The position numbers and the translations under genes were made by a program. The notes under the pieces are model-generated. The model ran no database searches and was not told the DNA's origin. It saw only the letters and a list, made by a program, of their open reading frames with translations. Positions 1-64,000 of a DNA stretch of 64,000 nt are shown in pieces. Position 1 is the first letter of the stretch, and each line of letters opens with the position of its first letter. This DNA is from Cyanidioschyzon merolae (taxonomy: Eukaryota): NCBI GenBank assembly GCA_000091205.1, contig AP006491.2. One strand, given 5' to 3'.

Positions 1-1780
1 GCCTCCCGAGCAGCGCAACCTTATTTTTCTGCACGCCGTTCAGGACGACGAGATTCGTAGCAAGAGCGCTGGGGCTCGACCGCCGGTTCGCAAGGGCCTC
101 TTCTAAGGATCGCACAGGCCAACCGCTATCCTAGGATCGCTTTCGTCGAGGTGCACAGCATCGCGGATCATTCGAGTGGCTGCAGCGTCGTTCGTGGAGC
201 GGCAGCAGGCGGCGCATGCGCGCAGCGAGGCGTTCCACTCACAAAGTGGTGCGTTCTGGAATACCTATACCAGCATGAACGTTATGATTTTGTTTTGGTT
301 TTCTCGTAGGCATTCAGAAATAGGAATGGAGCGCGTGGCTTCGAGAAAGATCGCGGTAAAGCTTCATGCTGTGACTGCTAGCTTGCGAATAACGGCATGA
401 ATTCTGCAAGTTCGTCATTCTTTAGTCAGTGGATGGATGCGCCATCGCTTCACTAGTCCGTATTTCGAACATTGTGCACCAAAAGCAGAAGTTCTCAAAG
501 CATACTTACACGACTACCTCCTCGCGAATCCATTCGACTCTGTCCGTCTTATCCGGAATACTACAAATGAAGTCGTAGGATTTGAAGTTTTCGTATCGTT
601 CAGACAAACGGTGATGACGAGATGCAGATGGACAATGTGAAAGACGCCATCACCAAGATTGAAGCACCCAGAATTGGATGCCATGAACAGCAGCCGAACG
701 CTACGCTCTGCAGCGTACTCAATGACCGCTTTTGCGTGATGAAAAGCGATGTTGTCTAAGGGCCGGAAAAGAGATTTTGGGAAGCAGCAGCCGCTGCATG
801 CCTCATCGAAGAATGAGGTGATGAGTGATTCCCTCCGTTCGGCGCGTTCTAGGCGGCGAAACGATCGCGTCGCAACCAGTGCTGACGTTGGCGCCACTCC
901 CGCTGGCCTCCTCTAAAAGAGCAGCGTTCAGCAGCTCTCTGAGTAGCGAATAATCCTGTACCATTTCTTCCAAATGAAGTCTTATCGAGTGAGGCGAGCA
1001 CCCGTTTTTCCTGGAGTAAGCGTCCGCGTTACATGACGAAACCGACAGTATGTTGTTCAACGCATGAGGGTCCCCCGTAGACGCGTGCTGCTTCATTCGT
1101 TCATCCGTGTTACTTGACCACCGTTCGGCTCGAGGGTACGGGAACTTCATATCACGAGGATTGTGCAGAAGTTTTTATTAGAAAACGTGTGCGTTGGAAT
1201 CAAATTGACATCGTGACAGTCTTTTGTATATAGTTTGATAAATACTGATTTTGGGGTGCACGAGGTTCACGATGAGGACTAGAAGAGCGGCGATTCATCC
1301 AGCCGCTGGCCCAAGGAATCGCTTGGATTCGTAAGGCGGCTTTTGCGTAAGCTAGCGGTGACAGCATATAAATGGTCTTCCCGGGCAATGCTCTCGTCCA
1401 CGAACAAGACTCGTTGTCGAATACCTGCAAGAAAAATAAACAAAAACAAAAAGAGAGTGCTTCTGCAAGTGTTCCAGAAGTAACTGCTTCGAGTTATACG
1501 AGCTTGGCTGAGCCCTGAGCAGGGCCAACAGCAGCGCTGTCGTGCGCTAGCGGCGGCACTTTTCGGCGCAGAAGTGCCGGCAGCCGTCGAGCCTGCGCTG
1601 CTGGCCGCTAAAGGAGAGTGTTATGGAGCGGACAGGTTGCCAAAGGGTCCGTGCGAGCCGCGACGCACCTGCCTTCGCACACTCCTTCTCCCGGGTGTTC
1701 CAGGTGCGGACGAAAAAAAGTCAGATCGGTAGTTTTGCAGCTTCGGAGGTATGCATGTTGAGTGTGGGTGGCAACAAGAA

Positions 1781-1884
1781 AGCCCTGTCCGCGATTCGAA
1801 CGAGATCCCTCGGAGGGTTCGGCTGTTCCGAGTCGGGACCTTCTGTTTACAAGACAGATGCTCTAACCGCTGAGCTAACAGGGC
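1781..1884 (-). tRNA. tRNA-Thr, anticodon UGU, with a 31-nt insertion (1803..1833) in the T-stem; possibly a non-canonical intron
   Basis: Reverse complement is GCCCTGTTAGCTCAGCGGTTAGAGCATCTGTCTTGTAAACAGAAGGTCCCG[ACTCGGAACAGCCGAACCCTCCGAGGGATCT]CGTTCGAATCGCGGACAGGGCT. Removing the bracketed 31 nt gives a 73-nt cloverleaf: a 7-bp acceptor stem, a 4-bp D stem, a 5-bp anticodon stem TCTGT/ACAGA, loop CTTGTAA (U33, UGU, A37), T-stem CCGCG/CGCGG, T-loop TTCGAAT, and discriminator U. The inserted segment contains its own hairpin CTCGGA/TCCGAG. Confidence 0.6.
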
Positions 1885-1941
1885 GGTAGTGAAATCGTTC
1901 GCAATTCCGCATATAAAGACCAAAATCCCGGTCGATGAGCA

Positions 1942-2855
1942 GATTTCAACTCAAATGCGTTCCGCATCTCGGTGCGTGTCATTGAACGCTTTTCCGTAGT
2001 GTATAGCAGGAGCTGGAAATCACGATACAATATACCCCATATTTCGTGGACGAACGGCCTTTAGGATGTATTCTTTACCGAGGAGTGCAAGGAGGATAGC
2101 ATGCGTCCTTCAGGTCAGTTATTGCCCAGTACTCAGATGGTGAAGAACCCTGAAAGAAAGCAGGATACGCGCTCCGCGCCAAAAACCGATATGCTCACAG
2201 CGTGCTTGTGGTAAATAGTAGGAAACGAGTCGTTGATCACTGTGTAAGGTAAGCAAAGGCGGCGATAGCGGCCGCCACGTGCGTCTGTGTCGCTCAACAG
2301 CTTATTCGTGTGGTCCTGAAAACACTGGTATACAGGCGCAAAAACGTTGTAGTTTACGAACGGTCATCTTCCATCGAAATCGCACCTACAACGTTCCGAG
2401 AACGTTGCGATGAGTATGGAGCGCAGGGGCGTCGATATGTTTTTTTTCAGTCGATGAGGCCTTCTTCGGATGAATCGGTCGGGGTGTATATGGGTATTCG
2501 CGGGGTAGGCAGCCCGTTCTACGAAAGATCGAACCCGAGGTGAACGACGACATCATCATCATTATCTGCTCCAGCTGCAGTGGGTTCATTTGACGGCCTC
2601 AGTTTCGCTCGTCGAGAAGGCTGATACCACAGCATCGATCACTTTGTCGAATCATTAAAGACTTTTCCCTGGAGTCTCGCGACGTTCCTCAATTGGTAAA
2701 CGTGGTATTTCATCATTCCCGTTGCGTTCGAGCTTTTGCCGATTCTATCGCAGTAGAGCTGTTTATCATTCCTGCATGTTTTACTTGGTTCAAGCCCATT
2801 AAAAAGAATGTTTTCTATTGTGGAACTTGATGCTCGCTTCACCGGGCGAATTTGT
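1942..2855 (+). repeat. Dispersed repeat family 'R2', copy 1 (about 0.9 kb, non-coding)
   Basis: About 70% DNA identity to 11452..12345 over its whole length. Shared blocks include agcaggag..aaatcacgat, gcgctccgcgccaaaaa, gtgtgRtcctgaaaMcactgg, catcttccatcgaaatcgca and cagtttcgctcgtSgagaaggYtgataccacagca. Short ORFs on both strands are conserved equally, which argues for conservation at the DNA level. Confidence 0.65.
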
Positions 2856-2919
2856 CTGTTTGATAGAACGTTTACGCTGTACTTGGGATCTAGATTGCGC
2901 GATGGATATACGCTTTCGG

Positions 2920-3522
2920 GAAAGCGTCCATAACGCTCCACCTACCTCCAAGTTCCATTACTCATACCTCTTCTTGGATACACTGGTCACTTCGCACGTT
3001 CTTTCGCACTCCGAGTGCCCGCCCTGATCGTCCGCGATAGCGCTTATACCGCTGGTGCGGGTACAGCACAGAGTCAGAACGGCTTTGCCATACCACTGAG
3101 GATATCGGACCGAGGAATGCTTCACCTGACACGGAGTCGGGGCTCATAATCAATCTAGGAACGAGCAAGTTGTGCTGATAGCCTTACTGCTCGCAACAGC
3201 GCGATGCGATGTTACAGGAGCCCACTGTAACCAGGATGACCTCAGGACGCATTATACGCGCTCCGGGTCTAAGGATAAACTGCGTTTCGGACGAGTTTCT
3301 GCTCAGATCTCGCCACAGCACCCGCCAATCTGGAGAGCATAAAGCACGAACCTTGCAGACTCGTCCACATCGCGGGACCTTACGCCTAGAAGGTGAACTT
3401 TCGACCGTTCGGAAAGCTTTCCCCCTTCAATGCTTACCGTTCGAGGGGGAAAGAAATTGTTATCTCGTTGCTAGTTCGCGGCTCGTTTCTGTACTCTTTT
3501 TTCTGCGTTACGCTCGATCACA
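2920..3522 (+). repeat. Dispersed repeat family 'R4', copy 1, containing a conserved hairpin
   Basis: Collinear similarity to 20120..20735 (cgtccgcgatagcgcYtata.., gccataccaSWgag, cgaggaatg, ..cgcctagaMgKtRaactttcg..). Hairpin at about 3416..3460 is ctttccccct-[17 nt]-agggggaaag. The homologous hairpin in copy 2 has a 7-bp stem tttcccc/ggggaaa with a similar loop, a compensatory change that preserves the stem. Confidence 0.65.
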
Positions 3523-3663
3523 AAGATCGCGATGCGTACGAATTCGCGCGTGAGTGTCGAGCCTCCACGCACATGGCGGGTCAGCGTTTCAGTTTGCAGC
3601 TTCTTGTTCATAGTGCACATATCGGTGTGGAGGTTGGAGCAAAGTGTTTCTTGTTTTCGCTGG

Positions 3664-6345
3664 ATGGCGAAAACACAAGCGCGGCAAGGGCAGCGGAACG
3701 CGGGGACCGACACAGCGCAGGGTCTTGGTCAAACTGTCGCTCCAGCGGCGGAGCCCGAACCGAACGATGCTCGAGAAGCACCAGCTCCGCAGCTGGAGAC
3801 TTCTTTATATGATAACGACTGGACCCATCGAACACATGCACTCGATGTGTTACGGTGGCTTGGATTTGGTGACTCTGTTGAGGCGCGCAGGCTCCGACGG
3901 TCGTTTGTTGCGCGGAAGCGTTCGCACTCGCCGGGTCAGCAGCGAGCCGGCGCACCGCCTTCGGGCCAGAATCGTTTTGACGGTCACCGTCGGAGTGCCG
4001 AGGACTCTACCTTTGCAGATCTTGAGAACGCTCGCGACGCTGGCGCCGAAAGTTCGCCGCACTGTGTGCGATGTGGCACGGAGTATCACGGTGAGGTGAT
4101 CGTGCGCGACGTTACGTTCTGCGTGCCGAAGCGAGGCACGGGCTTCCTTCATCTTGGCTTCTGTGGCGCTGAGGTGGCGCCTTTGCTCGAGCACGTCTAC
4201 GCGTACTTTCCACCGGGCAAGCTGTCCGGCATTATGGGCCCTTCGGGTTCAGGGAAAACTACGCTCCTAAATCAGATCGGGGGACGCATCCGTACCCTGG
4301 GAGCGACCGTCGCCGGGGAGATTCTCATTGACGCACATCAAAGGCCGAAAAAGGCAAAACGCTTCGTCGGCTACTGTGAACAGAACGACGTCCTGCCCGG
4401 TGACTTAACCGTCCGAGAGGCGCTCTGGTACGCTGCCCAGTTGAAACTACCGGAGCACTTATCGGACGAGGAGCGTTGGCGACGCGTAGAAGAGGTAATT
4501 GAAATTCTGAGTCTCGAGAAAATAGCGGATCAGCGCATCGGCGCTGATAACGATCGACAAATCAGTGGCGGTCAGGCGAAGCGGGTCAGCATCGCACTGG
4601 AAGTCATTGGCGATCCCCCAATATTCCTTGCTGACGAGCCAACGAGTGGGCAGGATACGCGCACCGCTTACTCTGTATGCCAAGCTTTACAGAATGTGGC
4701 ACACATCGGAGGCCAAACGGTCATTGCGACGATTCACCAGCCCTCGGTGGATGCCTGGGCCCTCTTCGATAATTTGGTGATCCTGGCGGCAGGTCGGGTG
4801 CTGTACAGTGGACGCGCGCAGCGTTTCCGCGACTACCTTATGCGAATAGAATTCCCGATTCCGGACAACCTCCATATAGCTCTACCTGACTACTTTATTG
4901 CCGTTGGTGTCAAGGCCGAAAAGAAGGAGCATCGCCTGAAAGGCAAAGGAGCAAGGAACTTTGATGACGAACAGGAGGACGAGGATCAGGACTTCGAAGG
5001 TGATGGTAACGACAACACCGTACAAGGCAATTTTGCTGAAATGAACATAACGGCCCACAAAAGATCCACTCGCGGTCAGCGTCGTGCGAAAACCTGGATA
5101 TCGGGGCTCACGCTTCCCTTTGCTGCACAGGAGTCAAGTCTGCGGTCCAGACGAATGACACGTGAGCGCAGTTGTACAGCATCAAACATGGACAACATTG
5201 CCGAGGTAGCTCGCCGCACCTTCGAGCAGCGTCAATTGTCCCATTATTCCGCAGTGAACGCTAGTCTGCCAGAGGAACACGAGCGAGCCATCAGGCAACG
5301 CACTGATGGCGACGACGCCCTCGTCGAGTCGATACTCGAGCGGCAGCGCTCTCAGTCACCAATGATGACATTTCGCCGCACCCCACAGGAATGGCGTGAG
5401 ATCTGGGAGCAGACTACCGAATACAAACGCCTTCGCTATGTTGCTGAGAGCCGCGCGAAATGCCTCGGGGAGTGCGGACTGCCGTACGCGTTCGGTGAAC
5501 CGACGTACATCACGAGCTGGTGGCGACAATTCCGGACGCTAACGGTACGCGCGTTTCAAGGCGAGGCGACGTCGCCACGTTTTCTCGCTTATCGCCTCAT
5601 CCTGGTGATCCTCGTGAATCCCGCAGGTCTGGCTACGATTTTTTGGCCTGCTCTGCGGCATCATTCGTCGTTGGCTCAGAACACTGCAGCAGCATCCTTT
5701 GTCGTGGCTGTCGCCAGTTGCATGGCGATTATGCGCACCTCCGTCGCGTTTTTGGAAGGGCGTGCGCTCATGTATCGTGAACGCTCTAGCGGTGCGTATC
5801 GCTCCTCCGCGCATTACCTGTCGACAATCGCCATGGAGGCACCGTTCAACGTATTAACCGCGATTGTTTTCTCCATTCTGGACTACTGGGCATTTGGTTA
5901 CCGCAAGAACGTCGGAGCGTTCTTTTTCTTCCTTTTCATCGTATACTTGAGCAATGCTTGTGCAGTGGGTATTGGACAGGGCCTGGCAGCGATTGCCCCG
6001 GACATAACGTTCGCATCGTCCTTTGCACCGGTTGTCTACATGACGTTTGCGGTTCTCGCGGGCTATCTGCTGCCACAGAGCCTCATCCCAATTTACTGGA
6101 AAGTTCTTCTGTACTACGCGAATCCGATCAGCTGGGCGTTTCGAGCGATCCTTCTGAATGAGTGGCAGCCGTACCTGGACGGAGCAACGCCGCCACCCTA
6201 CTTAGACTATCGTTCGGAACTGCGAACGCTTGGTTTGGAAAATCAGAGCAGATGGACAAGTGTCTACGTGTTGGTGGGCATTTATGCCGGCGCACGGCTC
6301 GTGACCTACGTCTTTCAGCGTTTCCTGAAATACGCCCATAACTAG
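3664..6345 (+). CDS. ABC transporter, ABCG/White-type half transporter (N-terminal nucleotide-binding domain then ABC-2 membrane domain); an alternative upstream ATG exists at 3532
   Basis: Walker A GPSGSGKTTLLN. ABC signature ISGGQAKRVSIALE. Walker B IFLADEPTSGQD. H-loop ATIHQPS. A C-terminal multi-helix hydrophobic domain. An acidic linker (DDEQEDEDQDFEGDGNDN) sits between the two domains. Stop codon TAG. Confidence 0.85.
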   Translation: MAKTQARQGQRNAGTDTAQGLGQTVAPAAEPEPNDAREAPAPQLETSLYDNDWTHRTHALDVLRWLGFGDSVEARRLRRSFVARKRSHSPGQQRAGAPPSGQNRFDGHRRSAEDSTFADLENARDAGAESSPHCVRCGTEYHGEVIVRDVTFCVPKRGTGFLHLGFCGAEVAPLLEHVYAYFPPGKLSGIMGPSGSGKTTLLNQIGGRIRTLGATVAGEILIDAHQRPKKAKRFVGYCEQNDVLPGDLTVREALWYAAQLKLPEHLSDEERWRRVEEVIEILSLEKIADQRIGADNDRQISGGQAKRVSIALEVIGDPPIFLADEPTSGQDTRTAYSVCQALQNVAHIGGQTVIATIHQPSVDAWALFDNLVILAAGRVLYSGRAQRFRDYLMRIEFPIPDNLHIALPDYFIAVGVKAEKKEHRLKGKGARNFDDEQEDEDQDFEGDGNDNTVQGNFAEMNITAHKRSTRGQRRAKTWISGLTLPFAAQESSLRSRRMTRERSCTASNMDNIAEVARRTFEQRQLSHYSAVNASLPEEHERAIRQRTDGDDALVESILERQRSQSPMMTFRRTPQEWREIWEQTTEYKRLRYVAESRAKCLGECGLPYAFGEPTYITSWWRQFRTLTVRAFQGEATSPRFLAYRLILVILVNPAGLATIFWPALRHHSSLAQNTAAASFVVAVASCMAIMRTSVAFLEGRALMYRERSSGAYRSSAHYLSTIAMEAPFNVLTAIVFSILDYWAFGYRKNVGAFFFFLFIVYLSNACAVGIGQGLAAIAPDITFASSFAPVVYMTFAVLAGYLLPQSLIPIYWKVLLYYANPISWAFRAILLNEWQPYLDGATPPPYLDYRSELRTLGLENQSRWTSVYVLVGIYAGARLVTYVFQRFLKYAHN

Positions 6346-7229
6346 AGATAATACGGGGTATGCAAGGGCGCGCCAGCGCGGCCCCTGCGGGCGCGTAACG
6401 CCGACGACTGCAACGAACAGTGTACCAGGTGCTGCAGTGGCGACTGAGCTGAGCATTTCGAAAGAGACGCCAAACAAGTTTGACCGATGCTGCAGTTTCA
6501 CACAGAGCAGTTATTTGGTTTCAAAGGAAACGAACAAGACCCGAGGCTGCAGGCAAAGTGAACGTGACTGCAGGCGGTTGCCGTAACTCGTGGAAACAAG
6601 CCGCTTCAGCACGGTTCGGAGACGCGTATCATTTCGTCCTTTGGGGATTGCGGTAAAAGACGCGTCCTAGTCTTGTAGGCATAGCATATGCGTACAGTTC
6701 GAACACAAATGTAAATGCATCCCTACTGACTCTGTGGGAAAGGCATCGACTGATTCATGCAAGCTCTCCCCTGAGGAACGTTCAGGTTCGAAGCGGTGCT
6801 CGCAGGGATCCGGACTCGAACACCGACGAATGCAGTCGGGCGTCAAGCGTTTGTGTCGGATCCCGCCCTCCGAAAGATTCTGTATAACGTTTGATCCGGT
6901 TTGGAGCCTGCTCTGTTTTTCGCAACCATGACGTACCAGTGGATGTCAGACGCAAGATCGGAATCGAAGAGCATCTAGGTTGCACGTGCGCAAGGCGGCA
7001 AGGGATCGTCGGCGTCCTCTTCACACACATGACAGGTTCAGGTCGAATGGGTCTACGATCCTAACTCGCGGGTAGACTCGAAAATGCTGCTCTCTGTCTG
7101 TCTCGATCAACACCAGCCTTTACGAGATTTTGCTGTGACTGTTTCTTGATCTCGCTCTCGAACCTTTGGCTTTCATTACGCATGGCTCTTATGACATGCC
7201 GGGTCCGCTGTTAGTAGTTAAAAGATGTT

Positions 7230-8260
7230 GACTGCAGCAACAGTTTAGATTTCGGTGCTTCTGGTTGTTGTCGAAGCATTTGATTCACAGGCGCAAGTCG
7301 CGATCTCAGCATCGCTTGCCATGTTCATCTTCTTTGTATACAGACGTGGTACGCACTTCGTAGCGATAAAACTTGGGTATCTTCAGGTATTCCTTTTTCG
7401 CTGGCACATCACATGCTCCGAAGGCTGCACTGCAACGCTTGAACGTTTGCTTCATCTCTTGGTACATGTCCATGACGGGTACAGGGCAATGCCCTCGATA
7501 TTCTCATTAGAGTCCGCGCCCGGTGCCGCACCCAGTGATTACGGGCCTGTTCCTGGCGATACCGTCGGCGAGTGCTCTGGGCGCTACACTTGCAGGTACA
7601 CGCTGTCCCATTCGACAGACGATTCGTGAGACGCGATATTGCCCATGATAAAACAAGCACCGGAGAGGAAGTCCAGGATGCGGCTCAAGTCGAGAGATTT
7701 CGATCCATATACGCCTCCTTTCTGCAAAGTCGTGATGCATTCTCCACTGCAAGCGAGCGCTGTGATATCTAGGTCCGAGTCCGAGAACTTGCCACGTACA
7801 AAGAGAAGAGAGAGACGAATATCCAGGAGCGCGTTCTATGACAGGTGCCATGCTGCTTCGGAATGGTGTCTTGTCGATAGTGACGCAGACCTGAAGACAT
7901 GACTTTCGAACGGAATCGATTATTTGATGTGACACGCTCAGCGAACTTTCAGCATGAGCTTGTGACGGATTCGTCGAGGGACGACATCGATCTTTCTCGT
8001 CGTCAGTCCAATGTTGTGCATAATCGCCTCTGCGGATTGCCTTTAACACAGAAGGATTGAAACTTCAAGAATGTTTGATTTAAGCACTCTGCGTCTGAGT
8101 AACAGGGAAGAGTGGAGGCTTGTACGCACAGATTGGAGAAAAATCGTTCCAGGTACGAGCCTTGTTCACGGGCATCGCGATTGATCCTGATTCCGGTGAC
8201 GTAACCAGTTCCAGTGTGAAAGCGTCAAATGAGGTACTCCGAAAGCACTACCGAGCATCC
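7230..8260 (+). repeat. Dispersed repeat family 'R3', copy (about 1.0-1.2 kb)
   Basis: Shares the AQVAISASLAMFIF.. / ..LSHSTDDS* ORF segment with the R3 copies at 12.9 kb and 46 kb. Shares the block tttcgaacggaatcRat and the terminal motif ccggtgacgtaacc..agcgtc (8198) with the other R3 copies. Confidence 0.55.
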
Positions 8261-8899
8261 TAAATCTATAAAAAAGTCTGCAAGTCCTTGGTACGAGACT
8301 GCGAACGTCGAGACAGTCCATCTAAACTAATTTCGGAGAGAATTCCAAGTTAGGAACAGAGCCATTCGTTGTGTGTTCTACATAGGTCTGATGCGCTCTC
8401 TACAGTACCTGGGTGGCCCGCTTACAAAGCAGGTGCTACTTCACCAGAGACACGTTAGCCTAGATGTTGACTTTGTGAGGACGCGGAGCTGTAATGCAAC
8501 TCGGCCGGTCATGCAAGCGGGGCCTGGGAATCCACCCATTTTATCGGTAGAATGACCTCAGCATGTGCCGAGACTTTCCATCACAACTTCTGTCTGTCGC
8601 ACGTTCCCGAATGCCTGTATTCATTCATTCATCCATTTTCACGGTATAACGCCCTCATCTTGGGCTAAATGTTTCCAAAGCAAACTGCGTCAGCTGCGCA
8701 CTCCAGAGAGTCTGTATCCGCGTTGCATGTTGCGTTCGTGTGGAGCCGTTCGCGCCAAGCGCCCCTCTCAAGTTATTGTCATTGTTGTTATTGTTGCCAC
8801 CTGACTCTGGAGACTTCGTTTGCGTGCAGCCCTCGGTTTTCCGGGATGGGGCACTCCACCATCGTGGCTGTTGCGATCGGCGCTGCTGCTTCGCGCTAG

Positions 8900-10417
8900 T
8901 CACTGCCTCCGCAACAAGAGCATAGACGGTGTGCCAAGATGGGTCGGAACGAAGAGCCAAGAATACCGCGCTGCGCTTATGACCACCACCGCTACCCCCA
9001 AGGCAACCATGCTCGAAAGCAGCAAGAGACTCGCGCTGCTGACGCACGGTCGCTGCAGCAGCAACGACCTGGCTTTGCCGCTACCGCCACCAACACTGTA
9101 AACGGATGCCGAGGCCCAAGTGCTCTCGGCAGCAGCACTTATTGCTAGACTCTTGAGCGTGGAAACTTTGGAATGTGCCGCATCGGGCACCTTCGATACC
9201 CAAAATCCGTTTCCATGTTGGCGCTCTGGAACTCCTTTCCTGTTCGCGCCTGTATCGACTGAAGCAGCGGCGGCGGCGGCGACAGCGGCTGGATCCATTC
9301 GTACGGTGGAGCGCATTCTCCGATACCGAAAGAGCGTCGCAAACAAGTGGATGCGGGCCACCTGGAATATCTCATCACCGCTGCGCAAGTCCAGCATGGC
9401 CGCACAGAAGCGGTTACAGCGCTCGTCGCGATAGCGACTTGTCGGTAAGCCGTCGGCCTTGATGAAGACGGCAGCCCCGCCGCCCGCTGCCTGGTTACTA
9501 CCACGTACAACGAAAACACCATCATCGAAGACGGCGTTCCTGCTGCAACCGAATTCGTCTCGATACCTGGAGAGGATAAAACGTGCAATATCCACGTGGA
9601 AGGTCGAACGCGGAATCCGTCCCAAATAGTCGGGGAAGGCGTCCAAGAAGTAGTCGCAGACAGCCCCGATTCCGGCAGGCGACGCGCCAATATTCGTAAC
9701 GGTGAAAGTGCATCTCCGCTGGTTCAGAAGTGGCAGCATCAAACACTTGCTGAAGACTGGTGACTGTATCCGGCGCCCGCGATGCTTCATAGAGATCATG
9801 GTGAGCCCGAGATGGATGACAAAGGGGTACGCTCCGTGTGCGCCTCTTTCGGAGCCCAGGCCAGACGTGTCCAGATACACCATTGCGGTGAAGGCGCACG
9901 GTTCACCGTCAGGAGCGAATGCAACCGTCACAATACGATTAGCGAGTGCTGCACGCGGTCTAGGCCCAAATACACCGTAACTCGGGAGTGCGTCCATGGA
10001 ATTGCGTCCAACGTGCTCGATCAGGCGAACGAGCGCGCTGAGCTCACGGTTGGTCATCCATCGCCCCGGCTGGTCGTATGTGCAGGTTCGATACCCAGCT
10101 TGCAACGTTGAGTGCCAGGCTAACACCAGCGGGTCACGCAAGTACCCTAACCTTGTCCGAAATTGACGTGCGTTATCTGCGAGGACGACATCAGTGCCAA
10201 ATATTTTCAGCAAGAACTGCGCAAGAACTAAAGCCGTTTTTCTCCATTCGCGCACAAGAGCAGTATGCTTCAAATCGAGAAATAGTACGGCGAGAATCGG
10301 AGATGAAGCGATCGCAAGTGTGCCTCCTAGCAGGAGCCGAAGACACCACCAGAGGAGCCAAAGCGCAGCGCGTCTTCCCTGGCAGGCCTCAACGCGCTCT
10401 GAAGATAACGATAGCAT
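8900..10417 (-). CDS. Hypothetical protein (N-terminal transmembrane segment, then a globular region and a low-complexity tail); function unknown
   Basis: An intergenic ORF of about 505 codons starting from the first ATG (10417; the track start at 10438 is TTG). A hydrophobic stretch near the N-terminus (LWLLWWCLRLLLGGTLAIA). No motif I can name. Some of the C-terminal 150 aa may be spurious. Confidence 0.4.
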   Translation of the reverse strand: MLSLSSERVEACQGRRAALWLLWWCLRLLLGGTLAIASSPILAVLFLDLKHTALVREWRKTALVLAQFLLKIFGTDVVLADNARQFRTRLGYLRDPLVLAWHSTLQAGYRTCTYDQPGRWMTNRELSALVRLIEHVGRNSMDALPSYGVFGPRPRAALANRIVTVAFAPDGEPCAFTAMVYLDTSGLGSERGAHGAYPFVIHLGLTMISMKHRGRRIQSPVFSKCLMLPLLNQRRCTFTVTNIGASPAGIGAVCDYFLDAFPDYLGRIPRSTFHVDIARFILSRYRDEFGCSRNAVFDDGVFVVRGSNQAAGGGAAVFIKADGLPTSRYRDERCNRFCAAMLDLRSGDEIFQVARIHLFATLFRYRRMRSTVRMDPAAVAAAAAASVDTGANRKGVPERQHGNGFWVSKVPDAAHSKVSTLKSLAISAAAESTWASASVYSVGGGSGKARSLLLQRPCVSSASLLLLSSMVALGVAVVVISAARYSWLFVPTHLGTPSMLLLRRQ

Positions 10418-10754
10418 GAAACGTTCTTTGCTATCCAAGGTCTTGTTCTAGTGCATGCAGGTCAATACCAAACCGTGCACGAATTTTGTCGAGCGCGTAG
10501 TACCTGATACAGCATAGGCACGAAACACGATACATGTAGAATCTTACGTTTCTTGGAAGCGATGTAGGATGTCCACGCGCGAACTCCGTTGCCGGCGGGA
10601 ATCTGGAGAATCTCCCGCATCCGCCCTGAGGCGTGCGCTGGCGTAAACGCGCCGCTCCGAATTCTTCCTGATCGATAGCTCGTTGACAAGAGCCGGAGAT
10701 CCCCAATTATGACCATGATTTCATCGATTGGAGAAGCATCCATCGTTTGGGGAC

Positions 10755-11138
10755 CTAGCTCCAAGCGCCGTTCCATGTGCTCAGCAAAATGGAAAACGTG
10801 TCGCGATCATACGGTAAATGAATACCGATGTGGAGGCGGATTCTAGTCGTTTTCGACCGGCCCATTGCTATCGACTTCAGCTTATCTTTGCATTCATCGA
10901 GTCTGAGAGGTTGCCCCACAAAGTTCGCTCGTGTTTGTTCCTCGGGCCTCGTCTTGAACACCGCACATCTCCTGGTATTGATGGTAGGGTTAAAGTCTTG
11001 GTTTACGAACTGCATGCATTCAATGACGCTTATTGATCGCACCGGTGCAAAGAGTCCTCGAACCGGTATCCTCTGTGCCACGACACTCTCGTTATTGTCC
11101 CGTCGGCAAAGCACCTCTTCTCGCGTATCTCCCCTCAT
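10755..11138 (-). mobile_element. 3' fragment of the TnpB/Fanzor-like element family (RuvC-III region only)
   Basis: Translation FVNQDFNPTINTRRCAVFKTRPEEQTRANFVGQPLRLDECKDKLKSIAMGRSKTTRIRLH aligns with the C-terminus of the ORF at 23135..24133 (FVNRDFNAVINLRRCAVLEKRSPDSTRGNFVGQPIQVELYEKKLEAVVSGWSIETGRRLY) and with the copy at 45.6-45.9 kb. Confidence 0.5.
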
Positions 11139-11451
11139 GTTGTTCTCCTGCGCCGCTTGCGCTTCTCTGTTCGCTGGTCAGCGAGAGGAGGATTTTTCGT
11201 TTTTTCTTCGACAGCCCGACAAGGCTGCCTTCCAGGATCCCCGACCGACGAACCCAATCCTTTCCCCAGGATTTTTGTTTTTTCAAATGAACACCCTACT
11301 AACGCATCAGCTATAACCACGAAAAAGCATTCGATGGCTTGCATTTAGGGGCGGAACACAGCTGAGGTGAAAGACAAAACACGGCAGATGGTGCCACTGC
11401 CAGACGTACGCGAGAGGCGTCACGGTTTCACTGGACGCCACGGATCACAGC

Positions 11452-12345
11452 TTCGTATGATCTTTCAACTCATTTTTGTTTCACCCGAGCTGTGGTGAAT
11501 AGCAGGAGATAAAAATCACGATGCCATCTACCCTGTAGATCGTAGGCGATTTGGCTATAGGATAGCTTCTTTAATGAACAGTGGAAGGAGGACTGCTTTC
11601 CTCCTTCAGGTCAGTCATACGACGGTTCGCAGATAGCTGAGGAGCACTGAAAGAAAGAAACAAATAGATGCGCTCCGCGCCAAAAAAAACCGGTACTTTC
11701 AAGGCGTGCTTGCGGTCAAAGGAAGAAAACGATCCGCTGATCGCCTTAGTGAAAGCAAAAGCGACGGTAATAGCCACCACGGGCGTCTGTATTACTCAGA
11801 AACTTATTTGTGTGATCCTGAAACCACTGGAATATGGTAGGAATAGAGTCCAATCTCATTCACGGCCATCTTCCATCGAAATCGCAAATATCGCATTCCT
11901 GGAACGTCGCGACCGGTATGAAGCAAAGTGAAGTGGGTTTGTTTTCTCACTCGATGAACCTTTATTCTGGCGATACGCTCGGAGCGTATGTGGGTACTCG
12001 CGGAGCAGGGAGCCCATTGTATGTGCGGTCGAATTCGAAGAAAACGAGGGCATCGTCTGTTCTAGCGGCGATGGATTCATTCGGAAGTCTCAGTTTCGCT
12101 CGTGGAAAAGGTGCATACCACAGCAGAGACCACGTTGTCGAATCGTTGAACAATTTTCCCATGACGTCTACTTACTTTCTTCTATTATACAACGTCGCAT
12201 TTCAGCATTCCGCTTGCGTCCGAGCTTTGTCGATGCTATCAGAATAAAGTTACTTCTCATTCCTCCATACTATCCGTGATTCAAGCTCATTGAAGGAGAG
12301 TTTTCTATCGTAAAATATGTTGATCGCTCCACTAGGCGAACCGCT
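11452..12345 (+). repeat. Dispersed repeat family 'R2', copy 2
   Basis: Collinear homolog of 1942..2855 (see that entry). It lies next to the Fanzor-like fragment at 10.76-11.14 kb and the R3 copy at 12.9-14.1 kb. Confidence 0.65.
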
Positions 12346-12899
12346 GAGGGTGTCACCTTACAGTGAAACCGGTGCATTTTTTCGTCTTTCTTATGCAAAT
12401 CCTAGTCCCTCCGTGTAGGTCCTCACACAACGGCATCAACAATTGCTTTCATTTTAAAAAATAAGGAATGAGCATGAATGCACAATTCAGGAGATCGGAA
12501 TGCAGAAAAGCCAGCGGAGCGCTGACAGAGCAGCAAATGATACTGAGAGCGCGAGTTCGAGGACTCCTTGCACTAATGAGTTCAGAAAACGCCTAGAAAT
12601 GGAGGGAGGTAGCGAACCGAGACTTTAACACCGCCACTAATATCAGGACATGTGCGATGCTGACGACGATACCCGAGATGCTGAGGCGATCTAGTTTTGT
12701 GAGACAGCCTCTCAGGGTTAGAGCGTACAAGGAGAAGCGAAAACCGATAGCAAGCGGCTGGTCAAGAAACGTCGGGAGGCACCTGCGAGTGGGTAGATAT
12801 ACTTACTCTCTATCATTGTGAAGCGTTTTTTTGTTTCACTGACGATCTCTGCACATCATTCACCCATATAAGAATCAAATCGAACGGGTCTGCGGACAC

Positions 12900-14110
12900 G
12901 GGCAAACACACTAAAATTCCGAGTCTCTTCCATCTGTGATGAACACCAGCATCTGCGAGGTTTTTCCTCATCAATCTCCGTTTCCCGTCTCGTATTCCTC
13001 GAGTTACGTACGCGAGTCTCTCCTGCTCTTCCAGCTCCGTGGTAAGCAGTCGAGGGGCGTTGATGGCACTGTGCAAGCCCCGATACCACAGCTTCTAGCG
13101 CTTGTCTACGCATTCTGTCCACGAGCCAAATTTGCAAGATACGCCTCGATTGCCAATTTCATCTCCTTTGTAAAGAGCATTGGTGCGTCCTTCGTGGCGG
13201 TAACGCTTTGCCATGGCCAGATGCGCCCATGTCTCCACCAGAGCTCCTCCGAGAGCGGACCTGTGAGATGTGAACGCTTGCTGCGTCGCTCAGCTCATGC
13301 CCTGGATGGCTAGAGAAGGATTCGTTCGATGTCCTTCTCCGTTTTCGTGCCTGATGCCGTACCCTACGATCACGAGCTTCTTGCACCCGATCCCTTTGGC
13401 AAGCACGCTGCCCGCTGCATGCCCATGCGCATGCTCTTCCCTTTGGTAGAGGATTTCTGGAACGCGGTGTTGCTCTTGATGATACAAGGCCTGGAAGGAA
13501 AATCCAGGCTGGAGGAATACATTCGGAAGTTTTAGATTTTTCGGCGCTCCCTCGATGCCAAAGCAGTAAGGCGCGCTCCATTGGAGGCGATTCCTGCGAT
13601 GACTCACGTCCGAGTCCAAGACCTTTTCCCATGCAACAGAACGGACAGGAGCCTCTGTTAGCATGTTCCGTGAGAAGTATCATGGCGCTTCGTCGATCGC
13701 CACAAAAATGGAAAAATTCGTGTTTCGAACGGAATCAATACATTTCCATGAGAAGCCATGTGAAAGCTCCGCATGATCTTACGAAGAATTCTTCAACAGT
13801 TGATGTCGAATTTTTTTGCTCGTCAGTCCATCGGCGCGAATGAATGAATGAACCCACGAGTTGCCTTGAAATCGAACGTTTTATGAACTGGAGAATGCGT
13901 GATCCGAGTATGCTAAACGTAAGGAATGGAGCAGCGTGGTGGTTTGTGCTCTAGAGTTGGGTGAGGAAAAAATCGTTTCCTTTTTCGAGTCCTCGTTCGA
14001 GAGCCTCGTGGTCCAACTTGATTTCGGTGACGTAACGAATTCCTGCGACACAGCGTCGAAAGAGCCATCCCGAAAACACGACCGAGACTCATGATGCTGC
14101 ATATGAAACC
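12900..14110 (+). repeat. Dispersed repeat family 'R3', copy
   Basis: Carries an ORF ending ..SIGASFVAVTLCHGQ..LLRRSAHALDG*, homologous to the 46.0-46.4 kb copy (..FGASYAAVTLECYR..LSHRSAHTMDG*). The block ccgtaccctacgatcacgagc..ttctggaacgcggtgttgctcttgatgatacaag matches 39.77-39.93 kb. Also has gagaagtatcatgg..tttcgaacggaatc and the terminal ttcggtgacgtaacg..agcgtcgaa (14030). Confidence 0.55.
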
Positions 14111-14971
14111 GTGCGCCCCTATTACTGCAACTTGAATCTCGAGGCCGTCCAGAAAAATTTCGAAAAAATCTCAAGTCAGGAACCGAGCAAGCACTTTAGT
14201 GCTCCATTTTCAGCTAACACAAGTGCTAAGCAGGGCGTGCCGACGCTGGAGCAGTGCGCACACCCACGGACAATGCGAGAAGCGAACGCTGTGGGCTCTT
14301 TCCAGCGCTACTGCGAGCGCACTGGGCAGTCGCTATTGCCGCACCTCACACTGTATACAAGCGACCTGGACGGACGTACACGCAACTTCCAGAAAACGTA
14401 CACTTGGGGCGTTGGATGGGTGCCCGTCACCAGCGGTGTGTAGCGGCTCAAGCTGAGCCTAGTCCTGGGAACGCCAGACGCATTCGCAGCGGAGACTCTA
14501 TGCGTACCGCTACCGCTCGTTTCTTCCCAGCGATGACTGATCAAGCCGCGGCACTGCGACGCCGGCTGACGAGACCCCAGCGCTCCCAACTCTGGTTCAA
14601 ATGCCAAAGCGGGCTATGAACCTCATACCGGGCAGTGCCAGTCTGGTTCCTGCTGGCATTCCAAAGGCCTCCTTCTCCGCGCTAGTGTGTTCTATCTTTC
14701 CCCACGCACACTAGTCATCTCTGCTCTCCTGACCGGAACGCTCGATCGCTTGAGCGCAAGCAGCAACCAACAGCGTACCCGCTCCTTTTCAGCACGTGAC
14801 AGTAGCGTTTCTGACACCAAGCGGCTATGTTCGCTCTTCCTCCAGCAACCGACAGTCCACGGGCTGTTCGGGTCAGAAGCGCGCACAGCGAGGAATCCGC
14901 TTTGCCGATGCGCTGTGGTGTTCGCGCGAGCTAACACAAGTACATAGATCGAGCTTCGATACTTGCTGCGA

Positions 14972-17131
14972 ATGATGACAAGCTCGCTAGGACTAGGATT
15001 TTCATTTGTATATCACCCTCCGCACAGTTTATATCAATGGGTAGATGAGCGGTCCTTAGTACGAACAGACACGCTGGCAGCGACGCGTACGTCACGGTTC
15101 GACGCTGGGCAGCACTGGCGAGCCAGTAGCGTACGCAAAACGAACTCGCGAAGCGTTCACTTGCTGTACAGATCTTTGACAGCGAACGCGAACTCAGCAA
15201 GCGCTGCAACCACGCACGTGCGGAGGGAGTCCTCGGTTTTCTGGAACTCGTGGCCTCGGCGGCGAAGCGTTTGTGGCAAGCCACCGGAGCAGCCTCGAGC
15301 GATTGCTGCTGTGTGGCTTTACGATGCGCCCGGAAACGAAGTCGAAAACCTCGCTGCACTTCAGTTGGCACTAGAATGTCACGGTTCGCGGCAGTTGCGG
15401 GTCTTCTGGATACGCACTGGCGCCTCACAACTGCGACAGGGACTGCGTTGGCGTCCCGCGGCACGCCAGCGTCACAGGGAGGCAGCTGACGCCGCCCTGA
15501 GGGCATTACTGTATTCTCAACACCACCTTTGCCTCGAAGTCATCGAGAACGATACGGATAAGCGCCAGCTCTTGGACGATGGTCAATTGTACCGAACGTT
15601 GCTCTTCAAGCTACGCATGCTCGCACCCCATTACCTCTATGTATCCGCGGGATGTCGGTTGCTCGTTGAGCGCGTTTTCCCATGGGGCAGCGGTATCCAG
15701 CACTGGCAACAGGTGATCCGGCAGCATGTCCGGGAGGCTTCCTGCTCGTGTTGGGTGATCTTCCCGCATGGAAACAAGTGCATATCTTCGCATATTTTCA
15801 TGCTCGGTGCCGGGCCCCTGGTGCCGGCGGCACCCAACTTGGTTCTCGAAGAGATCCAGGCCCGGGGTCAAGTGCGCATTTTCCGGGAACCCGACTGTTC
15901 TGAGAATGACCCTGCGGAGCAACCCTTCATCATGAGCGCCGACTCCAGTGAGCGGTCGCTGGTAGAGCGCCTGCGCAACTGGTTGATCCAGGTGTACCTT
16001 CCGCACGGCTACCCGCACACGGTAACGCAGGACTACCTGGCTTTCACTTTGTGGCGTCTGCTACAGAATACCGCGGCATCGGTGATGGGGGTCTTCTCCA
16101 CCGAGGCCCTTCTCCTGGGTCTCGGTCTCGGGAAAAACGTGTCTGGCACCGCCCAGGCTGTGCAGTGGATCCTCAAAGACGGTTTCGGTCACGCCGGAAA
16201 GATCGCCTACGCAGCCGTTGCCGGGAAGCAGTTCGACATGGATCCACGAAGCTGGCGAATCATGAGCGACCTCCTCGAAGATCTAGCCGGCGTTCTCGAG
16301 ATCATCACACCGATTTTCAGCGGTCAGTTCCTGGTCCTGGCATCTATTGCCACTACCATGAGAGCGATCGCTGCCATGACAGGAACGGCAACCCGTCATG
16401 CGATTTTCAAGAGCATGGCTTTGGCTGAAAATCAGGGTGACCTCGCTACCAAGGGGGAATCCCAGGGTGTTACCACCAAACTAATCGGGCTTGGCCTCGG
16501 TATTACCCTCAGCAAACGAATAGGCCAAGATTACACGAATCTCCTAATCGCGTATGGCATTGCAGCTGTTATTCACTTGGCTGCAAATTTCAAAGCCATG
16601 CAATGCGTCGAGTTCTCGACGCTCAACCGTCAACGAATGGCGCTTCTTCTGGACGCCTTCATGTCAGCGCGCGCGCAGACGTCTCGCCAGGCGTCCAGGC
16701 AACTGACACTCCCAACTCCACGAGAAATCTGTGCAAAGGAGCGCTTTATGATTCCACCTTGGCGGGACTACCGTCCTGAAATCGTTTTCGGAGCGAGTCT
16801 GCAAAGAGTCAAACACGCTCGACACTTTCTCCACTGCGCGGCACTGTATCGGAATGAGCGTTACATTATCTACGCTGAGCCTTCAACAAAGCATGTCTTG
16901 GTTTTCCTGCGGGACGGTGCAACCGTCAAGGACCAGCTCAAAGCTTTCATGAATGCGCAACGATACCTGCTGGATCGAGATGCCGAACGTGCGTACAACT
17001 TCACACAACGCGAATTCTCCACTTTCCTGCAGGCTACCGTCGCGAGCGGCTGGAGCACCAACGTTTCGCTGTTGAACCCCACATCGTACCGGATTCGTTA
17101 CCGTGGCGACAGGCACCTCGTACGCTCCTGA
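14972..17131 (+). CDS. RUS family protein (DUF647; Root-UVB-sensitive / RUSF1-like)
   Basis: Block-wise similarity recalled against human RUSF1/C16orf58: LPHGYPHTVTQDYLAFTLW..ALLLGLGLG ~ FLPQGFPDSVSPDYLPYQLW..AVLLGIGVG; WILKDGFGHAGKIAYAA ~ WLVKDSTGMLGRIVFAW; RIMSDLLEDLAGVLEIITPIF ~ RLFADILNDVAMFLEIMAPVY. The first in-frame ATG is at 14972 (the track start at 14963 is TTG). Stop codon TGA. Confidence 0.75.
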   Translation: MMTSSLGLGFSFVYHPPHSLYQWVDERSLVRTDTLAATRTSRFDAGQHWRASSVRKTNSRSVHLLYRSLTANANSASAATTHVRRESSVFWNSWPRRRSVCGKPPEQPRAIAAVWLYDAPGNEVENLAALQLALECHGSRQLRVFWIRTGASQLRQGLRWRPAARQRHREAADAALRALLYSQHHLCLEVIENDTDKRQLLDDGQLYRTLLFKLRMLAPHYLYVSAGCRLLVERVFPWGSGIQHWQQVIRQHVREASCSCWVIFPHGNKCISSHIFMLGAGPLVPAAPNLVLEEIQARGQVRIFREPDCSENDPAEQPFIMSADSSERSLVERLRNWLIQVYLPHGYPHTVTQDYLAFTLWRLLQNTAASVMGVFSTEALLLGLGLGKNVSGTAQAVQWILKDGFGHAGKIAYAAVAGKQFDMDPRSWRIMSDLLEDLAGVLEIITPIFSGQFLVLASIATTMRAIAAMTGTATRHAIFKSMALAENQGDLATKGESQGVTTKLIGLGLGITLSKRIGQDYTNLLIAYGIAAVIHLAANFKAMQCVEFSTLNRQRMALLLDAFMSARAQTSRQASRQLTLPTPREICAKERFMIPPWRDYRPEIVFGASLQRVKHARHFLHCAALYRNERYIIYAEPSTKHVLVFLRDGATVKDQLKAFMNAQRYLLDRDAERAYNFTQREFSTFLQATVASGWSTNVSLLNPTSYRIRYRGDRHLVRS

Positions 17132-17300
17132 TCAAAGTGCGACGCGCTTTCTCTGCTATTGAAAGATGCAGTCGATAATTCCTGATGCAGCAAATGCGGC
17201 TACGGTAGCCGCTGATGAAAAAACGGTTCCAGAGTCGAATGACGTGCTTTCGCGGAAGCGCAGCACCGCTGTCTCTGGGTGCCGTTCCCCTGGTACGGCA

Positions 17301-17855
17301 TTAGACGGGCGCTTGACCGCTGTCTCTGGGTGCAGTCTCCGCAGAAGCCCTCTGTCCGGGGTGTTGCTCGGGTTCGGCAGCCGGCTGCAGCGGTTTCAAG
17401 TCTAACACTCGTTGCGACCAGTGCGTCTGCCAGTCTTCGATACTGAGTCGCACCTCCGCCGCCAGGTGTGAGTTCGGAAGTCGCAAGATACGCTCCAAGC
17501 AGCTGGGCACCGTGCTCAGCGCTCCAGCGTAGCCGCTCACCCCAGCAGTGGCGACAATAGCGAGCACCCGCAACCAGGCTGGAACGCGCGCACGCCAACT
17601 ATCCTGGAAAAAGCGTGTCGAGCCAGGACGAGCCCGCCATGGTAAACCGTAGAGCACCAGACTAGAGAGCAGTGCGCCGCCGACAAGTGCCCCTGTTCCT
17701 CGAAGAGCTGCCTGTCGTGCGCAGTCCCGAAGCACCAGCTGCTCATCCGGACGCATGCTGGACCAGTTCAGCACCAGCGACTCTGATTTTCGGCCTGTGT
17801 TAGCTTTCTGCCGTCTGGTATCAGGGGTCTCAGCTCGAGGCTGCTCAGTTGTCAT
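17301..17855 (-). CDS. Hypothetical small protein with two glycine-rich hydrophobic helices (possibly an organellar membrane protein)
   Basis: A 184-codon ORF with an ATG start at 17855. Hydrophobic segments GALVGGALLSSLVLYGL and VLAIVATAGVSGYAGAL. No motif I can name. Confidence 0.3.
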   Translation of the reverse strand: MTTEQPRAETPDTRRQKANTGRKSESLVLNWSSMRPDEQLVLRDCARQAALRGTGALVGGALLSSLVLYGLPWRARPGSTRFFQDSWRARVPAWLRVLAIVATAGVSGYAGALSTVPSCLERILRLPNSHLAAEVRLSIEDWQTHWSQRVLDLKPLQPAAEPEQHPGQRASAETAPRDSGQAPV

Positions 17856-18613
17856 TGGGGGTTTTCATCAAAAGAAGCAGCAACAGGAGCAGCGGCGACG
17901 AGCGCAGCCCCGTGCCTTGAACGCACGTGCCTGCGCTGGATGGACAAACCTCGTTTCCTCGTTGCGACGAGAGGTCGCCATACAGCACTGCATTGAACGG
18001 GAGAATATCGGGTGCGTATGCGTAGAAACATCGACTGACGACTCTGTGCGATAGTGTTCAACCCAAATCCTTTAGTGAAACGTCAACAACTGAGATTCTG
18101 CTAAATGTGCTCCATTTCCGTAAGCGACGTACGTTGCGTCGCTCGAACTCCAGCCGCAGCTAACGCTCACCATTGCTGCTACAGGCTGTGAACGAGGTGA
18201 CCACTGTTGAAGCTGTCGTGGCTCACGCTTCTCTACTGCCTTTTCCTGCTGCTTTGAACAGCTTTTCCGACGGAAACTAAACAGAAACTCGGAGACTTGT
18301 TCCAGTCCGTGAACCTGTTTGCATCTGTAGCAAAGGCCTGGCGTCCTCAAGCGTGAAAGCATCCGGCGCGCTTGCCACAGTGGCGACACGTCACGCTTCA
18401 ACAACGGGTATTGTAACGCTTTCCATGTGTTATTGAAGCTCCAGTCTGGCGGCTGCACACGGCCGATGCACTCCCTCCGAGTCGTATGCGAAAACGCGGC
18501 ATCGAGCGATCCCTCCCCAGAGAAGAGCAACGACGCTCGGTACTACCAGGAGAGCGTGCCCACTGAATTCGATGTGCATCGGCTCTGGATGACCCTGTCC
18601 AGCGGGTTTCTAC

Positions 18614-19382
18614 CTAACCACGAGTTGAAGACCGGACACAAATGGAGCCCAATTCGTTCCCGAATTCACTGTAGACGGCAACAGGTCTTCGCGCGGCCCG
18701 GATTTCATCGATAGCGGCTTTGTAGTCCTTGGCACCAAACACTGCTGAACTGGCTACCAGGGCGTTCGCACCCGCCTCGACAACACGCCAGGCGTTGGAG
18801 CCCTTCACGCCGCCGTCGACCTCGAGCCAGAGATCATGCTTGCCGAGGCGATCAGCCATCTTCCGTATCTCGGTGATTTTCGGCAACACCTCGTCAATAA
18901 ATGCTTGCCCGCCGTACCCCGGATTTACGCTCATCACCAGCACCAGGTCCACGATAGGTAGGACGTACTCAATTGCCATTGGTGGCGTGGCCGGGTTCAG
19001 AACGACACCGGCACGACACCCGAGGCTTCGAATCATCTGCAGCGTTCGATGCAGGTGGATCGTCGACTCGCCCTCGCAATGCACGCTGATGATGTCAGCG
19101 CCTGCTTTGGCAAAGGCGGGGATGTGTTGGTCTGGATTCACGACCATCAAGTGAACGTCAAGCGGCCGCTGTGTAACCGGACGCAGCGCCTCCACGACGC
19201 CTGCGCCGATGGTTATTGGCGGTACAAAGTGCCCGTCCATAACGTCAACATGTATCCAGTCTGCACCGAAACGGTCTACGGCGCTTACCTCTTCACCGAG
19301 TCGGGCAAAGTTTGCCGACAGAGTGGAAGGTGCAACCACAACTTGCCCCGGTTTGGGCGTGGGGTACCCTTTCCACACCCAT
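18614..19382 (-). CDS. RPE: Ribulose-phosphate 3-epimerase; proposed two-exon model with exon 1 = ATGG (19379..19382), a 37-nt intron (19342..19378, GT..AG), and exon 2 = 18614..19341
   Basis: The conserved RPE core ([19 protein letters not shown].., ..[12 protein letters not shown].., ..VDGGV..) fills the ORF. The ORF has no in-frame ATG; the track start at 19378 is GTG. An out-of-frame ATG sits 4 nt upstream, followed by GTGTGG...GCAAG. Splicing that out yields [20 protein letters not shown], the canonical RPE N-terminus. Confidence 0.85.
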
Positions 19383-20119
19383 GCGCAGGGGACGACCCTT
19401 TGCTGTGCTGCTGCGCGGTTTTGGTCCCCGCCTGCACGCTACCGTCTCTTACGTCCAGACATTTGCTTGCGCTCGAGAGCACTGTGAACCAGTTACTATA
19501 AACGCGCACATGGAACGAGTTCCAAGCGCCGGTGCAGCTCGCCTTGTCGTAGACACAGATGAGCGCTGGAGCGTACAGCGCTCGGTGGTACCTAGCGGCG
19601 TCGGTGGCGGCGGTGATGAAGCGTCTGAGACAGGCGTCGATGGCCGTCCAGTGACGGGTGTCAAATTTGATCTAAAACTGGAATGAGTGTTCAAGATTCA
19701 AAGGTTGCCGTTGCGGCAGCGGTGCCAGGCTGCTCTCTCGCAGGGATACTATTTACGTAGCTACGATCAATATCCAGAGCTGCATCTAGGATGCCTCCGA
19801 ACAGGCTCGCTTTGATCATATGTGGACCGTTTCGACGGGAACGCTTTCGACAGCACCACACGGACCTGGAAGGTCGTTCACCTATCTGTTGAGAAAAAGC
19901 GCATATACGGCACATGAACTGGCTGGTCCACGGACACGTCAGTGACAACTCATTTTCGCAATGCGTTGTGATATATCGAGTGAACCGTCGGAAAAACGTC
20001 TTTACCACTGAACGAGTTGAGTATACCTGACTAGCGGCGCGCGTGAAGGACACACTCGATTCCTTTTCGTTGGACGAAACGTTGACCCACAGAGCAGCAA
20101 TCCCTGAGAGCGTGCTCGG

Positions 20120-20735
20120 TAACCGCGCGTTGTGGGGTTTCCATCGTTCCGCGCCCTCCTCGCAAGTTCCGCTTCCCATACGTTCCCTCGGAGGTACCGA
20201 TTATTTTCAAGTTCGACCGTGTGCCGACTGCCCGTCGCGAGCGTCCGCGATAGCGCCTATAGCGGCGGCGCGGTCGTAGCATAGACAGAGAGAACCGACA
20301 TGCCATACCAGAGAGCGCATCGACTCGAGGAATGTCACGGCTGAGTCACGGTCGAGGTTCATGATCATTCTGGGAGCCTGCAAGCTGCGCTGGCAGACCT
20401 ACTGCCTGCGACAGCGCGAATCGATATCCTAGGAGTCCACTGCGACCAGGGCGACGCCCAGATGCAGCTTAACTGTCCCTAGTCCCAGAATGAATTGCTT
20501 TGTGGACGAGTAGCACAGGTTTCTTTCAAGAACGCGCCGCTGGGAGGGGCATGAAGCACGAGCCTGGCAGACTCGTTCGGCTCGCGCTACTTTCCGCCTA
20601 GACGTTAAACTTTCGGAAATACGGAAAAAATTTTCCCCTTTTAATGTTTAATGTAGACGGGGAAAGAAATCGATAGCTCGTTGCTCGTGACTCGTGAGTC
20701 TCTTTCCTTTTTTTTCTAAATAGCGCGGTTGAGAC
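20120..20735 (+). repeat. Dispersed repeat family 'R4', copy 2, immediately 5' of the Fanzor-like element
   Basis: Collinear with 2920..3522. Conserved hairpin at about 20626..20670 (tttcccc-[20 nt]-ggggaaa). Confidence 0.65.
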
Positions 20736-21017
20736 GCGCAATTCAGAGATCTGGCAGTCATGAGATATGACGCGCTTGTCGCCGTTGAAGGGAGACACGA
20801 TCCAAACCTTTATGATCCAGCAGTAAAGTAAAAGTTCTATTTCCGTTGAAGTCGTAGCAAACTGCAGTTTTCAGTTGAATCGTGTTTCAACCCTCAAATA
20901 AGTGTATTCAAGTCCTTTTTCGCGGTTTATAGGAGAAGCGTTCAAAGAGCGCCCTTTTTCAAAAAAAATAAAAAAGGAAATGTTATCAAAAACCAAGTCG
21001 ACGATCCTGGAGGCCAA

Positions 21018-21359
21018 GTGTCGCTGGCTGCCAGAAAAAACAAAAAACAGTACCGAGTCCAGAAGAAAAGAAAGAGAAGAAGGACCGAAAGGAGGGAGGT
21101 CCTACGTCGAAGGCTGCAAGAAAGACCACACTACAACGAACTGGTTATGAAAGCCTGTCTTCTTGAACAGATCAAGGTTCCGTGCAAGAAAAAGTTACGA
21201 GAGTCCATTCGAAACCGTTTTGAGCCGAACTCCATGACTATAATACAGGTGTCGTCAGGACTAATGCATTTGGCGGGGGAGATGTATCGCGAAGTGACGC
21301 ACATGGAAACGGTCCAGCTTCCGAACGAGTTTTCGACGAGACCTTTATTCGTCACATGA
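21018..21359 (+). CDS. Element ORF1: basic, NLS-like protein (KKRKRRRTERR). Its TGA stop overlaps the ATG of the nuclease ORF (ATGA)
   Basis: The ORF is conserved in copy C (44013..44501, MHIAKEMYRNVTHMETVEVPDEF..) and copy B (33303..33581, minus strand). The start codon is uncertain: the track start is GTG, and a further ORF at 20902..21150 in another frame may belong to the same protein. The ATGA overlap is present in both copy A and copy C. Confidence 0.4.
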   Translation: MSLAARKNKKQYRVQKKRKRRRTERREVLRRRLQERPHYNELVMKACLLEQIKVPCKKKLRESIRNRFEPNSMTIIQVSSGLMHLAGEMYREVTHMETVQLPNEFSTRPLFVT

Positions 21360-24133
21360 CGATTGGTACAGCGGAAGCGCGGAGGGAAAATGAACGCGTG
21401 CACGTCCTGCACGAAAAACACCTCTTTTACAGCTTCGAGGGTACTCGGTATACAGGTGACGCGGATATTTACATGTACGGGGCGATGAAGTACCTGACGA
21501 ACCTGAAGAACCATGTGACGATGAACCTCGAACGTTTCATGATACGCGCCGTGTTTGCGCTGTACCCGGGAATCTCACGCAAGGGGATATGGGCGATTAT
21601 CAATGGCGCCACGAACGATCGCAGGCATGAAGATGAGGTCGAATTTGTCGAGAAGAAGGCGTCAAACGAGAGCACGAATGAAGCTTCTGTAATCCGTGCG
21701 GCTATGCAAGAGCACGGCGCAGTCATGGGGCTACCGAATCCAACAGAAAAGATGTCAGAGTTAAAAAAAGATAAGGAAAGGTACTATCGCCTCATCCTGC
21801 GCTATTTTGTGTTTCTGAATCGTGAACTCGAACGCAAGGCGGAGATGAAGCTGAGTGAAGAGACAAATGAAGAGTGGGAGAGACGGAAGGCTTTCCTAAT
21901 GGGGAAGCAGTTAAACGTGGTTCCGTTGTGCAACATCAAGTAGTATTTTGTGAGTATCGATTCAGGCGTCCTTTACGGCATCATGAAGGAGATCAGTCCG
22001 GGGTTCAATGTTAGCAGGGAGGACTTCATCGGTGAAAACCGGGAGACGTACTGGAAGAGTATCTTCGATTTCAAACGTCTCAAAGTCAGCAAACAAAAGT
22101 TATTCACTGGGATGATCGAAACCGATGGCGTAGCCATGTGTGCACACTATCGGCGGTTGAAGAAAGAGTGTCCAGTTCCACCCTCGGCTGCACCCGTGAC
22201 GAAGGATGAAGAAAACAAAGAAGAGGATCCTGCGATGCAGGAGGTGGAGGATAACGACTTTGTCGTTGACATTACGAAGGATGAAGATGAGAAGACGGCG
22301 GATCCTGCGACGCAGGAGGTGCAGGATAACGGCTTTATCATTGGCGCGGCGAAGCATGAAGAAAACAAAGAAGAGGATCCTGCGACTCAGGAGGTAGAGA
22401 ATAACGACCTTGTTGTTGACATTACGAAGGATGAAGATGAGAAGACGGCGGATCCTGCGACGCAGGAGGTGCAGGATAACGGCTTTATCATTGGCGCGGC
22501 GAAGCATGAAGAAAACAAAGAAGAGGATCCTGCGACTCAGGAGGTAGAGAATAACGACCTTGTTGTTGACATTACGAAGGATGAAGATGAGAAGACGGCG
22601 GATCCTGCGACGCAGGAGGTGCAGGATAACGGCTTTATCATTGGCGCGGCGAAGCATGAAGAAAACAAAGAAGAGGATCCTGCGACTCAGGAGGTAGAGA
22701 ATAACGACCTTGTTGTTGACATTACGAAGGATGAAGATGAGAAGACGGCGGATCCTGCGACGCAGGAGGTGCAGGATAACGGCTTTATCATTGGCGCGGC
22801 GAAGCATGAAGAAAACAAAGAAGAGGATCCTGCGACTCAGGAGGTAGAGAATAACGACCTTGTTGTTGACATTACGAAGGATGAAGATGAGAAGACGGCG
22901 GATCCTGTGATGCAGGAGGTGCAAGATAACGACCTTGTCGTTGACGCGACGAAGCATGAAGAAAACAAAGAAGAGGATCCTGCGACTCAGGAGGTAGAGA
23001 ATAACGACCTTGTTGTTGACATTACGAAGGATGAAGATGAGAAGACGGCGGATCCTGTGATGCAGGAGGTGCAAGATAACGACCTTGTCGTTGACGCGAC
23101 GAAGCATTAAGAAAACAAGAAGGCGGATCCTGCGATGCAGAATGTGCAGGATAACGACTTTGTCGTTGGCGCGGACCCTGGGAATACGAATATCATAACC
23201 ATCGCTGTACCCAAGCGTGCGGAAGATGGTACTGAAGGTAATTTACGTCAGAAAGACATGCGTCTTTTGAGATTCTCGAGGGCAAGATATTACCGAGAAT
23301 CCGGTATAATGAATGCGAGGAAGAAAATCGAGACTTGGAATTCAGGAATGAAAGAGCGCCTGGAAGCTTTGAGCGAGGTGACGAGCCGCGGAGCGGATTA
23401 TGAAGCTTTTCGGAGATTCATGGAAGTTCGTGTTGCCCATTGGGATGCGCTGTGGAAGGAGTATACAAAGCCCAGTTGGGCTCGTCTGCGAATGAATCTG
23501 TACGGTGTGAAGCAGCGGGCGTTTGCGAATTTTTTCAATCAGTTGAGCGCCCTGAAGGAGGATGAAAGTCAGAGGCTCGTAGTAGCATACGGAGCAGGGC
23601 GATGGAAGACCCAAAAAGGGACTACGCCAGCTCCAACGACAAGAACGTATAAGGAGTGCGCACGGCGTTTTGCCTCGATACCTATAGACGAGTTTCAAAC
23701 ATCGTATACACACCATGAACTGAGGTGCACACTCCAGAGGGCCGAGATGGAAAAGTGCCAGACGAACCCTGAGGATATGAAAAAGTACGGACCGCTGACG
23801 GAAGAGCAAATGGAAAGGAGGACGAAAGTTCGAAGATTATTTGTATTAGTAAGTACAACCGATGACGGCAAGAAACGCATGGAATTCGTGAACCGTGACT
23901 TTAACGCCGTTATCAATCTAAGGAGATGTGCGGTGCTGGAGAAAAGATCTCCAGATTCGACAAGAGGGAACTTTGTTGGACAACCTATCCAAGTCGAACT
24001 ATATGAGAAAAAGTTGGAAGCAGTAGTGAGTGGCTGGTCCATAGAGACGGGGAGGCGTCTGTACGTCAGTTGGAGACTTCTTGTCAAGGGCGGGTTTCTC
24101 GCCACTACTGTACACTGCTGTCGTTCGACTTAG
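21356..24133 (+). pseudogene. TnpB/Fanzor-like RuvC-nuclease ORF (about 925 codons) interrupted by two in-frame stops (TAG 21941..21943, TAA 23108..23110)
   Basis: A single reading frame runs across 21356..21943, 21950..23110 and 23135..24133. RuvC-I-like motif: NDFVVGADPGNTNIITIAV. TnpB 'YTSQ'-like motif: IPIDEFQTSYTHHELRC. RuvC-III-like motif: FVNRDFNAVINLRRCAV (the D-x-NAA-x-NI pattern of TnpB/Cas12/Fanzor). The TAA lies where every other repeat unit has GAA. Confidence 0.65.
22230..23107 (+). repeat. In-frame tandem repeat, 75-bp unit (25 aa), two alternating subtypes forming a 150-bp higher-order repeat, about 11.7 units
   Basis: Units DPA(M/T)QEV(E/Q)DND(F/L)VVDITKDEDEKTA alternate with DPATQEVQDNGFIIGAAKHEENKEE. 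The unit resembles the sequence just before RuvC-I (MQNVQDNDFVVGADPG). This periodicity generates the long antisense ORF at 22100..23107. Confidence 0.85.
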
Positions 24134-24249
24134 AACGGCGGTGGTGGCTTGTCCATTAGCACGCGTCAACGCAGACTTAGGTGCCCGACGCTTCTTGGAT
24201 ACGCGCGCCGCCTGTAATGAACTGAGGAAACACCAGCAGCACTGGCGTC

Positions 24250-25563
24250 ATGCTTGAACGCGGTACGCTAGAAGCGGCGAAGACTGAAACGCCCGCCTCT
24301 CAAGCGGTTGTTTCGGATCACTCGGAAATAGATCGCGTCCGCGTAACGGTAACAAGCCGGGATCGACCGGGTATCACCGCAGCTATTACAGCTGTGGTGG
24401 CGCGATGCTCCTGTGAGATCCTCTCCGTGCGTCAAGTATGCGTGCGTCGACGTCTAACCTTGATGTTTGAGCTTCTAGTGAAGAACGCGTTTCCACAACA
24501 GTCTATCTTTCGTGAGCTTCTATTAGTCAGCAAGCGTATCGGAGTGTCCGTCGATTTCTCGCTACAGCCGTCAACAGAAATATCTTCCGCTGAGGCTTGC
24601 ATGCTGCAGCACGCGTCAGAGCAGTACGTCATTACCGCTATCGCGGCGGACTCGATTACTCCGGCGTTTCTCGCTGATCTTGGGCAGAAATTGCAAGAAC
24701 GGAACTTTGTTCTCGAGTCGGTGAACAAGTTGAGCCAGCATCGCCTCGGCTGCATTGAACTGGTGGTTTCATCCCCGGCGTCCTCGTCGTCCAGCGACAT
24801 TCAACAGTTTCGCTCGGAGATGTTTGTGCTTGGGCGCAAGTACGCGACCGATGTCGCCGTGCAAAAAGAGAGTCTCATCCGCAAAAGCAAACGCCTCGTG
24901 GTCATGGATATGGATAGCACGCTGATCCAACAGGAAGTGATTGATGAGCTCGCTCGCTATGCAGGCAAATTCGAGGCGGTGCAGGAAATCACGCACCGAG
25001 CCATGTGCGGGGAACTCGACTTTAGAACAAGTCTGTACAAGCGCGTGGAATGCTTGAAGGGAACGCCCGCCACCGTCTTTCAAAAGGTGATCGATCATCT
25101 GGTGTACACGCCTGGTGCGCATTTCCTGGCACATTCCTTGAAACGACTCGGGTACAAACTGGCAGTCATTTCCGGGGGCTTCGCTCCGATTGCCCAGCAC
25201 GTGCGACAGACGCTCGGACTTGATTATGCGTACGCGAACCAGCTGGAAGTTGGTCCGGACGGGTGTTTTACGGGCCGAACGGTGGGCCCCATTGTCGACG
25301 GCCAACGCAAGGCAGACCTCTTGATGGCCATCGCCCAACAGGAGCAGATCGACCTCGAGCAGACAATCTGCATTGGTGATGGAGCCAACGATTTGCCAAT
25401 GTTATCGATGGCGGGTCTCGGCATCGCCTTCAATGCAAAGCCTGCTGTCCAGGAGCGGGCAGCTTTTCGTCTCAATCGCCAAAGCCTCGACTCTGTCCTC
25501 TATTTTCTCGGTATTCCAGAATCTGAGCAGATTCAGTTACGAGAGCACAACGATGCATCGTAG
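24250..25563 (+). CDS. serB: Phosphoserine phosphatase (N-terminal ACT-like regulatory domain plus a HAD-family SerB domain)
   Basis: HAD motif I VVMDMDSTLIQQEVIDELA. Motif III-IV ICIGDGANDLPML. An ACT-like segment DRVRVTVTSRDRPGITAAITAVVA. ATG start at 24250 and TAG stop. Confidence 0.9.
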   Translation: MLERGTLEAAKTETPASQAVVSDHSEIDRVRVTVTSRDRPGITAAITAVVARCSCEILSVRQVCVRRRLTLMFELLVKNAFPQQSIFRELLLVSKRIGVSVDFSLQPSTEISSAEACMLQHASEQYVITAIAADSITPAFLADLGQKLQERNFVLESVNKLSQHRLGCIELVVSSPASSSSSDIQQFRSEMFVLGRKYATDVAVQKESLIRKSKRLVVMDMDSTLIQQEVIDELARYAGKFEAVQEITHRAMCGELDFRTSLYKRVECLKGTPATVFQKVIDHLVYTPGAHFLAHSLKRLGYKLAVISGGFAPIAQHVRQTLGLDYAYANQLEVGPDGCFTGRTVGPIVDGQRKADLLMAIAQQEQIDLEQTICIGDGANDLPMLSMAGLGIAFNAKPAVQERAAFRLNRQSLDSVLYFLGIPESEQIQLREHNDAS

Positions 25564-26841
25564 AGGCATCGGTACGTATTGGAAGAGACGCCGCACATCC
25601 TCCAAACGTGATTCGTTCCGGGGATCAGCGATTGCATTTGCGGCACGTGCTGCACGCGAAGACGATCTACGCTTCGCTCCCGCACCACGAACTGTTCGCT
25701 GAATGCGAGGGCACCGGCCTGCACCCGCCAAGGTTGTATATGTGTGTGCGCTGTTGAGCAATACCCGGACGCGCGCAACGCCGCTACGGCATATGGTACG
25801 ATGCCGAAGCGCATGCCCAGAGGCAACGAAGTTGCCGACATGCGGCTCACGCTACGTCTGCGCGTATCCTCGGGGCGCTACTGAAGCGGATGCGATGCTG
25901 CTGGGCCCTCATTGTACTGATGAGTATCGTCGACCAGATTTGGGGACGAGGTGCATGCCTGGTTCCGAATACACCTAGCGACACGTGGATGCATTTATCG
26001 CCAGGTGTCCGCCAAGTGTTCCATGTACAGCAGCAGGGCGGCAACGCAACGCGCAAGCGCTTGGGCAGCTCGCGGGAGAGCCACGAGCACGTGACTCGGT
26101 CCGGCAAGAGCCTCTGCGGAACAGCGCGCTATCTGAAGAAGCTGGCACTACGGGAATGCTCCTGGGATCACGGAATGCGGGCATGTGCATGTTGTAGCTT
26201 CTTTTGCAGCAGGCACCTGTCTCGCGATCGAGGCGCATCACAAGCGCACTAGAAATTGGAACAGCAGTGCAAGGTGATTGTCGCGATACCACGCTATTTA
26301 TCTAGCATTGCACAGTGTTGCGATGGGCGCGTTTTGTGCTTCCTGCCCCGCACTGGCATGTGCAGTTACTAAAATCAGCATGCTTTGCAGATGACTAGGG
26401 AGCCGTTTGTGCACGCTAACGCCTCGCCAGAACGACCACAATAACGAGGCGACAACGCTGCAGCAGACGTCGTCAATACCACGACCACCACCACCACAGC
26501 ACAGACGTGGGAAACCGGCGAACTGGTGGCATGCACGATATAGTGTCCATTGTCCAAGAGCGTGTTACGGAGCGCTGACGGTGTGTCGTATCTTGGCAGG
26601 AAACGCACGAATACTGATCTACACTGCCATCCTGTTCTGCGGAACGAGCTGCAGTTGGCGCCCGCACTTTTCGGACATGTACCAACGCCAGAAATTCCAA
26701 AGACGTCACGCTTCGGGTTCATAAGTGACCTGCTTTCAAGAAGCTAGTACGTTCGCCTACTTTACGCAGACGTTCGGCAACGCCACCTCTTAGAGCAGGC
26801 CGCGCGTACAATTCACATCACCCGACGGCTTGCTCCTATTG

Positions 26842-27261
26842 TCAGTCGTGTTCAAGGCCCATTCGCTTCTCCATGGCGAGGTGTACATCCAACACGCGCT
26901 CATCCAAGCTTTCCAGCCGACCAGCGCGTGCGTGAAACTCGCCAGGCTGGAGTGTTTCGATTGCACCGCTTAGTACCTCCCAGCCCAGGCACGAGGAGCG
27001 CATGGTCACTGGACGATAGACTTCTCGCATGATGTGCTCCTCGAACAGCAGCCTCAGCGGCAAGTGTGTTCCGTATACTTGAGCGAGCCAACGCACGCGT
27101 TCCTCGCGGTAACGGGTGCGGTCGCGTTCCTCCAGCACTTGCACGGGGTGGCGCTCGCGACTGATCGAATCCACGGTTTCGTACGGATTCGACCGAAAAC
27201 GGTCTCGAGGAAAGTTTCGCTGCAAGTCCAGATCGTAAAAGTCGTTTTTGCTGCCGCTCAT
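26842..27261 (-). CDS. Hypothetical charged soluble protein, about 139 aa from the first ATG
   Basis: An intergenic ORF of non-repetitive, balanced composition (..FYDLDLQRNFPRDRFRSNPYETVDSISRERHPVQVLEERDRTRYREERVRWLAQVYG..). No motif I can name. The track start at 27312 is GTG. Confidence 0.3.
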   Translation of the reverse strand: MSGSKNDFYDLDLQRNFPRDRFRSNPYETVDSISRERHPVQVLEERDRTRYREERVRWLAQVYGTHLPLRLLFEEHIMREVYRPVTMRSSCLGWEVLSGAIETLQPGEFHARAGRLESLDERVLDVHLAMEKRMGLEHD

Positions 27262-28622
27262 AACCACAGAGTCTGAGTGCGTTGCGTCCGCAAAACGTCC
27301 AAGGTCGCTCACTGCTCTACGCTGCGCGCTGCTTTCGGCGGTTCAGCTGCGCCGACGGTGCACAGCGCGCCTCGCTTGGCGGCGATGTCGAGCGGGAAAA
27401 CATAGTACGCCGCTGCGTCCTCATATTGCCGTCGTTATTCATGGTGCACGCTCGCTGAAAATCTACCGGTGATTATCGGGTGTGCTATGGGTATCAAAAT
27501 GTGGGGAATGCATCCTGGATCGGTTTGTGTTCCGCGCTGGTCCTAGCATGTGCGATGCACGACTCGAATACACACACAGGTATGCATGTGGTATTGTCAT
27601 CGTCGGTGCAGCATTTCAGAGGGCGAATGTGACGATTTCGGTTGAAGCAACGTGGGCAGGGCGTCTGCGGCAACTTTTCTGGATTCGGATCTACAGCTGT
27701 CGGATGGTCCATATGGCGGGGCGCCCTTGGCGATGCAAAGAAAGCGGGTATCGTTGGAGTGCGTTTCAGAAGTTCACTCAAAAGGAAGCTCTCTGACGCA
27801 TGACACATCAATCTGAGAGAACTGCGTCCATACATAGCGCGATGCACGTTCCATATTCAGGGATACGTCTCATTCATAGAGTGCGGGATCGACACATGTA
27901 GCCAGAATCATGTTTATAAGCGATGCTCGGCAGGCAGCGACGAAGCATGCGCGCACAGCACCTCAGCAGATCCTCCCGTATTCGATGCACATGGGACGAT
28001 TTTCCCATTTTTACAGTATAACATGGATCAATCTAACTAGCATCTTCTGTGGACGCCATTCTTTTCGGTAAAAAAGAGAAGCTTGCACCATACTGCTCCA
28101 GAAGCTTCCACGTTCCACGACTCGTATAAGTGGCGTCGGTGCAATGCGTGCGCTGGTGCGCATCGCCGCTTCCACTGGATGCGTCCACAGCAGTTGAGGC
28201 ATGCGGGCACAATAGCTCATGAGGCGGTGCATGGAGACAATTTGCGTGCTTTGAGAGCGTTCTGGTCAGTTCAGTGCCAGCAACTTGCAGACACAATGCA
28301 GGTCTCACGGGACGGTTCACGAACCATCGCGTGATCCCAAATCACTTTGCACGTGCAGGTAAAGCGCCTTCGTTTCGAAATATCGCTTTAGAACTCTTTC
28401 CCGCTAGAAGAGGAAGCCAGCCAACAAAATCCACGGCAGACTCTCACTTCGCTGAACCGTTACCAAGCCACACACTAGTCGCCGAAAACACGCTTTTTCC
28501 CGCTCGGCTATGGCTAGTCGTGGAAACTGAAGCAAAAAAACACAGAAAACGCAAGGGCATGGCCAGTTCACTCAGACGGTTCCGTCAAACAGCGCCAGCG
28601 CTCAAGTGCTTTTTCCCACGAC

Positions 28623-30599
28623 TCACTTGCGCCCAGAGACGAAGAATTGGAGCACGACGTAGCTGCACAGACGGTAGAATGCGATCATTGCGATGAGTAT
28701 GCCCGAGTTCATCCAGATATTCTTGAACTTGACGTCATAGAATTCAAGTACCTGTGCGCCATTCAACTGAATCGTATCCCCGACAACGTTCTCTGAGAAG
28801 CCCGTTTGAGAGCCGAAATTATTTGCCATGAAACTTCCAAACCCGTAGGTGTGTAATGAGATGTAACCAATCCAGCGGACCCACCAGCCGATCTTATTGA
28901 AAGTCGCGAAAAACCCACAGGTCAACATATAGGCACCGTAGACAGCAGCTCCCAGCGCGATTGCCAGGATCGCGATCGGCACGAGGATGCTGATGAGCAT
29001 CATGAGCGCCTCTGCAACCGCAAGCGCTAGGAATAAATTCCAGATGAAGAAGAAGAAACGGCCGGCTGTTGGCGTGAGTCCCACCATCCAGTATACGATG
29101 GACGAGTTCACGAGCGAGATGAGGAAAACCGCAGGAATGGAGACGAGGGTGTTTGCGATCATCCAAGAATCCACGCTATAGAGGCCGTTTCCGCGCTCGC
29201 GCAAGAACACAAGGCGCTCTTCGATGAACATCACGACGGTGCTGACAGACATGAAAGTCAGAAAAGCCGCAACGAAAAACAAGACGCTCACGATATCTCG
29301 AAGCTGGCTTTTGCCCAGCCGCAGGTACACGAGGCCAACGAATATAGACAGAGCCACATACATCGCCATACGCAGCAGGACGGCAGCGGGGTTACGTCGG
29401 TAGTTGAGGGCGTTCCGGCGGGTAAGCACTTGCACCTGATGCCAGCGAGGCACTGGCTTCACCTCAATACTCTGGCTCTGCTGCTCAGTCTGCGTCGTTG
29501 CGCGCAGTTTCTCAAGTTCCGCATCGAGAACCTTCTTCTCTTCCGACTGTGTCCACGCGTTGCTAATCTTTTCCACTTGCTCCTCGCTCGCAAAGTCTGA
29601 ATTGATACAGTCCAAGAAAAAGTCGGCTGGATTCTCAAGGTTTGGAAGTGGATACCCAATTTTCTCGAAATACTTCACAGCATGGCTGGTTGGCCCAAAG
29701 TATACAGTGCGCCCTCGAGAAAGGAGCATGAGCTTATCGCTCAGTGCCAGAACTCGGGCAGCCGGCTGGTGGATCGTGGCAACAATGGTTACGCCCATGG
29801 CAGCGAGGTTCCGAATCGAGACCATGAGATGAAAGGCGGCGGCTGAATCGAGGCCAGAGGTCGGTTCATCGAGAAAAAGGATGCTGGGCAGGCGAAGAAT
29901 CTCTACACCGATTGACAGGCGCCGCTTTTGGCCACCAGAGATACCTCGGAAAAAAGGCGAGCCCACCAACGTATTCTGCGCATCCTCTAAACCGAGTGTA
30001 CGCAGCATCTGGTCAACGCGGTCTTCGAGTTCAGACTTGGACACACTTGGACCCAGCTGCAAGGTTGCTGCGTAACGAAGCGATTCGCGAACTGTCAGTG
30101 AACCATACAGTGCATCTTCCTGCTCGACAAAGGCGTGAATCTGACGCCAGTTGGTTTGCTCACGGGGTATGTCGTTGACATAAACCGGAGTCTGGAGGCC
30201 AACCTGGTGCTCTATTCTGTCAGACAATGCAGATAAAAGGGTAGTTTTTCCGCTTCCACTCGGTCCCATGACGAAAAGCACTTCGCCGGGGCGCACCACA
30301 CCGCCAACGTTGTTAAGCAGTACCTTTTTGGTTGGCGAAGCCGACTCTATATCCGTTTTGGACACCTTCTTGCCAATCTTGAGAGGGACCTCGAAGTAAA
30401 CGTCCCGCCACCAGAGTATAGCACGTTCGTCTTCAGGAAGCTTGTCTCCATGTTGACCGAGAAATACGGGAAGTCTGGTGATGTACTGCGAAGTCCCTGT
30501 ACCGTGGCTGGACAGGGAAGCGAGACGCGCTTCGATATCATCTCGCTCCGAGATTTCCCGCCCCCTTTCGATGCCTTTGTTTTGATCTAAGAGTGTCAT
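28623..30599 (-). CDS. ABC transporter, ABCG/White-type half transporter
   Basis: Walker A GPSGSGKTTLLSAL. Q-loop. Signature ISGGQKRRLSIGVE. Walker B LFLDEPTSGLD. H-loop ATIHQPA. A six-helix ABC-2 type membrane domain. The first ATG is at 30599 (the track start at 30620 is GTG). Confidence 0.88.
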   Translation of the reverse strand: MTLLDQNKGIERGREISERDDIEARLASLSSHGTGTSQYITRLPVFLGQHGDKLPEDERAILWWRDVYFEVPLKIGKKVSKTDIESASPTKKVLLNNVGGVVRPGEVLFVMGPSGSGKTTLLSALSDRIEHQVGLQTPVYVNDIPREQTNWRQIHAFVEQEDALYGSLTVRESLRYAATLQLGPSVSKSELEDRVDQMLRTLGLEDAQNTLVGSPFFRGISGGQKRRLSIGVEILRLPSILFLDEPTSGLDSAAAFHLMVSIRNLAAMGVTIVATIHQPAARVLALSDKLMLLSRGRTVYFGPTSHAVKYFEKIGYPLPNLENPADFFLDCINSDFASEEQVEKISNAWTQSEEKKVLDAELEKLRATTQTEQQSQSIEVKPVPRWHQVQVLTRRNALNYRRNPAAVLLRMAMYVALSIFVGLVYLRLGKSQLRDIVSVLFFVAAFLTFMSVSTVVMFIEERLVFLRERGNGLYSVDSWMIANTLVSIPAVFLISLVNSSIVYWMVGLTPTAGRFFFFIWNLFLALAVAEALMMLISILVPIAILAIALGAAVYGAYMLTCGFFATFNKIGWWVRWIGYISLHTYGFGSFMANNFGSQTGFSENVVGDTIQLNGAQVLEFYDVKFKNIWMNSGILIAMIAFYRLCSYVVLQFFVSGRK

Positions 30600-30715
30600 A
30601 CGAAGATTAATAGTATCCACGACGATTTAACTTTCGTAGAAGGAACGTATGTGTTGTGCACAGTATTGGACACGGAATCAAAACACAGTAAAAAAATCAG
30701 ATTTGAGAACCGGGG

Positions 30716-30890
30716 GTGCTATGTGATAGTGTGAGACACCGGGGCGCGCGCGGAGGTACTGTGAGACTCCGGGGTGCGCGCGGTGGAGTCAAGCGTCGCG
30801 CGCGATCCGCCGCCGTCGATCCGCCGCCGTCGATCCGCCTCCATCGATCCGCCTCCATCGATCCGCCTCCTCCGGCGCGTCTCGTGAGGC
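30716..30890. repeat. Promoter-proximal tandem repeats: a 28-bp unit x2, then a 13-bp unit (ccgYcgatccgcc) x5
   Basis: gtgagacaccggggcgcgcgcggaggtact / gtgagactccggggtgcgcgcggtggag, followed by ccgccgtcgatccgccgccgtcgatccgcctccatcgatccgcctccatcgatccgcctcc. It lies about 100-270 bp upstream of the ABCG start at 30599. Confidence 0.7.
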
Positions 30891-32425
30891 ACCGAACAAA
30901 ACAAACTAGTCACAAACTATTTATTAAAGAACAACTATCTTAAACACCCACACACCACGCCTGCCTAAGAGGTCTAGCTTTTTCCGGAGAAGCTCTGAAA
31001 GTGGGTTAACGCGGGGTGTCTAAGCGACGGGGAAGGAAGCCGACGACACGGACCTTGACCGCAACGAACGAAGGCGCGGAAGCAGTAGCACCAGAAAATA
31101 TTGACGAGCATTCTGAGCAGTCATCCGCCCCTCCCGAAACAACGCTGCAGGTTCGGGCGCAAATACTGGATCCATCCTTGAATTCGGGCTCAGTTTCACC
31201 TTCTACCTTGAGTACCTACCTCAACTTTGGAAACAATCTCGGCGGATACTTTGGAAGACAGCTGGCAGTATGCTCACTGTCGAAAGTGGAATAAGCGACT
31301 TGCCCGCCTATGTGTTTGGGGAGCGGATACGAAGCCGCTGAAAGGCGGTTTGCAGACTGTTCCCAATGGTTAAGGGTAGCTTCACGCGTCCGGCAAGATA
31401 AAGGTCGCATTCGAATCGACCTTGACTAATGTACTTTTGATGCTAACTTCGTGCTGCGGCAGACACGCAGTGAACGACTGGAATGCAGGAGGCAATGGTG
31501 GCATGTGCTCTCACACACCCCGTGGAAGCTGCGTCTAAATCGACAATGTATCTCTGGAGTACCGCGGCGTTACTGCTATTCGGTTATGCGCTACGACTCG
31601 ATAGGTTTCGCATCATGGAATATTAGCGGGATCGCCTCGGTATTGAACTACGAGATATCGAATTACCAGTACAGTAATGAAGAACTGATACAAGTCGAGG
31701 ACTCTACAATAGGAAAAGAGACCCAACGGGATACGGAGAAGGAGACACAAAGGCCTCATGATCCACCTAGATGCAAAATAACCAGAGAAAGCAGCTCCGG
31801 AAAGAGCGCGAGGAAGAAGACCAACAAGGAAAAACAGAAGAATAGAAAAAAGAACGCCCAAACGAGCCCATCACGAGTGATCCCCCGAAAAAGCACCCCT
31901 GCGGGAACTCAAGAAAGCCGTCGCCAAACCCAGTCACCTACTCACAGCGCTGAAGATCCGAAAAGCCGTGCATGCAAATCTGTAGACCAACTGGCACGCG
32001 AGTTTGTAGATGGGAATCAGAAGATTGCCACAGAACTGGGACGGCTGGCACCAGAACGCAACAGCTGCAAACCTTAGTACCTGAAACGACGTATCAAAAC
32101 CCAGATTGATGAATGCCACCGACTCAACAAAATCGTCAACCGCACCGCCATACATGCCAACGCCGGAGACAAGGAAGCGATGGCAGCGCTACCGGCGCTA
32201 CCGGCGCAACATGAAGAAGCTATCAAAAGAAAGAACAAACTTCCCAGAGAAGACAAACGAGAGCATCGAAACCGCAAAATCGCCTCCCTGACGAAATCTA
32301 TGCTGGAGAGCACCAACGAAGATGAGACCTAGCGCTCCATTCGATCGAGACTGGACCCACCAAAAAAGTGTCTGGGGCTCACACCAATCGTTTATGAGGA
32401 AGCGCTGAGGACGGAGCGTGCCTCA

Positions 32426-32857
32426 GTGAATGAGGCCTGGATAGACCACGGGACAGAGCTGCATGAAGACGCAACTGGGCACTGCCAAGACCCAATCTAT
32501 TGGCACCAGTATGCCGCAGAACTACCGCGCCTCGAACCGGTACCGGAATGGAACGACCCAATCTTCTGGCCTGAATCTGTTCGGGCCCTGTTAAGCTCAT
32601 GCAACCGCAAAACACCTGGCATTGACGGTATCGCTGCCGAGTGGATGAAACTGGTGATCCCAAAATACGAGACAACAGGGACACCATCGATACCACGCCT
32701 CAAGTCGACGCCCGTTGTGGTACGGCAACGCCGTTCTGTCTCCGTGCAGCGACCGCACCGGCGCTATAGGCGCTATTGCTGTCGCTTTCGGCAGGCACTA
32801 GGCACACACGATAGGACGTATGAAACGACCAGAATATCCGAGATGAAGTATAGGTAA
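32426..32857 (+). pseudogene. Fragment of a reverse transcriptase from a non-LTR (LINE-like) retrotransposon (N-terminal RT motif only)
   Basis: ..VRALLSSCNRKTPGIDGIAAEWMKLV.. matches the conserved K-x-PGPDGI motif at the N-terminal boundary of the RT domain. No further RT motifs follow, so the copy is truncated or degenerate. Confidence 0.4.
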
Positions 32858-32965
32858 TGTACCATGGAGGTAGGTGTAGATCGATGGATACTTCACCGCG
32901 CACTGAAAAAACACACACAAAAAAAAGTAAGAAAAGAAAAATGCGCAGAATCGGAGAACGCTGGC

Positions 32966-33760
32966 CTAAGTAAACGTTTTGTGAGTGGAAAAAAATTTGA
33001 TAATCGCCCATATCCCCTTGCGTGAGATTCCCGGGTACAGCGCAAACACGGCGCGTATCATGAAACGTTCGAGGTTCATCGTCACATGGTTCTTCAGGTT
33101 CGTCAGGTACTTGATGGCCCCGTATTCGTAAATATCCGCGTCACCTGTATACCGAGTACCATCGAAGCTGTAAAAGAGATGTTTTTCGTGGAGGACGTGC
33201 ACGCGTTCATTTTCCCTCCGCGCTTCCGCTGTACCAAGCATCAGGTGACGAATAAAGGTCTCGTCGAAAACTCGTTCGGAAGCTGGACCGTTTCCATGTG
33301 CGTCATTTCGGGATACATCTCCCCGCCAAATGCACTAGTCCTGACGACACCTGTATTATAGTCATGGAGTTCGGCTCAAAACGGTTTCGAATGGACTCTC
33401 GTAACTTTTTCTTGCACGGAACCTTGATCTGTCCAAGAAGACAGGCTTTCATAACCAGTTCGTTGTAGTGTGGTCTTTCTTGCAGCCATCGACGTAGGAC
33501 CTCCCTCCTTTCGGTCCTTCTTCTCTTCCTTTTCTTCTGGACTCGGTACTGTTTTTTGTTTTTTCTGGCAGCCAGCGACACCTAGGCCACCAGGATCCTC
33601 CACTTAATTCCCCATAGGTTTCCTACTTTATTTTTTTGAAAAGGAACGCTCTTTGAACGCTTATGTCATATAATGGGAAAAACACTTGAATACACTTGTT
33701 TGAGGTTTGAAACACGAATGAACTGAAAACTATGCTTTGCTACGACTACATCGCAAATCC
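32966..33760 (-). mobile_element. TnpB/Fanzor-like element, copy B: a 5' fragment (ORF1 plus the N-terminus of the nuclease ORF), then truncated
   Basis: ORFs at 33303..33581 (MSLAARKNKKQYRVQKKRKRRRTERREVLRRW..) and 32966..33241 (MLGTAEARRENERVHVLHEKHLF..ISRKGIWAII) are over 90% identical to copy A. The 5' leader matches copy A at 20850-20990. Homology ends after GIWAII. Confidence 0.65.
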
Positions 33761-34899
33761 AACTTGTTCGTTGGATCTACACACTCTATCTCGCCATGCG
33801 ATGCCGTTGTCATCCGTTCGACAAGGCCCCCAGCCACAGTGAACGCGCCTAATCTGGAGTCTCATGTCCCCCTAACAAGAAAACGTATTGTCAAGCTCGC
33901 GTTTCCCTTCAACGGCTACATTCGCGCCGTATCTCGTGACGGCCTGATCGCCCAGGTGCGCGTATCGAGTGCGCCACACAGAAAAAAGAACAGAGACTCT
34001 CGATTCACGAGCATGTAGATTTTGTTTTCCCTTTCGACGATAAACTTTGAAAGGAGAGAAAGCTTTCCGTATTTTAGAAACTTTACCTTTTACGCGTAAG
34101 ATCCCTAGAACTGTAAGAGTCTGCTAAGCTGGTGCTCGGTGTTCATCTAAAGTGGCTGGAGCAGCCGCGAGACCTGAGCAACTCGTCCCCAGAGCGGTTT
34201 ATTCCGGGACCAGGGGTGCTTAGGCAGCGTCTGCACGCCGCCCTGGTCGCAGCGTATCCAGTGGTAAGCCTAGACTGTTCTGTCTACGTGCCATGACCGC
34301 AGCGGCGCAATGGGGGCTACGGCGGGTGCTCACGGCATGCATTCGACACGCGATAGGGCGTGCGAAAGGACAATTATATCCGAGAAGAAGAATGGCTAAT
34401 GGAACGTGAAAGTAGAGTGCAACATGGTGGACGCTTTCCCCGAAGTCGCTGGCGGCGCGTCTCCATTCCATGCGAAAGTGCTGCACCGAGTTACTGGTAT
34501 CGATGACCCGAGTTCGATTAAACTTGAACAGTATATTGCTCGCCCTCTTCCTGCTTTTCGAATTTTAAAACTTTATTCCGATGGAAAGCCGCGGCATTCG
34601 AAAAGGGGCTATTGTGACTTACGCATTCTAACGAATATGCGGATCCTCGGCAGCGTTTTTGGAATGGCCTCCTCAACGCGTTACCACGGGAACTCTTTCA
34701 GTTCCGGGACGCGAGCTCATTTGCGAGACCCCCCGAGCGAGACTTCTTAAAATACCCGATACGATGATCCACCGCATACGCCCAAGTCTCCAAGCTTCCC
34801 TTTTTCTCACGATAAGTATGCTTCAACCATAAATGTTTCAAGGCGACCCGTTGACGCAGCAATGCACGTCACTAGATTGATGAGCAGAAAAATTCGACT

Positions 34900-35410
34900 T
34901 GCTCCACTGTGAGCATGTTCATGAGCTCGCACGGAAAGCTCTCTGAACTCATCAATTCAAATAATCGATTCTCTTCGAAAATGGACAAATGCTCCTCTAT
35001 TTGTGGCCATCAAGGAGGCCGCATTCGACAGCAGCACGATGCCTGTAATGGGATACGCTTCCAGAGCCATCCGCCTGCACAGTGTGAATGCAAAGGGGTC
35101 CTGCGCTCGGACCTCAGCCATCGCAGCGCTCGCTTCCTGCGGATAATGCGCAACCGTTTCGCATGATGGGGGCGTAGATGAACAGAGATATTACGACTTG
35201 ACCTCTAGCCTGTTTTTTCCCTTCCAGTGCCTTTTCAATGTAGACAACATCGCGTTCCACAAACCCCGTATCGAATGGGACAGCGTGCGCTTGCGTGTAC
35301 CTCGGACAGAGTCCTCGCCAAGGCGATCGCGCGGAAGAGGCCGGTGATCAGAGCGTACAGTAATGGGCACGAAAACGAAGAATGCGTCATGGGGAGCGCT
35401 CTGCACCCGT
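34900..35410. repeat. Rearranged partial copy of the R3 repeat (plus-oriented 5' part next to a minus-oriented middle part)
   Basis: On the plus strand, ..DLSHRSARFLRIM.. (about 35100-35160) resembles the R3 ..DLSHRSAHTMDG segment. On the minus strand, 35191..35406 (..VRSDHRPL..GLWNAMLSTLKRHWKGK) resembles 39.77-39.93 kb. Confidence 0.4.
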
Positions 35411-35669
35411 CAACTACTTGTACTGAGCGATGAAGCGAGCGGTCAAGCGCCACCAAGAACGCCTCAACCTAGTTGTCCAGTTTTCCTTGGGGGGCGAATG
35501 CGCTGCTCCAGGTGGAAACCCTCCTGAAGCGCGGCAAGTGGACGCGCGCTGCATCCTTCCAAAGCGATACATTTTGGGTCAAATCGTACGCTATGAACAG
35601 TATCCACCGCGGGCGCTCCGTCGAGCACCTGCGCTTCCGAACGCGGGTATTCGCGTAAACACAGAGGCC

Positions 35670-37244
35670 ATGTCGGGAGCGTGCCGTGTCACGGCATTTT
35701 GTTTCGCTTCTACTCATATCATCACAAGATCAGAAGAGCGATCGGCTAAAACAAGGTTCATATGGAGATGGCGCGTTCAATGGCGCGCTTCACGCTCTGC
35801 TGTGAACCGGCTTACTTGCACCGCGACCTCACCGTCGTCGCCCAAAACACCAACAACCTCTGCAGACGGGCACGCGCGGGACGGAACAGCGGGCCTGGAA
35901 CCCTTGCGCGTCTACGACCCGGAAGTGTACCAGATTCTCGAGAAGGAGAAAGAACGGCAACGGAGAGGACTCGAACTTATCGCATCGGAGAACTTCACCT
36001 CCGCCGCAGTGATGGAAGCACTCGGATCTGCCTTCACCAATAAGTATTCAGAAGGTTATCCTGGTCGCAGATATTATGGTGGAAACATGTATATCGATGA
36101 AGTTGAGCGGCTATGTCAGGAACGCGCACTCGCCGCGTTCTCCCTGTCGCCAACCGACTGGGGCGTCAACGTACAGCCGTACTCAGGGTCACCGGCCAAC
36201 TTTGCAGTCTATACGGCGCTGCTGAATCCGCACGATCGTATCATGGGCCTCGATCTTCCTTCCGGCGGACATCTAACCCATGGTTTTTACACGGCGAAGA
36301 AGCGCGTTTCGGCGACCTCGATCTACTTCGAGTCGCTGCCGTACCGAGTGAATGAAACCACTGGTTACATCGACTATGATGCGCTGGAGAAACAAGCCGC
36401 ACTCTTCCGACCAAAGCTGTTGATCGCTGGGGGCAGTGCGTATGCACGCGAGTGGGATTACGCACGTTTCCGGCAGATAGCTGACCAGAGCGGCGCGTAC
36501 CTCTTGGTCGATATGGCACACATCAGCGGACTTGTAGCGACCGGCGAAGCACAATCACCGTTCCCCTATGCAGACGTTGTGACGACGACGACGCACAAGT
36601 CGCTGCGAGGCCCCCGAGCTGGAATGATTTTTTATCGCCGGTCAGCGCTGGCAGAAATAGCACCGCGTGGTGCCGACCTCGAGCAGCGCATTCAGGAAGC
36701 GGTATTTCCGGCTTTACAGGGTGGTCCACACAACCACCAAATCGCTGCCTTGGCGGTGCAGTTACGCGAGGTACAAACGCCCGCCTTTCGAGCATACGCC
36801 AAGCAAATTCGACGGAATGCACAGGCCCTGGCCCGACGTCTTGTACAACACGGGTATGATTTGGTGACCGGTGGCACGGAGAATCATCTGGTACTGTGGG
36901 ACCTCCGACCGATCGGAATCACGGGAAGCAAGATGGAAAAGTTATGTGAATACGTGAGCATTACACTGAACAAAAATGCAGTACCCGGTGATACCAGCGC
37001 CCTGAACCCAGGTGGCGTTCGGATCGGCACGCCAGCGCTGACGACTCGCGGTTTTCGTGAGGCGGATTTCGAAAAGGTTGCAGACTTTCTGGATTCATGT
37101 GTGCGGATTGCACTCCGGATCCAGGAACAAAGCGGTAAGAAGCTTAATGACTTTGTCGCAATGCTTCCAGACGATCCAGAGGTGCAAGCGCTCCGTGAAA
37201 GCGTGGAGCGCTTTGCGAGCACCTTTCCTATGCCTGGTCGCTGA
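35670..37244 (+). CDS. SHMT: Serine hydroxymethyltransferase (possibly with an organellar presequence); an alternative upstream ATG exists at 35430
   Basis: ..[20 protein letters not shown]... Motifs [10 protein letters not shown] and [13 protein letters not shown], with the PLP-lysine region TTTTHKSL. Stop codon TGA. Confidence 0.9.
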
Positions 37245-38305
37245 TTCGTTACCCTCAAGCTGATTGCCCTGCTTGGACACGGACCCTCTATCTCTGTCGG
37301 GGGGTATGCACGAATACGGTGGAGGCACCTACACTCGCCCGTACTGTTTCCGGCGCATTCGACGAGAGCAGCGCCCTTATCTTTGTGAATCAGGCGTGGA
37401 CGTCTTCTCAAAGGCACCGCGATGACGCTGAAAGTGGTCACGAAACCCGTACGCAAGCAATAGATGCCGTCTATCGGAAACAGTTGTTCATCGGGGGATT
37501 TGCTCATCCACACGTCTGCACGCGTGGATGTTAGGGTGGAATCCAGCATGCCGGCATGGTAAAAATTCTCACGAATCGTTGATCCTCCGAACCGTCGGCA
37601 TCTGCACGTACAGGTACGGATACTAAAGTCGAATCCTTTATTTTCGTGATCTGTATCCACGCGTCTGGCAGCTCGTGCTCGTCAGCGCGTTTGCCGCAAC
37701 CTGCTGCTCCCTCTTCGGTGGTACGAATGTCGCCCAGCAGATCAGTTTCACCGTATCCGCCAGCCCAAAGTCGACGACGATCACAAAACAGGTCCCGGGT
37801 GCTCGTCACAACGGACCTCCGCTTTCGCGTCTGCGAACGCGAGCATCGAACGCGGAGCTTGCACGGCGCCAGGACGAGCGCTCGTTCATGCACAAACGCA
37901 AGCCTGTAGAAAAGCTTTCTGTGCTTCGTGCGACCTTGCGAAGCGATTTTGCAGGCCAGTGCCGGAACCTCGCCCAACTGATGTACGGCAACGCTGATTG
38001 TGGAAACGAGACAGCAAATTCAGCTGGATATCTGGACCTCTTCCCCTGGCATGTTTTACACGCCGTTCGATCATGACCAGAGCAGCGACTGCAGCGCTGC
38101 GATGCCAATGCGATCGCCAAGAGGTAGCGTCCCTCATCTGCAGGTCATCTAACAATCTAGGGACTGGTCTGTGGCAGCGGTGTGTGGCCCCCAGCGGTTT
38201 GCATTCCTTTGAACTGAAGAGGCACGAGCAGTAGTGGCGTGCAATGCATACGTCGGAGCCTCCTCGACATGAACGCCTTTCTGGGTAATACTCAGACTAG
38301 TGCCT

Positions 38306-38362
38306 TCTAGAGTGCCTGTACCAGCACGCCCGATTTGGTTTTGTTTGTTTTCCTGGCAGGAG
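38306..38362 (+). other. Conserved 57-nt intergenic motif, copy 1 (function unknown)
   Basis: ttctagagtgcctgtaccagcacgcccgatttggttttgtttgttttcctggcaggag is about 93% identical to 53443..53499. The flanking sequences of the two copies are unrelated. Confidence 0.5.
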
Positions 38363-39449
38363 GATCGAGTAGGATGACGAGGTCAGGACCCGTCTCGATG
38401 CTCTGGGTTCCTTTCCGATGAATGAGGACATTTTCTGCGCCTTATTTCGAGCGAATATTAGCGTCCAACTAGCGAAATCGGACAATCTCCGGCTGGAGTG
38501 CATGACATCGTGCACGGGACGCCAACGGTATCCGCAGTGCAGAGACAACAAGCGTGGATTCAAGTGTCTGCTCAATATGTAGGAAATAGAAATGACGAAC
38601 ATGACGTGTCGTTTGGTCGAGGCCCCTGGCTCTGGAGGTGCTGCAACGCGCTGAACCTGCACTTTTGCTCCGTCGACCAGCGCGCACAAAGTGAGCAGGA
38701 ACTGAATCTTTCCATCTCCCATCGATGCAATCCAGACGATTTGAGCGCATCACGAGCACAAGGGCACGTTGAGCGTGCTAGACGACAACAGCAACATCGT
38801 GAAGCAATGACGAATGCACCAGATGATGGAAAGTTAGTTGACCATCCGTTTATGGCGAGGCAGTCGGGGGCAAGAGACTTGCGATGATATGACTCTCCGC
38901 GCAACAGTACGCGCCATGACTTGATGCATCGTGACAGGAAGGCTCCCATCACGAGCGAGGGATGTCTCGTGCTTCCCGGGCGGACGTCCGTCGGCTCGGT
39001 ATCCAGCGAGCTTTCGCAGGAATCGTTTCGTACCAAGCGTGTGCGTTGTGCTGCGATGCGGAAGACTTGCGCTCACGAAATCAGTGCCTGGGAGAGGGTC
39101 ATAGATTCCCGTCTGGCTCAAGGCCCTGGCATGATACGGGGTCACCAATGCGGCAAGGCTGGTACGTTCTATGCATACATCGGGAACGGTTTCCCAGGTA
39201 ATCGGTGAACAAGAATGGTGCCATATCATTCAGTAGTACTGAATATTGGTATATATAGGCAGAACGTTTCACCGTAAACCTCTGATGGATTCCTAAAGCA
39301 ACGTCAGACTGAATCGGATCGGGTCCGTTCAGATAACCCGAGTGTTTACGCTCAACATGAGGGTCTCTTCTCCTTGTCATCAACATGAGCGTTTTGCGCG
39401 CTTCCACTGCGAATGCTTCCTTTTTCTCTCGCTTATATGCGGTTTTCAG

Positions 39450-40500
39450 TGTGCCGGTCTCTACGATCCCTCCAGCTCCGATGTCAGCTGTTGGGGAGAG
39501 TTCATGAGAGCGTGTGAGTCCCGCTCTCGTCGCTTCCTGCTGTTGTCGACGCATTGCATGCCGAGGCTCAAGTGACGATCTACATATCGATTCCCATTTT
39601 CACCGTCTTTGTAGATAGCCTTGATGCGCTCTTCGCAGCGCTGTTCATTCACTGAGCTCAGGTGCTCCCATCTGTCCACCGACTTTGCTTCTCAGAGCAT
39701 TGCCAACCTCTATAGTGTTCGAAAGCTTCGTTCATCTCGTTCGATGCCGTCCTCCGTTTCCGCGCTCGGTGCCGTACCGTGCGATCATGAGCAACTTCTG
39801 TATGAAAACTACGGCGACTGCGCTGTCCTCTGCACGTGGGAGCGCGCGCTGTTCCATGAAAGCCCGTCCTTGTGGAACGCAATGTTGTCCTTGATGAAAC
39901 AAGTACCGAGAAGCAAAATCCAGGATACAGAACATGATAACGAATTTCGATGTTCCGGTGCCCCGTTCGAGCTAAGCGATGCTGCACGCTCCACTGGAAA
40001 CAATCGCTCCGATGAATCTAGTCCGAGTCCGAGACGCTCTTTTACGAAAACAGCAGAAATGCGAGCTTCTCGCAACGTATCAGAGGAGAAGTATCATGCC
40101 GTTGTCGAATGGCGTCTTATCGATGGGAACAAAGATGGAAAAATCTAGTTTTTGAACGGAACAGATGATTCAACTTGACAAGTTCCGTGAAGTTTCGGCT
40201 TATACTTGTGACCGAATCGTTCACGGACGACCTCGAGTATCTTTCCTCGTAAACCTAGCGGTGCAAAGGGCTGCACCCATGATTTGCCTTGAAATAAAGA
40301 GATCGAATCCCTGAAGGATTTGTGACATGCGCGTGCCTCATATAAAGAAAAGAGATGGGCGGAGGCTTTGCCTCATGAATTCGATGATGATATCGGTAAT
40401 TTCACGAACCTTCGTTCGGCGGCGTCGCCAAACATCCTGAATCCGGTGACGTAACAAAAGCCAACGGCAAAGCGTCGTAGCAGGCACTTCACCACTGAGA
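39450..40500 (+). repeat. Dispersed repeat family 'R3', copy, containing an intact 175-codon ORF (39621..40148)
   Basis: Homologous to the 13.1-14.1 kb and 46.0-47.2 kb copies (..ccgtaccgtgcgatcatgagc.., ..ttgtggaacgcaatgttgtccttgatgaaacaag.., ..gagaagtatcat..). Terminal motif atccggtgacgtaac..agcgtcg (40447). Confidence 0.55.
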
Positions 40501-40860
40501 ACGCTGAGCCTACGTATGCATCCGCAAGCCCTTCGTGCAGCACTCGAAATTACAATTCTATACATGTACATACGGTTCGGAAAAAAATCTCAGGGCATGA
40601 ACAGTGCGACCAGTTCCATGTTTCAGTTTACTCTGACACGCGTCCTAGTGCAGGTAGCGGGGTGCGAGCTTCAGCGGCATCGTCCTCGCTTGACCAAGAA
40701 GCCTTGTAGTTACAGCGGGCGCGCTCCGATGCCTGAACGTCATCGCGAGCCCATCGGACAAGTTCCGCACTGAACGCCAATAACGCAACCCTCGTATTCG
40801 TCTTCTGCGTGTTGTGCAGGAGCCCGCCCTGGCAGCGGTTTCTGCAAAACTCGGCACCGC

Positions 40861-43341
40861 TCAGAGGACCTGTGGCACATCCACGGGACAAGGACATGAT
40901 ACGCGGGCAGCGGGTACCGGTCCTGGCCCTGGTTCCGCTGACGACGGCACCTCAGCCATAACTTGCGTACTGCGACGACGAAAGCGACGTGCTTGGTGGC
41001 ACACGCTGCGCACCATGGTGCCGCTCTCGGGTCCAAACAGATGCCGAGATATACCATCACGAAGCCCTGTTGCAGGACGTTCACAGAATGAGGCAGGTAC
41101 AGCCTGTGCTTCCCACTCAGTCCAAGTCGGGGAACGATTCAGCGCACCAACAAGCCCAGCGAGACGACGAGTCGCAGCCGTCCGAGCCACTTTTTCTATA
41201 TCCTCGACAGGCTCATGCCTGGTGTTGGTACCGCTCAGCGAACCAACAGCTGACGTACTCGAGGAGCGTGTGCGCACACCAGGTCCAGAGTGGCTCGCTG
41301 CATCCGCAGATGACGATCCGAGCGCTTGCGTTCCAGAAAGTGTTCGTGGACGCGACGCTGACGCCGTCACCGATCGGACATCGTCGAGGACTTTTCGAAT
41401 CTCTGACAAGTCCGTAGCATCGGGCAGCGCGCTGCGGCGTGTGCGTTTCTGTGGCGTTTCCGGCGGTGACATCACCGGCGTCGCCAGCCCTGCAGCCGGT
41501 GACGACTCCACATCCGAACTCGGGCACGCTGCCGTTGGTGCACCAGAATTCCGAGACCCGCCTGCGAGCGGCTGGGATAACGGCGTGCTCGACTTGACTG
41601 TCCGCTCAGGCGTTTTCAGCGCTGCTGCTGCTGCTGCTGCTGCACCTTTCTGTGAACGCAATGACCAGTGCGGGCCTGCCGTTTGCGCATGCGTCGAGAG
41701 CTCATCCAACATGGATGCGCTCGCAGGTGAATGACCTGATGAGGGAGTTTCGCACCTCAGGTCTCGCAATTTGGGTTCTATCTGGACCAGGTAATGCTGT
41801 TGGGCTCCGATCACAGATCCGGGGCGGCACAGCCGACACCAGGCAATGGCCTCCGTTGCCGTAAAGCCGTACATGTGCATCAAAGCACAGCACATAAGCG
41901 TTCCAGTGCGTCCAAGGCCGGCCTTGCAGTGAACCGCAACGGCACCCGGTTCATCCGCGCAAATCGCCAGAAAACGCTGGACGATATTCCAGTCCGGACA
42001 TGCACCGTCCGCAAAGTACAGATCGTAGTGACGAAATCCCGCTTGGCGAAAAACACGCGCGTCATAGCGTCGCCGGTTCAGACGTACCACAGCAGTGACG
42101 CCAAACTGCTGAAAGAGGCGAATAAAGTACTCGGGAGCACAGCCCACGCCGATGTCTGTTGCTTCCGGGCAGCTCGTCGGACCCGCGAACGCCAGCAGCT
42201 TACCCGGAACAATCCAGTTCAGGTCGCCGTTGTGTACTTGCTCCCAAAGCTCATATGATTCGATATCGAACGCATCTGGTGCGAAGAGGTGGCACACATT
42301 GGTCGCCCGATGCCAAGCGCTGATGCAGTCAAAGACGCCCAAAGGGAACGAGGATTCCGGACCAGCAGATGCATCGCGAAAGAAAACCAAAGAGCTTTTG
42401 AGACGCTGGAGTTTTGCATCGGCCTGTTCGGGGAGATCTCCAAGGCGAAGAACGCGATAGGCGCCCACCAGGGCTGCTGCGTTCGTCAAAGACTCTAGAT
42501 CATCTGTACAGAGCATGATGGCGATAGGAGACGCCCTGCCGGGGACATTGTCCTCCACGAAAGATCCTTCATCTCCGTCGCTAACAACAGTTTTCGGAGC
42601 GTATGCAAGATTGTGTTTCACTCCCTCGCCTTGGACTGCGTTGCCTCGCAGTGCTCCGTCGCACATACCCCGAGGCATCAAGACACCGTCCGTGCGTCCT
42701 TGCCAGAGATGCAGCTCTCGGACGATACTTTCAATACGCTGAATAAACCGCATGGTCTGCGCGAGATTGTATGGTCCAAAGTCGTTACAGAACGCCTCGT
42801 ACACAAGGTCGTCCTGGACGGAAAACAAAAGTCCAGCCAGGTGTCGAGTTCGGTTCGAGCGAGCGCCGCCACCTGCGGTGTCCGCAGCGTCCGCCTGCGG
42901 CCGGAGCGGCGTGCCGTTCGCAGTCGCTTCTGCGAAGAGCCCCAACAGCGTCGGCGGTGCTAACAACCGACAGTCCGGAGTGCGTCTTTCGCAGCATCCT
43001 CGATCGATGCTTTCAGATACTGGCCGGTCTTCAGGGTCTCGGGCGCGTACCGACCACGGAACCAGGTACACGAGACCAGGAACAACCTCAGCATAGAGCT
43101 CTAGACGAAGATGCGATCGCAGTTCTGGCCTCTGCTCCAAGGCAGAACGCAGCCAAGGAGACATCCAAGCCCATTCTTCATATGCACAGTGGGTTCTTTG
43201 TTCGTCGCCCTCAAAGCAACTGCTGCTTCGCTGCTCTGAGGGTTCCTCAGCTCCGCCCGGTCCCGCGCTTGTTCGCACGCGCTCCGACACAGACTGCGCC
43301 CTGCTCTGCTGGCGGGTGCGATGCGCAACACCGACCATCAT
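40861..43341 (-). CDS. CDC14: CDC14-type dual-specificity protein phosphatase with a long Ser/Ala-rich C-terminal tail
   Basis: A CDC14-type N-terminal domain (..LVYEAFCNDFGPYNLAQTMRFIQ..). Catalytic loop VHCKAGLGRTGTLMCCALM. ATG start at 43341. Confidence 0.85.
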   Translation of the reverse strand: MMVGVAHRTRQQSRAQSVSERVRTSAGPGGAEEPSEQRSSSCFEGDEQRTHCAYEEWAWMSPWLRSALEQRPELRSHLRLELYAEVVPGLVYLVPWSVRARDPEDRPVSESIDRGCCERRTPDCRLLAPPTLLGLFAEATANGTPLRPQADAADTAGGGARSNRTRHLAGLLFSVQDDLVYEAFCNDFGPYNLAQTMRFIQRIESIVRELHLWQGRTDGVLMPRGMCDGALRGNAVQGEGVKHNLAYAPKTVVSDGDEGSFVEDNVPGRASPIAIMLCTDDLESLTNAAALVGAYRVLRLGDLPEQADAKLQRLKSSLVFFRDASAGPESSFPLGVFDCISAWHRATNVCHLFAPDAFDIESYELWEQVHNGDLNWIVPGKLLAFAGPTSCPEATDIGVGCAPEYFIRLFQQFGVTAVVRLNRRRYDARVFRQAGFRHYDLYFADGACPDWNIVQRFLAICADEPGAVAVHCKAGLGRTGTLMCCALMHMYGFTATEAIAWCRLCRPGSVIGAQQHYLVQIEPKLRDLRCETPSSGHSPASASMLDELSTHAQTAGPHWSLRSQKGAAAAAAAALKTPERTVKSSTPLSQPLAGGSRNSGAPTAACPSSDVESSPAAGLATPVMSPPETPQKRTRRSALPDATDLSEIRKVLDDVRSVTASASRPRTLSGTQALGSSSADAASHSGPGVRTRSSSTSAVGSLSGTNTRHEPVEDIEKVARTAATRRLAGLVGALNRSPTWTEWEAQAVPASFCERPATGLRDGISRHLFGPESGTMVRSVCHQARRFRRRSTQVMAEVPSSAEPGPGPVPAARVSCPCPVDVPQVL

Positions 43342-43964
43342 CTCCGTCGTGCCTGTGCAGCTACTGAAAGCTGATAAGCACAGGACAAAAGTTCAGAGGC
43401 TACAAACACGTCTTTGCATCCACGTCCGAGCACACATTCGTCAGGGACGCTGCAAAATAGACCCCCGATGGATCCGCCTCCGATGCCGGGGAGTGTAGGC
43501 CCCGGTGCGCTTCGACGGCCTTGTTTCGTTGTTCGCAGCCGCAGCTCGATGCGCGATCTCCGGCGGATGCGCGCCTGCCGTGGACGTAACGGTCGCGCGA
43601 TGCTACTGGGCCTTGCATCGCATACGACTCAAATGTACAGAAATGTTCAAATTGATACGGCGATCGTTACGAGCGCGTGTGCGTGCGATTTGGCTGTGAT
43701 GGAAAAACGTGTCCATGGACTGTGGATGGCCCAAATTGCGGGATAGGTGAGCATTGACATTCGGGAAAGCGTCCATCATGCTGCGCAATACTCACGCCCA
43801 AGTTCTATTACCTATGCTTCCTATTTTCTATATGGTGCGCTTGATATTTGCACCTCCAGATCTGACATGCATTGAACACGTCGCGCATGTCGCCGCTTTA
43901 GGGAAACGCGATACTGATCATCAGCGTGACGCTCGAACGAACAAGTTGTATTTGCGTCAAATTC

Positions 43965-45941
43965 GTACCAAAGTAGAGTGTTTATCCCAATCGTGTTTCA
44001 ACCATCAAGTACGTGTATTCAAGTGGTTATTTGCAGTTTGTATCAGAAGCGTTCAAAGAGCGATATAAAAAAATCAAAAAATGGAAAGTTTCGGAAGAGG
44101 AAGAGGAGGATCCTGGAGGCGGAGTATCACCGGCTGGCAGAAAAAAACAAAAGACAGTGCAGAGCGAAGAAGAACAGGAAAAGACGAAGAAGCAAAAAGG
44201 AGAGGCTCTACCTCAAATGCTGGAAGAAAGACGACGGTGTGACGAGATGGTAGTGAAAGCCTGTCTTCGTAAACAGAACAAAGATCCGTACAAGCAGGCG
44301 TTGCGGGAGGCCATTAGAAACCGTGTTGAGTCGTACTGTAGGAGTATTCGTAACGCTTCTTTTGGACATATGCATATAGCGAAGGAGATGTATCGTAACG
44401 TGACGCACATGGAAACAGTCGAGGTTCCGGATGAATTTTTCAACGAGAACTTATTCGTCGCTTGCTGGTTGGCACAGGGGAAGCTTCGACGAAAACAATG
44501 AGCGAGTGCATGCTCTCCACGAACATTGCGCCGAATTTCGCTTCAGCGATACTCGATACAAGGATGTCCGGCATATTTACACCTACGAGCCGATGTAGTA
44601 CCCGACGAACCTGAGGAACCATTTGACCAAGAACCTCAAACGCTTCGTGATACGCTCCATCTTTGCACTATACCCGGGCCTCTCTCGCAAAGTGATTGAG
44701 GATCATAGTCGATGGCATCGTTAACGATAGTAAGAATGAAGAGGAGAACGAATTCGTTGAGAAGAAGACATTACACAGGGGACAGAATGAAGCTTCTGGA
44801 ATCCGTGCGGCTATTCAAGAGCACCGTGTGGTCGTGGGCCTGTTCAACCCAGCAGAAATGGTATCCGATATGGAATAAGATTAAGAAAGATGCTATCCCC
44901 TAATCCTGCGGTTTTTCGTGTTTTTGGACCGAGAACTCGAACGTAAGGCGGAGATGGAGCTGGGTGTCGTAAAATGAAGAGTCGGAGAAACGGAAGGCTG
45001 CCCTAATGGGAACGCGCTTCAACGGCGTTCCATTGTGGAACATCAAGTCGCACATTGTGACCATCAACTCCAGAGTCCTTCACAGCTTAATGAAAGAGGT
45101 CACCCCAGTGTTCGATGTCCATGAGGAGGAGTTCAGCAAAGTGACAAGCCGCGGAGCGGACTTTCGAGCCTTCCGGGAATTCATGGAAGCTCAGGCTGCT
45201 CATGACTGCGAGATGTGGAAATGGTCCGGAAAGCCCCGGAGGGCCCGTCAGCATGTGAACCTGTATTGTGGCAAACAGCGTGCATTCACCAACTTCTTCA
45301 ATCAGTTGAGCGTCCTCAAGGTGGTCAAGAGTCAAAGGATTGTAATATCGTACGGAGCAGGGCGCTTTGTACCCGGAAGACGGAGCGCACCCGCTCCATC
45401 GACACGAGCGAACAAGGAGTGCGCATACCTGTTTATTCCATTTCCGATAGATGAGTTCCGAACGTCCTATGTGCACCATGAGCTGAGATGTGCATTCCAG
45501 AGAATCGAGTTGGAGAAGTGTCAGCAGAGCCCTGAGCAAATAGAAAAATACTGTGCGCTAACGGAAGTGCAAATGGAAAGGAGGGCGAAAGTTCGACGGC
45601 TACTCGCATTAGAGAGTACAATCAACGGCAAGAAACGTACGGAGTTTGTGAATCGTCAATTTCACGCTGTTATCACAATAATGAGATGTGCGGTGCTGGA
45701 GACGAGACCCGAGGAGTTGACGCGAACCATCTCTGTGGGGCAGCTCCTCAAGGTCGCATTGTACGGAGAGAAGTTGAAACCAGTAGTTGCAGGCCGGTCA
45801 AAAAAGGCTGGGAGGCGTCTGCACGTCGGTGGGAGACGTATTGTCTACGTCGGGCGGTTTGCAGCTCGCCACCACAGTACACCCGTTATGCAGCGTACGC
45901 CGACTGAAACGCAATCGCTTCTTTGTCACACAATTTTGTAA
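43965..45941 (+). mobile_element. TnpB/Fanzor-like element, copy C: a degenerate copy lacking the RuvC-I and tandem-repeat region
   Basis: ORF1 homolog 44013..44501. The nuclease-ORF homolog 45006..45941 jumps from ..VHEEEF directly to SKVTSRGADFRAF (equal to copy A at about 23380), a deletion of roughly 1.35 kb. It keeps IDEFRTSYVHHELRC, but RuvC-III has degenerated to FVNRQFHAVITIMRCAV. It also carries extra stops and frameshifts. Confidence 0.65.
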
Positions 45942-45949
45942 GCATAAAG

Positions 45950-47180
45950 TTGAAATCGCTCCTTGAAGCATGCACTCGTGCACTCTGAATTTTGGGTATT
46001 GCCCCAGCGTTATCAAAATTGCCCCTTGGTGGATGGTTTTGCAGCTGCCTCCTTTTCTCTCCATCATCTCCGCGTTTGAAAACGTCGGTCTCTCGAGTCC
46101 CTACAGCTCTGCGGTCCGCAATCAAAGGTTCTTGATGGCAGCGTGCAAGTCCTTATTTCCCAGCTTCCAGGTGCAATCGACACCTTCTATTCACAGGCGA
46201 AAGTTGCGATACACGCATCGCTTGACATTTTCATTCGTTTTTTTGGACAGGTTCGGTGCTTCCTACGCAGCGGTGACATTAGAATGCTATCGGATGCTCC
46301 TACGCGTCCACCAATTTTCCTCATGCTCTGACCACCGACCTATGGCGCGTAAAGACTTGAGTCATCGCTCGGCACATACCATGGACGGCTAGACAAGGCG
46401 ATTCGCCTCGCGCTCCTCTGATTCCGAGCCCCGTGTTGTACGCTACGATGACGGGGTTCTTCCGGGCGATCCCTTCGGAGACTACTTTGTCCAGTGCACA
46501 CGCGAGCGTATGCTGTCCTCTTCAAGGGCGTATTTGTAGAACGCAATGCTGTTCACGATGGAACGAGTACCGGAAGCGAAAAATTCAGACTGTAGAAAAA
46601 CGTGACCCAAGAACTTCGATCCTGCTGCGTGCCCTTTGTGCAAAAGCGACGGTGCGCCCTCCAATGGAATCCATCTCGACGATGACTCAGGCCCGAGTCC
46701 GAGACTCTTTTCCATCGAATCACAAGAACTGGGAGCCCCTGTGACCATATCCCGTGATACACGTCATGCTCGTGTCGATTACCATGTCGTCGAGGGCTAC
46801 AAAGAGAAGAAGCATCAAATTTCGAACAGAGTCGATTATATGACGTGAGCCATTCACTTTTCGTTAGGCCTGAGCCCCCAGAGAGGCTTCCAAGGTTCGA
46901 AGCCGATCATGCGTCCGCGTCAACCCAGCGGAACGGAATCCTGGTCCCAGACGGTGCTCTGAACGAGAAAGAGTGAAAATTTGACGAGTGCATGATTGGT
47001 GGACGGTGCGCGTAAGGAGATATGTGTAGTCGTCTTCGCATGTAATGGATCATGATTCCTGATATTTTACGATTCCGTGTTCGTGGGCGTCGCGAGACAT
47101 CCTGATTCCGCAGACGTAACGCACTCCAGCGGCAACGCGTCGAATGACCCATTCCGATACGACGACAGCGCTTCTCCAAA
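45950..47180 (+). repeat. Dispersed repeat family 'R3', copy, directly 3' of Fanzor-like copy C
   Basis: ..AKVAIHASLDIF.. / ..FGASYAAVTLECYR..LSHRSAHTMDG* matches 13.1-13.3 kb. tgtagaacgcaatgctgttcacgatggaacgagtaccg matches 39.88 kb, with TGG changed to TAG. Terminal motif ttccgcagacgtaacgc..aacgcgtcg (47107). Confidence 0.55.
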
Positions 47181-47490
47181 CGACGTATGATTCCATAATC
47201 CCTTCTCGCCGCACTTCGAATGTGGCGTCTGTGCGCCTAACCGATTTCGGAAATTATCGACAGACCGGAGCAAAGCGAGCAGTTCAGTGTCCCATTCTCA
47301 TTGGACCCGGGCCTCGGCACCGTCGACAAACAGTATGACGCAACCTCGTATGGACGTCGCCCGGCTCATGCCGCAACGCGACGATCGATCAAGGCCGTGG
47401 TCTGGACGATCGTTTGCGTCTGCAGCCTGCCGTAGTTTGTTTGTTTGTTTTGTACTTCCACAGGCGACGTGACCTTGTGCTTCGCGGTAC

Positions 47491-49959
47491 ATGTCTGCTG
47501 AGAGCGACCTGGCTGATGATTTGGACCGGCAGGCCTCATTGACGTCATCGAGGACGAAGAAGATACCCATTCAAGGAACTCGAAACGTCCTCGTTACGTC
47601 CGCGTTACCGTACGTCAACAACGTGCCGCACCTGGGAAACCTCATCGGTGCTGTGCTCTCCGCTGACGTCTACGCGCGCTACCTACGTCAGTGTGGAGTC
47701 AATGTGCTCTACATCTGTGGCACTGATGAGTACGGCACCGCCACAGAAACAAAAGCGAGAGAGGAAGGCGTATCGCCAAAGGCGCTTTGTGACAAGTACC
47801 ACGAACTGCACCGACACATCTACCAGTGGTTCGACATACGCTTTGATCACTTTGGACGAACATCTATCCCTCAGCAGACAGCCATCTGTCAGGAGATATT
47901 CTGGGATGTGTACAGAAACGGCTTCGTCGTCGAGGACACCGTCGAACAGCTCTACGACGCGGAGGCGGGTATGTTCCTCGCAGACCGCTATGTGCGGGGC
48001 ACGTGCCCGCACTGCGGCTACGCTGAGGCGCAAGGAGACCAGTGTGACGCGTGCGGGAACCTTCTGAACCCGACGGAACTGTTGGATCCTCGTTCCGCAC
48101 TGACCGGAAGCGTCCCAGTGCGCCGCACGTCCCGCCACCTTTTCCTGGACCTTCCGCGGCTGCGTGACGAACTGGAGGCGTGGATTGAGCGCTCTGCAGC
48201 TCGGGGGCAATGGAGCGAAAATGCCCTCACGATGACGCGGAGTTGGTTGCGTGATGGTCTCAAAAAAAGATGTATCACAAGGGATCTGCGTTGGGGCGTT
48301 CCAGTTCCACTAGATGGATTCCAAGACAAAGTTTTCTACGTCTGGTTCGATGCTCCGATTGGCTACCTGAGCATCACTTCGGACTACATGGGCGACAACG
48401 AGAGCTGGCGCTGCTGGTGGCAGCAGCCAGACGATGTTGAACTCATTCAGTTCATGGGCAAGGACAATACACCATTCCATACGATCATTTTCCCGGGAAC
48501 GCTACTCGCTACCCGGCGTCCGTTCACCATGCTTTGTCGCTTATCGACGACAGAATATCTGAACTATGAGAGCGGTAAGTTCAGCAAAAGCCGCGGTACT
48601 GGCGTCTTTGGTGACAGCGCATCCGAGACGGGTATACCCGCTTATGTGTGGCGTTATTATTTGGTGGCAAATCGACCAGAGCAAGCAGATTCTGTCTTTA
48701 CATGGACCGATCTGGCTGCAAAGAATAACAACGAATTGCTTGCGAACATTGGCAACGTCGTCAGCCGCGTGGTTGCTTTTGTTCAGAACCAAATGGGAGG
48801 CGTGCTGCCGGCGCTCGCGGACGCCTGGTCACCAGCGCCGCTCGATGAACGCTTGTTCGAGCAGGTTACGGCGGAGTTGCAGGTTTTTCATCAGGCAATG
48901 GCGAATATCGGCTTGAAGGCAGCGCTGCGCTCGAGCATGTCCATCGGAAGACTCGCGAATCAGTACTTGCAGGAAACAAAGCCGTGGGACCTCTTCAAAC
49001 AGGACTCGAAACGCGCAGACGGTGTTCGTGTTCTCGTCATCGCGAGTGCAGTTATCCGCTTGCTGGCTGTGACCCTCGAGCCGTTCCTGGGGTCGGGCTT
49101 CGCGAGGCTGGTTTTCCAACAAATCGGTGTACCCCATGCCGATGAGACAAATCGAATTCCGCAGCGTTTCGATCGATCGCAGCTTCAGGAATGGAACTAT
49201 GGCACCGAATCATTTGCGTTTGGCAAACCACAGCACCTGTTCACGAAGCTGGAACCCAGCTTCATAGAAGAGCTCCGTCGCCATTTCGCGGGACATGTTT
49301 CTGCCAACGAAGGCTCGGCATCGAGTGGTGTGGCATCTTCCGACAGCGAGCTACCTCTGGAACTTCGTCTCGGACGGATTATGCAGTGCAACAAGACAGC
49401 GCAGTCCGATCAATTGTATCAGTTGGTGCTGGATCTAGGCCCCGAGGAGGGATCTCGCCAAGCAGCGGCAAATCTCGGACATGCGTTTCCGATGACCAGC
49501 GACTTGCTCGGCCGCTTCGTTGTCGTATGCTGTAATGTGGAGCGCGCGGTGCTAGGCGGTGTGCAAAGCGAGGCTATGGTGCTCGTTGCAGAGAAGAAGG
49601 CGCGCACAGCGCTCCTAACAGTGCGCCACGCGAATGAGGCTATGCTAGGGGCAAGACTGCTCCCATGGTCAGCGTCTGAATCAGGAAATCCGCACACGGC
49701 ACTGATGAACGCAGCTCCGCTGTCACCCCTGGATCGGAAGGGTCTCCAGAGCCGTCTGAAGGAACTTCGTGTTCGCGACGACGGTGTCGTGATTTGGAAG
49801 CAAAACAAGCCGCTGGCAGCTGTCGTCCGAGATCCCGATGATCCACGTCCTCTTGGAACATCTAGCGACCCCGCGATGAAGCCGTCTACCGCATGGGTCG
49901 TAGTTAGCGCCGAAGCATCCCTGGATGTAGGATTCTGGAATAACGCACGTGTACGGTAG
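47491..49959 (+). CDS. MARS: Methionyl-tRNA synthetase (class I catalytic core plus a C-terminal Myf/EMAP-II-like tRNA-binding domain)
   Basis: HLGN(L) HIGH-type motif PYVNNVPHLGNLIGAVLSADVYARY. KMSKS variant KFSKSRG. Zinc-knuckle cysteines CPHCGY..CDACG. A C-terminal OB-fold-like region ..LRLGRIMQCNKTAQSDQLYQLVLDLG... ATG start and TAG stop. Confidence 0.92.
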   Translation: MSAESDLADDLDRQASLTSSRTKKIPIQGTRNVLVTSALPYVNNVPHLGNLIGAVLSADVYARYLRQCGVNVLYICGTDEYGTATETKAREEGVSPKALCDKYHELHRHIYQWFDIRFDHFGRTSIPQQTAICQEIFWDVYRNGFVVEDTVEQLYDAEAGMFLADRYVRGTCPHCGYAEAQGDQCDACGNLLNPTELLDPRSALTGSVPVRRTSRHLFLDLPRLRDELEAWIERSAARGQWSENALTMTRSWLRDGLKKRCITRDLRWGVPVPLDGFQDKVFYVWFDAPIGYLSITSDYMGDNESWRCWWQQPDDVELIQFMGKDNTPFHTIIFPGTLLATRRPFTMLCRLSTTEYLNYESGKFSKSRGTGVFGDSASETGIPAYVWRYYLVANRPEQADSVFTWTDLAAKNNNELLANIGNVVSRVVAFVQNQMGGVLPALADAWSPAPLDERLFEQVTAELQVFHQAMANIGLKAALRSSMSIGRLANQYLQETKPWDLFKQDSKRADGVRVLVIASAVIRLLAVTLEPFLGSGFARLVFQQIGVPHADETNRIPQRFDRSQLQEWNYGTESFAFGKPQHLFTKLEPSFIEELRRHFAGHVSANEGSASSGVASSDSELPLELRLGRIMQCNKTAQSDQLYQLVLDLGPEEGSRQAAANLGHAFPMTSDLLGRFVVVCCNVERAVLGGVQSEAMVLVAEKKARTALLTVRHANEAMLGARLLPWSASESGNPHTALMNAAPLSPLDRKGLQSRLKELRVRDDGVVIWKQNKPLAAVVRDPDDPRPLGTSSDPAMKPSTAWVVVSAEASLDVGFWNNARVR

Positions 49960-51099
49960 CGCCGTTCGCATTCGATGATCGACGAGCTGCTACCTACCTT
50001 AGGATACCTAAACACCGCACTATTCAATCTCGCCCCGAGGATGGAATGTTCGAAGCGATCGAGCAAGAGCTGTTGACCCGGGCTCTGCAGCCTGAACACA
50101 AGTATGTGGACTAGAGCATGCGCTCTTCCATCTGTTGAAGTCGTCCATCATCGCGGATACTACAATTCTGTTGTTCGACTCGCTCCTGAACAGGACTGGC
50201 TATTCACATGGCAATCAATGGAAAAGCGGAGACCGACACTATCAAGAGCGGCTTGAGTCGTGCCCGGCATTCACCCGTTACGAGCACGATGCGACGCATG
50301 CGCGTCTGGCGAGGCCTCTACCAAGCGCGCACTGCAGACGGAACGCACTGCACGGGAGCCTGTCCACGCAGGGCGACGTTTTCGGTGGTGCACGTCGTTC
50401 TACCAGGCCCCTGAGCGCGCTTCGAACGATGTCGCCCTCCAAGATCCGCAGGATGCCGAGCGACTTGACCCGCGCGTACTGAGGTAAACGACGCGGTCCT
50501 AGACTGTAGCAGGTATCCGCGAATCACGCAAGCCTAAAACGCCAGTGCTGTAACTGCCGAGACTTTCCAGACGCATGTACGGATGAGCAAACTCGTTCAT
50601 CAAGTAGGACAGGGCCCAAAGATGCCAGCATTTGCACCAATCCAACATGTACGCGGTGTGCCGCTAGCCTCGAGTGCGTCCTCTCCGTCTGCTACGATGC
50701 GGTCGCTATGATTGTACAAAGGGTGTGCGCGGCTCTGCATGAGCATGCTTCCGCGACGACATATGATGACATTCATGAATCGTAGGCTGTTGGAATCTGA
50801 ACACAAGTGAAGAAAGGATAGACACTCTCCTGGATGCCGATTTTCATCCCGGAATCTCCGATCCCTGGTCAGTGTCGATGCAATACCCATCAAAACAATG
50901 ACTGGTGTGTGCGCGTACATCCGTAAACGTGCATGCTTCTATGCACTGGGAGCTCGCCTATATCCAGGTCACATGAACACGGAATACTGAACTGCTCGCG
51001 CTGTTACACCCTCGATATTGTTTCCGAAACTGTTATAGATGTCCCGACTCGACACACGAATTGCAGCAGTGGGGATTGCGGATGCCTAGGGCATTGCAG

Positions 51100-52320
51100 G
51101 ATTCCGGGCCTTGCTTCCCGAGTCGATCCTTTGACGCCCTGCCGCTGGAATTTCGTACGGTCATCGGAATCAAGATGACTCGCGTCGTCCGCGAACAAGG
51201 ATGCGTCAACGAAGAGAGTTCATGTTCAAATGCATATGTGCCAGCCTGAACGCCTCTCCATGCCTCATGTGTATCGTGGCTAGTTCATACAATTTTCAAG
51301 TTATCGGTTTTTCTGTTTCACGGCAACTTGTGGACACAGCAACGCTCACCGCTGGATTGAAGAGGAAAGCATGCGGCATCGTCACTTAAAGTCGTGTTCA
51401 CACGCGCACGACGAAATTTCACGGATCTCTTCGTGTCAACCGAGAATCCATTTCGATCGAAGGACAGCGTGTACCCGATTGTGGCCGTCGGAACCAACGG
51501 CATTCGACAGTAGCATGATGCCTCTCACTAGATATGCTACCAGAAGCGCTGGGCCCCTCTGGTTCCATGGAAAACCGTCTTGCACTAGAGTCATCGCAAC
51601 GATCTCTTCCAGCGGGGAGTGTGTCATTACGCTCTACGAAGATGCGTAGAAGGATCGATATTTCTCGATCTGATCCCCTGTCTGAATTCTTCTTCCGGGG
51701 CATGTTTCTTCATCATCAACGTTGCGCTCCATAACTCGGTTGCGTGTAACAACGTGCGATTGTGCGTACACCGGACAGAGCGCTTGTCGAGAGGATCACC
51801 CACGAGAAGAAGCTACGGATCGTATGGTACGGAACCGACCGTGGAAACGGTTGCGCGCATCGGCTGGAGTCATCTGCTCCCGTCACGGGCAGGCACCGTG
51901 CGATGACGCAAGCGTTCACGCGCCACAGCGTATTCCGCAGCTGAAGAATCGTTGTGGATATCTGGGAATCCCTGATCCTAGCCATGTGTCACGGTTGCGA
52001 AACGCACACCGATGCTGTCTACAAACAAGACGGAAATGGCAAGCGCAGCGTAGATCGCAACTTTTGCACCCACGTAATATGCATATACAACATCGGGAAC
52101 TATCGAAATCAGGAACCTAACGCTGCTGTCGATGTTCTTCAACTGCTGACAACACAGCTGGAGGGAATCGAGAAACGCCCGTCTGGAAAGCCAGAGATAA
52201 GAGACAGGAAAAGCAAGCAGTTCCATGCAGAGTTTGAAAAACACTGGTATTGAGTACCAGAAAAAAGAAACCCAAAGGTTGAAGTTCATGCCCGAGTTAC
52301 ACAAGTAGACCTGTTCTATT
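51100..52320 (-). repeat. Dispersed repeat family 'R3', copy, in inverted orientation
   Basis: The reverse complement of 51110..51160 matches the R3 terminal motif (cgacgcgttgccgctggagtgcgttacgtctgcggaatcaggatg ~ gacgccctgccgctggaatttcgtacggtcatcggaatcaagatg). Minus-strand ORFs give ..PFPRSVPYHTI.. and ..GAKVAIYAALAIS... The plus-strand ORF gives ..VWYGTDRGNGCAHR.., equal to the minus-strand frame of the 39.7-39.9 kb copy. Confidence 0.5.
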
Positions 52321-52497
52321 TGATGCTCACATCGCTAGCAGACTGCGCTGATCCAAGTCGCGTGAAACGCTGCTTCGCGCGCACACATCGTCGATTCGAT
52401 GTTTCGCAACGATTCACAGCGTAAACAATTTCTTCTGTTGCCGCTACTGTTGAACGTTTCTGCACGGTAGACGCTGGTGCCTGCCCAGTCTTGAGAT

Positions 52498-53190
52498 ATG
52501 AGTCAGGTGTTCATCCTGAAGCGTGTTTTCAGTCGGTGTACGAGACCGCTTCTACCAGTGGTAGAACGAAACAGCGGAGCAGCGAGCTGCTTCGTCACTG
52601 GGTACCACGGGGCTGCGCTCTCGACGCAAGCGGACACGGTTCCGAGCGTGCGCCCCGGCACCGCTCCGCGGGTGCTCAAGTCGTCTGCTCCATCGCTGCC
52701 GGTGGGCATGCACCCGGAAGGAAAGTTAGAGTATGCCGTATCGAAGCTGGACGACTTGGTGAACTGGGCGAGGCGGAGCTCGGCGTGGCCGATGACGTTT
52801 GGTCTCGCGTGCTGCGCAGTCGAGATGATGCACGCAGCTGCCGCGCGCTACGACTTTGATCGATTCGGCATCATCTTTCGACCATCACCGCGGCAGAGTG
52901 ATGTTATGATCGTGGCCGGGACTTTGACGAATAAAATGGCACCAGCTTTACGGAAAGTGTATGATCAAATGTCGGAGCCGCGCTGGGTCATCAGCATGGG
53001 GTCTTGCGCGAACGGCGGTGGCTACTACCACTACAGTTACTCGGTGGTGCGCGGTTGCGATCGAATCGTCCCCGTTGACATATATGTACCGGGTTGTCCG
53101 CCGACTGCGGAGGCCTTGGTCTACGGTGTATTACAGTTACAGAAGAAGATGAAACGCCAACAGACTTTGCTCGCTTGGATGAAGAAGTGA
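52498..53190 (+). CDS. NDUFS7: NADH:ubiquinone oxidoreductase 20-kDa subunit (NDUFS7 / PSST / NuoB homolog) with an N-terminal presequence
   Basis: ..[16 protein letters not shown].., ..[82 protein letters not shown]... These include the Fe-S cluster N2 cysteines. ATG start and TGA stop. Confidence 0.9.
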
Positions 53191-53442
53191 GCATATCCGC
53201 GCAGCGCATGCAGGATGAAGAGACCGTTTCTTTCCCAAAAGCAAATGCGTGCAGGCAGCTTTTGACGGCAAGGTATGCGACATGAGGCTGTGAATGATCC
53301 CCGCGACCAGGGTTATGGAGATGAGCGACCCGCCGGCGCCTCGAACCTGTGCACAGCACCTCTCGTAGAAGCAGGGGGTGTTCCGGCCCGACCGTGGAGT
53401 CGATGAACGCAGTCTGGTGACTGGCATGCCCAGAGCAGGACG

Positions 53443-53499
53443 TTCTAGAGTACCTGTACCAGCACGCCCGTTTTGGTTTTGTTCGTTTTCCTGGCAGGA
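53443..53499 (+). other. Conserved 57-nt intergenic motif, copy 2
   Basis: ttctagagtacctgtaccagcacgcccgttttggttttgttcgttttcctggcaggag; see copy 1 at 38306. Confidence 0.5.
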
Positions 53500-55953
53500 G
53501 TCCAGTGAATGCAATGTATCCTGTGGATCGAAGAAAGGTCCTGGAGAGACTCTATGCTGTAACTGCTTGCTTGAGAAAAAGGCGACCGTACCCGTCCAGC
53601 GTAGCCATTCTACGCTCATCGTAGGGATTAACTGGCCTCCTCGTTCTCCGCAAGACGAGCGCCGTGCGCCCGAAACAGTACGTGTCACTCTCTATCGATA
53701 TGACGGTTTTATGGTCGATCCATTCCATACTGTCTCTAAAAGATATAATTGAAGTAGCCGCATGGTCTGAAGCTACCGTGCTGTTGATGCGTCCGGTGAC
53801 CAGGAGACAGCAACGGACCGAGAAGGAAGCACGCTTCTGCGAGAGACCTTCGCACATGAGATGCCACACACTTGACTCTGGTAGTGCGCTGCGAACGCTG
53901 GGTACAGGGCCGACGGGTGTTCGTCTCACACGCTGAGACTGCATTCGTGAGAAACGGTAGACCTGTATATACGTACTCAGAAATGAGCAGGCCGTCGTTT
54001 CTAAAGTAGAGACAAATGAGCGTTCCGAAAACATCATCTCCAGCGGCGATGCAGTCTTGTAGTCGCCTGCGAATCCCAAACCGAATAGAATCGCATAGCA
54101 CTTGAGCTTTCATCGAAACGCTTTGCGGCTCCTGCTTCCCACATGCTTCCGTCCTGTTATTAGAAAACGTCGCTTCCCATGACTCAAGAGCTATCAAATA
54201 GAGCGCTGCTGCTTCTGGCGTTCATCTGGTCTCCGTACCGGCCTCGGCTCAGTGGTTCAGTCTAGCCGAAGGCATCCTCTCGGCAGGCAAACGCCATGTT
54301 CATGATCGTAGAACAGTCGCTAAGTCGTTCGTGTCCACGATATCCCTCTTGGACAACTCGCTGCAAGCCTTCACCAGCGGGTGAGCTGCTGCTTTGCTTC
54401 TCTGTCAGTGCGCGGGAGGGAGCGGAAAGCCGCGCTTCTGTCTAGAGATACGTTCGCGCCGAAGCAACCGACGAAAACGCACTCGAAGAACCGCAGAGAC
54501 GCACAGACGTAGGAACTGCGGGGTTCGGAAACCGCGTTTAGCCGGCGCGTCCTAGTCCTGAGGGAAAACTTGGATATAGATTCCAGCGAACACATGCATC
54601 CTCCATCGCCAAGTCCAAAACGAAGACGAAGAAACCACCAGACAAAGGAGAAGAAGACCCGCCCCTAAACGCGGACGCAATTCGACAAGAAAGGAAACGT
54701 TCGGGGCGCGATGGTTAGTCTGAAGCGGTTGTCAGCGCCATCCTCCAACATAAAACACGAACGGGGAGTATCCTGCGAAAAGTGACATGCAGGAGTCCAT
54801 CAGGGGTCGCTTGACGCACCTCGTCGAGCACTTGCTCCCAGAAGTGGTGGACGCCGGGCTTCCAGCCGTCCATATTCTTCGCGAATTCTTGAGCCAATGC
54901 TTCGTGCAACTACACAGCTGTGATGCTGCTGAGAAGATACAAAACGGCATGAATTGCCAGGATTCCATGGTATCGGCAGTCAGGCATCATGAACGCTACG
55001 AGGCACACCAACAACTGGAATGATATCATCAGGACCGAACTTGACCTTCTGAAATACGTATCGAGCTGGGAGCTATGCCCTGTACGCTTCACCGAGAGCG
55101 TCCATGGTCGTCCAGCTCGCTCATTAGGACAAAACTTGGCAGAATACATGAGAGCACGCTGGTGTCGCCAACAGTTCCGATTGCGTGGAAGCAAGAAGCA
55201 TGCATTCGTCAGCCTGAAGAATGAGCTCGAGACAGAAGCAAACGACACGTCGCGTCCTTTTTATTGGTATCCTACGGCGCTGGCGTACCGTACCGTCAAC
55301 GCTGCACGCGTGCACCGTCGACCAGACCATGCAACGAGTGCAGGAATCAATTCAACGGATTCCCGTCGATGCACTCAGGACGGTACCACCGCATCATGAG
55401 CATGGATTCACGCTAATTCATGCACAAAAGAGAAATCTGAAACGGAAACGAATGCATGAGATGGTGTACGCTACGCTGATCCAACACCAGACGGCGATGC
55501 AATGGTGTATCGAAGCGTCTGGCGATGGGTTGCGTTCCACGAGCGGGGACGCGCAGGCACCTGCTGCACTCAAACTCGAACGCTTCGATCCTCATCCTGA
55601 ACGATTTCGCAATGCCTTAGCACCCAAAGGCTTTGGGTCTAGCCAACTTTCAAGATCTTGGTTTAGGATTCTCAGTAGGCATTGTGTTGCTACGCGGAAG
55701 ACTGGTGATGAAAAGAATACTGGGGCCAGGAAACAGGGTATTCGACGCTCGCCTGGATCCGGGTACTGGTGTGTGGTAGCGCTCAGCCAGCGCGAAACAC
55801 CGCAGCGGCATACGTACATCGACACGGGAAACAATTTTCCTGGGCAATCGATGAACGACCATGATGTTCCATGAGTCCACGGTACCGAGTATACCACGCT
55901 TCGACCTGGTCAACGCATCTCTCTGCCCTGGAAAGCATTCCCATGGAATACGA

Positions 55954-58641
55954 TCATTGCAGCGTTGACGGGACCGGCGAGCGGCTGAGCGCACGTGCCA
56001 CATACCCAACCCGGTCGGCAATAATCCCATCGACCTGCCATTCTATGAGCTGCATCGCACAGTCGGGTACCGTGTTCGACCGGCCATAGCACATGACCAG
56101 GAGTCGGTACTTGTGATGCGCTAGCCGAATCAAGGAAGGTCCCGCTGCCAGGAGGATCTCGTTGAAGAATACCACGCCGCTGAGGCGTGCCTGCGAGGCG
56201 AACTCGAGCGCGCGCTCAGCTCGCAACCGGCGGGGGTCACTGTATACGACGTCGCCGTCACGGTCCTCAGAACAGAGGAAAAAAACGCGACAAACGTTTT
56301 GCTTGCGACGCAGCAGCAAACAGACTTCAGGATCGAATGAAAGGAACGAAAGGCGAGAACCAAGGCGAGCTGAGGCGTCTGCACCCCCGCGACGTACGGG
56401 CGCGAAAGCGACGCTGAAGACGGTGTCTAGTACGCGGTCTACGAGGTAGTTGCGCTCGGGGGCCGGCACCTGCTCTCGACCTGAACCCTCGGGAAGTGGA
56501 TATTTGATCTCCACAAGCAGGTGGACAAACGCTGGCACCTTTCGCAGCACGTGCTCTAAGGTCGGCATAGAGTCGCGGATTACCGACTGGTGTTGTCGAC
56601 AGTGGACACAGAGGTGGTATCCGCTGCGCGTTGGCTTCGCTTTTTCGGGTGCAGCGCTTGCCTCAGCGGCGCTGCTTCCATCGAATTGGCTCGAGACTTT
56701 TGACGACTTGTTCGACTCGCTGGGTAGTGTAACGAGCGACGCTGCCACGGACGCACCTCTCGACGGATCGCACCCGAACTCGCTAGTGTTCAGTGCCCAG
56801 GGCGCCGAACTGTGATCCATATGCCTGTTCAGGGCTTGGAAGCGCTCGGTTGGAGACGCCCGCTGCGCGTGGACGAAGGTGGTGACACCCTGATCCCGGT
56901 CGGTTTCAAGTGAGCTTGGGAAATCCAAATCTTTTCGTCGCAGCAGCAACGCCGATGCTCGCTTCCATTCCTCGAGATCCATGGTGAAGATGGGGCGCGC
57001 TACACAACAGCGACTTGGTCTGGCGTTCTGCGGACAGCGAGGGCGATGTTGCGGCCTGGGCACGCCGTATCCGCGTATGAAGCAAGCTGCGGAGGAAGGA
57101 GATTTCTCGCTGTCCTCGTCGTCGTCGTCGTCGTCGTCGTCGTCATCGTGGTCGATGTTGTCGTCCAGAGCATTGGATAGATAGGGCAGCTGCTGCCCGC
57201 CCCAGTCTTGGGAGATTTCCGGGCCGCTTGGGCAAGGATATACGCTGACCGAAGAGGCACGCTGCGGAAACAGGCCCACCTGCAGAGGCTCAGACTTTGG
57301 CTCCCAAAAATTTGGCGCTGCTGACCAGTCCGCTTCGAAGCCGGACGGTCCAAAAATATCGGGTGGCGGAATCGATGCTGAAGCGCTAACCATATCTGGT
57401 GGCGCTCTCTGAGAGCTAACCAAGCGGCCAGAGGAGGCGGTGACGCTTGTGCTACCGAGCCTGCGCTGCGGGTGCGGTAGCCTCAGGACTGCATCGTGGT
57501 GCACCACCGGTACTCCGTCTCGAGTGAGCTGAACATCGAGCTCGACCGCCCGAACATTCTTGCCTCGGATAGCCGCAAGAAAGCTGAGCAACGTATTCTC
57601 CTGCAACAACGACGTTGTCTGTTCGCCGTCTCCCCGATGACCGATGAGCGGCGTGCAGAGCAGCATCGATTCTTCCGCGGCAGCAGCGACGGGAAACGGA
57701 GCTTCCTCTGCAGAGTCTCCACTGAGCGTCGGGTCCGTTGCAGCGAAATGCGCCAGAATGAACCTGGGCGGCTTACTCCCGGGTCCACGAGTTTGTTCGA
57801 GGGCAGCGTTGAACGCAGCGCGGCTGTGCTGTCCCTGATACGGCTCGATCAACATGTACGAAAAGACAAATTCACCAACAACACGACCAAGAGCGGTCAC
57901 AATTGGCCTTTTCATGCGGAAACCGAAGCGATTCCCGTCTGCTGCGCGATGATCATCTCTGAGGAGGAGCTCCGACCCGAGCACCGCCGCTCGACCAAGA
58001 TACATGCGTTCGCTAACATCCGATCCCGGCTGCAGTGCGAAGAAAGCCACGACAAAATCGAAAGCATGAGGTGTGCCCTGAAACGCCACTGTACCCGACG
58101 GCGTTTGGTGTTGGCCCTCTTGAGGCAGACCAGCGCCCCGACGCGCCTGCAGCTCGGCGAACTCTGCAGTTATGGACTCGGCGTATGGCTGCGCAGGCTC
58201 CCCAAGCGGTGCATGCAGCCGCACTCGCCACTTGTTCGCGCCAAACGAAGTCATGGAGACGCGTTCAGCAAAACTTTCGAGGCTGACTAGCTCGGCGTCG
58301 CTGATAACAAAGTCGAGCTCAAGGTCGGCGCCAACTACGGACCAGCCACAGCCAGCACGAAAGCGCACACTTGACGCCACACACGGAGCTGCTGGGGCAC
58401 CGAGTGTCACGCGCAAAGAGCGCACACACTGCACGCCGGCGTCGTCTACCCACAGAGTGCCGGTCACCGGAGACCGTCTCCCTTCCATATGCGGTGTAAA
58501 CCAGTCGCCCGGCCTCGAAGCGGTGCCCATGAGCACGGAACCCACACGGTGCTCGTGCCCCGACTCCATTGTAAGTGAAGTGCAACTCTCCAACTGCTCT
58601 TCCTGAATCGTTCCAAGAAGTATACGGTTTGTTCGAGCCAT
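55954..58641 (-). CDS. Protein with a glycerophosphodiester phosphodiesterase (GDPD) domain, a long N-terminal extension and a poly-Asp tract
   Basis: GDPD core LIGHRGDGEQ..ENTLLSFLAAIRGKNVRAVELDVQLTRDGVPVVHHD. An internal acidic run DDDDDDDDDDDE (the (tcg)n tract at about 57117-57150). The first ATG is at 58641. The track start at 58731 would read through the (CA)n microsatellite. Confidence 0.8.
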   Translation of the reverse strand: MARTNRILLGTIQEEQLESCTSLTMESGHEHRVGSVLMGTASRPGDWFTPHMEGRRSPVTGTLWVDDAGVQCVRSLRVTLGAPAAPCVASSVRFRAGCGWSVVGADLELDFVISDAELVSLESFAERVSMTSFGANKWRVRLHAPLGEPAQPYAESITAEFAELQARRGAGLPQEGQHQTPSGTVAFQGTPHAFDFVVAFFALQPGSDVSERMYLGRAAVLGSELLLRDDHRAADGNRFGFRMKRPIVTALGRVVGEFVFSYMLIEPYQGQHSRAAFNAALEQTRGPGSKPPRFILAHFAATDPTLSGDSAEEAPFPVAAAAEESMLLCTPLIGHRGDGEQTTSLLQENTLLSFLAAIRGKNVRAVELDVQLTRDGVPVVHHDAVLRLPHPQRRLGSTSVTASSGRLVSSQRAPPDMVSASASIPPPDIFGPSGFEADWSAAPNFWEPKSEPLQVGLFPQRASSVSVYPCPSGPEISQDWGGQQLPYLSNALDDNIDHDDDDDDDDDDEDSEKSPSSAACFIRGYGVPRPQHRPRCPQNARPSRCCVARPIFTMDLEEWKRASALLLRRKDLDFPSSLETDRDQGVTTFVHAQRASPTERFQALNRHMDHSSAPWALNTSEFGCDPSRGASVAASLVTLPSESNKSSKVSSQFDGSSAAEASAAPEKAKPTRSGYHLCVHCRQHQSVIRDSMPTLEHVLRKVPAFVHLLVEIKYPLPEGSGREQVPAPERNYLVDRVLDTVFSVAFAPVRRGGADASARLGSRLSFLSFDPEVCLLLRRKQNVCRVFFLCSEDRDGDVVYSDPRRLRAERALEFASQARLSGVVFFNEILLAAGPSLIRLAHHKYRLLVMCYGRSNTVPDCAMQLIEWQVDGIIADRVGYVARALSRSPVPSTLQ

Positions 58642-58675
58642 GAATATCGTTAATGATTCGAACGCCAGCAATAAC

Positions 58676-58694
58676 CACACACACACACACACAT
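58676..58694. repeat. (CA)n microsatellite in the 5' leader of the GDPD gene
   Basis: cacacacacacacacacat, read directly from the sequence. Confidence 0.8.
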
Positions 58695-58789
58695 AGACAC
58701 CGTATTTTTCGGATAAGCGAATCTGGCGCATACCGATGCAATCGGATCAGGCGCCAGCATCGCAGCATCGATGCGGCTTCGTATCCGGG

Positions 58790-59170
58790 ATGCGCGTAGC
58801 CGCTGCGATTCCGCGATGATGGACTAGATGGATGACGGGATCGAGCGATGATGGACTAGATGGATGATGGGATTCTGCGATGCTTTATTAGACGGATCAT
58901 GGGATCGAGCGATGCTTTATTAGACGGATCATGGGATCGAGCGATGCTTGACTAGATGGACGATGGGATTCAGCGATGATGGACTAGATGGATGATGGGA
59001 TCGAGCGATGCTTTATTAGACGGATCATGGGATCGAGCGATGATTGACTAGATAGATGCTGCGATTCAGCGATGATGGACTAGACGGATGATGCGATTCC
59101 GCGATGATGGACTAGATGGATGATGGGATTCATCGATGCTTGACTAGATAGATGATGGGATTCCGCGATC
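58790..59170. repeat. Minisatellite, about 30-31-bp unit x about 12 (gcgatgatggactagatggatgatgggatYS variants)
   Basis: Head-to-tail units with variants (gatgctttattagacggatcatgggatcgagc / gatgatggactagatggatgatgggattc). It lies between the GDPD 5' end and the 3' end of the EFL1-like gene. Confidence 0.8.
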
Positions 59171-59955
59171 GAGGTACGCGCACACCCGGTGATTGGCAGT
59201 TAGCGTCACAGTACCTGGGATGCCGCCGCTGGCCCTCTCGGGTGGTTCTGCTAAACGCCCTTTGGTGCAGTACACGCTCTAGCGGGGTTTCCATAAAGCC
59301 CCGAGTCGCGACCCTCAATCCACGACACGCACGCTGCAGTGCACTCCCTGGTGTTGCTTCGTCTGGCGATGAAGCACACGCGCACACGTGTCGGGCACGC
59401 GGGCGTGCATGCGCGGCATCGAGCACAGCGTCGGACACGTTGCCAGCCGCGATGCACCTCATTGGCGTATCGATAGGAAAGCGCGTTCGTGTGGAGTACA
59501 GGGAGCACATCGCTCCATGCAAGGTGTCAGGCGATAACTGCATGAAAACCGACAAACAAATCAGGCGGAAAAACACGCAAGAGATTTAACATGCAAGTGA
59601 CTAACGTGCGCCGGGTGTCCACTTGTTGCCCGCGGCCTCATCTCGTGACAAGATAATGTGCATCGCGCTACGGTACGCAGCGGTCTGTATGCACAGGTAT
59701 CAGGAAACGATGCACGAACGAGTGTGTGCATCGTCTCTGGTGTCTAATGCTGCTCGAGAGCGCTCATCGGTTCGTTGCCACGCAGCGGCGTGCTGGTCCC
59801 TGTCTCTGCGTGGACACCTTTGGAAACCCTGAACGTATCGGGATATGCATTCATATGCGCTGAGAGGCGAACAGGCTTGCCTGTAGAAGCTGGATTCGAC
59901 GTCCAACACCGGATGGTTGCAGCGGCAACGACAGCGGCGTCTGCATCGCCGGTTC

Positions 59956-62900
59956 CTACTTTTTACGAGCGAGCGTTCGTTGCTTCTCGGCACGCTCGAC
60001 GAGTTTATAGGCAACCAGCCGGCCTTTGCGTGCTCGGACTTGCTCCATCAAGTTACGCGCCAAGTTATTCATGGACGCGGTGGTGTCCTCCACGCCCAGT
60101 AATTCGATATCCTCGGCGGTGGCCGGGTACCAGAAGGGATCCTCTTCGATCACCTTCCAGTCGCCGACGAAGCGCAGCTCGACATCACTGGCGACGCCGC
60201 TACTCGCCCGGCGTATCTTCTCTGCAAGACCGAAAATCGCAGATGCAGGGACTAGTGCGCGAATGAAGAACGTGGAAGTAACCTGATACTCTTTGATTTG
60301 TTCGCTGAGCACTTGGGCGCGGGCTGCTCGCAACACAGTGTGAACCCGACCGAGAGCATTGGACGAGCACTGCACCTCTGTCTGGAAGAGCGGCTCGACA
60401 AGTCGCGGGTTCGCAGCCAAAAGCGCCTGGCGAAGCGCCTCTGTCAGAAGCGAGATCAGGCTGGTAGCGTCCCTGGTGGAGGAGGCGCTCAATGAACCGG
60501 CCCGCGTCGCTGAGTCCGATGTCTCTTGACATTCGTCTGCAACATGCACCACGAAGCAGACGCCCTGGAGAGGCTCCTCCACAAGGGGACCGGCAGCACA
60601 AACCACCTGGAACGCCGAAACCAGCGCCCGATACACTGTGGTCGGCAACGATCCCTCTGCGGCTGCCGTGGTGCTCGGGAGCGGCTGGCCCCAGACCTGC
60701 CGAAAAACGTCGCGAATTCTATCCCAGTGACGCATTTCAGAGCGACTTGCAGCTCCTGCGGCGTGTTCTGCTTCCGTGTTGGCTTCAGGAGCATCGCTTT
60801 CAAGGTCTTGGGGCCGCTCATGATGCGTGTGGTACCCGGCAGTCGCTGCCGTTGCCGCTGCCGCTGTCGCCGGTACCACCAACACGTTCGAACCGCAGTC
60901 GTGCGGACCCAGCGCTGCAGCCTGCTCCACCAGCATACGGAATAACGTCGCAAGGCGACGCTGAGCGGTACCGTCCGTTATGCTGCATTCATGCGGTGAG
61001 CATTCGGCTCCCTGCTCGACTAGCGCTGACGGTGCTGGACGCTGATCCGCGGAACCCGCATCTTCCATAACGGCCCGGTGGAGGCGCACGAGCAACTCCG
61101 CTTGGAGCCGTGGCGCAGTGGCAGGTCGCTGGGAGGCAACCCCACGCTTCGGTTGGAGAAAGAGTGAGCGCAGCGCGCCTCGACTCGAGGATTCCCATGC
61201 TTGCACGAACGTTCTCGGCAGTGGAGCTGCATAGATGTATAGCGTGATATTGTGGGACGGCAACGGCACCGGCACGATGCCGCCACCGAGGAGCACGCGA
61301 TGCTGCTCTTCGCGGTATCCGCTCCATGAGGCCCACTTTTCCAGCGCCGCAGCGCCGCTGAACGTTGACGAAGCGTCCGCCATTGAACCGAGTGCTGCAC
61401 GCTCGTGAACACTCGTCTGTTCGAAGCGTTCCGCCAGCGACTCGAGTACAGAATCGGTGTTTTCCGTCGCAGTGCTCGACTGGCCTGCACCATGCACAGC
61501 GGCGCCACTGAGGCCACCGACACCAGCCGATCGCGTGAGCAGGACGACCCAGGGGTTTGCGGGACTCGTCGACACTCCACCAGCAACCGTTTCCCGTACT
61601 GCCGTCATCGGTGCAGAGCATTTGACCGGCACACCCGCGAAACGTTCTTCGAGGTCGCACAGGCAGCGCTGGAGGTGCAGTTCTCCGCTGACACCGAGCA
61701 CCATTTCGCCTGACCCTGAGATGAACGTCTCCACCGCTGGGTCCGCCTGATTGAGGAGACGCAGGCCCCGACGAAGTCGTGGCAGATCAGAGAGCTGCGC
61801 TGCCGGCTCCACAGCGAAAAAAACCACCGGACTCGTCTGTCCGTGGCGCAAGAGGTTCGCACACGGCAGACAACGCCCCGGCGGAAGTGTCGAAATCGTT
61901 GCCGACTTGAGAATCACCTCCCCGACACCATACAGTGCAACCACTGCACCAGGTACGAGCCGTTGTCGAACTGATGTCTCCGTCTCCATCCGGTCTCTGA
62001 GCGAGGCGACGTCTCGTCCATGCAGCAGAAAGGCTTCCAGACGCGCATCTGGAAGCCGCACACAGAAAGGTTCCGTGTGTGTCTCTGCATCTTCGGCGTT
62101 ATACCGAGGTCCGTACACGAACAGTTCACCAAACCGCGAGGAAACCTCCACTGCACCGCAGAGAATACGGCCCAGTGCGAGCTGGACCTGCTGGTCTCGT
62201 TCGAAACGCTGCTGGGGCTCCCAGCACTCGTCCTCCTCCTCCTGGGTGTCGGAACCCGCCGGAGGGCGCCTAGCCGGGCGTGCCGCCACGCCGAGTGCCG
62301 CAAGCGCAGCGCCCTCGACACCCATCACTTTGCTCACATAAATCATTACCGGGGCTTCGTCGGAGATGTCGCCCTCGCTGATCGCCCTGGCCAGTACCTG
62401 GGCCAAGGGATGCTGCGTAGCATCATGAGGCCACAGATTTCCCAGCCGCTGCCGGTTTGCGATCACGGCAGCGGGTACCAGGTCCACCACAGCGTCCAGC
62501 ACGGTCTGACTCAACGGCAACCAGCGAGAGAGCATACTCTGCAGCGCATAGCGCCCATCGCGATGAAAGAGGTCGCGCTCTGGAACGGCAATGCCGAGTC
62601 GCTCGACCAAACGTTGCCGCTCGGAGCGGTCGACCTGCTCATCATTGGCACTCTTGACCAATCGTTGATAGAGGTAAGCGATTGGTTCAAGGACAAACTG
62701 CGCAAAAAGACTCCGTGGTGGGCGTCCGCTCGCTGTCAGACTTTCCCGGATCCGCTGGACCCGTTTCTGCTTAGCATCAATGTAAAAGTCACCCCAGAGG
62801 GTGCGATCGAGCACCTCCTGGCGAATCCCAAAGCGCTGCGCCACGAACTGGACCATATCCGCGAGCCGAAACGCCCATCCGTCCAAGGCAGATGCGAACA

Positions 62901-63756
62901 CCACGTTGCCAGCTGCTGGTTCGAAGAGGGTTTCCTCCTCGTGGACTTCCGCCTGATCCGTTGGCATTGATGGGTGTATTTCGACCGCAGGCACTGCTCG
63001 CGCCGTCACCTGAGCACTGGTACAGGTCGTCTCTTGATCGGGGGCGCACGCCCAAAGCGAGGCCTGCTCTTCCAGGCGCAGCCGCTGCTCTGCGATATGG
63101 GCGCCAAGCACAGCATTGGCATCCTCGAGAACACGTCGCAGGTGCAGGTATGCTTCGGTGGCATCCAGTTGCAGTTCCAGGAACAGTCGATCGATCTTGT
63201 TCAACACCAGAATCGGCTGGAGTCCCTCGCTCAATGCCTGCCGGAGAACTGTGCGTGTTTGGCTGCAGACTCCCTCAACGACATCAACGACGATGAGCGA
63301 GCCGTCACTGAGCCTTGCAGCTGCCGATACCTCAGCTGCGAAATCCACATGACCCGGCGAGTCCAGCAACGTTACGACGTATTCGTCTGCGGCTTTCGTG
63401 TTGGCTTCGCGACCACCATAGCGATGATAGAGCGTGACGCCTGCCGACTTCATGGTGATGCCTCGATTCTGCTCATCGTCGCGAAAGTCCAGATATCGCG
63501 CTTTGCCTACGAGTCGCTGAGAGAGAAAACCGTTCGACATGAGCAGGGAGTCCGTCAGCGTGGTCTTTCCATGGTCTATATGACCAGTCACGCAGATGTT
63601 ACGCAGTCGAAGTGGAGCCTCCGTCAAAATTCGGCGAATGCGGTGGAGCCTCTCGAGCTCTCCGCCGGCCGGTGAGCGGCTTGGCTGACGGAAACGTCGC
63701 CCCGGCGGGTGCACTGTGGAGGTTTCCGGAATGCGTTCTTCCGCGGGTAACAACAT
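59956..63756 (-). CDS. EFL1: Elongation-factor-2-like GTPase of the EFL1/Ria1 type (ribosome assembly GTPase) with large internal insertions
   Basis: G1 NICVTGHIDHGKTTLTDSLL. G3 LLDSPGHVDFAAEV. G4 LVLNKIDRL (NKID as in EFL1, rather than the NKMD of EF-2). EF-2-like domains II-V are recognisable downstream. 1266 codons is longer than a typical EFL1. ATG start at 63756. Confidence 0.85.
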   Translation of the reverse strand: MLLPAEERIPETSTVHPPGRRFRQPSRSPAGGELERLHRIRRILTEAPLRLRNICVTGHIDHGKTTLTDSLLMSNGFLSQRLVGKARYLDFRDDEQNRGITMKSAGVTLYHRYGGREANTKAADEYVVTLLDSPGHVDFAAEVSAAARLSDGSLIVVDVVEGVCSQTRTVLRQALSEGLQPILVLNKIDRLFLELQLDATEAYLHLRRVLEDANAVLGAHIAEQRLRLEEQASLWACAPDQETTCTSAQVTARAVPAVEIHPSMPTDQAEVHEEETLFEPAAGNVVFASALDGWAFRLADMVQFVAQRFGIRQEVLDRTLWGDFYIDAKQKRVQRIRESLTASGRPPRSLFAQFVLEPIAYLYQRLVKSANDEQVDRSERQRLVERLGIAVPERDLFHRDGRYALQSMLSRWLPLSQTVLDAVVDLVPAAVIANRQRLGNLWPHDATQHPLAQVLARAISEGDISDEAPVMIYVSKVMGVEGAALAALGVAARPARRPPAGSDTQEEEDECWEPQQRFERDQQVQLALGRILCGAVEVSSRFGELFVYGPRYNAEDAETHTEPFCVRLPDARLEAFLLHGRDVASLRDRMETETSVRQRLVPGAVVALYGVGEVILKSATISTLPPGRCLPCANLLRHGQTSPVVFFAVEPAAQLSDLPRLRRGLRLLNQADPAVETFISGSGEMVLGVSGELHLQRCLCDLEERFAGVPVKCSAPMTAVRETVAGGVSTSPANPWVVLLTRSAGVGGLSGAAVHGAGQSSTATENTDSVLESLAERFEQTSVHERAALGSMADASSTFSGAAALEKWASWSGYREEQHRVLLGGGIVPVPLPSHNITLYIYAAPLPRTFVQAWESSSRGALRSLFLQPKRGVASQRPATAPRLQAELLVRLHRAVMEDAGSADQRPAPSALVEQGAECSPHECSITDGTAQRRLATLFRMLVEQAAALGPHDCGSNVLVVPATAAAATAATAGYHTHHERPQDLESDAPEANTEAEHAAGAASRSEMRHWDRIRDVFRQVWGQPLPSTTAAAEGSLPTTVYRALVSAFQVVCAAGPLVEEPLQGVCFVVHVADECQETSDSATRAGSLSASSTRDATSLISLLTEALRQALLAANPRLVEPLFQTEVQCSSNALGRVHTVLRAARAQVLSEQIKEYQVTSTFFIRALVPASAIFGLAEKIRRASSGVASDVELRFVGDWKVIEEDPFWYPATAEDIELLGVEDTTASMNNLARNLMEQVRARKGRLVAYKLVERAEKQRTLARKK

Positions 63757-64000
63757 CGCTCGGTTGAGCGTTTTAATCGCCTAGAGAAAGGAGCCCGGTG
63801 GTGCAAGAGCCTTGTTTGCTCGGTAGTTCGTCGAACAAGATGACAGGCTCGCGCCGCCACCTCTCGTACAAGTTGCCAGTATACTCAAGACCAGCACTGG
63901 CTTTGTGTTCATGGCCCTGAAGCCTTTCAGGGGCGGCTGCTCGTTTCGATACAACTTATGTATTTACGCGGTGAACGAGATACCTAGAAACGACTTGCGC

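Follow-up and report, generated by a model that had tools for sequence, protein, structure and literature searches.

Members of the ITm superfamily of transposons share a DDE/D transposase with an N-terminal bipartite HTH, TIRs and a TA target-site duplication, and the third D/E of their catalytic triad lies about 34–37 residues past the second D. Internally deleted, non-autonomous Tc1/mariner-IS630 elements keep the TIRs and subterminal regions, have lost the interior and show star-like neutral decay after a burst. Fanzor1 is carried by the mariner-type elements PUl-1, PUl-2 and PGv-1 (PMC3627910), and Mariner/Tc1-Fanzor associations have been described by Jiang et al. 2023 (PMC10530073). For Cyanidioschyzon merolae a transposon content of 0.7% and "eight class II elements" have been reported (Nozaki et al. 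2007, PMC1955436), P-MITE gives no MITEs (PMC3964958), and the only Fanzor family previously reported is CMe-1, which lacks TIRs (PMC3627910).

The window analyzed here is a 64-kb stretch of chromosome 9 of C. merolae 10D. It contains six copies of a repeat, R3, all intergenic with respect to annotated genes, as the preliminary description had stated; pairwise BLAST identities are 64–75% (given there as 65–75%). Alignment of 11 copies and coordinate mapping defined a unit of about 1.37 kb from TIR to TIR, so that the length and spans proposed earlier were too short. Copy F had been taken for the only inverted copy; it is inverted, but so is copy C, which is not rearranged, as had been thought, but 3′-truncated. 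The six relics combined make up about 12% of the window, which holds several CMe-1A pieces besides. SHMT, MetRS and NDUFS7 are BAM79985, BAM79987 and BAM79988 of C. merolae 10D, respectively. Further copies outside the window were collected with a hand-designed degenerate DNA pattern; 13 copies are known, including ones from other samples, and 11 were aligned. Protein-level results refer to a majority consensus of 6–11 decayed copies.

We conclude, with a probability of roughly 0.8, that R3 is an ancient, dead, non-autonomous class II transposon family of C. merolae, of the Tc1/mariner-IS630 type, and an internal-deletion derivative. A non-autonomous transposon was among the options offered by the preliminary description, and it is the correct one: R3 has TIRs, a truncated transposase, the same deletion in the copies examined, and a pattern of neutral decay. 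The order and strand of its parts are those of PUl-1-type carriers, with the transposase 5′, Fanzor1 3′ and short TIRs (24–33 bp in PUl-1 and PUl-2), which in these carriers are accompanied by TA duplications. In contrast to PUl-1, which is 3.6 kb long, R3 measures 1.38 kb and lacks the C-terminal third of the transposase and about 80% of Fanzor; its two remnants are out of frame, all its copies are dead, and its host is a red alga. R3 resembles internally deleted Tc1/mariner-IS630 elements in its retained TIRs and subterminal regions, lost interior, common deletion and star-like neutral decay, but differs from them in that the retained interior joins pieces of two genes and in that 1.4 kb is far longer than typical MITEs. 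The class II elements reported by Nozaki et al. 2007 have copy numbers of a similar order to R3 and weak BLASTX matches to bacterial transposases (E=0.071 to 6e-7), as would be expected of an IS630/DDE_3-like remnant; the text of that work gives no sequences or coordinates and does not mention TIRs or a Fanzor part (PMC1955436).

Table 1. R3 copies in the window and features of copy D. The strand of an R3 copy is that of its ancestral genes.
Feature	Position	Strand	Basis or remark
R3 copy A	7025..8398	-	BLAST pairs, tblastn, mapping
R3 copy B	12862..14224	-	Solo CMe-1A 3′ fragment stops ~15 bp from the 3′ TIR
R3 copy C	34506..~35470	+	3′ third absent; directly upstream of SHMT start (annotated ATG 35670)
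R3 copy D (focal)	39297..40643	-	1347 bp TIR to TIR; 11-copy alignment, coordinate mapping
R3 copy E	45932..47312	-	CMe-1A copy 43698..~45912 has its 3′ end ~13 bp from the 3′ TIR
R3 copy F	50962..52336	+	P0040 tblastn E=5e-16 at 51750-52214
5′ TIR, copy D	40620..40643	-	Consensus ACCCGTGTCAGATGAAAATGGAAC
Transposase remnant, copy D	39863..40565	-	Putative HTH region and DDE core to second catalytic Asp (CFIKDNIAFHK)
Fanzor1 C-terminal remnant, copy D	39449..39863	-	RuvC-II region, zinc ribbon, RuvC-III RD..AAINIL; out of frame with transposase
3′ TIR, copy D	39297..39320	-	Alignment mapping and TIR comparison
175-codon ORF	39621..40148	+	TTG start; antisense to transposase and Fanzor remnants
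CRE-like motif TGACGTAA	40447..40454	+	Reverse complement of TTA-CGT-CA, codons Leu-Arg-His in ...STLCRWNSLRHRNQDD... of putative transposase HTH

Transposase and Fanzor1 remnants

The preliminary description had drawn attention to a 175-codon ORF in copy D and suspected a decayed protein-coding origin of the repeat. Such an origin was confirmed, but on the opposite strand to this ORF and as a transposase joined to Fanzor1. The 5′ 236 codons of R3 correspond to the N-terminal two-thirds of a Tc1/mariner-IS630 (DDE_3) transposase. The Pfam profile DDE_3 (PF13358) matched the 11-copy consensus with 38.4 bits (E=1.4e-9), its gathering cutoff being 28.6; over the consensus versions the E-values were 2.2e-9, 6.4e-9 and 1.4e-9. 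The match spans profile positions 3–97 of 146 and includes the first and second catalytic Asp, which are about 77 residues apart in R3, compared to 76 in PUl-1. In a BLASTP comparison the mariner transposase of PUl-1 aligned with the R3 consensus (E=2e-5) over residues 11–236, stopping at the DN..H..S motif. The N-terminal part of this alignment takes in the HTH region of the R3 remnant, where Pfam matches stayed below threshold (HTH_Tnp_Tc3_2, E=0.0064, 17.2 bits against a cutoff of 31.5; HTH_33, E=0.035). With tblastn the consensus was found in copy D at 39897-40565 (50% identity over 226 aa). The sequence after DNIAFHKSS, including the third catalytic residue, is absent in 13 of 13 copies, and the Fanzor remnant follows directly. 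Since the end of the transposase is missing in all copies, R3 is derived from an ITm member and is not itself autonomous.

The last 148 codons of R3 match the C-terminus of a Fanzor1 nuclease. The Fanzor1 C-terminal signature is [TS][TS]-x-x-C4 zinc finger-x(5,50)-RD (Bao & Jurka 2013, PMC3627910). In the 11-copy consensus, WEHLTTVK(R)HRC...FRLCIKC...RNRDLHAAINIL reproduces it as TT-x-x-(C)xxC...CxxC...RD, with the first Cys changed to Arg. P0032 matched the R3 consensus with 45% identity (E=1e-31), and the C-terminus of the PUl-1 Fanzor protein matched the 3′ end of R3 with E=7e-5. The Fanzor protein P0040 was aligned by tblastn to 39440-39691 of copy D (E=5e-10); its matches to the raw window copies F, B, D and A had E-values from 5e-16 to 2e-9 and always involved only residues from 193 onwards. 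PF07282 was detected on P0040 above the cutoff (E=1.7e-8) and on the R3 fragment with E=7.6e-4. An alignment of this Fanzor family (A4) matched CMe-1 Fanzor1 in hhalign at 98.3% probability (E=1.8e-14) over 210 columns that include RuvC-I.

An exhaustive search yielded 726 Fanzor relatives, the best-scoring full-length ones mostly of about 600–850 aa, with the match in their C-terminal half. The RuvC-I motif of the relatives, G[IL]DPGRVNLY, has no counterpart in R3; the RuvC-I Asp that a complete split RuvC domain has 125–275 residues upstream of the [TS][TS] motif is lacking. What R3 carries is a Fanzor fragment and not a Fanzor gene. A transposase domain is absent from the close full-length Fanzor relatives, and no transposase gene adjoins them in L010, L014, L043, L044 or L045. 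An AlphaFold2 model of P0040 was poor (pLDDT 52.6, pTM 0.30), and a sequence-profile search of the PDB gave no match. RNAalifold analysis of eight R3 3′ tails for a guide (omega) RNA structure gave -0.57 kcal/mol and three pairs with no covariation; the consensus tail folded no better than shuffles (z=-0.60) and had no Rfam match. A former 3′ guide-RNA structure could have been erased by decay.

Termini and origin of the chimeric element

The TIRs of R3 are 24 bp long and imperfect; in the consensus, the 5′ end and the reverse complement of the 3′ end match at 20 of 24 positions, a score reached by none of 346 internal windows and none of 2000 shuffles. They sit at the extreme edges of the conserved block. 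The sequence ccggtgacgtaac...agcgtcg, earlier taken for the end of the element, is located about 190 bp inside the 5′ TIR. Five of 11 copies have TA directly at their 5′ edge, and at the 3′ flank all nine alignable copies have a dinucleotide at most one substitution away from TA, with TA as the majority consensus. The putative TA duplication is a statistical signal, with no clean case in single copies. Metagenomic relatives of the MetRS locus all proved to be strains 98–99.5% identical with the same R3 insertions, and there was no empty site among them.

All 13 known copies share the same out-of-frame junction between transposase and Fanzor. Reconstruction gives a founder of about 1.38 kb that consists of a 24-bp TIR, a 54-bp leader, 236 transposase codons, 148 Fanzor1 codons and a tail of about 150 bp with the second TIR. 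It would have arisen by internal deletion in a mariner-type element in which a Fanzor gene lay downstream of the transposase gene, the deletion having presumably taken the transposase C-terminus and most of Fanzor. Because both TIRs were kept, the founder could be mobilized in trans, by the transposase of a full-length partner, into TA sites. Amplification was probably a single old burst; the copies have decayed neutrally since and are now without coding function. We infer the deletion step, since no full-length autonomous parent of the R3 lineage with complete transposase and complete Fanzor was found in the contigs examined, where 13 of 13 copies are at most about 1.4 kb long.

A locus from an AT-rich organism bears on the deletion step. 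L008, a sequence of only 1.1 kb in which the ends are not covered, encodes a complete transposase C-terminus (PPYSPWFNPIE) followed by a 240-bp spacer and a short same-strand Fanzor fragment that starts from NDERYKKK. The Fanzor fragment of L009 starts at the same point, and the Fanzor part of R3 starts no more than about 10 codons from it. Because L008 and L009 truncate Fanzor at nearly the same place as R3, the Fanzor fragment may already have been short in the parent and not cut by the deletion that removed the transposase end. The same evidence would fit an origin of the chimera other than simple internal deletion, by capture of a ready-made Fanzor 3′ fragment, or by insertion into a Fanzor element, and then a second small deletion. 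We consider this unlikely, since mariner-type carriers such as PUl-1 have a full-length Fanzor1 downstream of the transposase, which makes a deletion series simpler.

With R3 read as an internal-deletion derivative, C. merolae appears to have once hosted a mariner-type element with a second Fanzor1 lineage. The relics constitute a dated fossil of the association between Fanzor and its carriers in red algae, and this reading accounts for a prominent repeat in a genome that is among the poorest in transposons known from eukaryotes. R3 is otherwise an ordinary genomic fossil, and the understanding of these systems is unchanged. Similar samples contain further organisms, of higher AT content, in which the layout of a transposase with a Fanzor tail is present too.

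Decay, the antisense ORF and the CRE-like motif

R3 copies are about 27% diverged from the consensus. Each carries 2–10 stops in total, and frameshifting indels are present in all copies but one. Substitutions are evenly distributed over codon positions (p=0.61 and 0.73), and omega was 0.8 and 1.1, so the dN/dS comparison suggested in the preliminary description revealed no constraint. Among strains, 1.26% of R3 sites are polymorphic, compared to 0.78% of coding sites and 1.16% in CMe-1A relics; the value for R3 is lower than that of other non-coding DNA (1.77%), a class that includes indel-prone tandem repeats.

The preliminary description also considered that R3 might be a degenerate small-gene family, of which 39621-40148 would be the only member still intact. 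The open frame in copy D and the peptide-level similarity between copies in several frames would agree with this. However, the ORF is antisense to the frames with database homology, no frame is open across the copies, and the omega values, the uniform substitutions, the stops throughout and the frameshifts speak against a gene family. The ORF begins with TTG, has no Pfam match, is absent from a collection of 15 billion proteins and contains an in-frame stop in strains L027 and L031. Nor is it the only open frame, as had been claimed: opposite-strand ORFs of 180 codons (copy A, 7507-8049) and 174 codons (copy B, 13159-13683) are present as well. Antisense ORFs of like size occur inside real genes, for example at 47683-48210 within MetRS. 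Pfam searches with the ORFs of copies A and B gave no matches, which is explained by damage to the decayed copies; only the consensus gave significant matches. The conserved peptides noticed earlier were read from the wrong strand and mirror genuine motifs: SLWNAMLSLMKQ (39868-39903), for instance, is antisense to CFIKDNIAFHK, the transposase motif with the second catalytic Asp. We regard the chance that R3 is a gene family as close to negligible; the 175-codon ORF is a chance open frame, a by-product of old coding sequence on the wrong strand.

The CRE-like motif TGACGTAA had been proposed as a site for bZIP factors, and R3 could on this basis be, or have been co-opted as, a cis-regulatory module that brings such a site to housekeeping genes. 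The motif occurs four times in the window, compared to 1.24 expected; the copy E motif is some 370 bp upstream of the MetRS start, with copy C itself directly upstream of SHMT. However, exact TGACGTAA is present only in three of the six copies (A, B and D), the fourth occurrence being an unrelated site at 23243, and none of these three has a promoter-proximal position at a gene. In copies A, D and F the motif either faces the 3′ end of a gene or is more than 1 kb away from a start, and there is no consistent orientation or distance relative to gene starts. The motif coincides with codons of the putative transposase HTH and is degenerate in half of the copies. In copies that were not selected via this region, its surroundings are conserved at 72%, compared to 71% for the whole element. 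In the 11-copy set the region appeared to be conserved more strongly, an ascertainment artefact of the degenerate search pattern. A scan of the R3 region for bacterial promoters and terminators, which is not suited to a eukaryote, found nothing above shuffles. A regulatory role is highly improbable, and TGACGTAA is a by-product of transposase coding sequence read on the opposite strand. R3 is neither a gene family nor a regulatory module, and the annotation is freed of one spurious gene candidate and one spurious regulatory motif.

Relation of R3 to CMe-1A

CMe-1A, a 3169-bp element without TIRs, is represented by about 150 copies (Bao & Jurka 2013, PMC3627910). It shares with R3 the genome, a similar age and derivation from Fanzor1, and the two often lie side by side; they differ in that CMe-1A has neither TIRs nor a transposase, while R3 has TIRs and a transposase remnant. 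The 3′ ends of CMe-1A lie 13–35 bp from an R3 terminus at copies B, E and N3, and the two are nested at N4. Adjoining copies thus account for 4 of about 13; either end of R3 can take part, and on the CMe-1A side the 3′ end faces the R3 TIR in every case. Such adjacency is more frequent than chance would suggest.

The preliminary description had raised the possibility that R3 forms the 3′ module of the Fanzor element, which abuts copy C. The closeness of the termini and the Fanzor-derived sequence within R3 would be in keeping with R3 being such a module or an integral part of CMe-1A, the resident Fanzor1 element. Comparison of the 3169-bp CMe-1A consensus with the R3 consensus by blastn revealed, however, only chance matches of 10–22 nt. 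No R3 lies beside the full CMe-1A copy at 20140-24123, and CMe-1A is missing from the ends of R3 copies A, D, F, N1 and N2; most copies stand alone. R3 has its own TIRs, and its Fanzor remnant is distant from CMe-1 (BLASTP, 21% identity, E=0.038). We consider membership of R3 in CMe-1A very unlikely. What stands of the proposal is that the 3′ third of R3 is a remnant of a different Fanzor1, of a lineage separate from CMe-1, and that CMe-1A 3′ ends are often adjacent.

With R3 as a separate transposon family, the adjacency might reflect target choice rather than a chance sharing of "safe havens", CMe-1A inserting by the R3 TIR, or R3 by the right end of CMe-1A, where a guide RNA would be encoded. 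In a related possibility, the Fanzor 3′ end and right end, kept with a common truncation point by R3, L008 and L009, would have been selected for a guide RNA that this part once supplied in trans. These proposals are speculative and, in our estimate, rather improbable; if true, target choice would give a first hint of where a eukaryotic Fanzor1 element preferentially inserts. CMe-1A is probably the 3.2-kb repeat family to which Nozaki et al. 2007 (PMC1955436) assigned about 5% of the genome.

Copies and surroundings of R3

BLASTN of positions 39300-40700 against the window, together with a self-comparison of the window, recovered six places at 64-75% identity, bearing out the six related copies of the preliminary description. 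These sequences (A to F, D being the focal copy) were alignable over more than 1.2 kb; with the flanks extended and copies from elsewhere added, the conserved block came to ~1.37 kb. Copy C, previously called rearranged, instead lacks its 3′ third, and F is not the sole inverted copy, C being inverted too.

A degenerate 37-nt pattern, which matched exactly the set of five full-length window copies, was found on 27 contigs in JGI metagenomes. After collapsing, these represented nine insertions, four of them new. Three more copies (on L007, L030 and L033) are missed by the pattern. The window, pattern-fished and non-matching copies together give at least 13 distinct R3 copies, which tend to cluster.

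No annotated genes lie inside R3. The SHMT, MetRS and NDUFS7 accessions being consecutive, the CDC14-like phosphatase gene is the only annotated gene between SHMT and MetRS. Metagenome calls contain a 604-codon SHMT ORF that begins 80 codons 5′ of the annotated start (MSGACRV..., 35670), the extra part being 35430-35669. At its beginning this ORF reads through the Fanzor remnant of copy C in frame, so the longer calls are probably artefacts.

Coordinates of R3 copies, CMe-1A sequences, neighbouring genes and Fanzor fragments (window positions unless a metagenomic contig, L0xx, is named)
Feature	Position	Strand	Remark
R3 copy A	7025-8398	(-)	
R3 copy B	12862-14224	(-)	
R3 copy C	34506 to ~35470	(+)	inverted like F; without 3′ third
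R3 copy D	39297-40643	(-)	
R3 copy E	45932-47312	(-)	
R3 copy F	50962-52336	(+)	
CMe-1A	2861-3504		5′ part only
CMe-1A 3′ fragment	~10848/10897-11063	(-)	solo
CMe-1A 3′ fragment	12515 to ~12714/12845	(+)	solo
CMe-1A	20140-24123		near full-length copy
CMe-1A	34440-32692	(-)	
CMe-1A	43698-45883		
CMe-1A 3′ fragments	L007 474-821; L030 10186-10422; L020 5574-5917		solo, outside the window
SHMT ORF	35430-37244		BAM79985
CDC14-like phosphatase gene	40861-43341		between SHMT and MetRS
MetRS ORF	47491-49959		BAM79987
NDUFS7 ORF	52498-53190		BAM79988
Tc1/IS630-type transposase C-terminus; Fanzor C-terminal fragment	L008 2-196 and 438-1088		Fanzor directly downstream
Fanzor C-terminal fragment	L009 5992-6561		

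Two gene remnants between inverted termini

On the strand opposite the 175-codon ORF of the preliminary description, the R3 consensus reads FVAIDETAFD...GYAPRGSR...IAAI...FIMDNIAFHKS. The six-copy consensus matched Pfam family DDE_3 (PF13358) above the gathering score (E=2.2e-9), as did the eleven-copy consensus (E=1.4e-9, 38.4 bits). Weaker matches, to HTH_Tnp_Tc3_2 (E=0.0064) and HTH_33, were found in the N-terminal part. The mariner-type transposase of PUl-1, a Fanzor carrier from Pythium (sequence from the supplement of Bao & Jurka 2013), was aligned to consensus residues 11-236 with E=2e-5; the alignment starts at the helix-turn-helix and stops at the second catalytic Asp.

Further 3′, still on this strand, the consensus continues with QRALARAADR...KPVIVGYGTGRGNGGGHRGEPSVPVKGMYRAMKQAF...WEHLTTVK.HRC...FRLCIKC...RNRDLHAAINIL. 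It thereby carries the [TS][TS]-x-x-C4...RD signature, by which TnpB/Fanzor C-termini are defined (PMC3627910). Among 5.8 billion proteins, two matched the consensus: P0033, which is another decayed R3 copy, and P0032, an intact ORF that covers exactly the Fanzor part of R3 (45% identity, E=1e-31). Longer relatives of P0032 contain a RuvC-I motif, G[IL]DPGRVNLY, ~130 residues upstream, and one of them, P0040, matched PF07282 above cutoff. With P0040 as tblastn query, four window copies were matched in their raw sequence (F, B, D and A; E=5e-16 to 2e-9), no match starting before residue 193 of the protein; the Fanzor result is therefore independent of the R3 consensus. The P0032/P0040 family matched the published C. 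merolae Fanzor1 protein CMe-1 with 98.3% probability (E=1.8e-14). An exhaustive HMMER search returned 726 relatives of the family, of which the best-scoring full-length ones are mostly ~600-850 aa and match within their C-terminal half; the closest full-length relatives contain no transposase domain. R3 thus retains roughly the last 148 of ~700 Fanzor residues. The closest full-length relative of its Fanzor part, P0047 (551 aa, L045 5569-7224), lies on a possibly viral contig next to RNA ligase, 2H-SAK and Peptidase_S74 domain genes, with no transposase nearby.

In the eleven-copy consensus the 236 codons of the transposase part share one frame, interrupted by one stop, and the 148 codons of the Fanzor part share another, which has no stop. 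These frames differ and meet a few nucleotides from ...DNIAFHKSS. Since this out-of-frame chimeric architecture is common to 13 of the 13 distinct copies known, the founder that amplified was already chimeric.

On L008, a 1.1-kb contig from an AT-rich organism (33% GC), a transposase end (GVEVLFVPPYSPWFNPIENAFSLIK, stop) is followed by a 240-bp spacer and, on the same strand, by the Fanzor tail also seen in R3, starting at NDERYKKKMV. A transposase-then-Fanzor arrangement thus exists outside C. merolae; compared with it, R3 has lost everything between the second Asp and roughly the eighth codon of the Fanzor tail. The Fanzor fragment of L009 is cut at the same point: in both contigs, which come from similar samples and belong to AT-richer organisms, the truncation lies at N[DA]ER.K.KM. 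The L009 fragment has a PIF1 helicase and a Prim-Pol protein as neighbours, a context that may be virus-like or mobile.

The first 24 nt of R3 (ACCCGTGTCAGATGAAAATGGAAC) and its reverse-complemented last 24 nt agree at 20 positions, a score reached by none of 346 internal windows and none of 2000 shuffles. TA directly precedes the 5′ terminal inverted repeat (TIR) in 5 of 11 copies, and beyond the 3′ TIR all nine alignable copies have TA or a dinucleotide differing from it by one substitution, a pattern that fits TA duplication. Empty sites were sought in related strains, all of which bear the same insertions.

Relation of R3 to CMe-1A

The Fanzor element of which R3 was thought a possible 3′ module is CMe-1A, a TIR-less element of 3169 bp present in about 150 copies (PMC3627910). 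This proposal is rejected: CMe-1A and R3 have no nucleotide similarity and the relationship between CMe-1 and the Fanzor remnant in R3 is no more than distant (E=0.038), so R3 is not a module of CMe-1A. At copies B and E (12824-12861; 45890-45932) only 13-15 bp separate the 3′ TIR from a CMe-1A 3′ end; at the metagenomic copy N3 the distance from such an end to the 5′ TIR is ~35 bp, and N4 shows a nested arrangement (L020 5574-6005; L033 2517-2927). Either R3 end can take part. By a rough estimate, this adjacency clearly exceeds chance expectation, also when the TE density of the region is taken into account.

Solo CMe-1A 3′-terminal fragments (consensus ~2738-3169) make up a recurrent short repeat of their own, whose end is a variant one (...GGTAnnnAnTTACyCT...TTTTTCGTTyCAnTGA). 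Analogous to TE-N2_CMe, a 5′ solo element, they may be a non-autonomous right-end derivative. In the near full-length CMe-1A copy a 75-bp piece of Fanzor1 coding sequence (consensus 2117-2196) is repeated in tandem ~13 times at 22195-23170, with a 150-bp higher-order period, within ORF 21950-23110. An ~850-bp repeat pair (1996-2850 and 11492-12340, 70% identity) is neither R3 nor CMe-1A; its second copy is flanked by two inverted CMe-1A 3′ fragments (10848-11063, 12555-12771).

Decay and origin of R3, and other features of the window

A dN/dS comparison, suggested earlier as a check for coding constraint, revealed none, the nonsynonymous/synonymous ratios relative to expectation being 0.80 and 1.11. 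Differences from the consensus were even across codon positions in the transposase part (0.253/0.252/0.265, p=0.61) and in the Fanzor part (0.273/0.275/0.261, p=0.73). Copies carry 2-10 stops in total, with frameshifting indels in all but one, and on average they are 73% identical to the consensus. Polymorphism between strains affects 1.26% of sites in R3, compared with 0.78% in coding sequence, 1.16% in relics of CMe-1A and 1.77% in the other non-coding DNA. No part of R3 is still under constraint.

The 175-codon ORF (39621..40148, +) has a TTG start and is antisense to both remnants. It has no family match, is absent from a 15-billion-protein collection, and in two other strains contains an in-frame stop (NVS*EKYH), the differences being mostly non-synonymous. 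Nor is it the only frame left open, as had been stated: copies A and B also have ORFs of 174-180 codons, on the other strand. Real genes, too, contain antisense ORFs of equal size, e.g. at 47683-48210 in MetRS.

The CRE-like motif TGACGTAA, described as ending each copy, sits ~190 bp inside the 5′ TIR and is exact only in A, B and D. On the coding strand it reads TTA-CGT-CA, Leu-Arg-His codons in STLCRWNSLRHRNQDDSRRPRTRI, the helix-turn-helix and basic linker of the transposase. Its placement relative to neighbouring gene starts is inconsistent. Extra conservation of this region in the eleven-copy set was an artefact of selection, four of the copies having been retrieved by a pattern taken from it; in four copies not selected through it, conservation was 72%, versus 71% overall.

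R3 is a real repeat with an ordinary explanation; its anatomy, two gene remnants, TIRs, shared junction and neutral decay are established. The founder would have arisen by internal deletion in a mariner-type Fanzor carrier; the transposase of an autonomous partner would have bound its TIRs and transposed it in trans to TA sites, in one old burst followed by loss of the partner. Because no autonomous parent was found, we put the deletion step at about two-thirds, the main alternative being that the chimera formed by capture instead. Mariner/Tc1 elements with Fanzor1 are already known (PMC3627910; PMC10530073), and next to them R3 is a degraded red-algal example. It adds a second, previously unreported Fanzor1 lineage for C. 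merolae. No description of R3 was found in the literature searched; the "eight class II elements" of 2007, or an unclassified Repbase entry, may represent it.

The sole Rfam match in the window (47.7 bits) is a 104-nt tRNA gene at 1781-1884 (-), which probably contains an intron or insertion. A tandem repeat array at 58801-59169, between a GDPD-domain gene and an EF-like GTPase gene, varies in length between strains (alignments of L003-L005 break there). A 58-bp sequence common to 38305-38362 and 53441-53580 (95% identity), with a more diverged relative at 252-392, is much younger than the R3 or CMe-1A relics.
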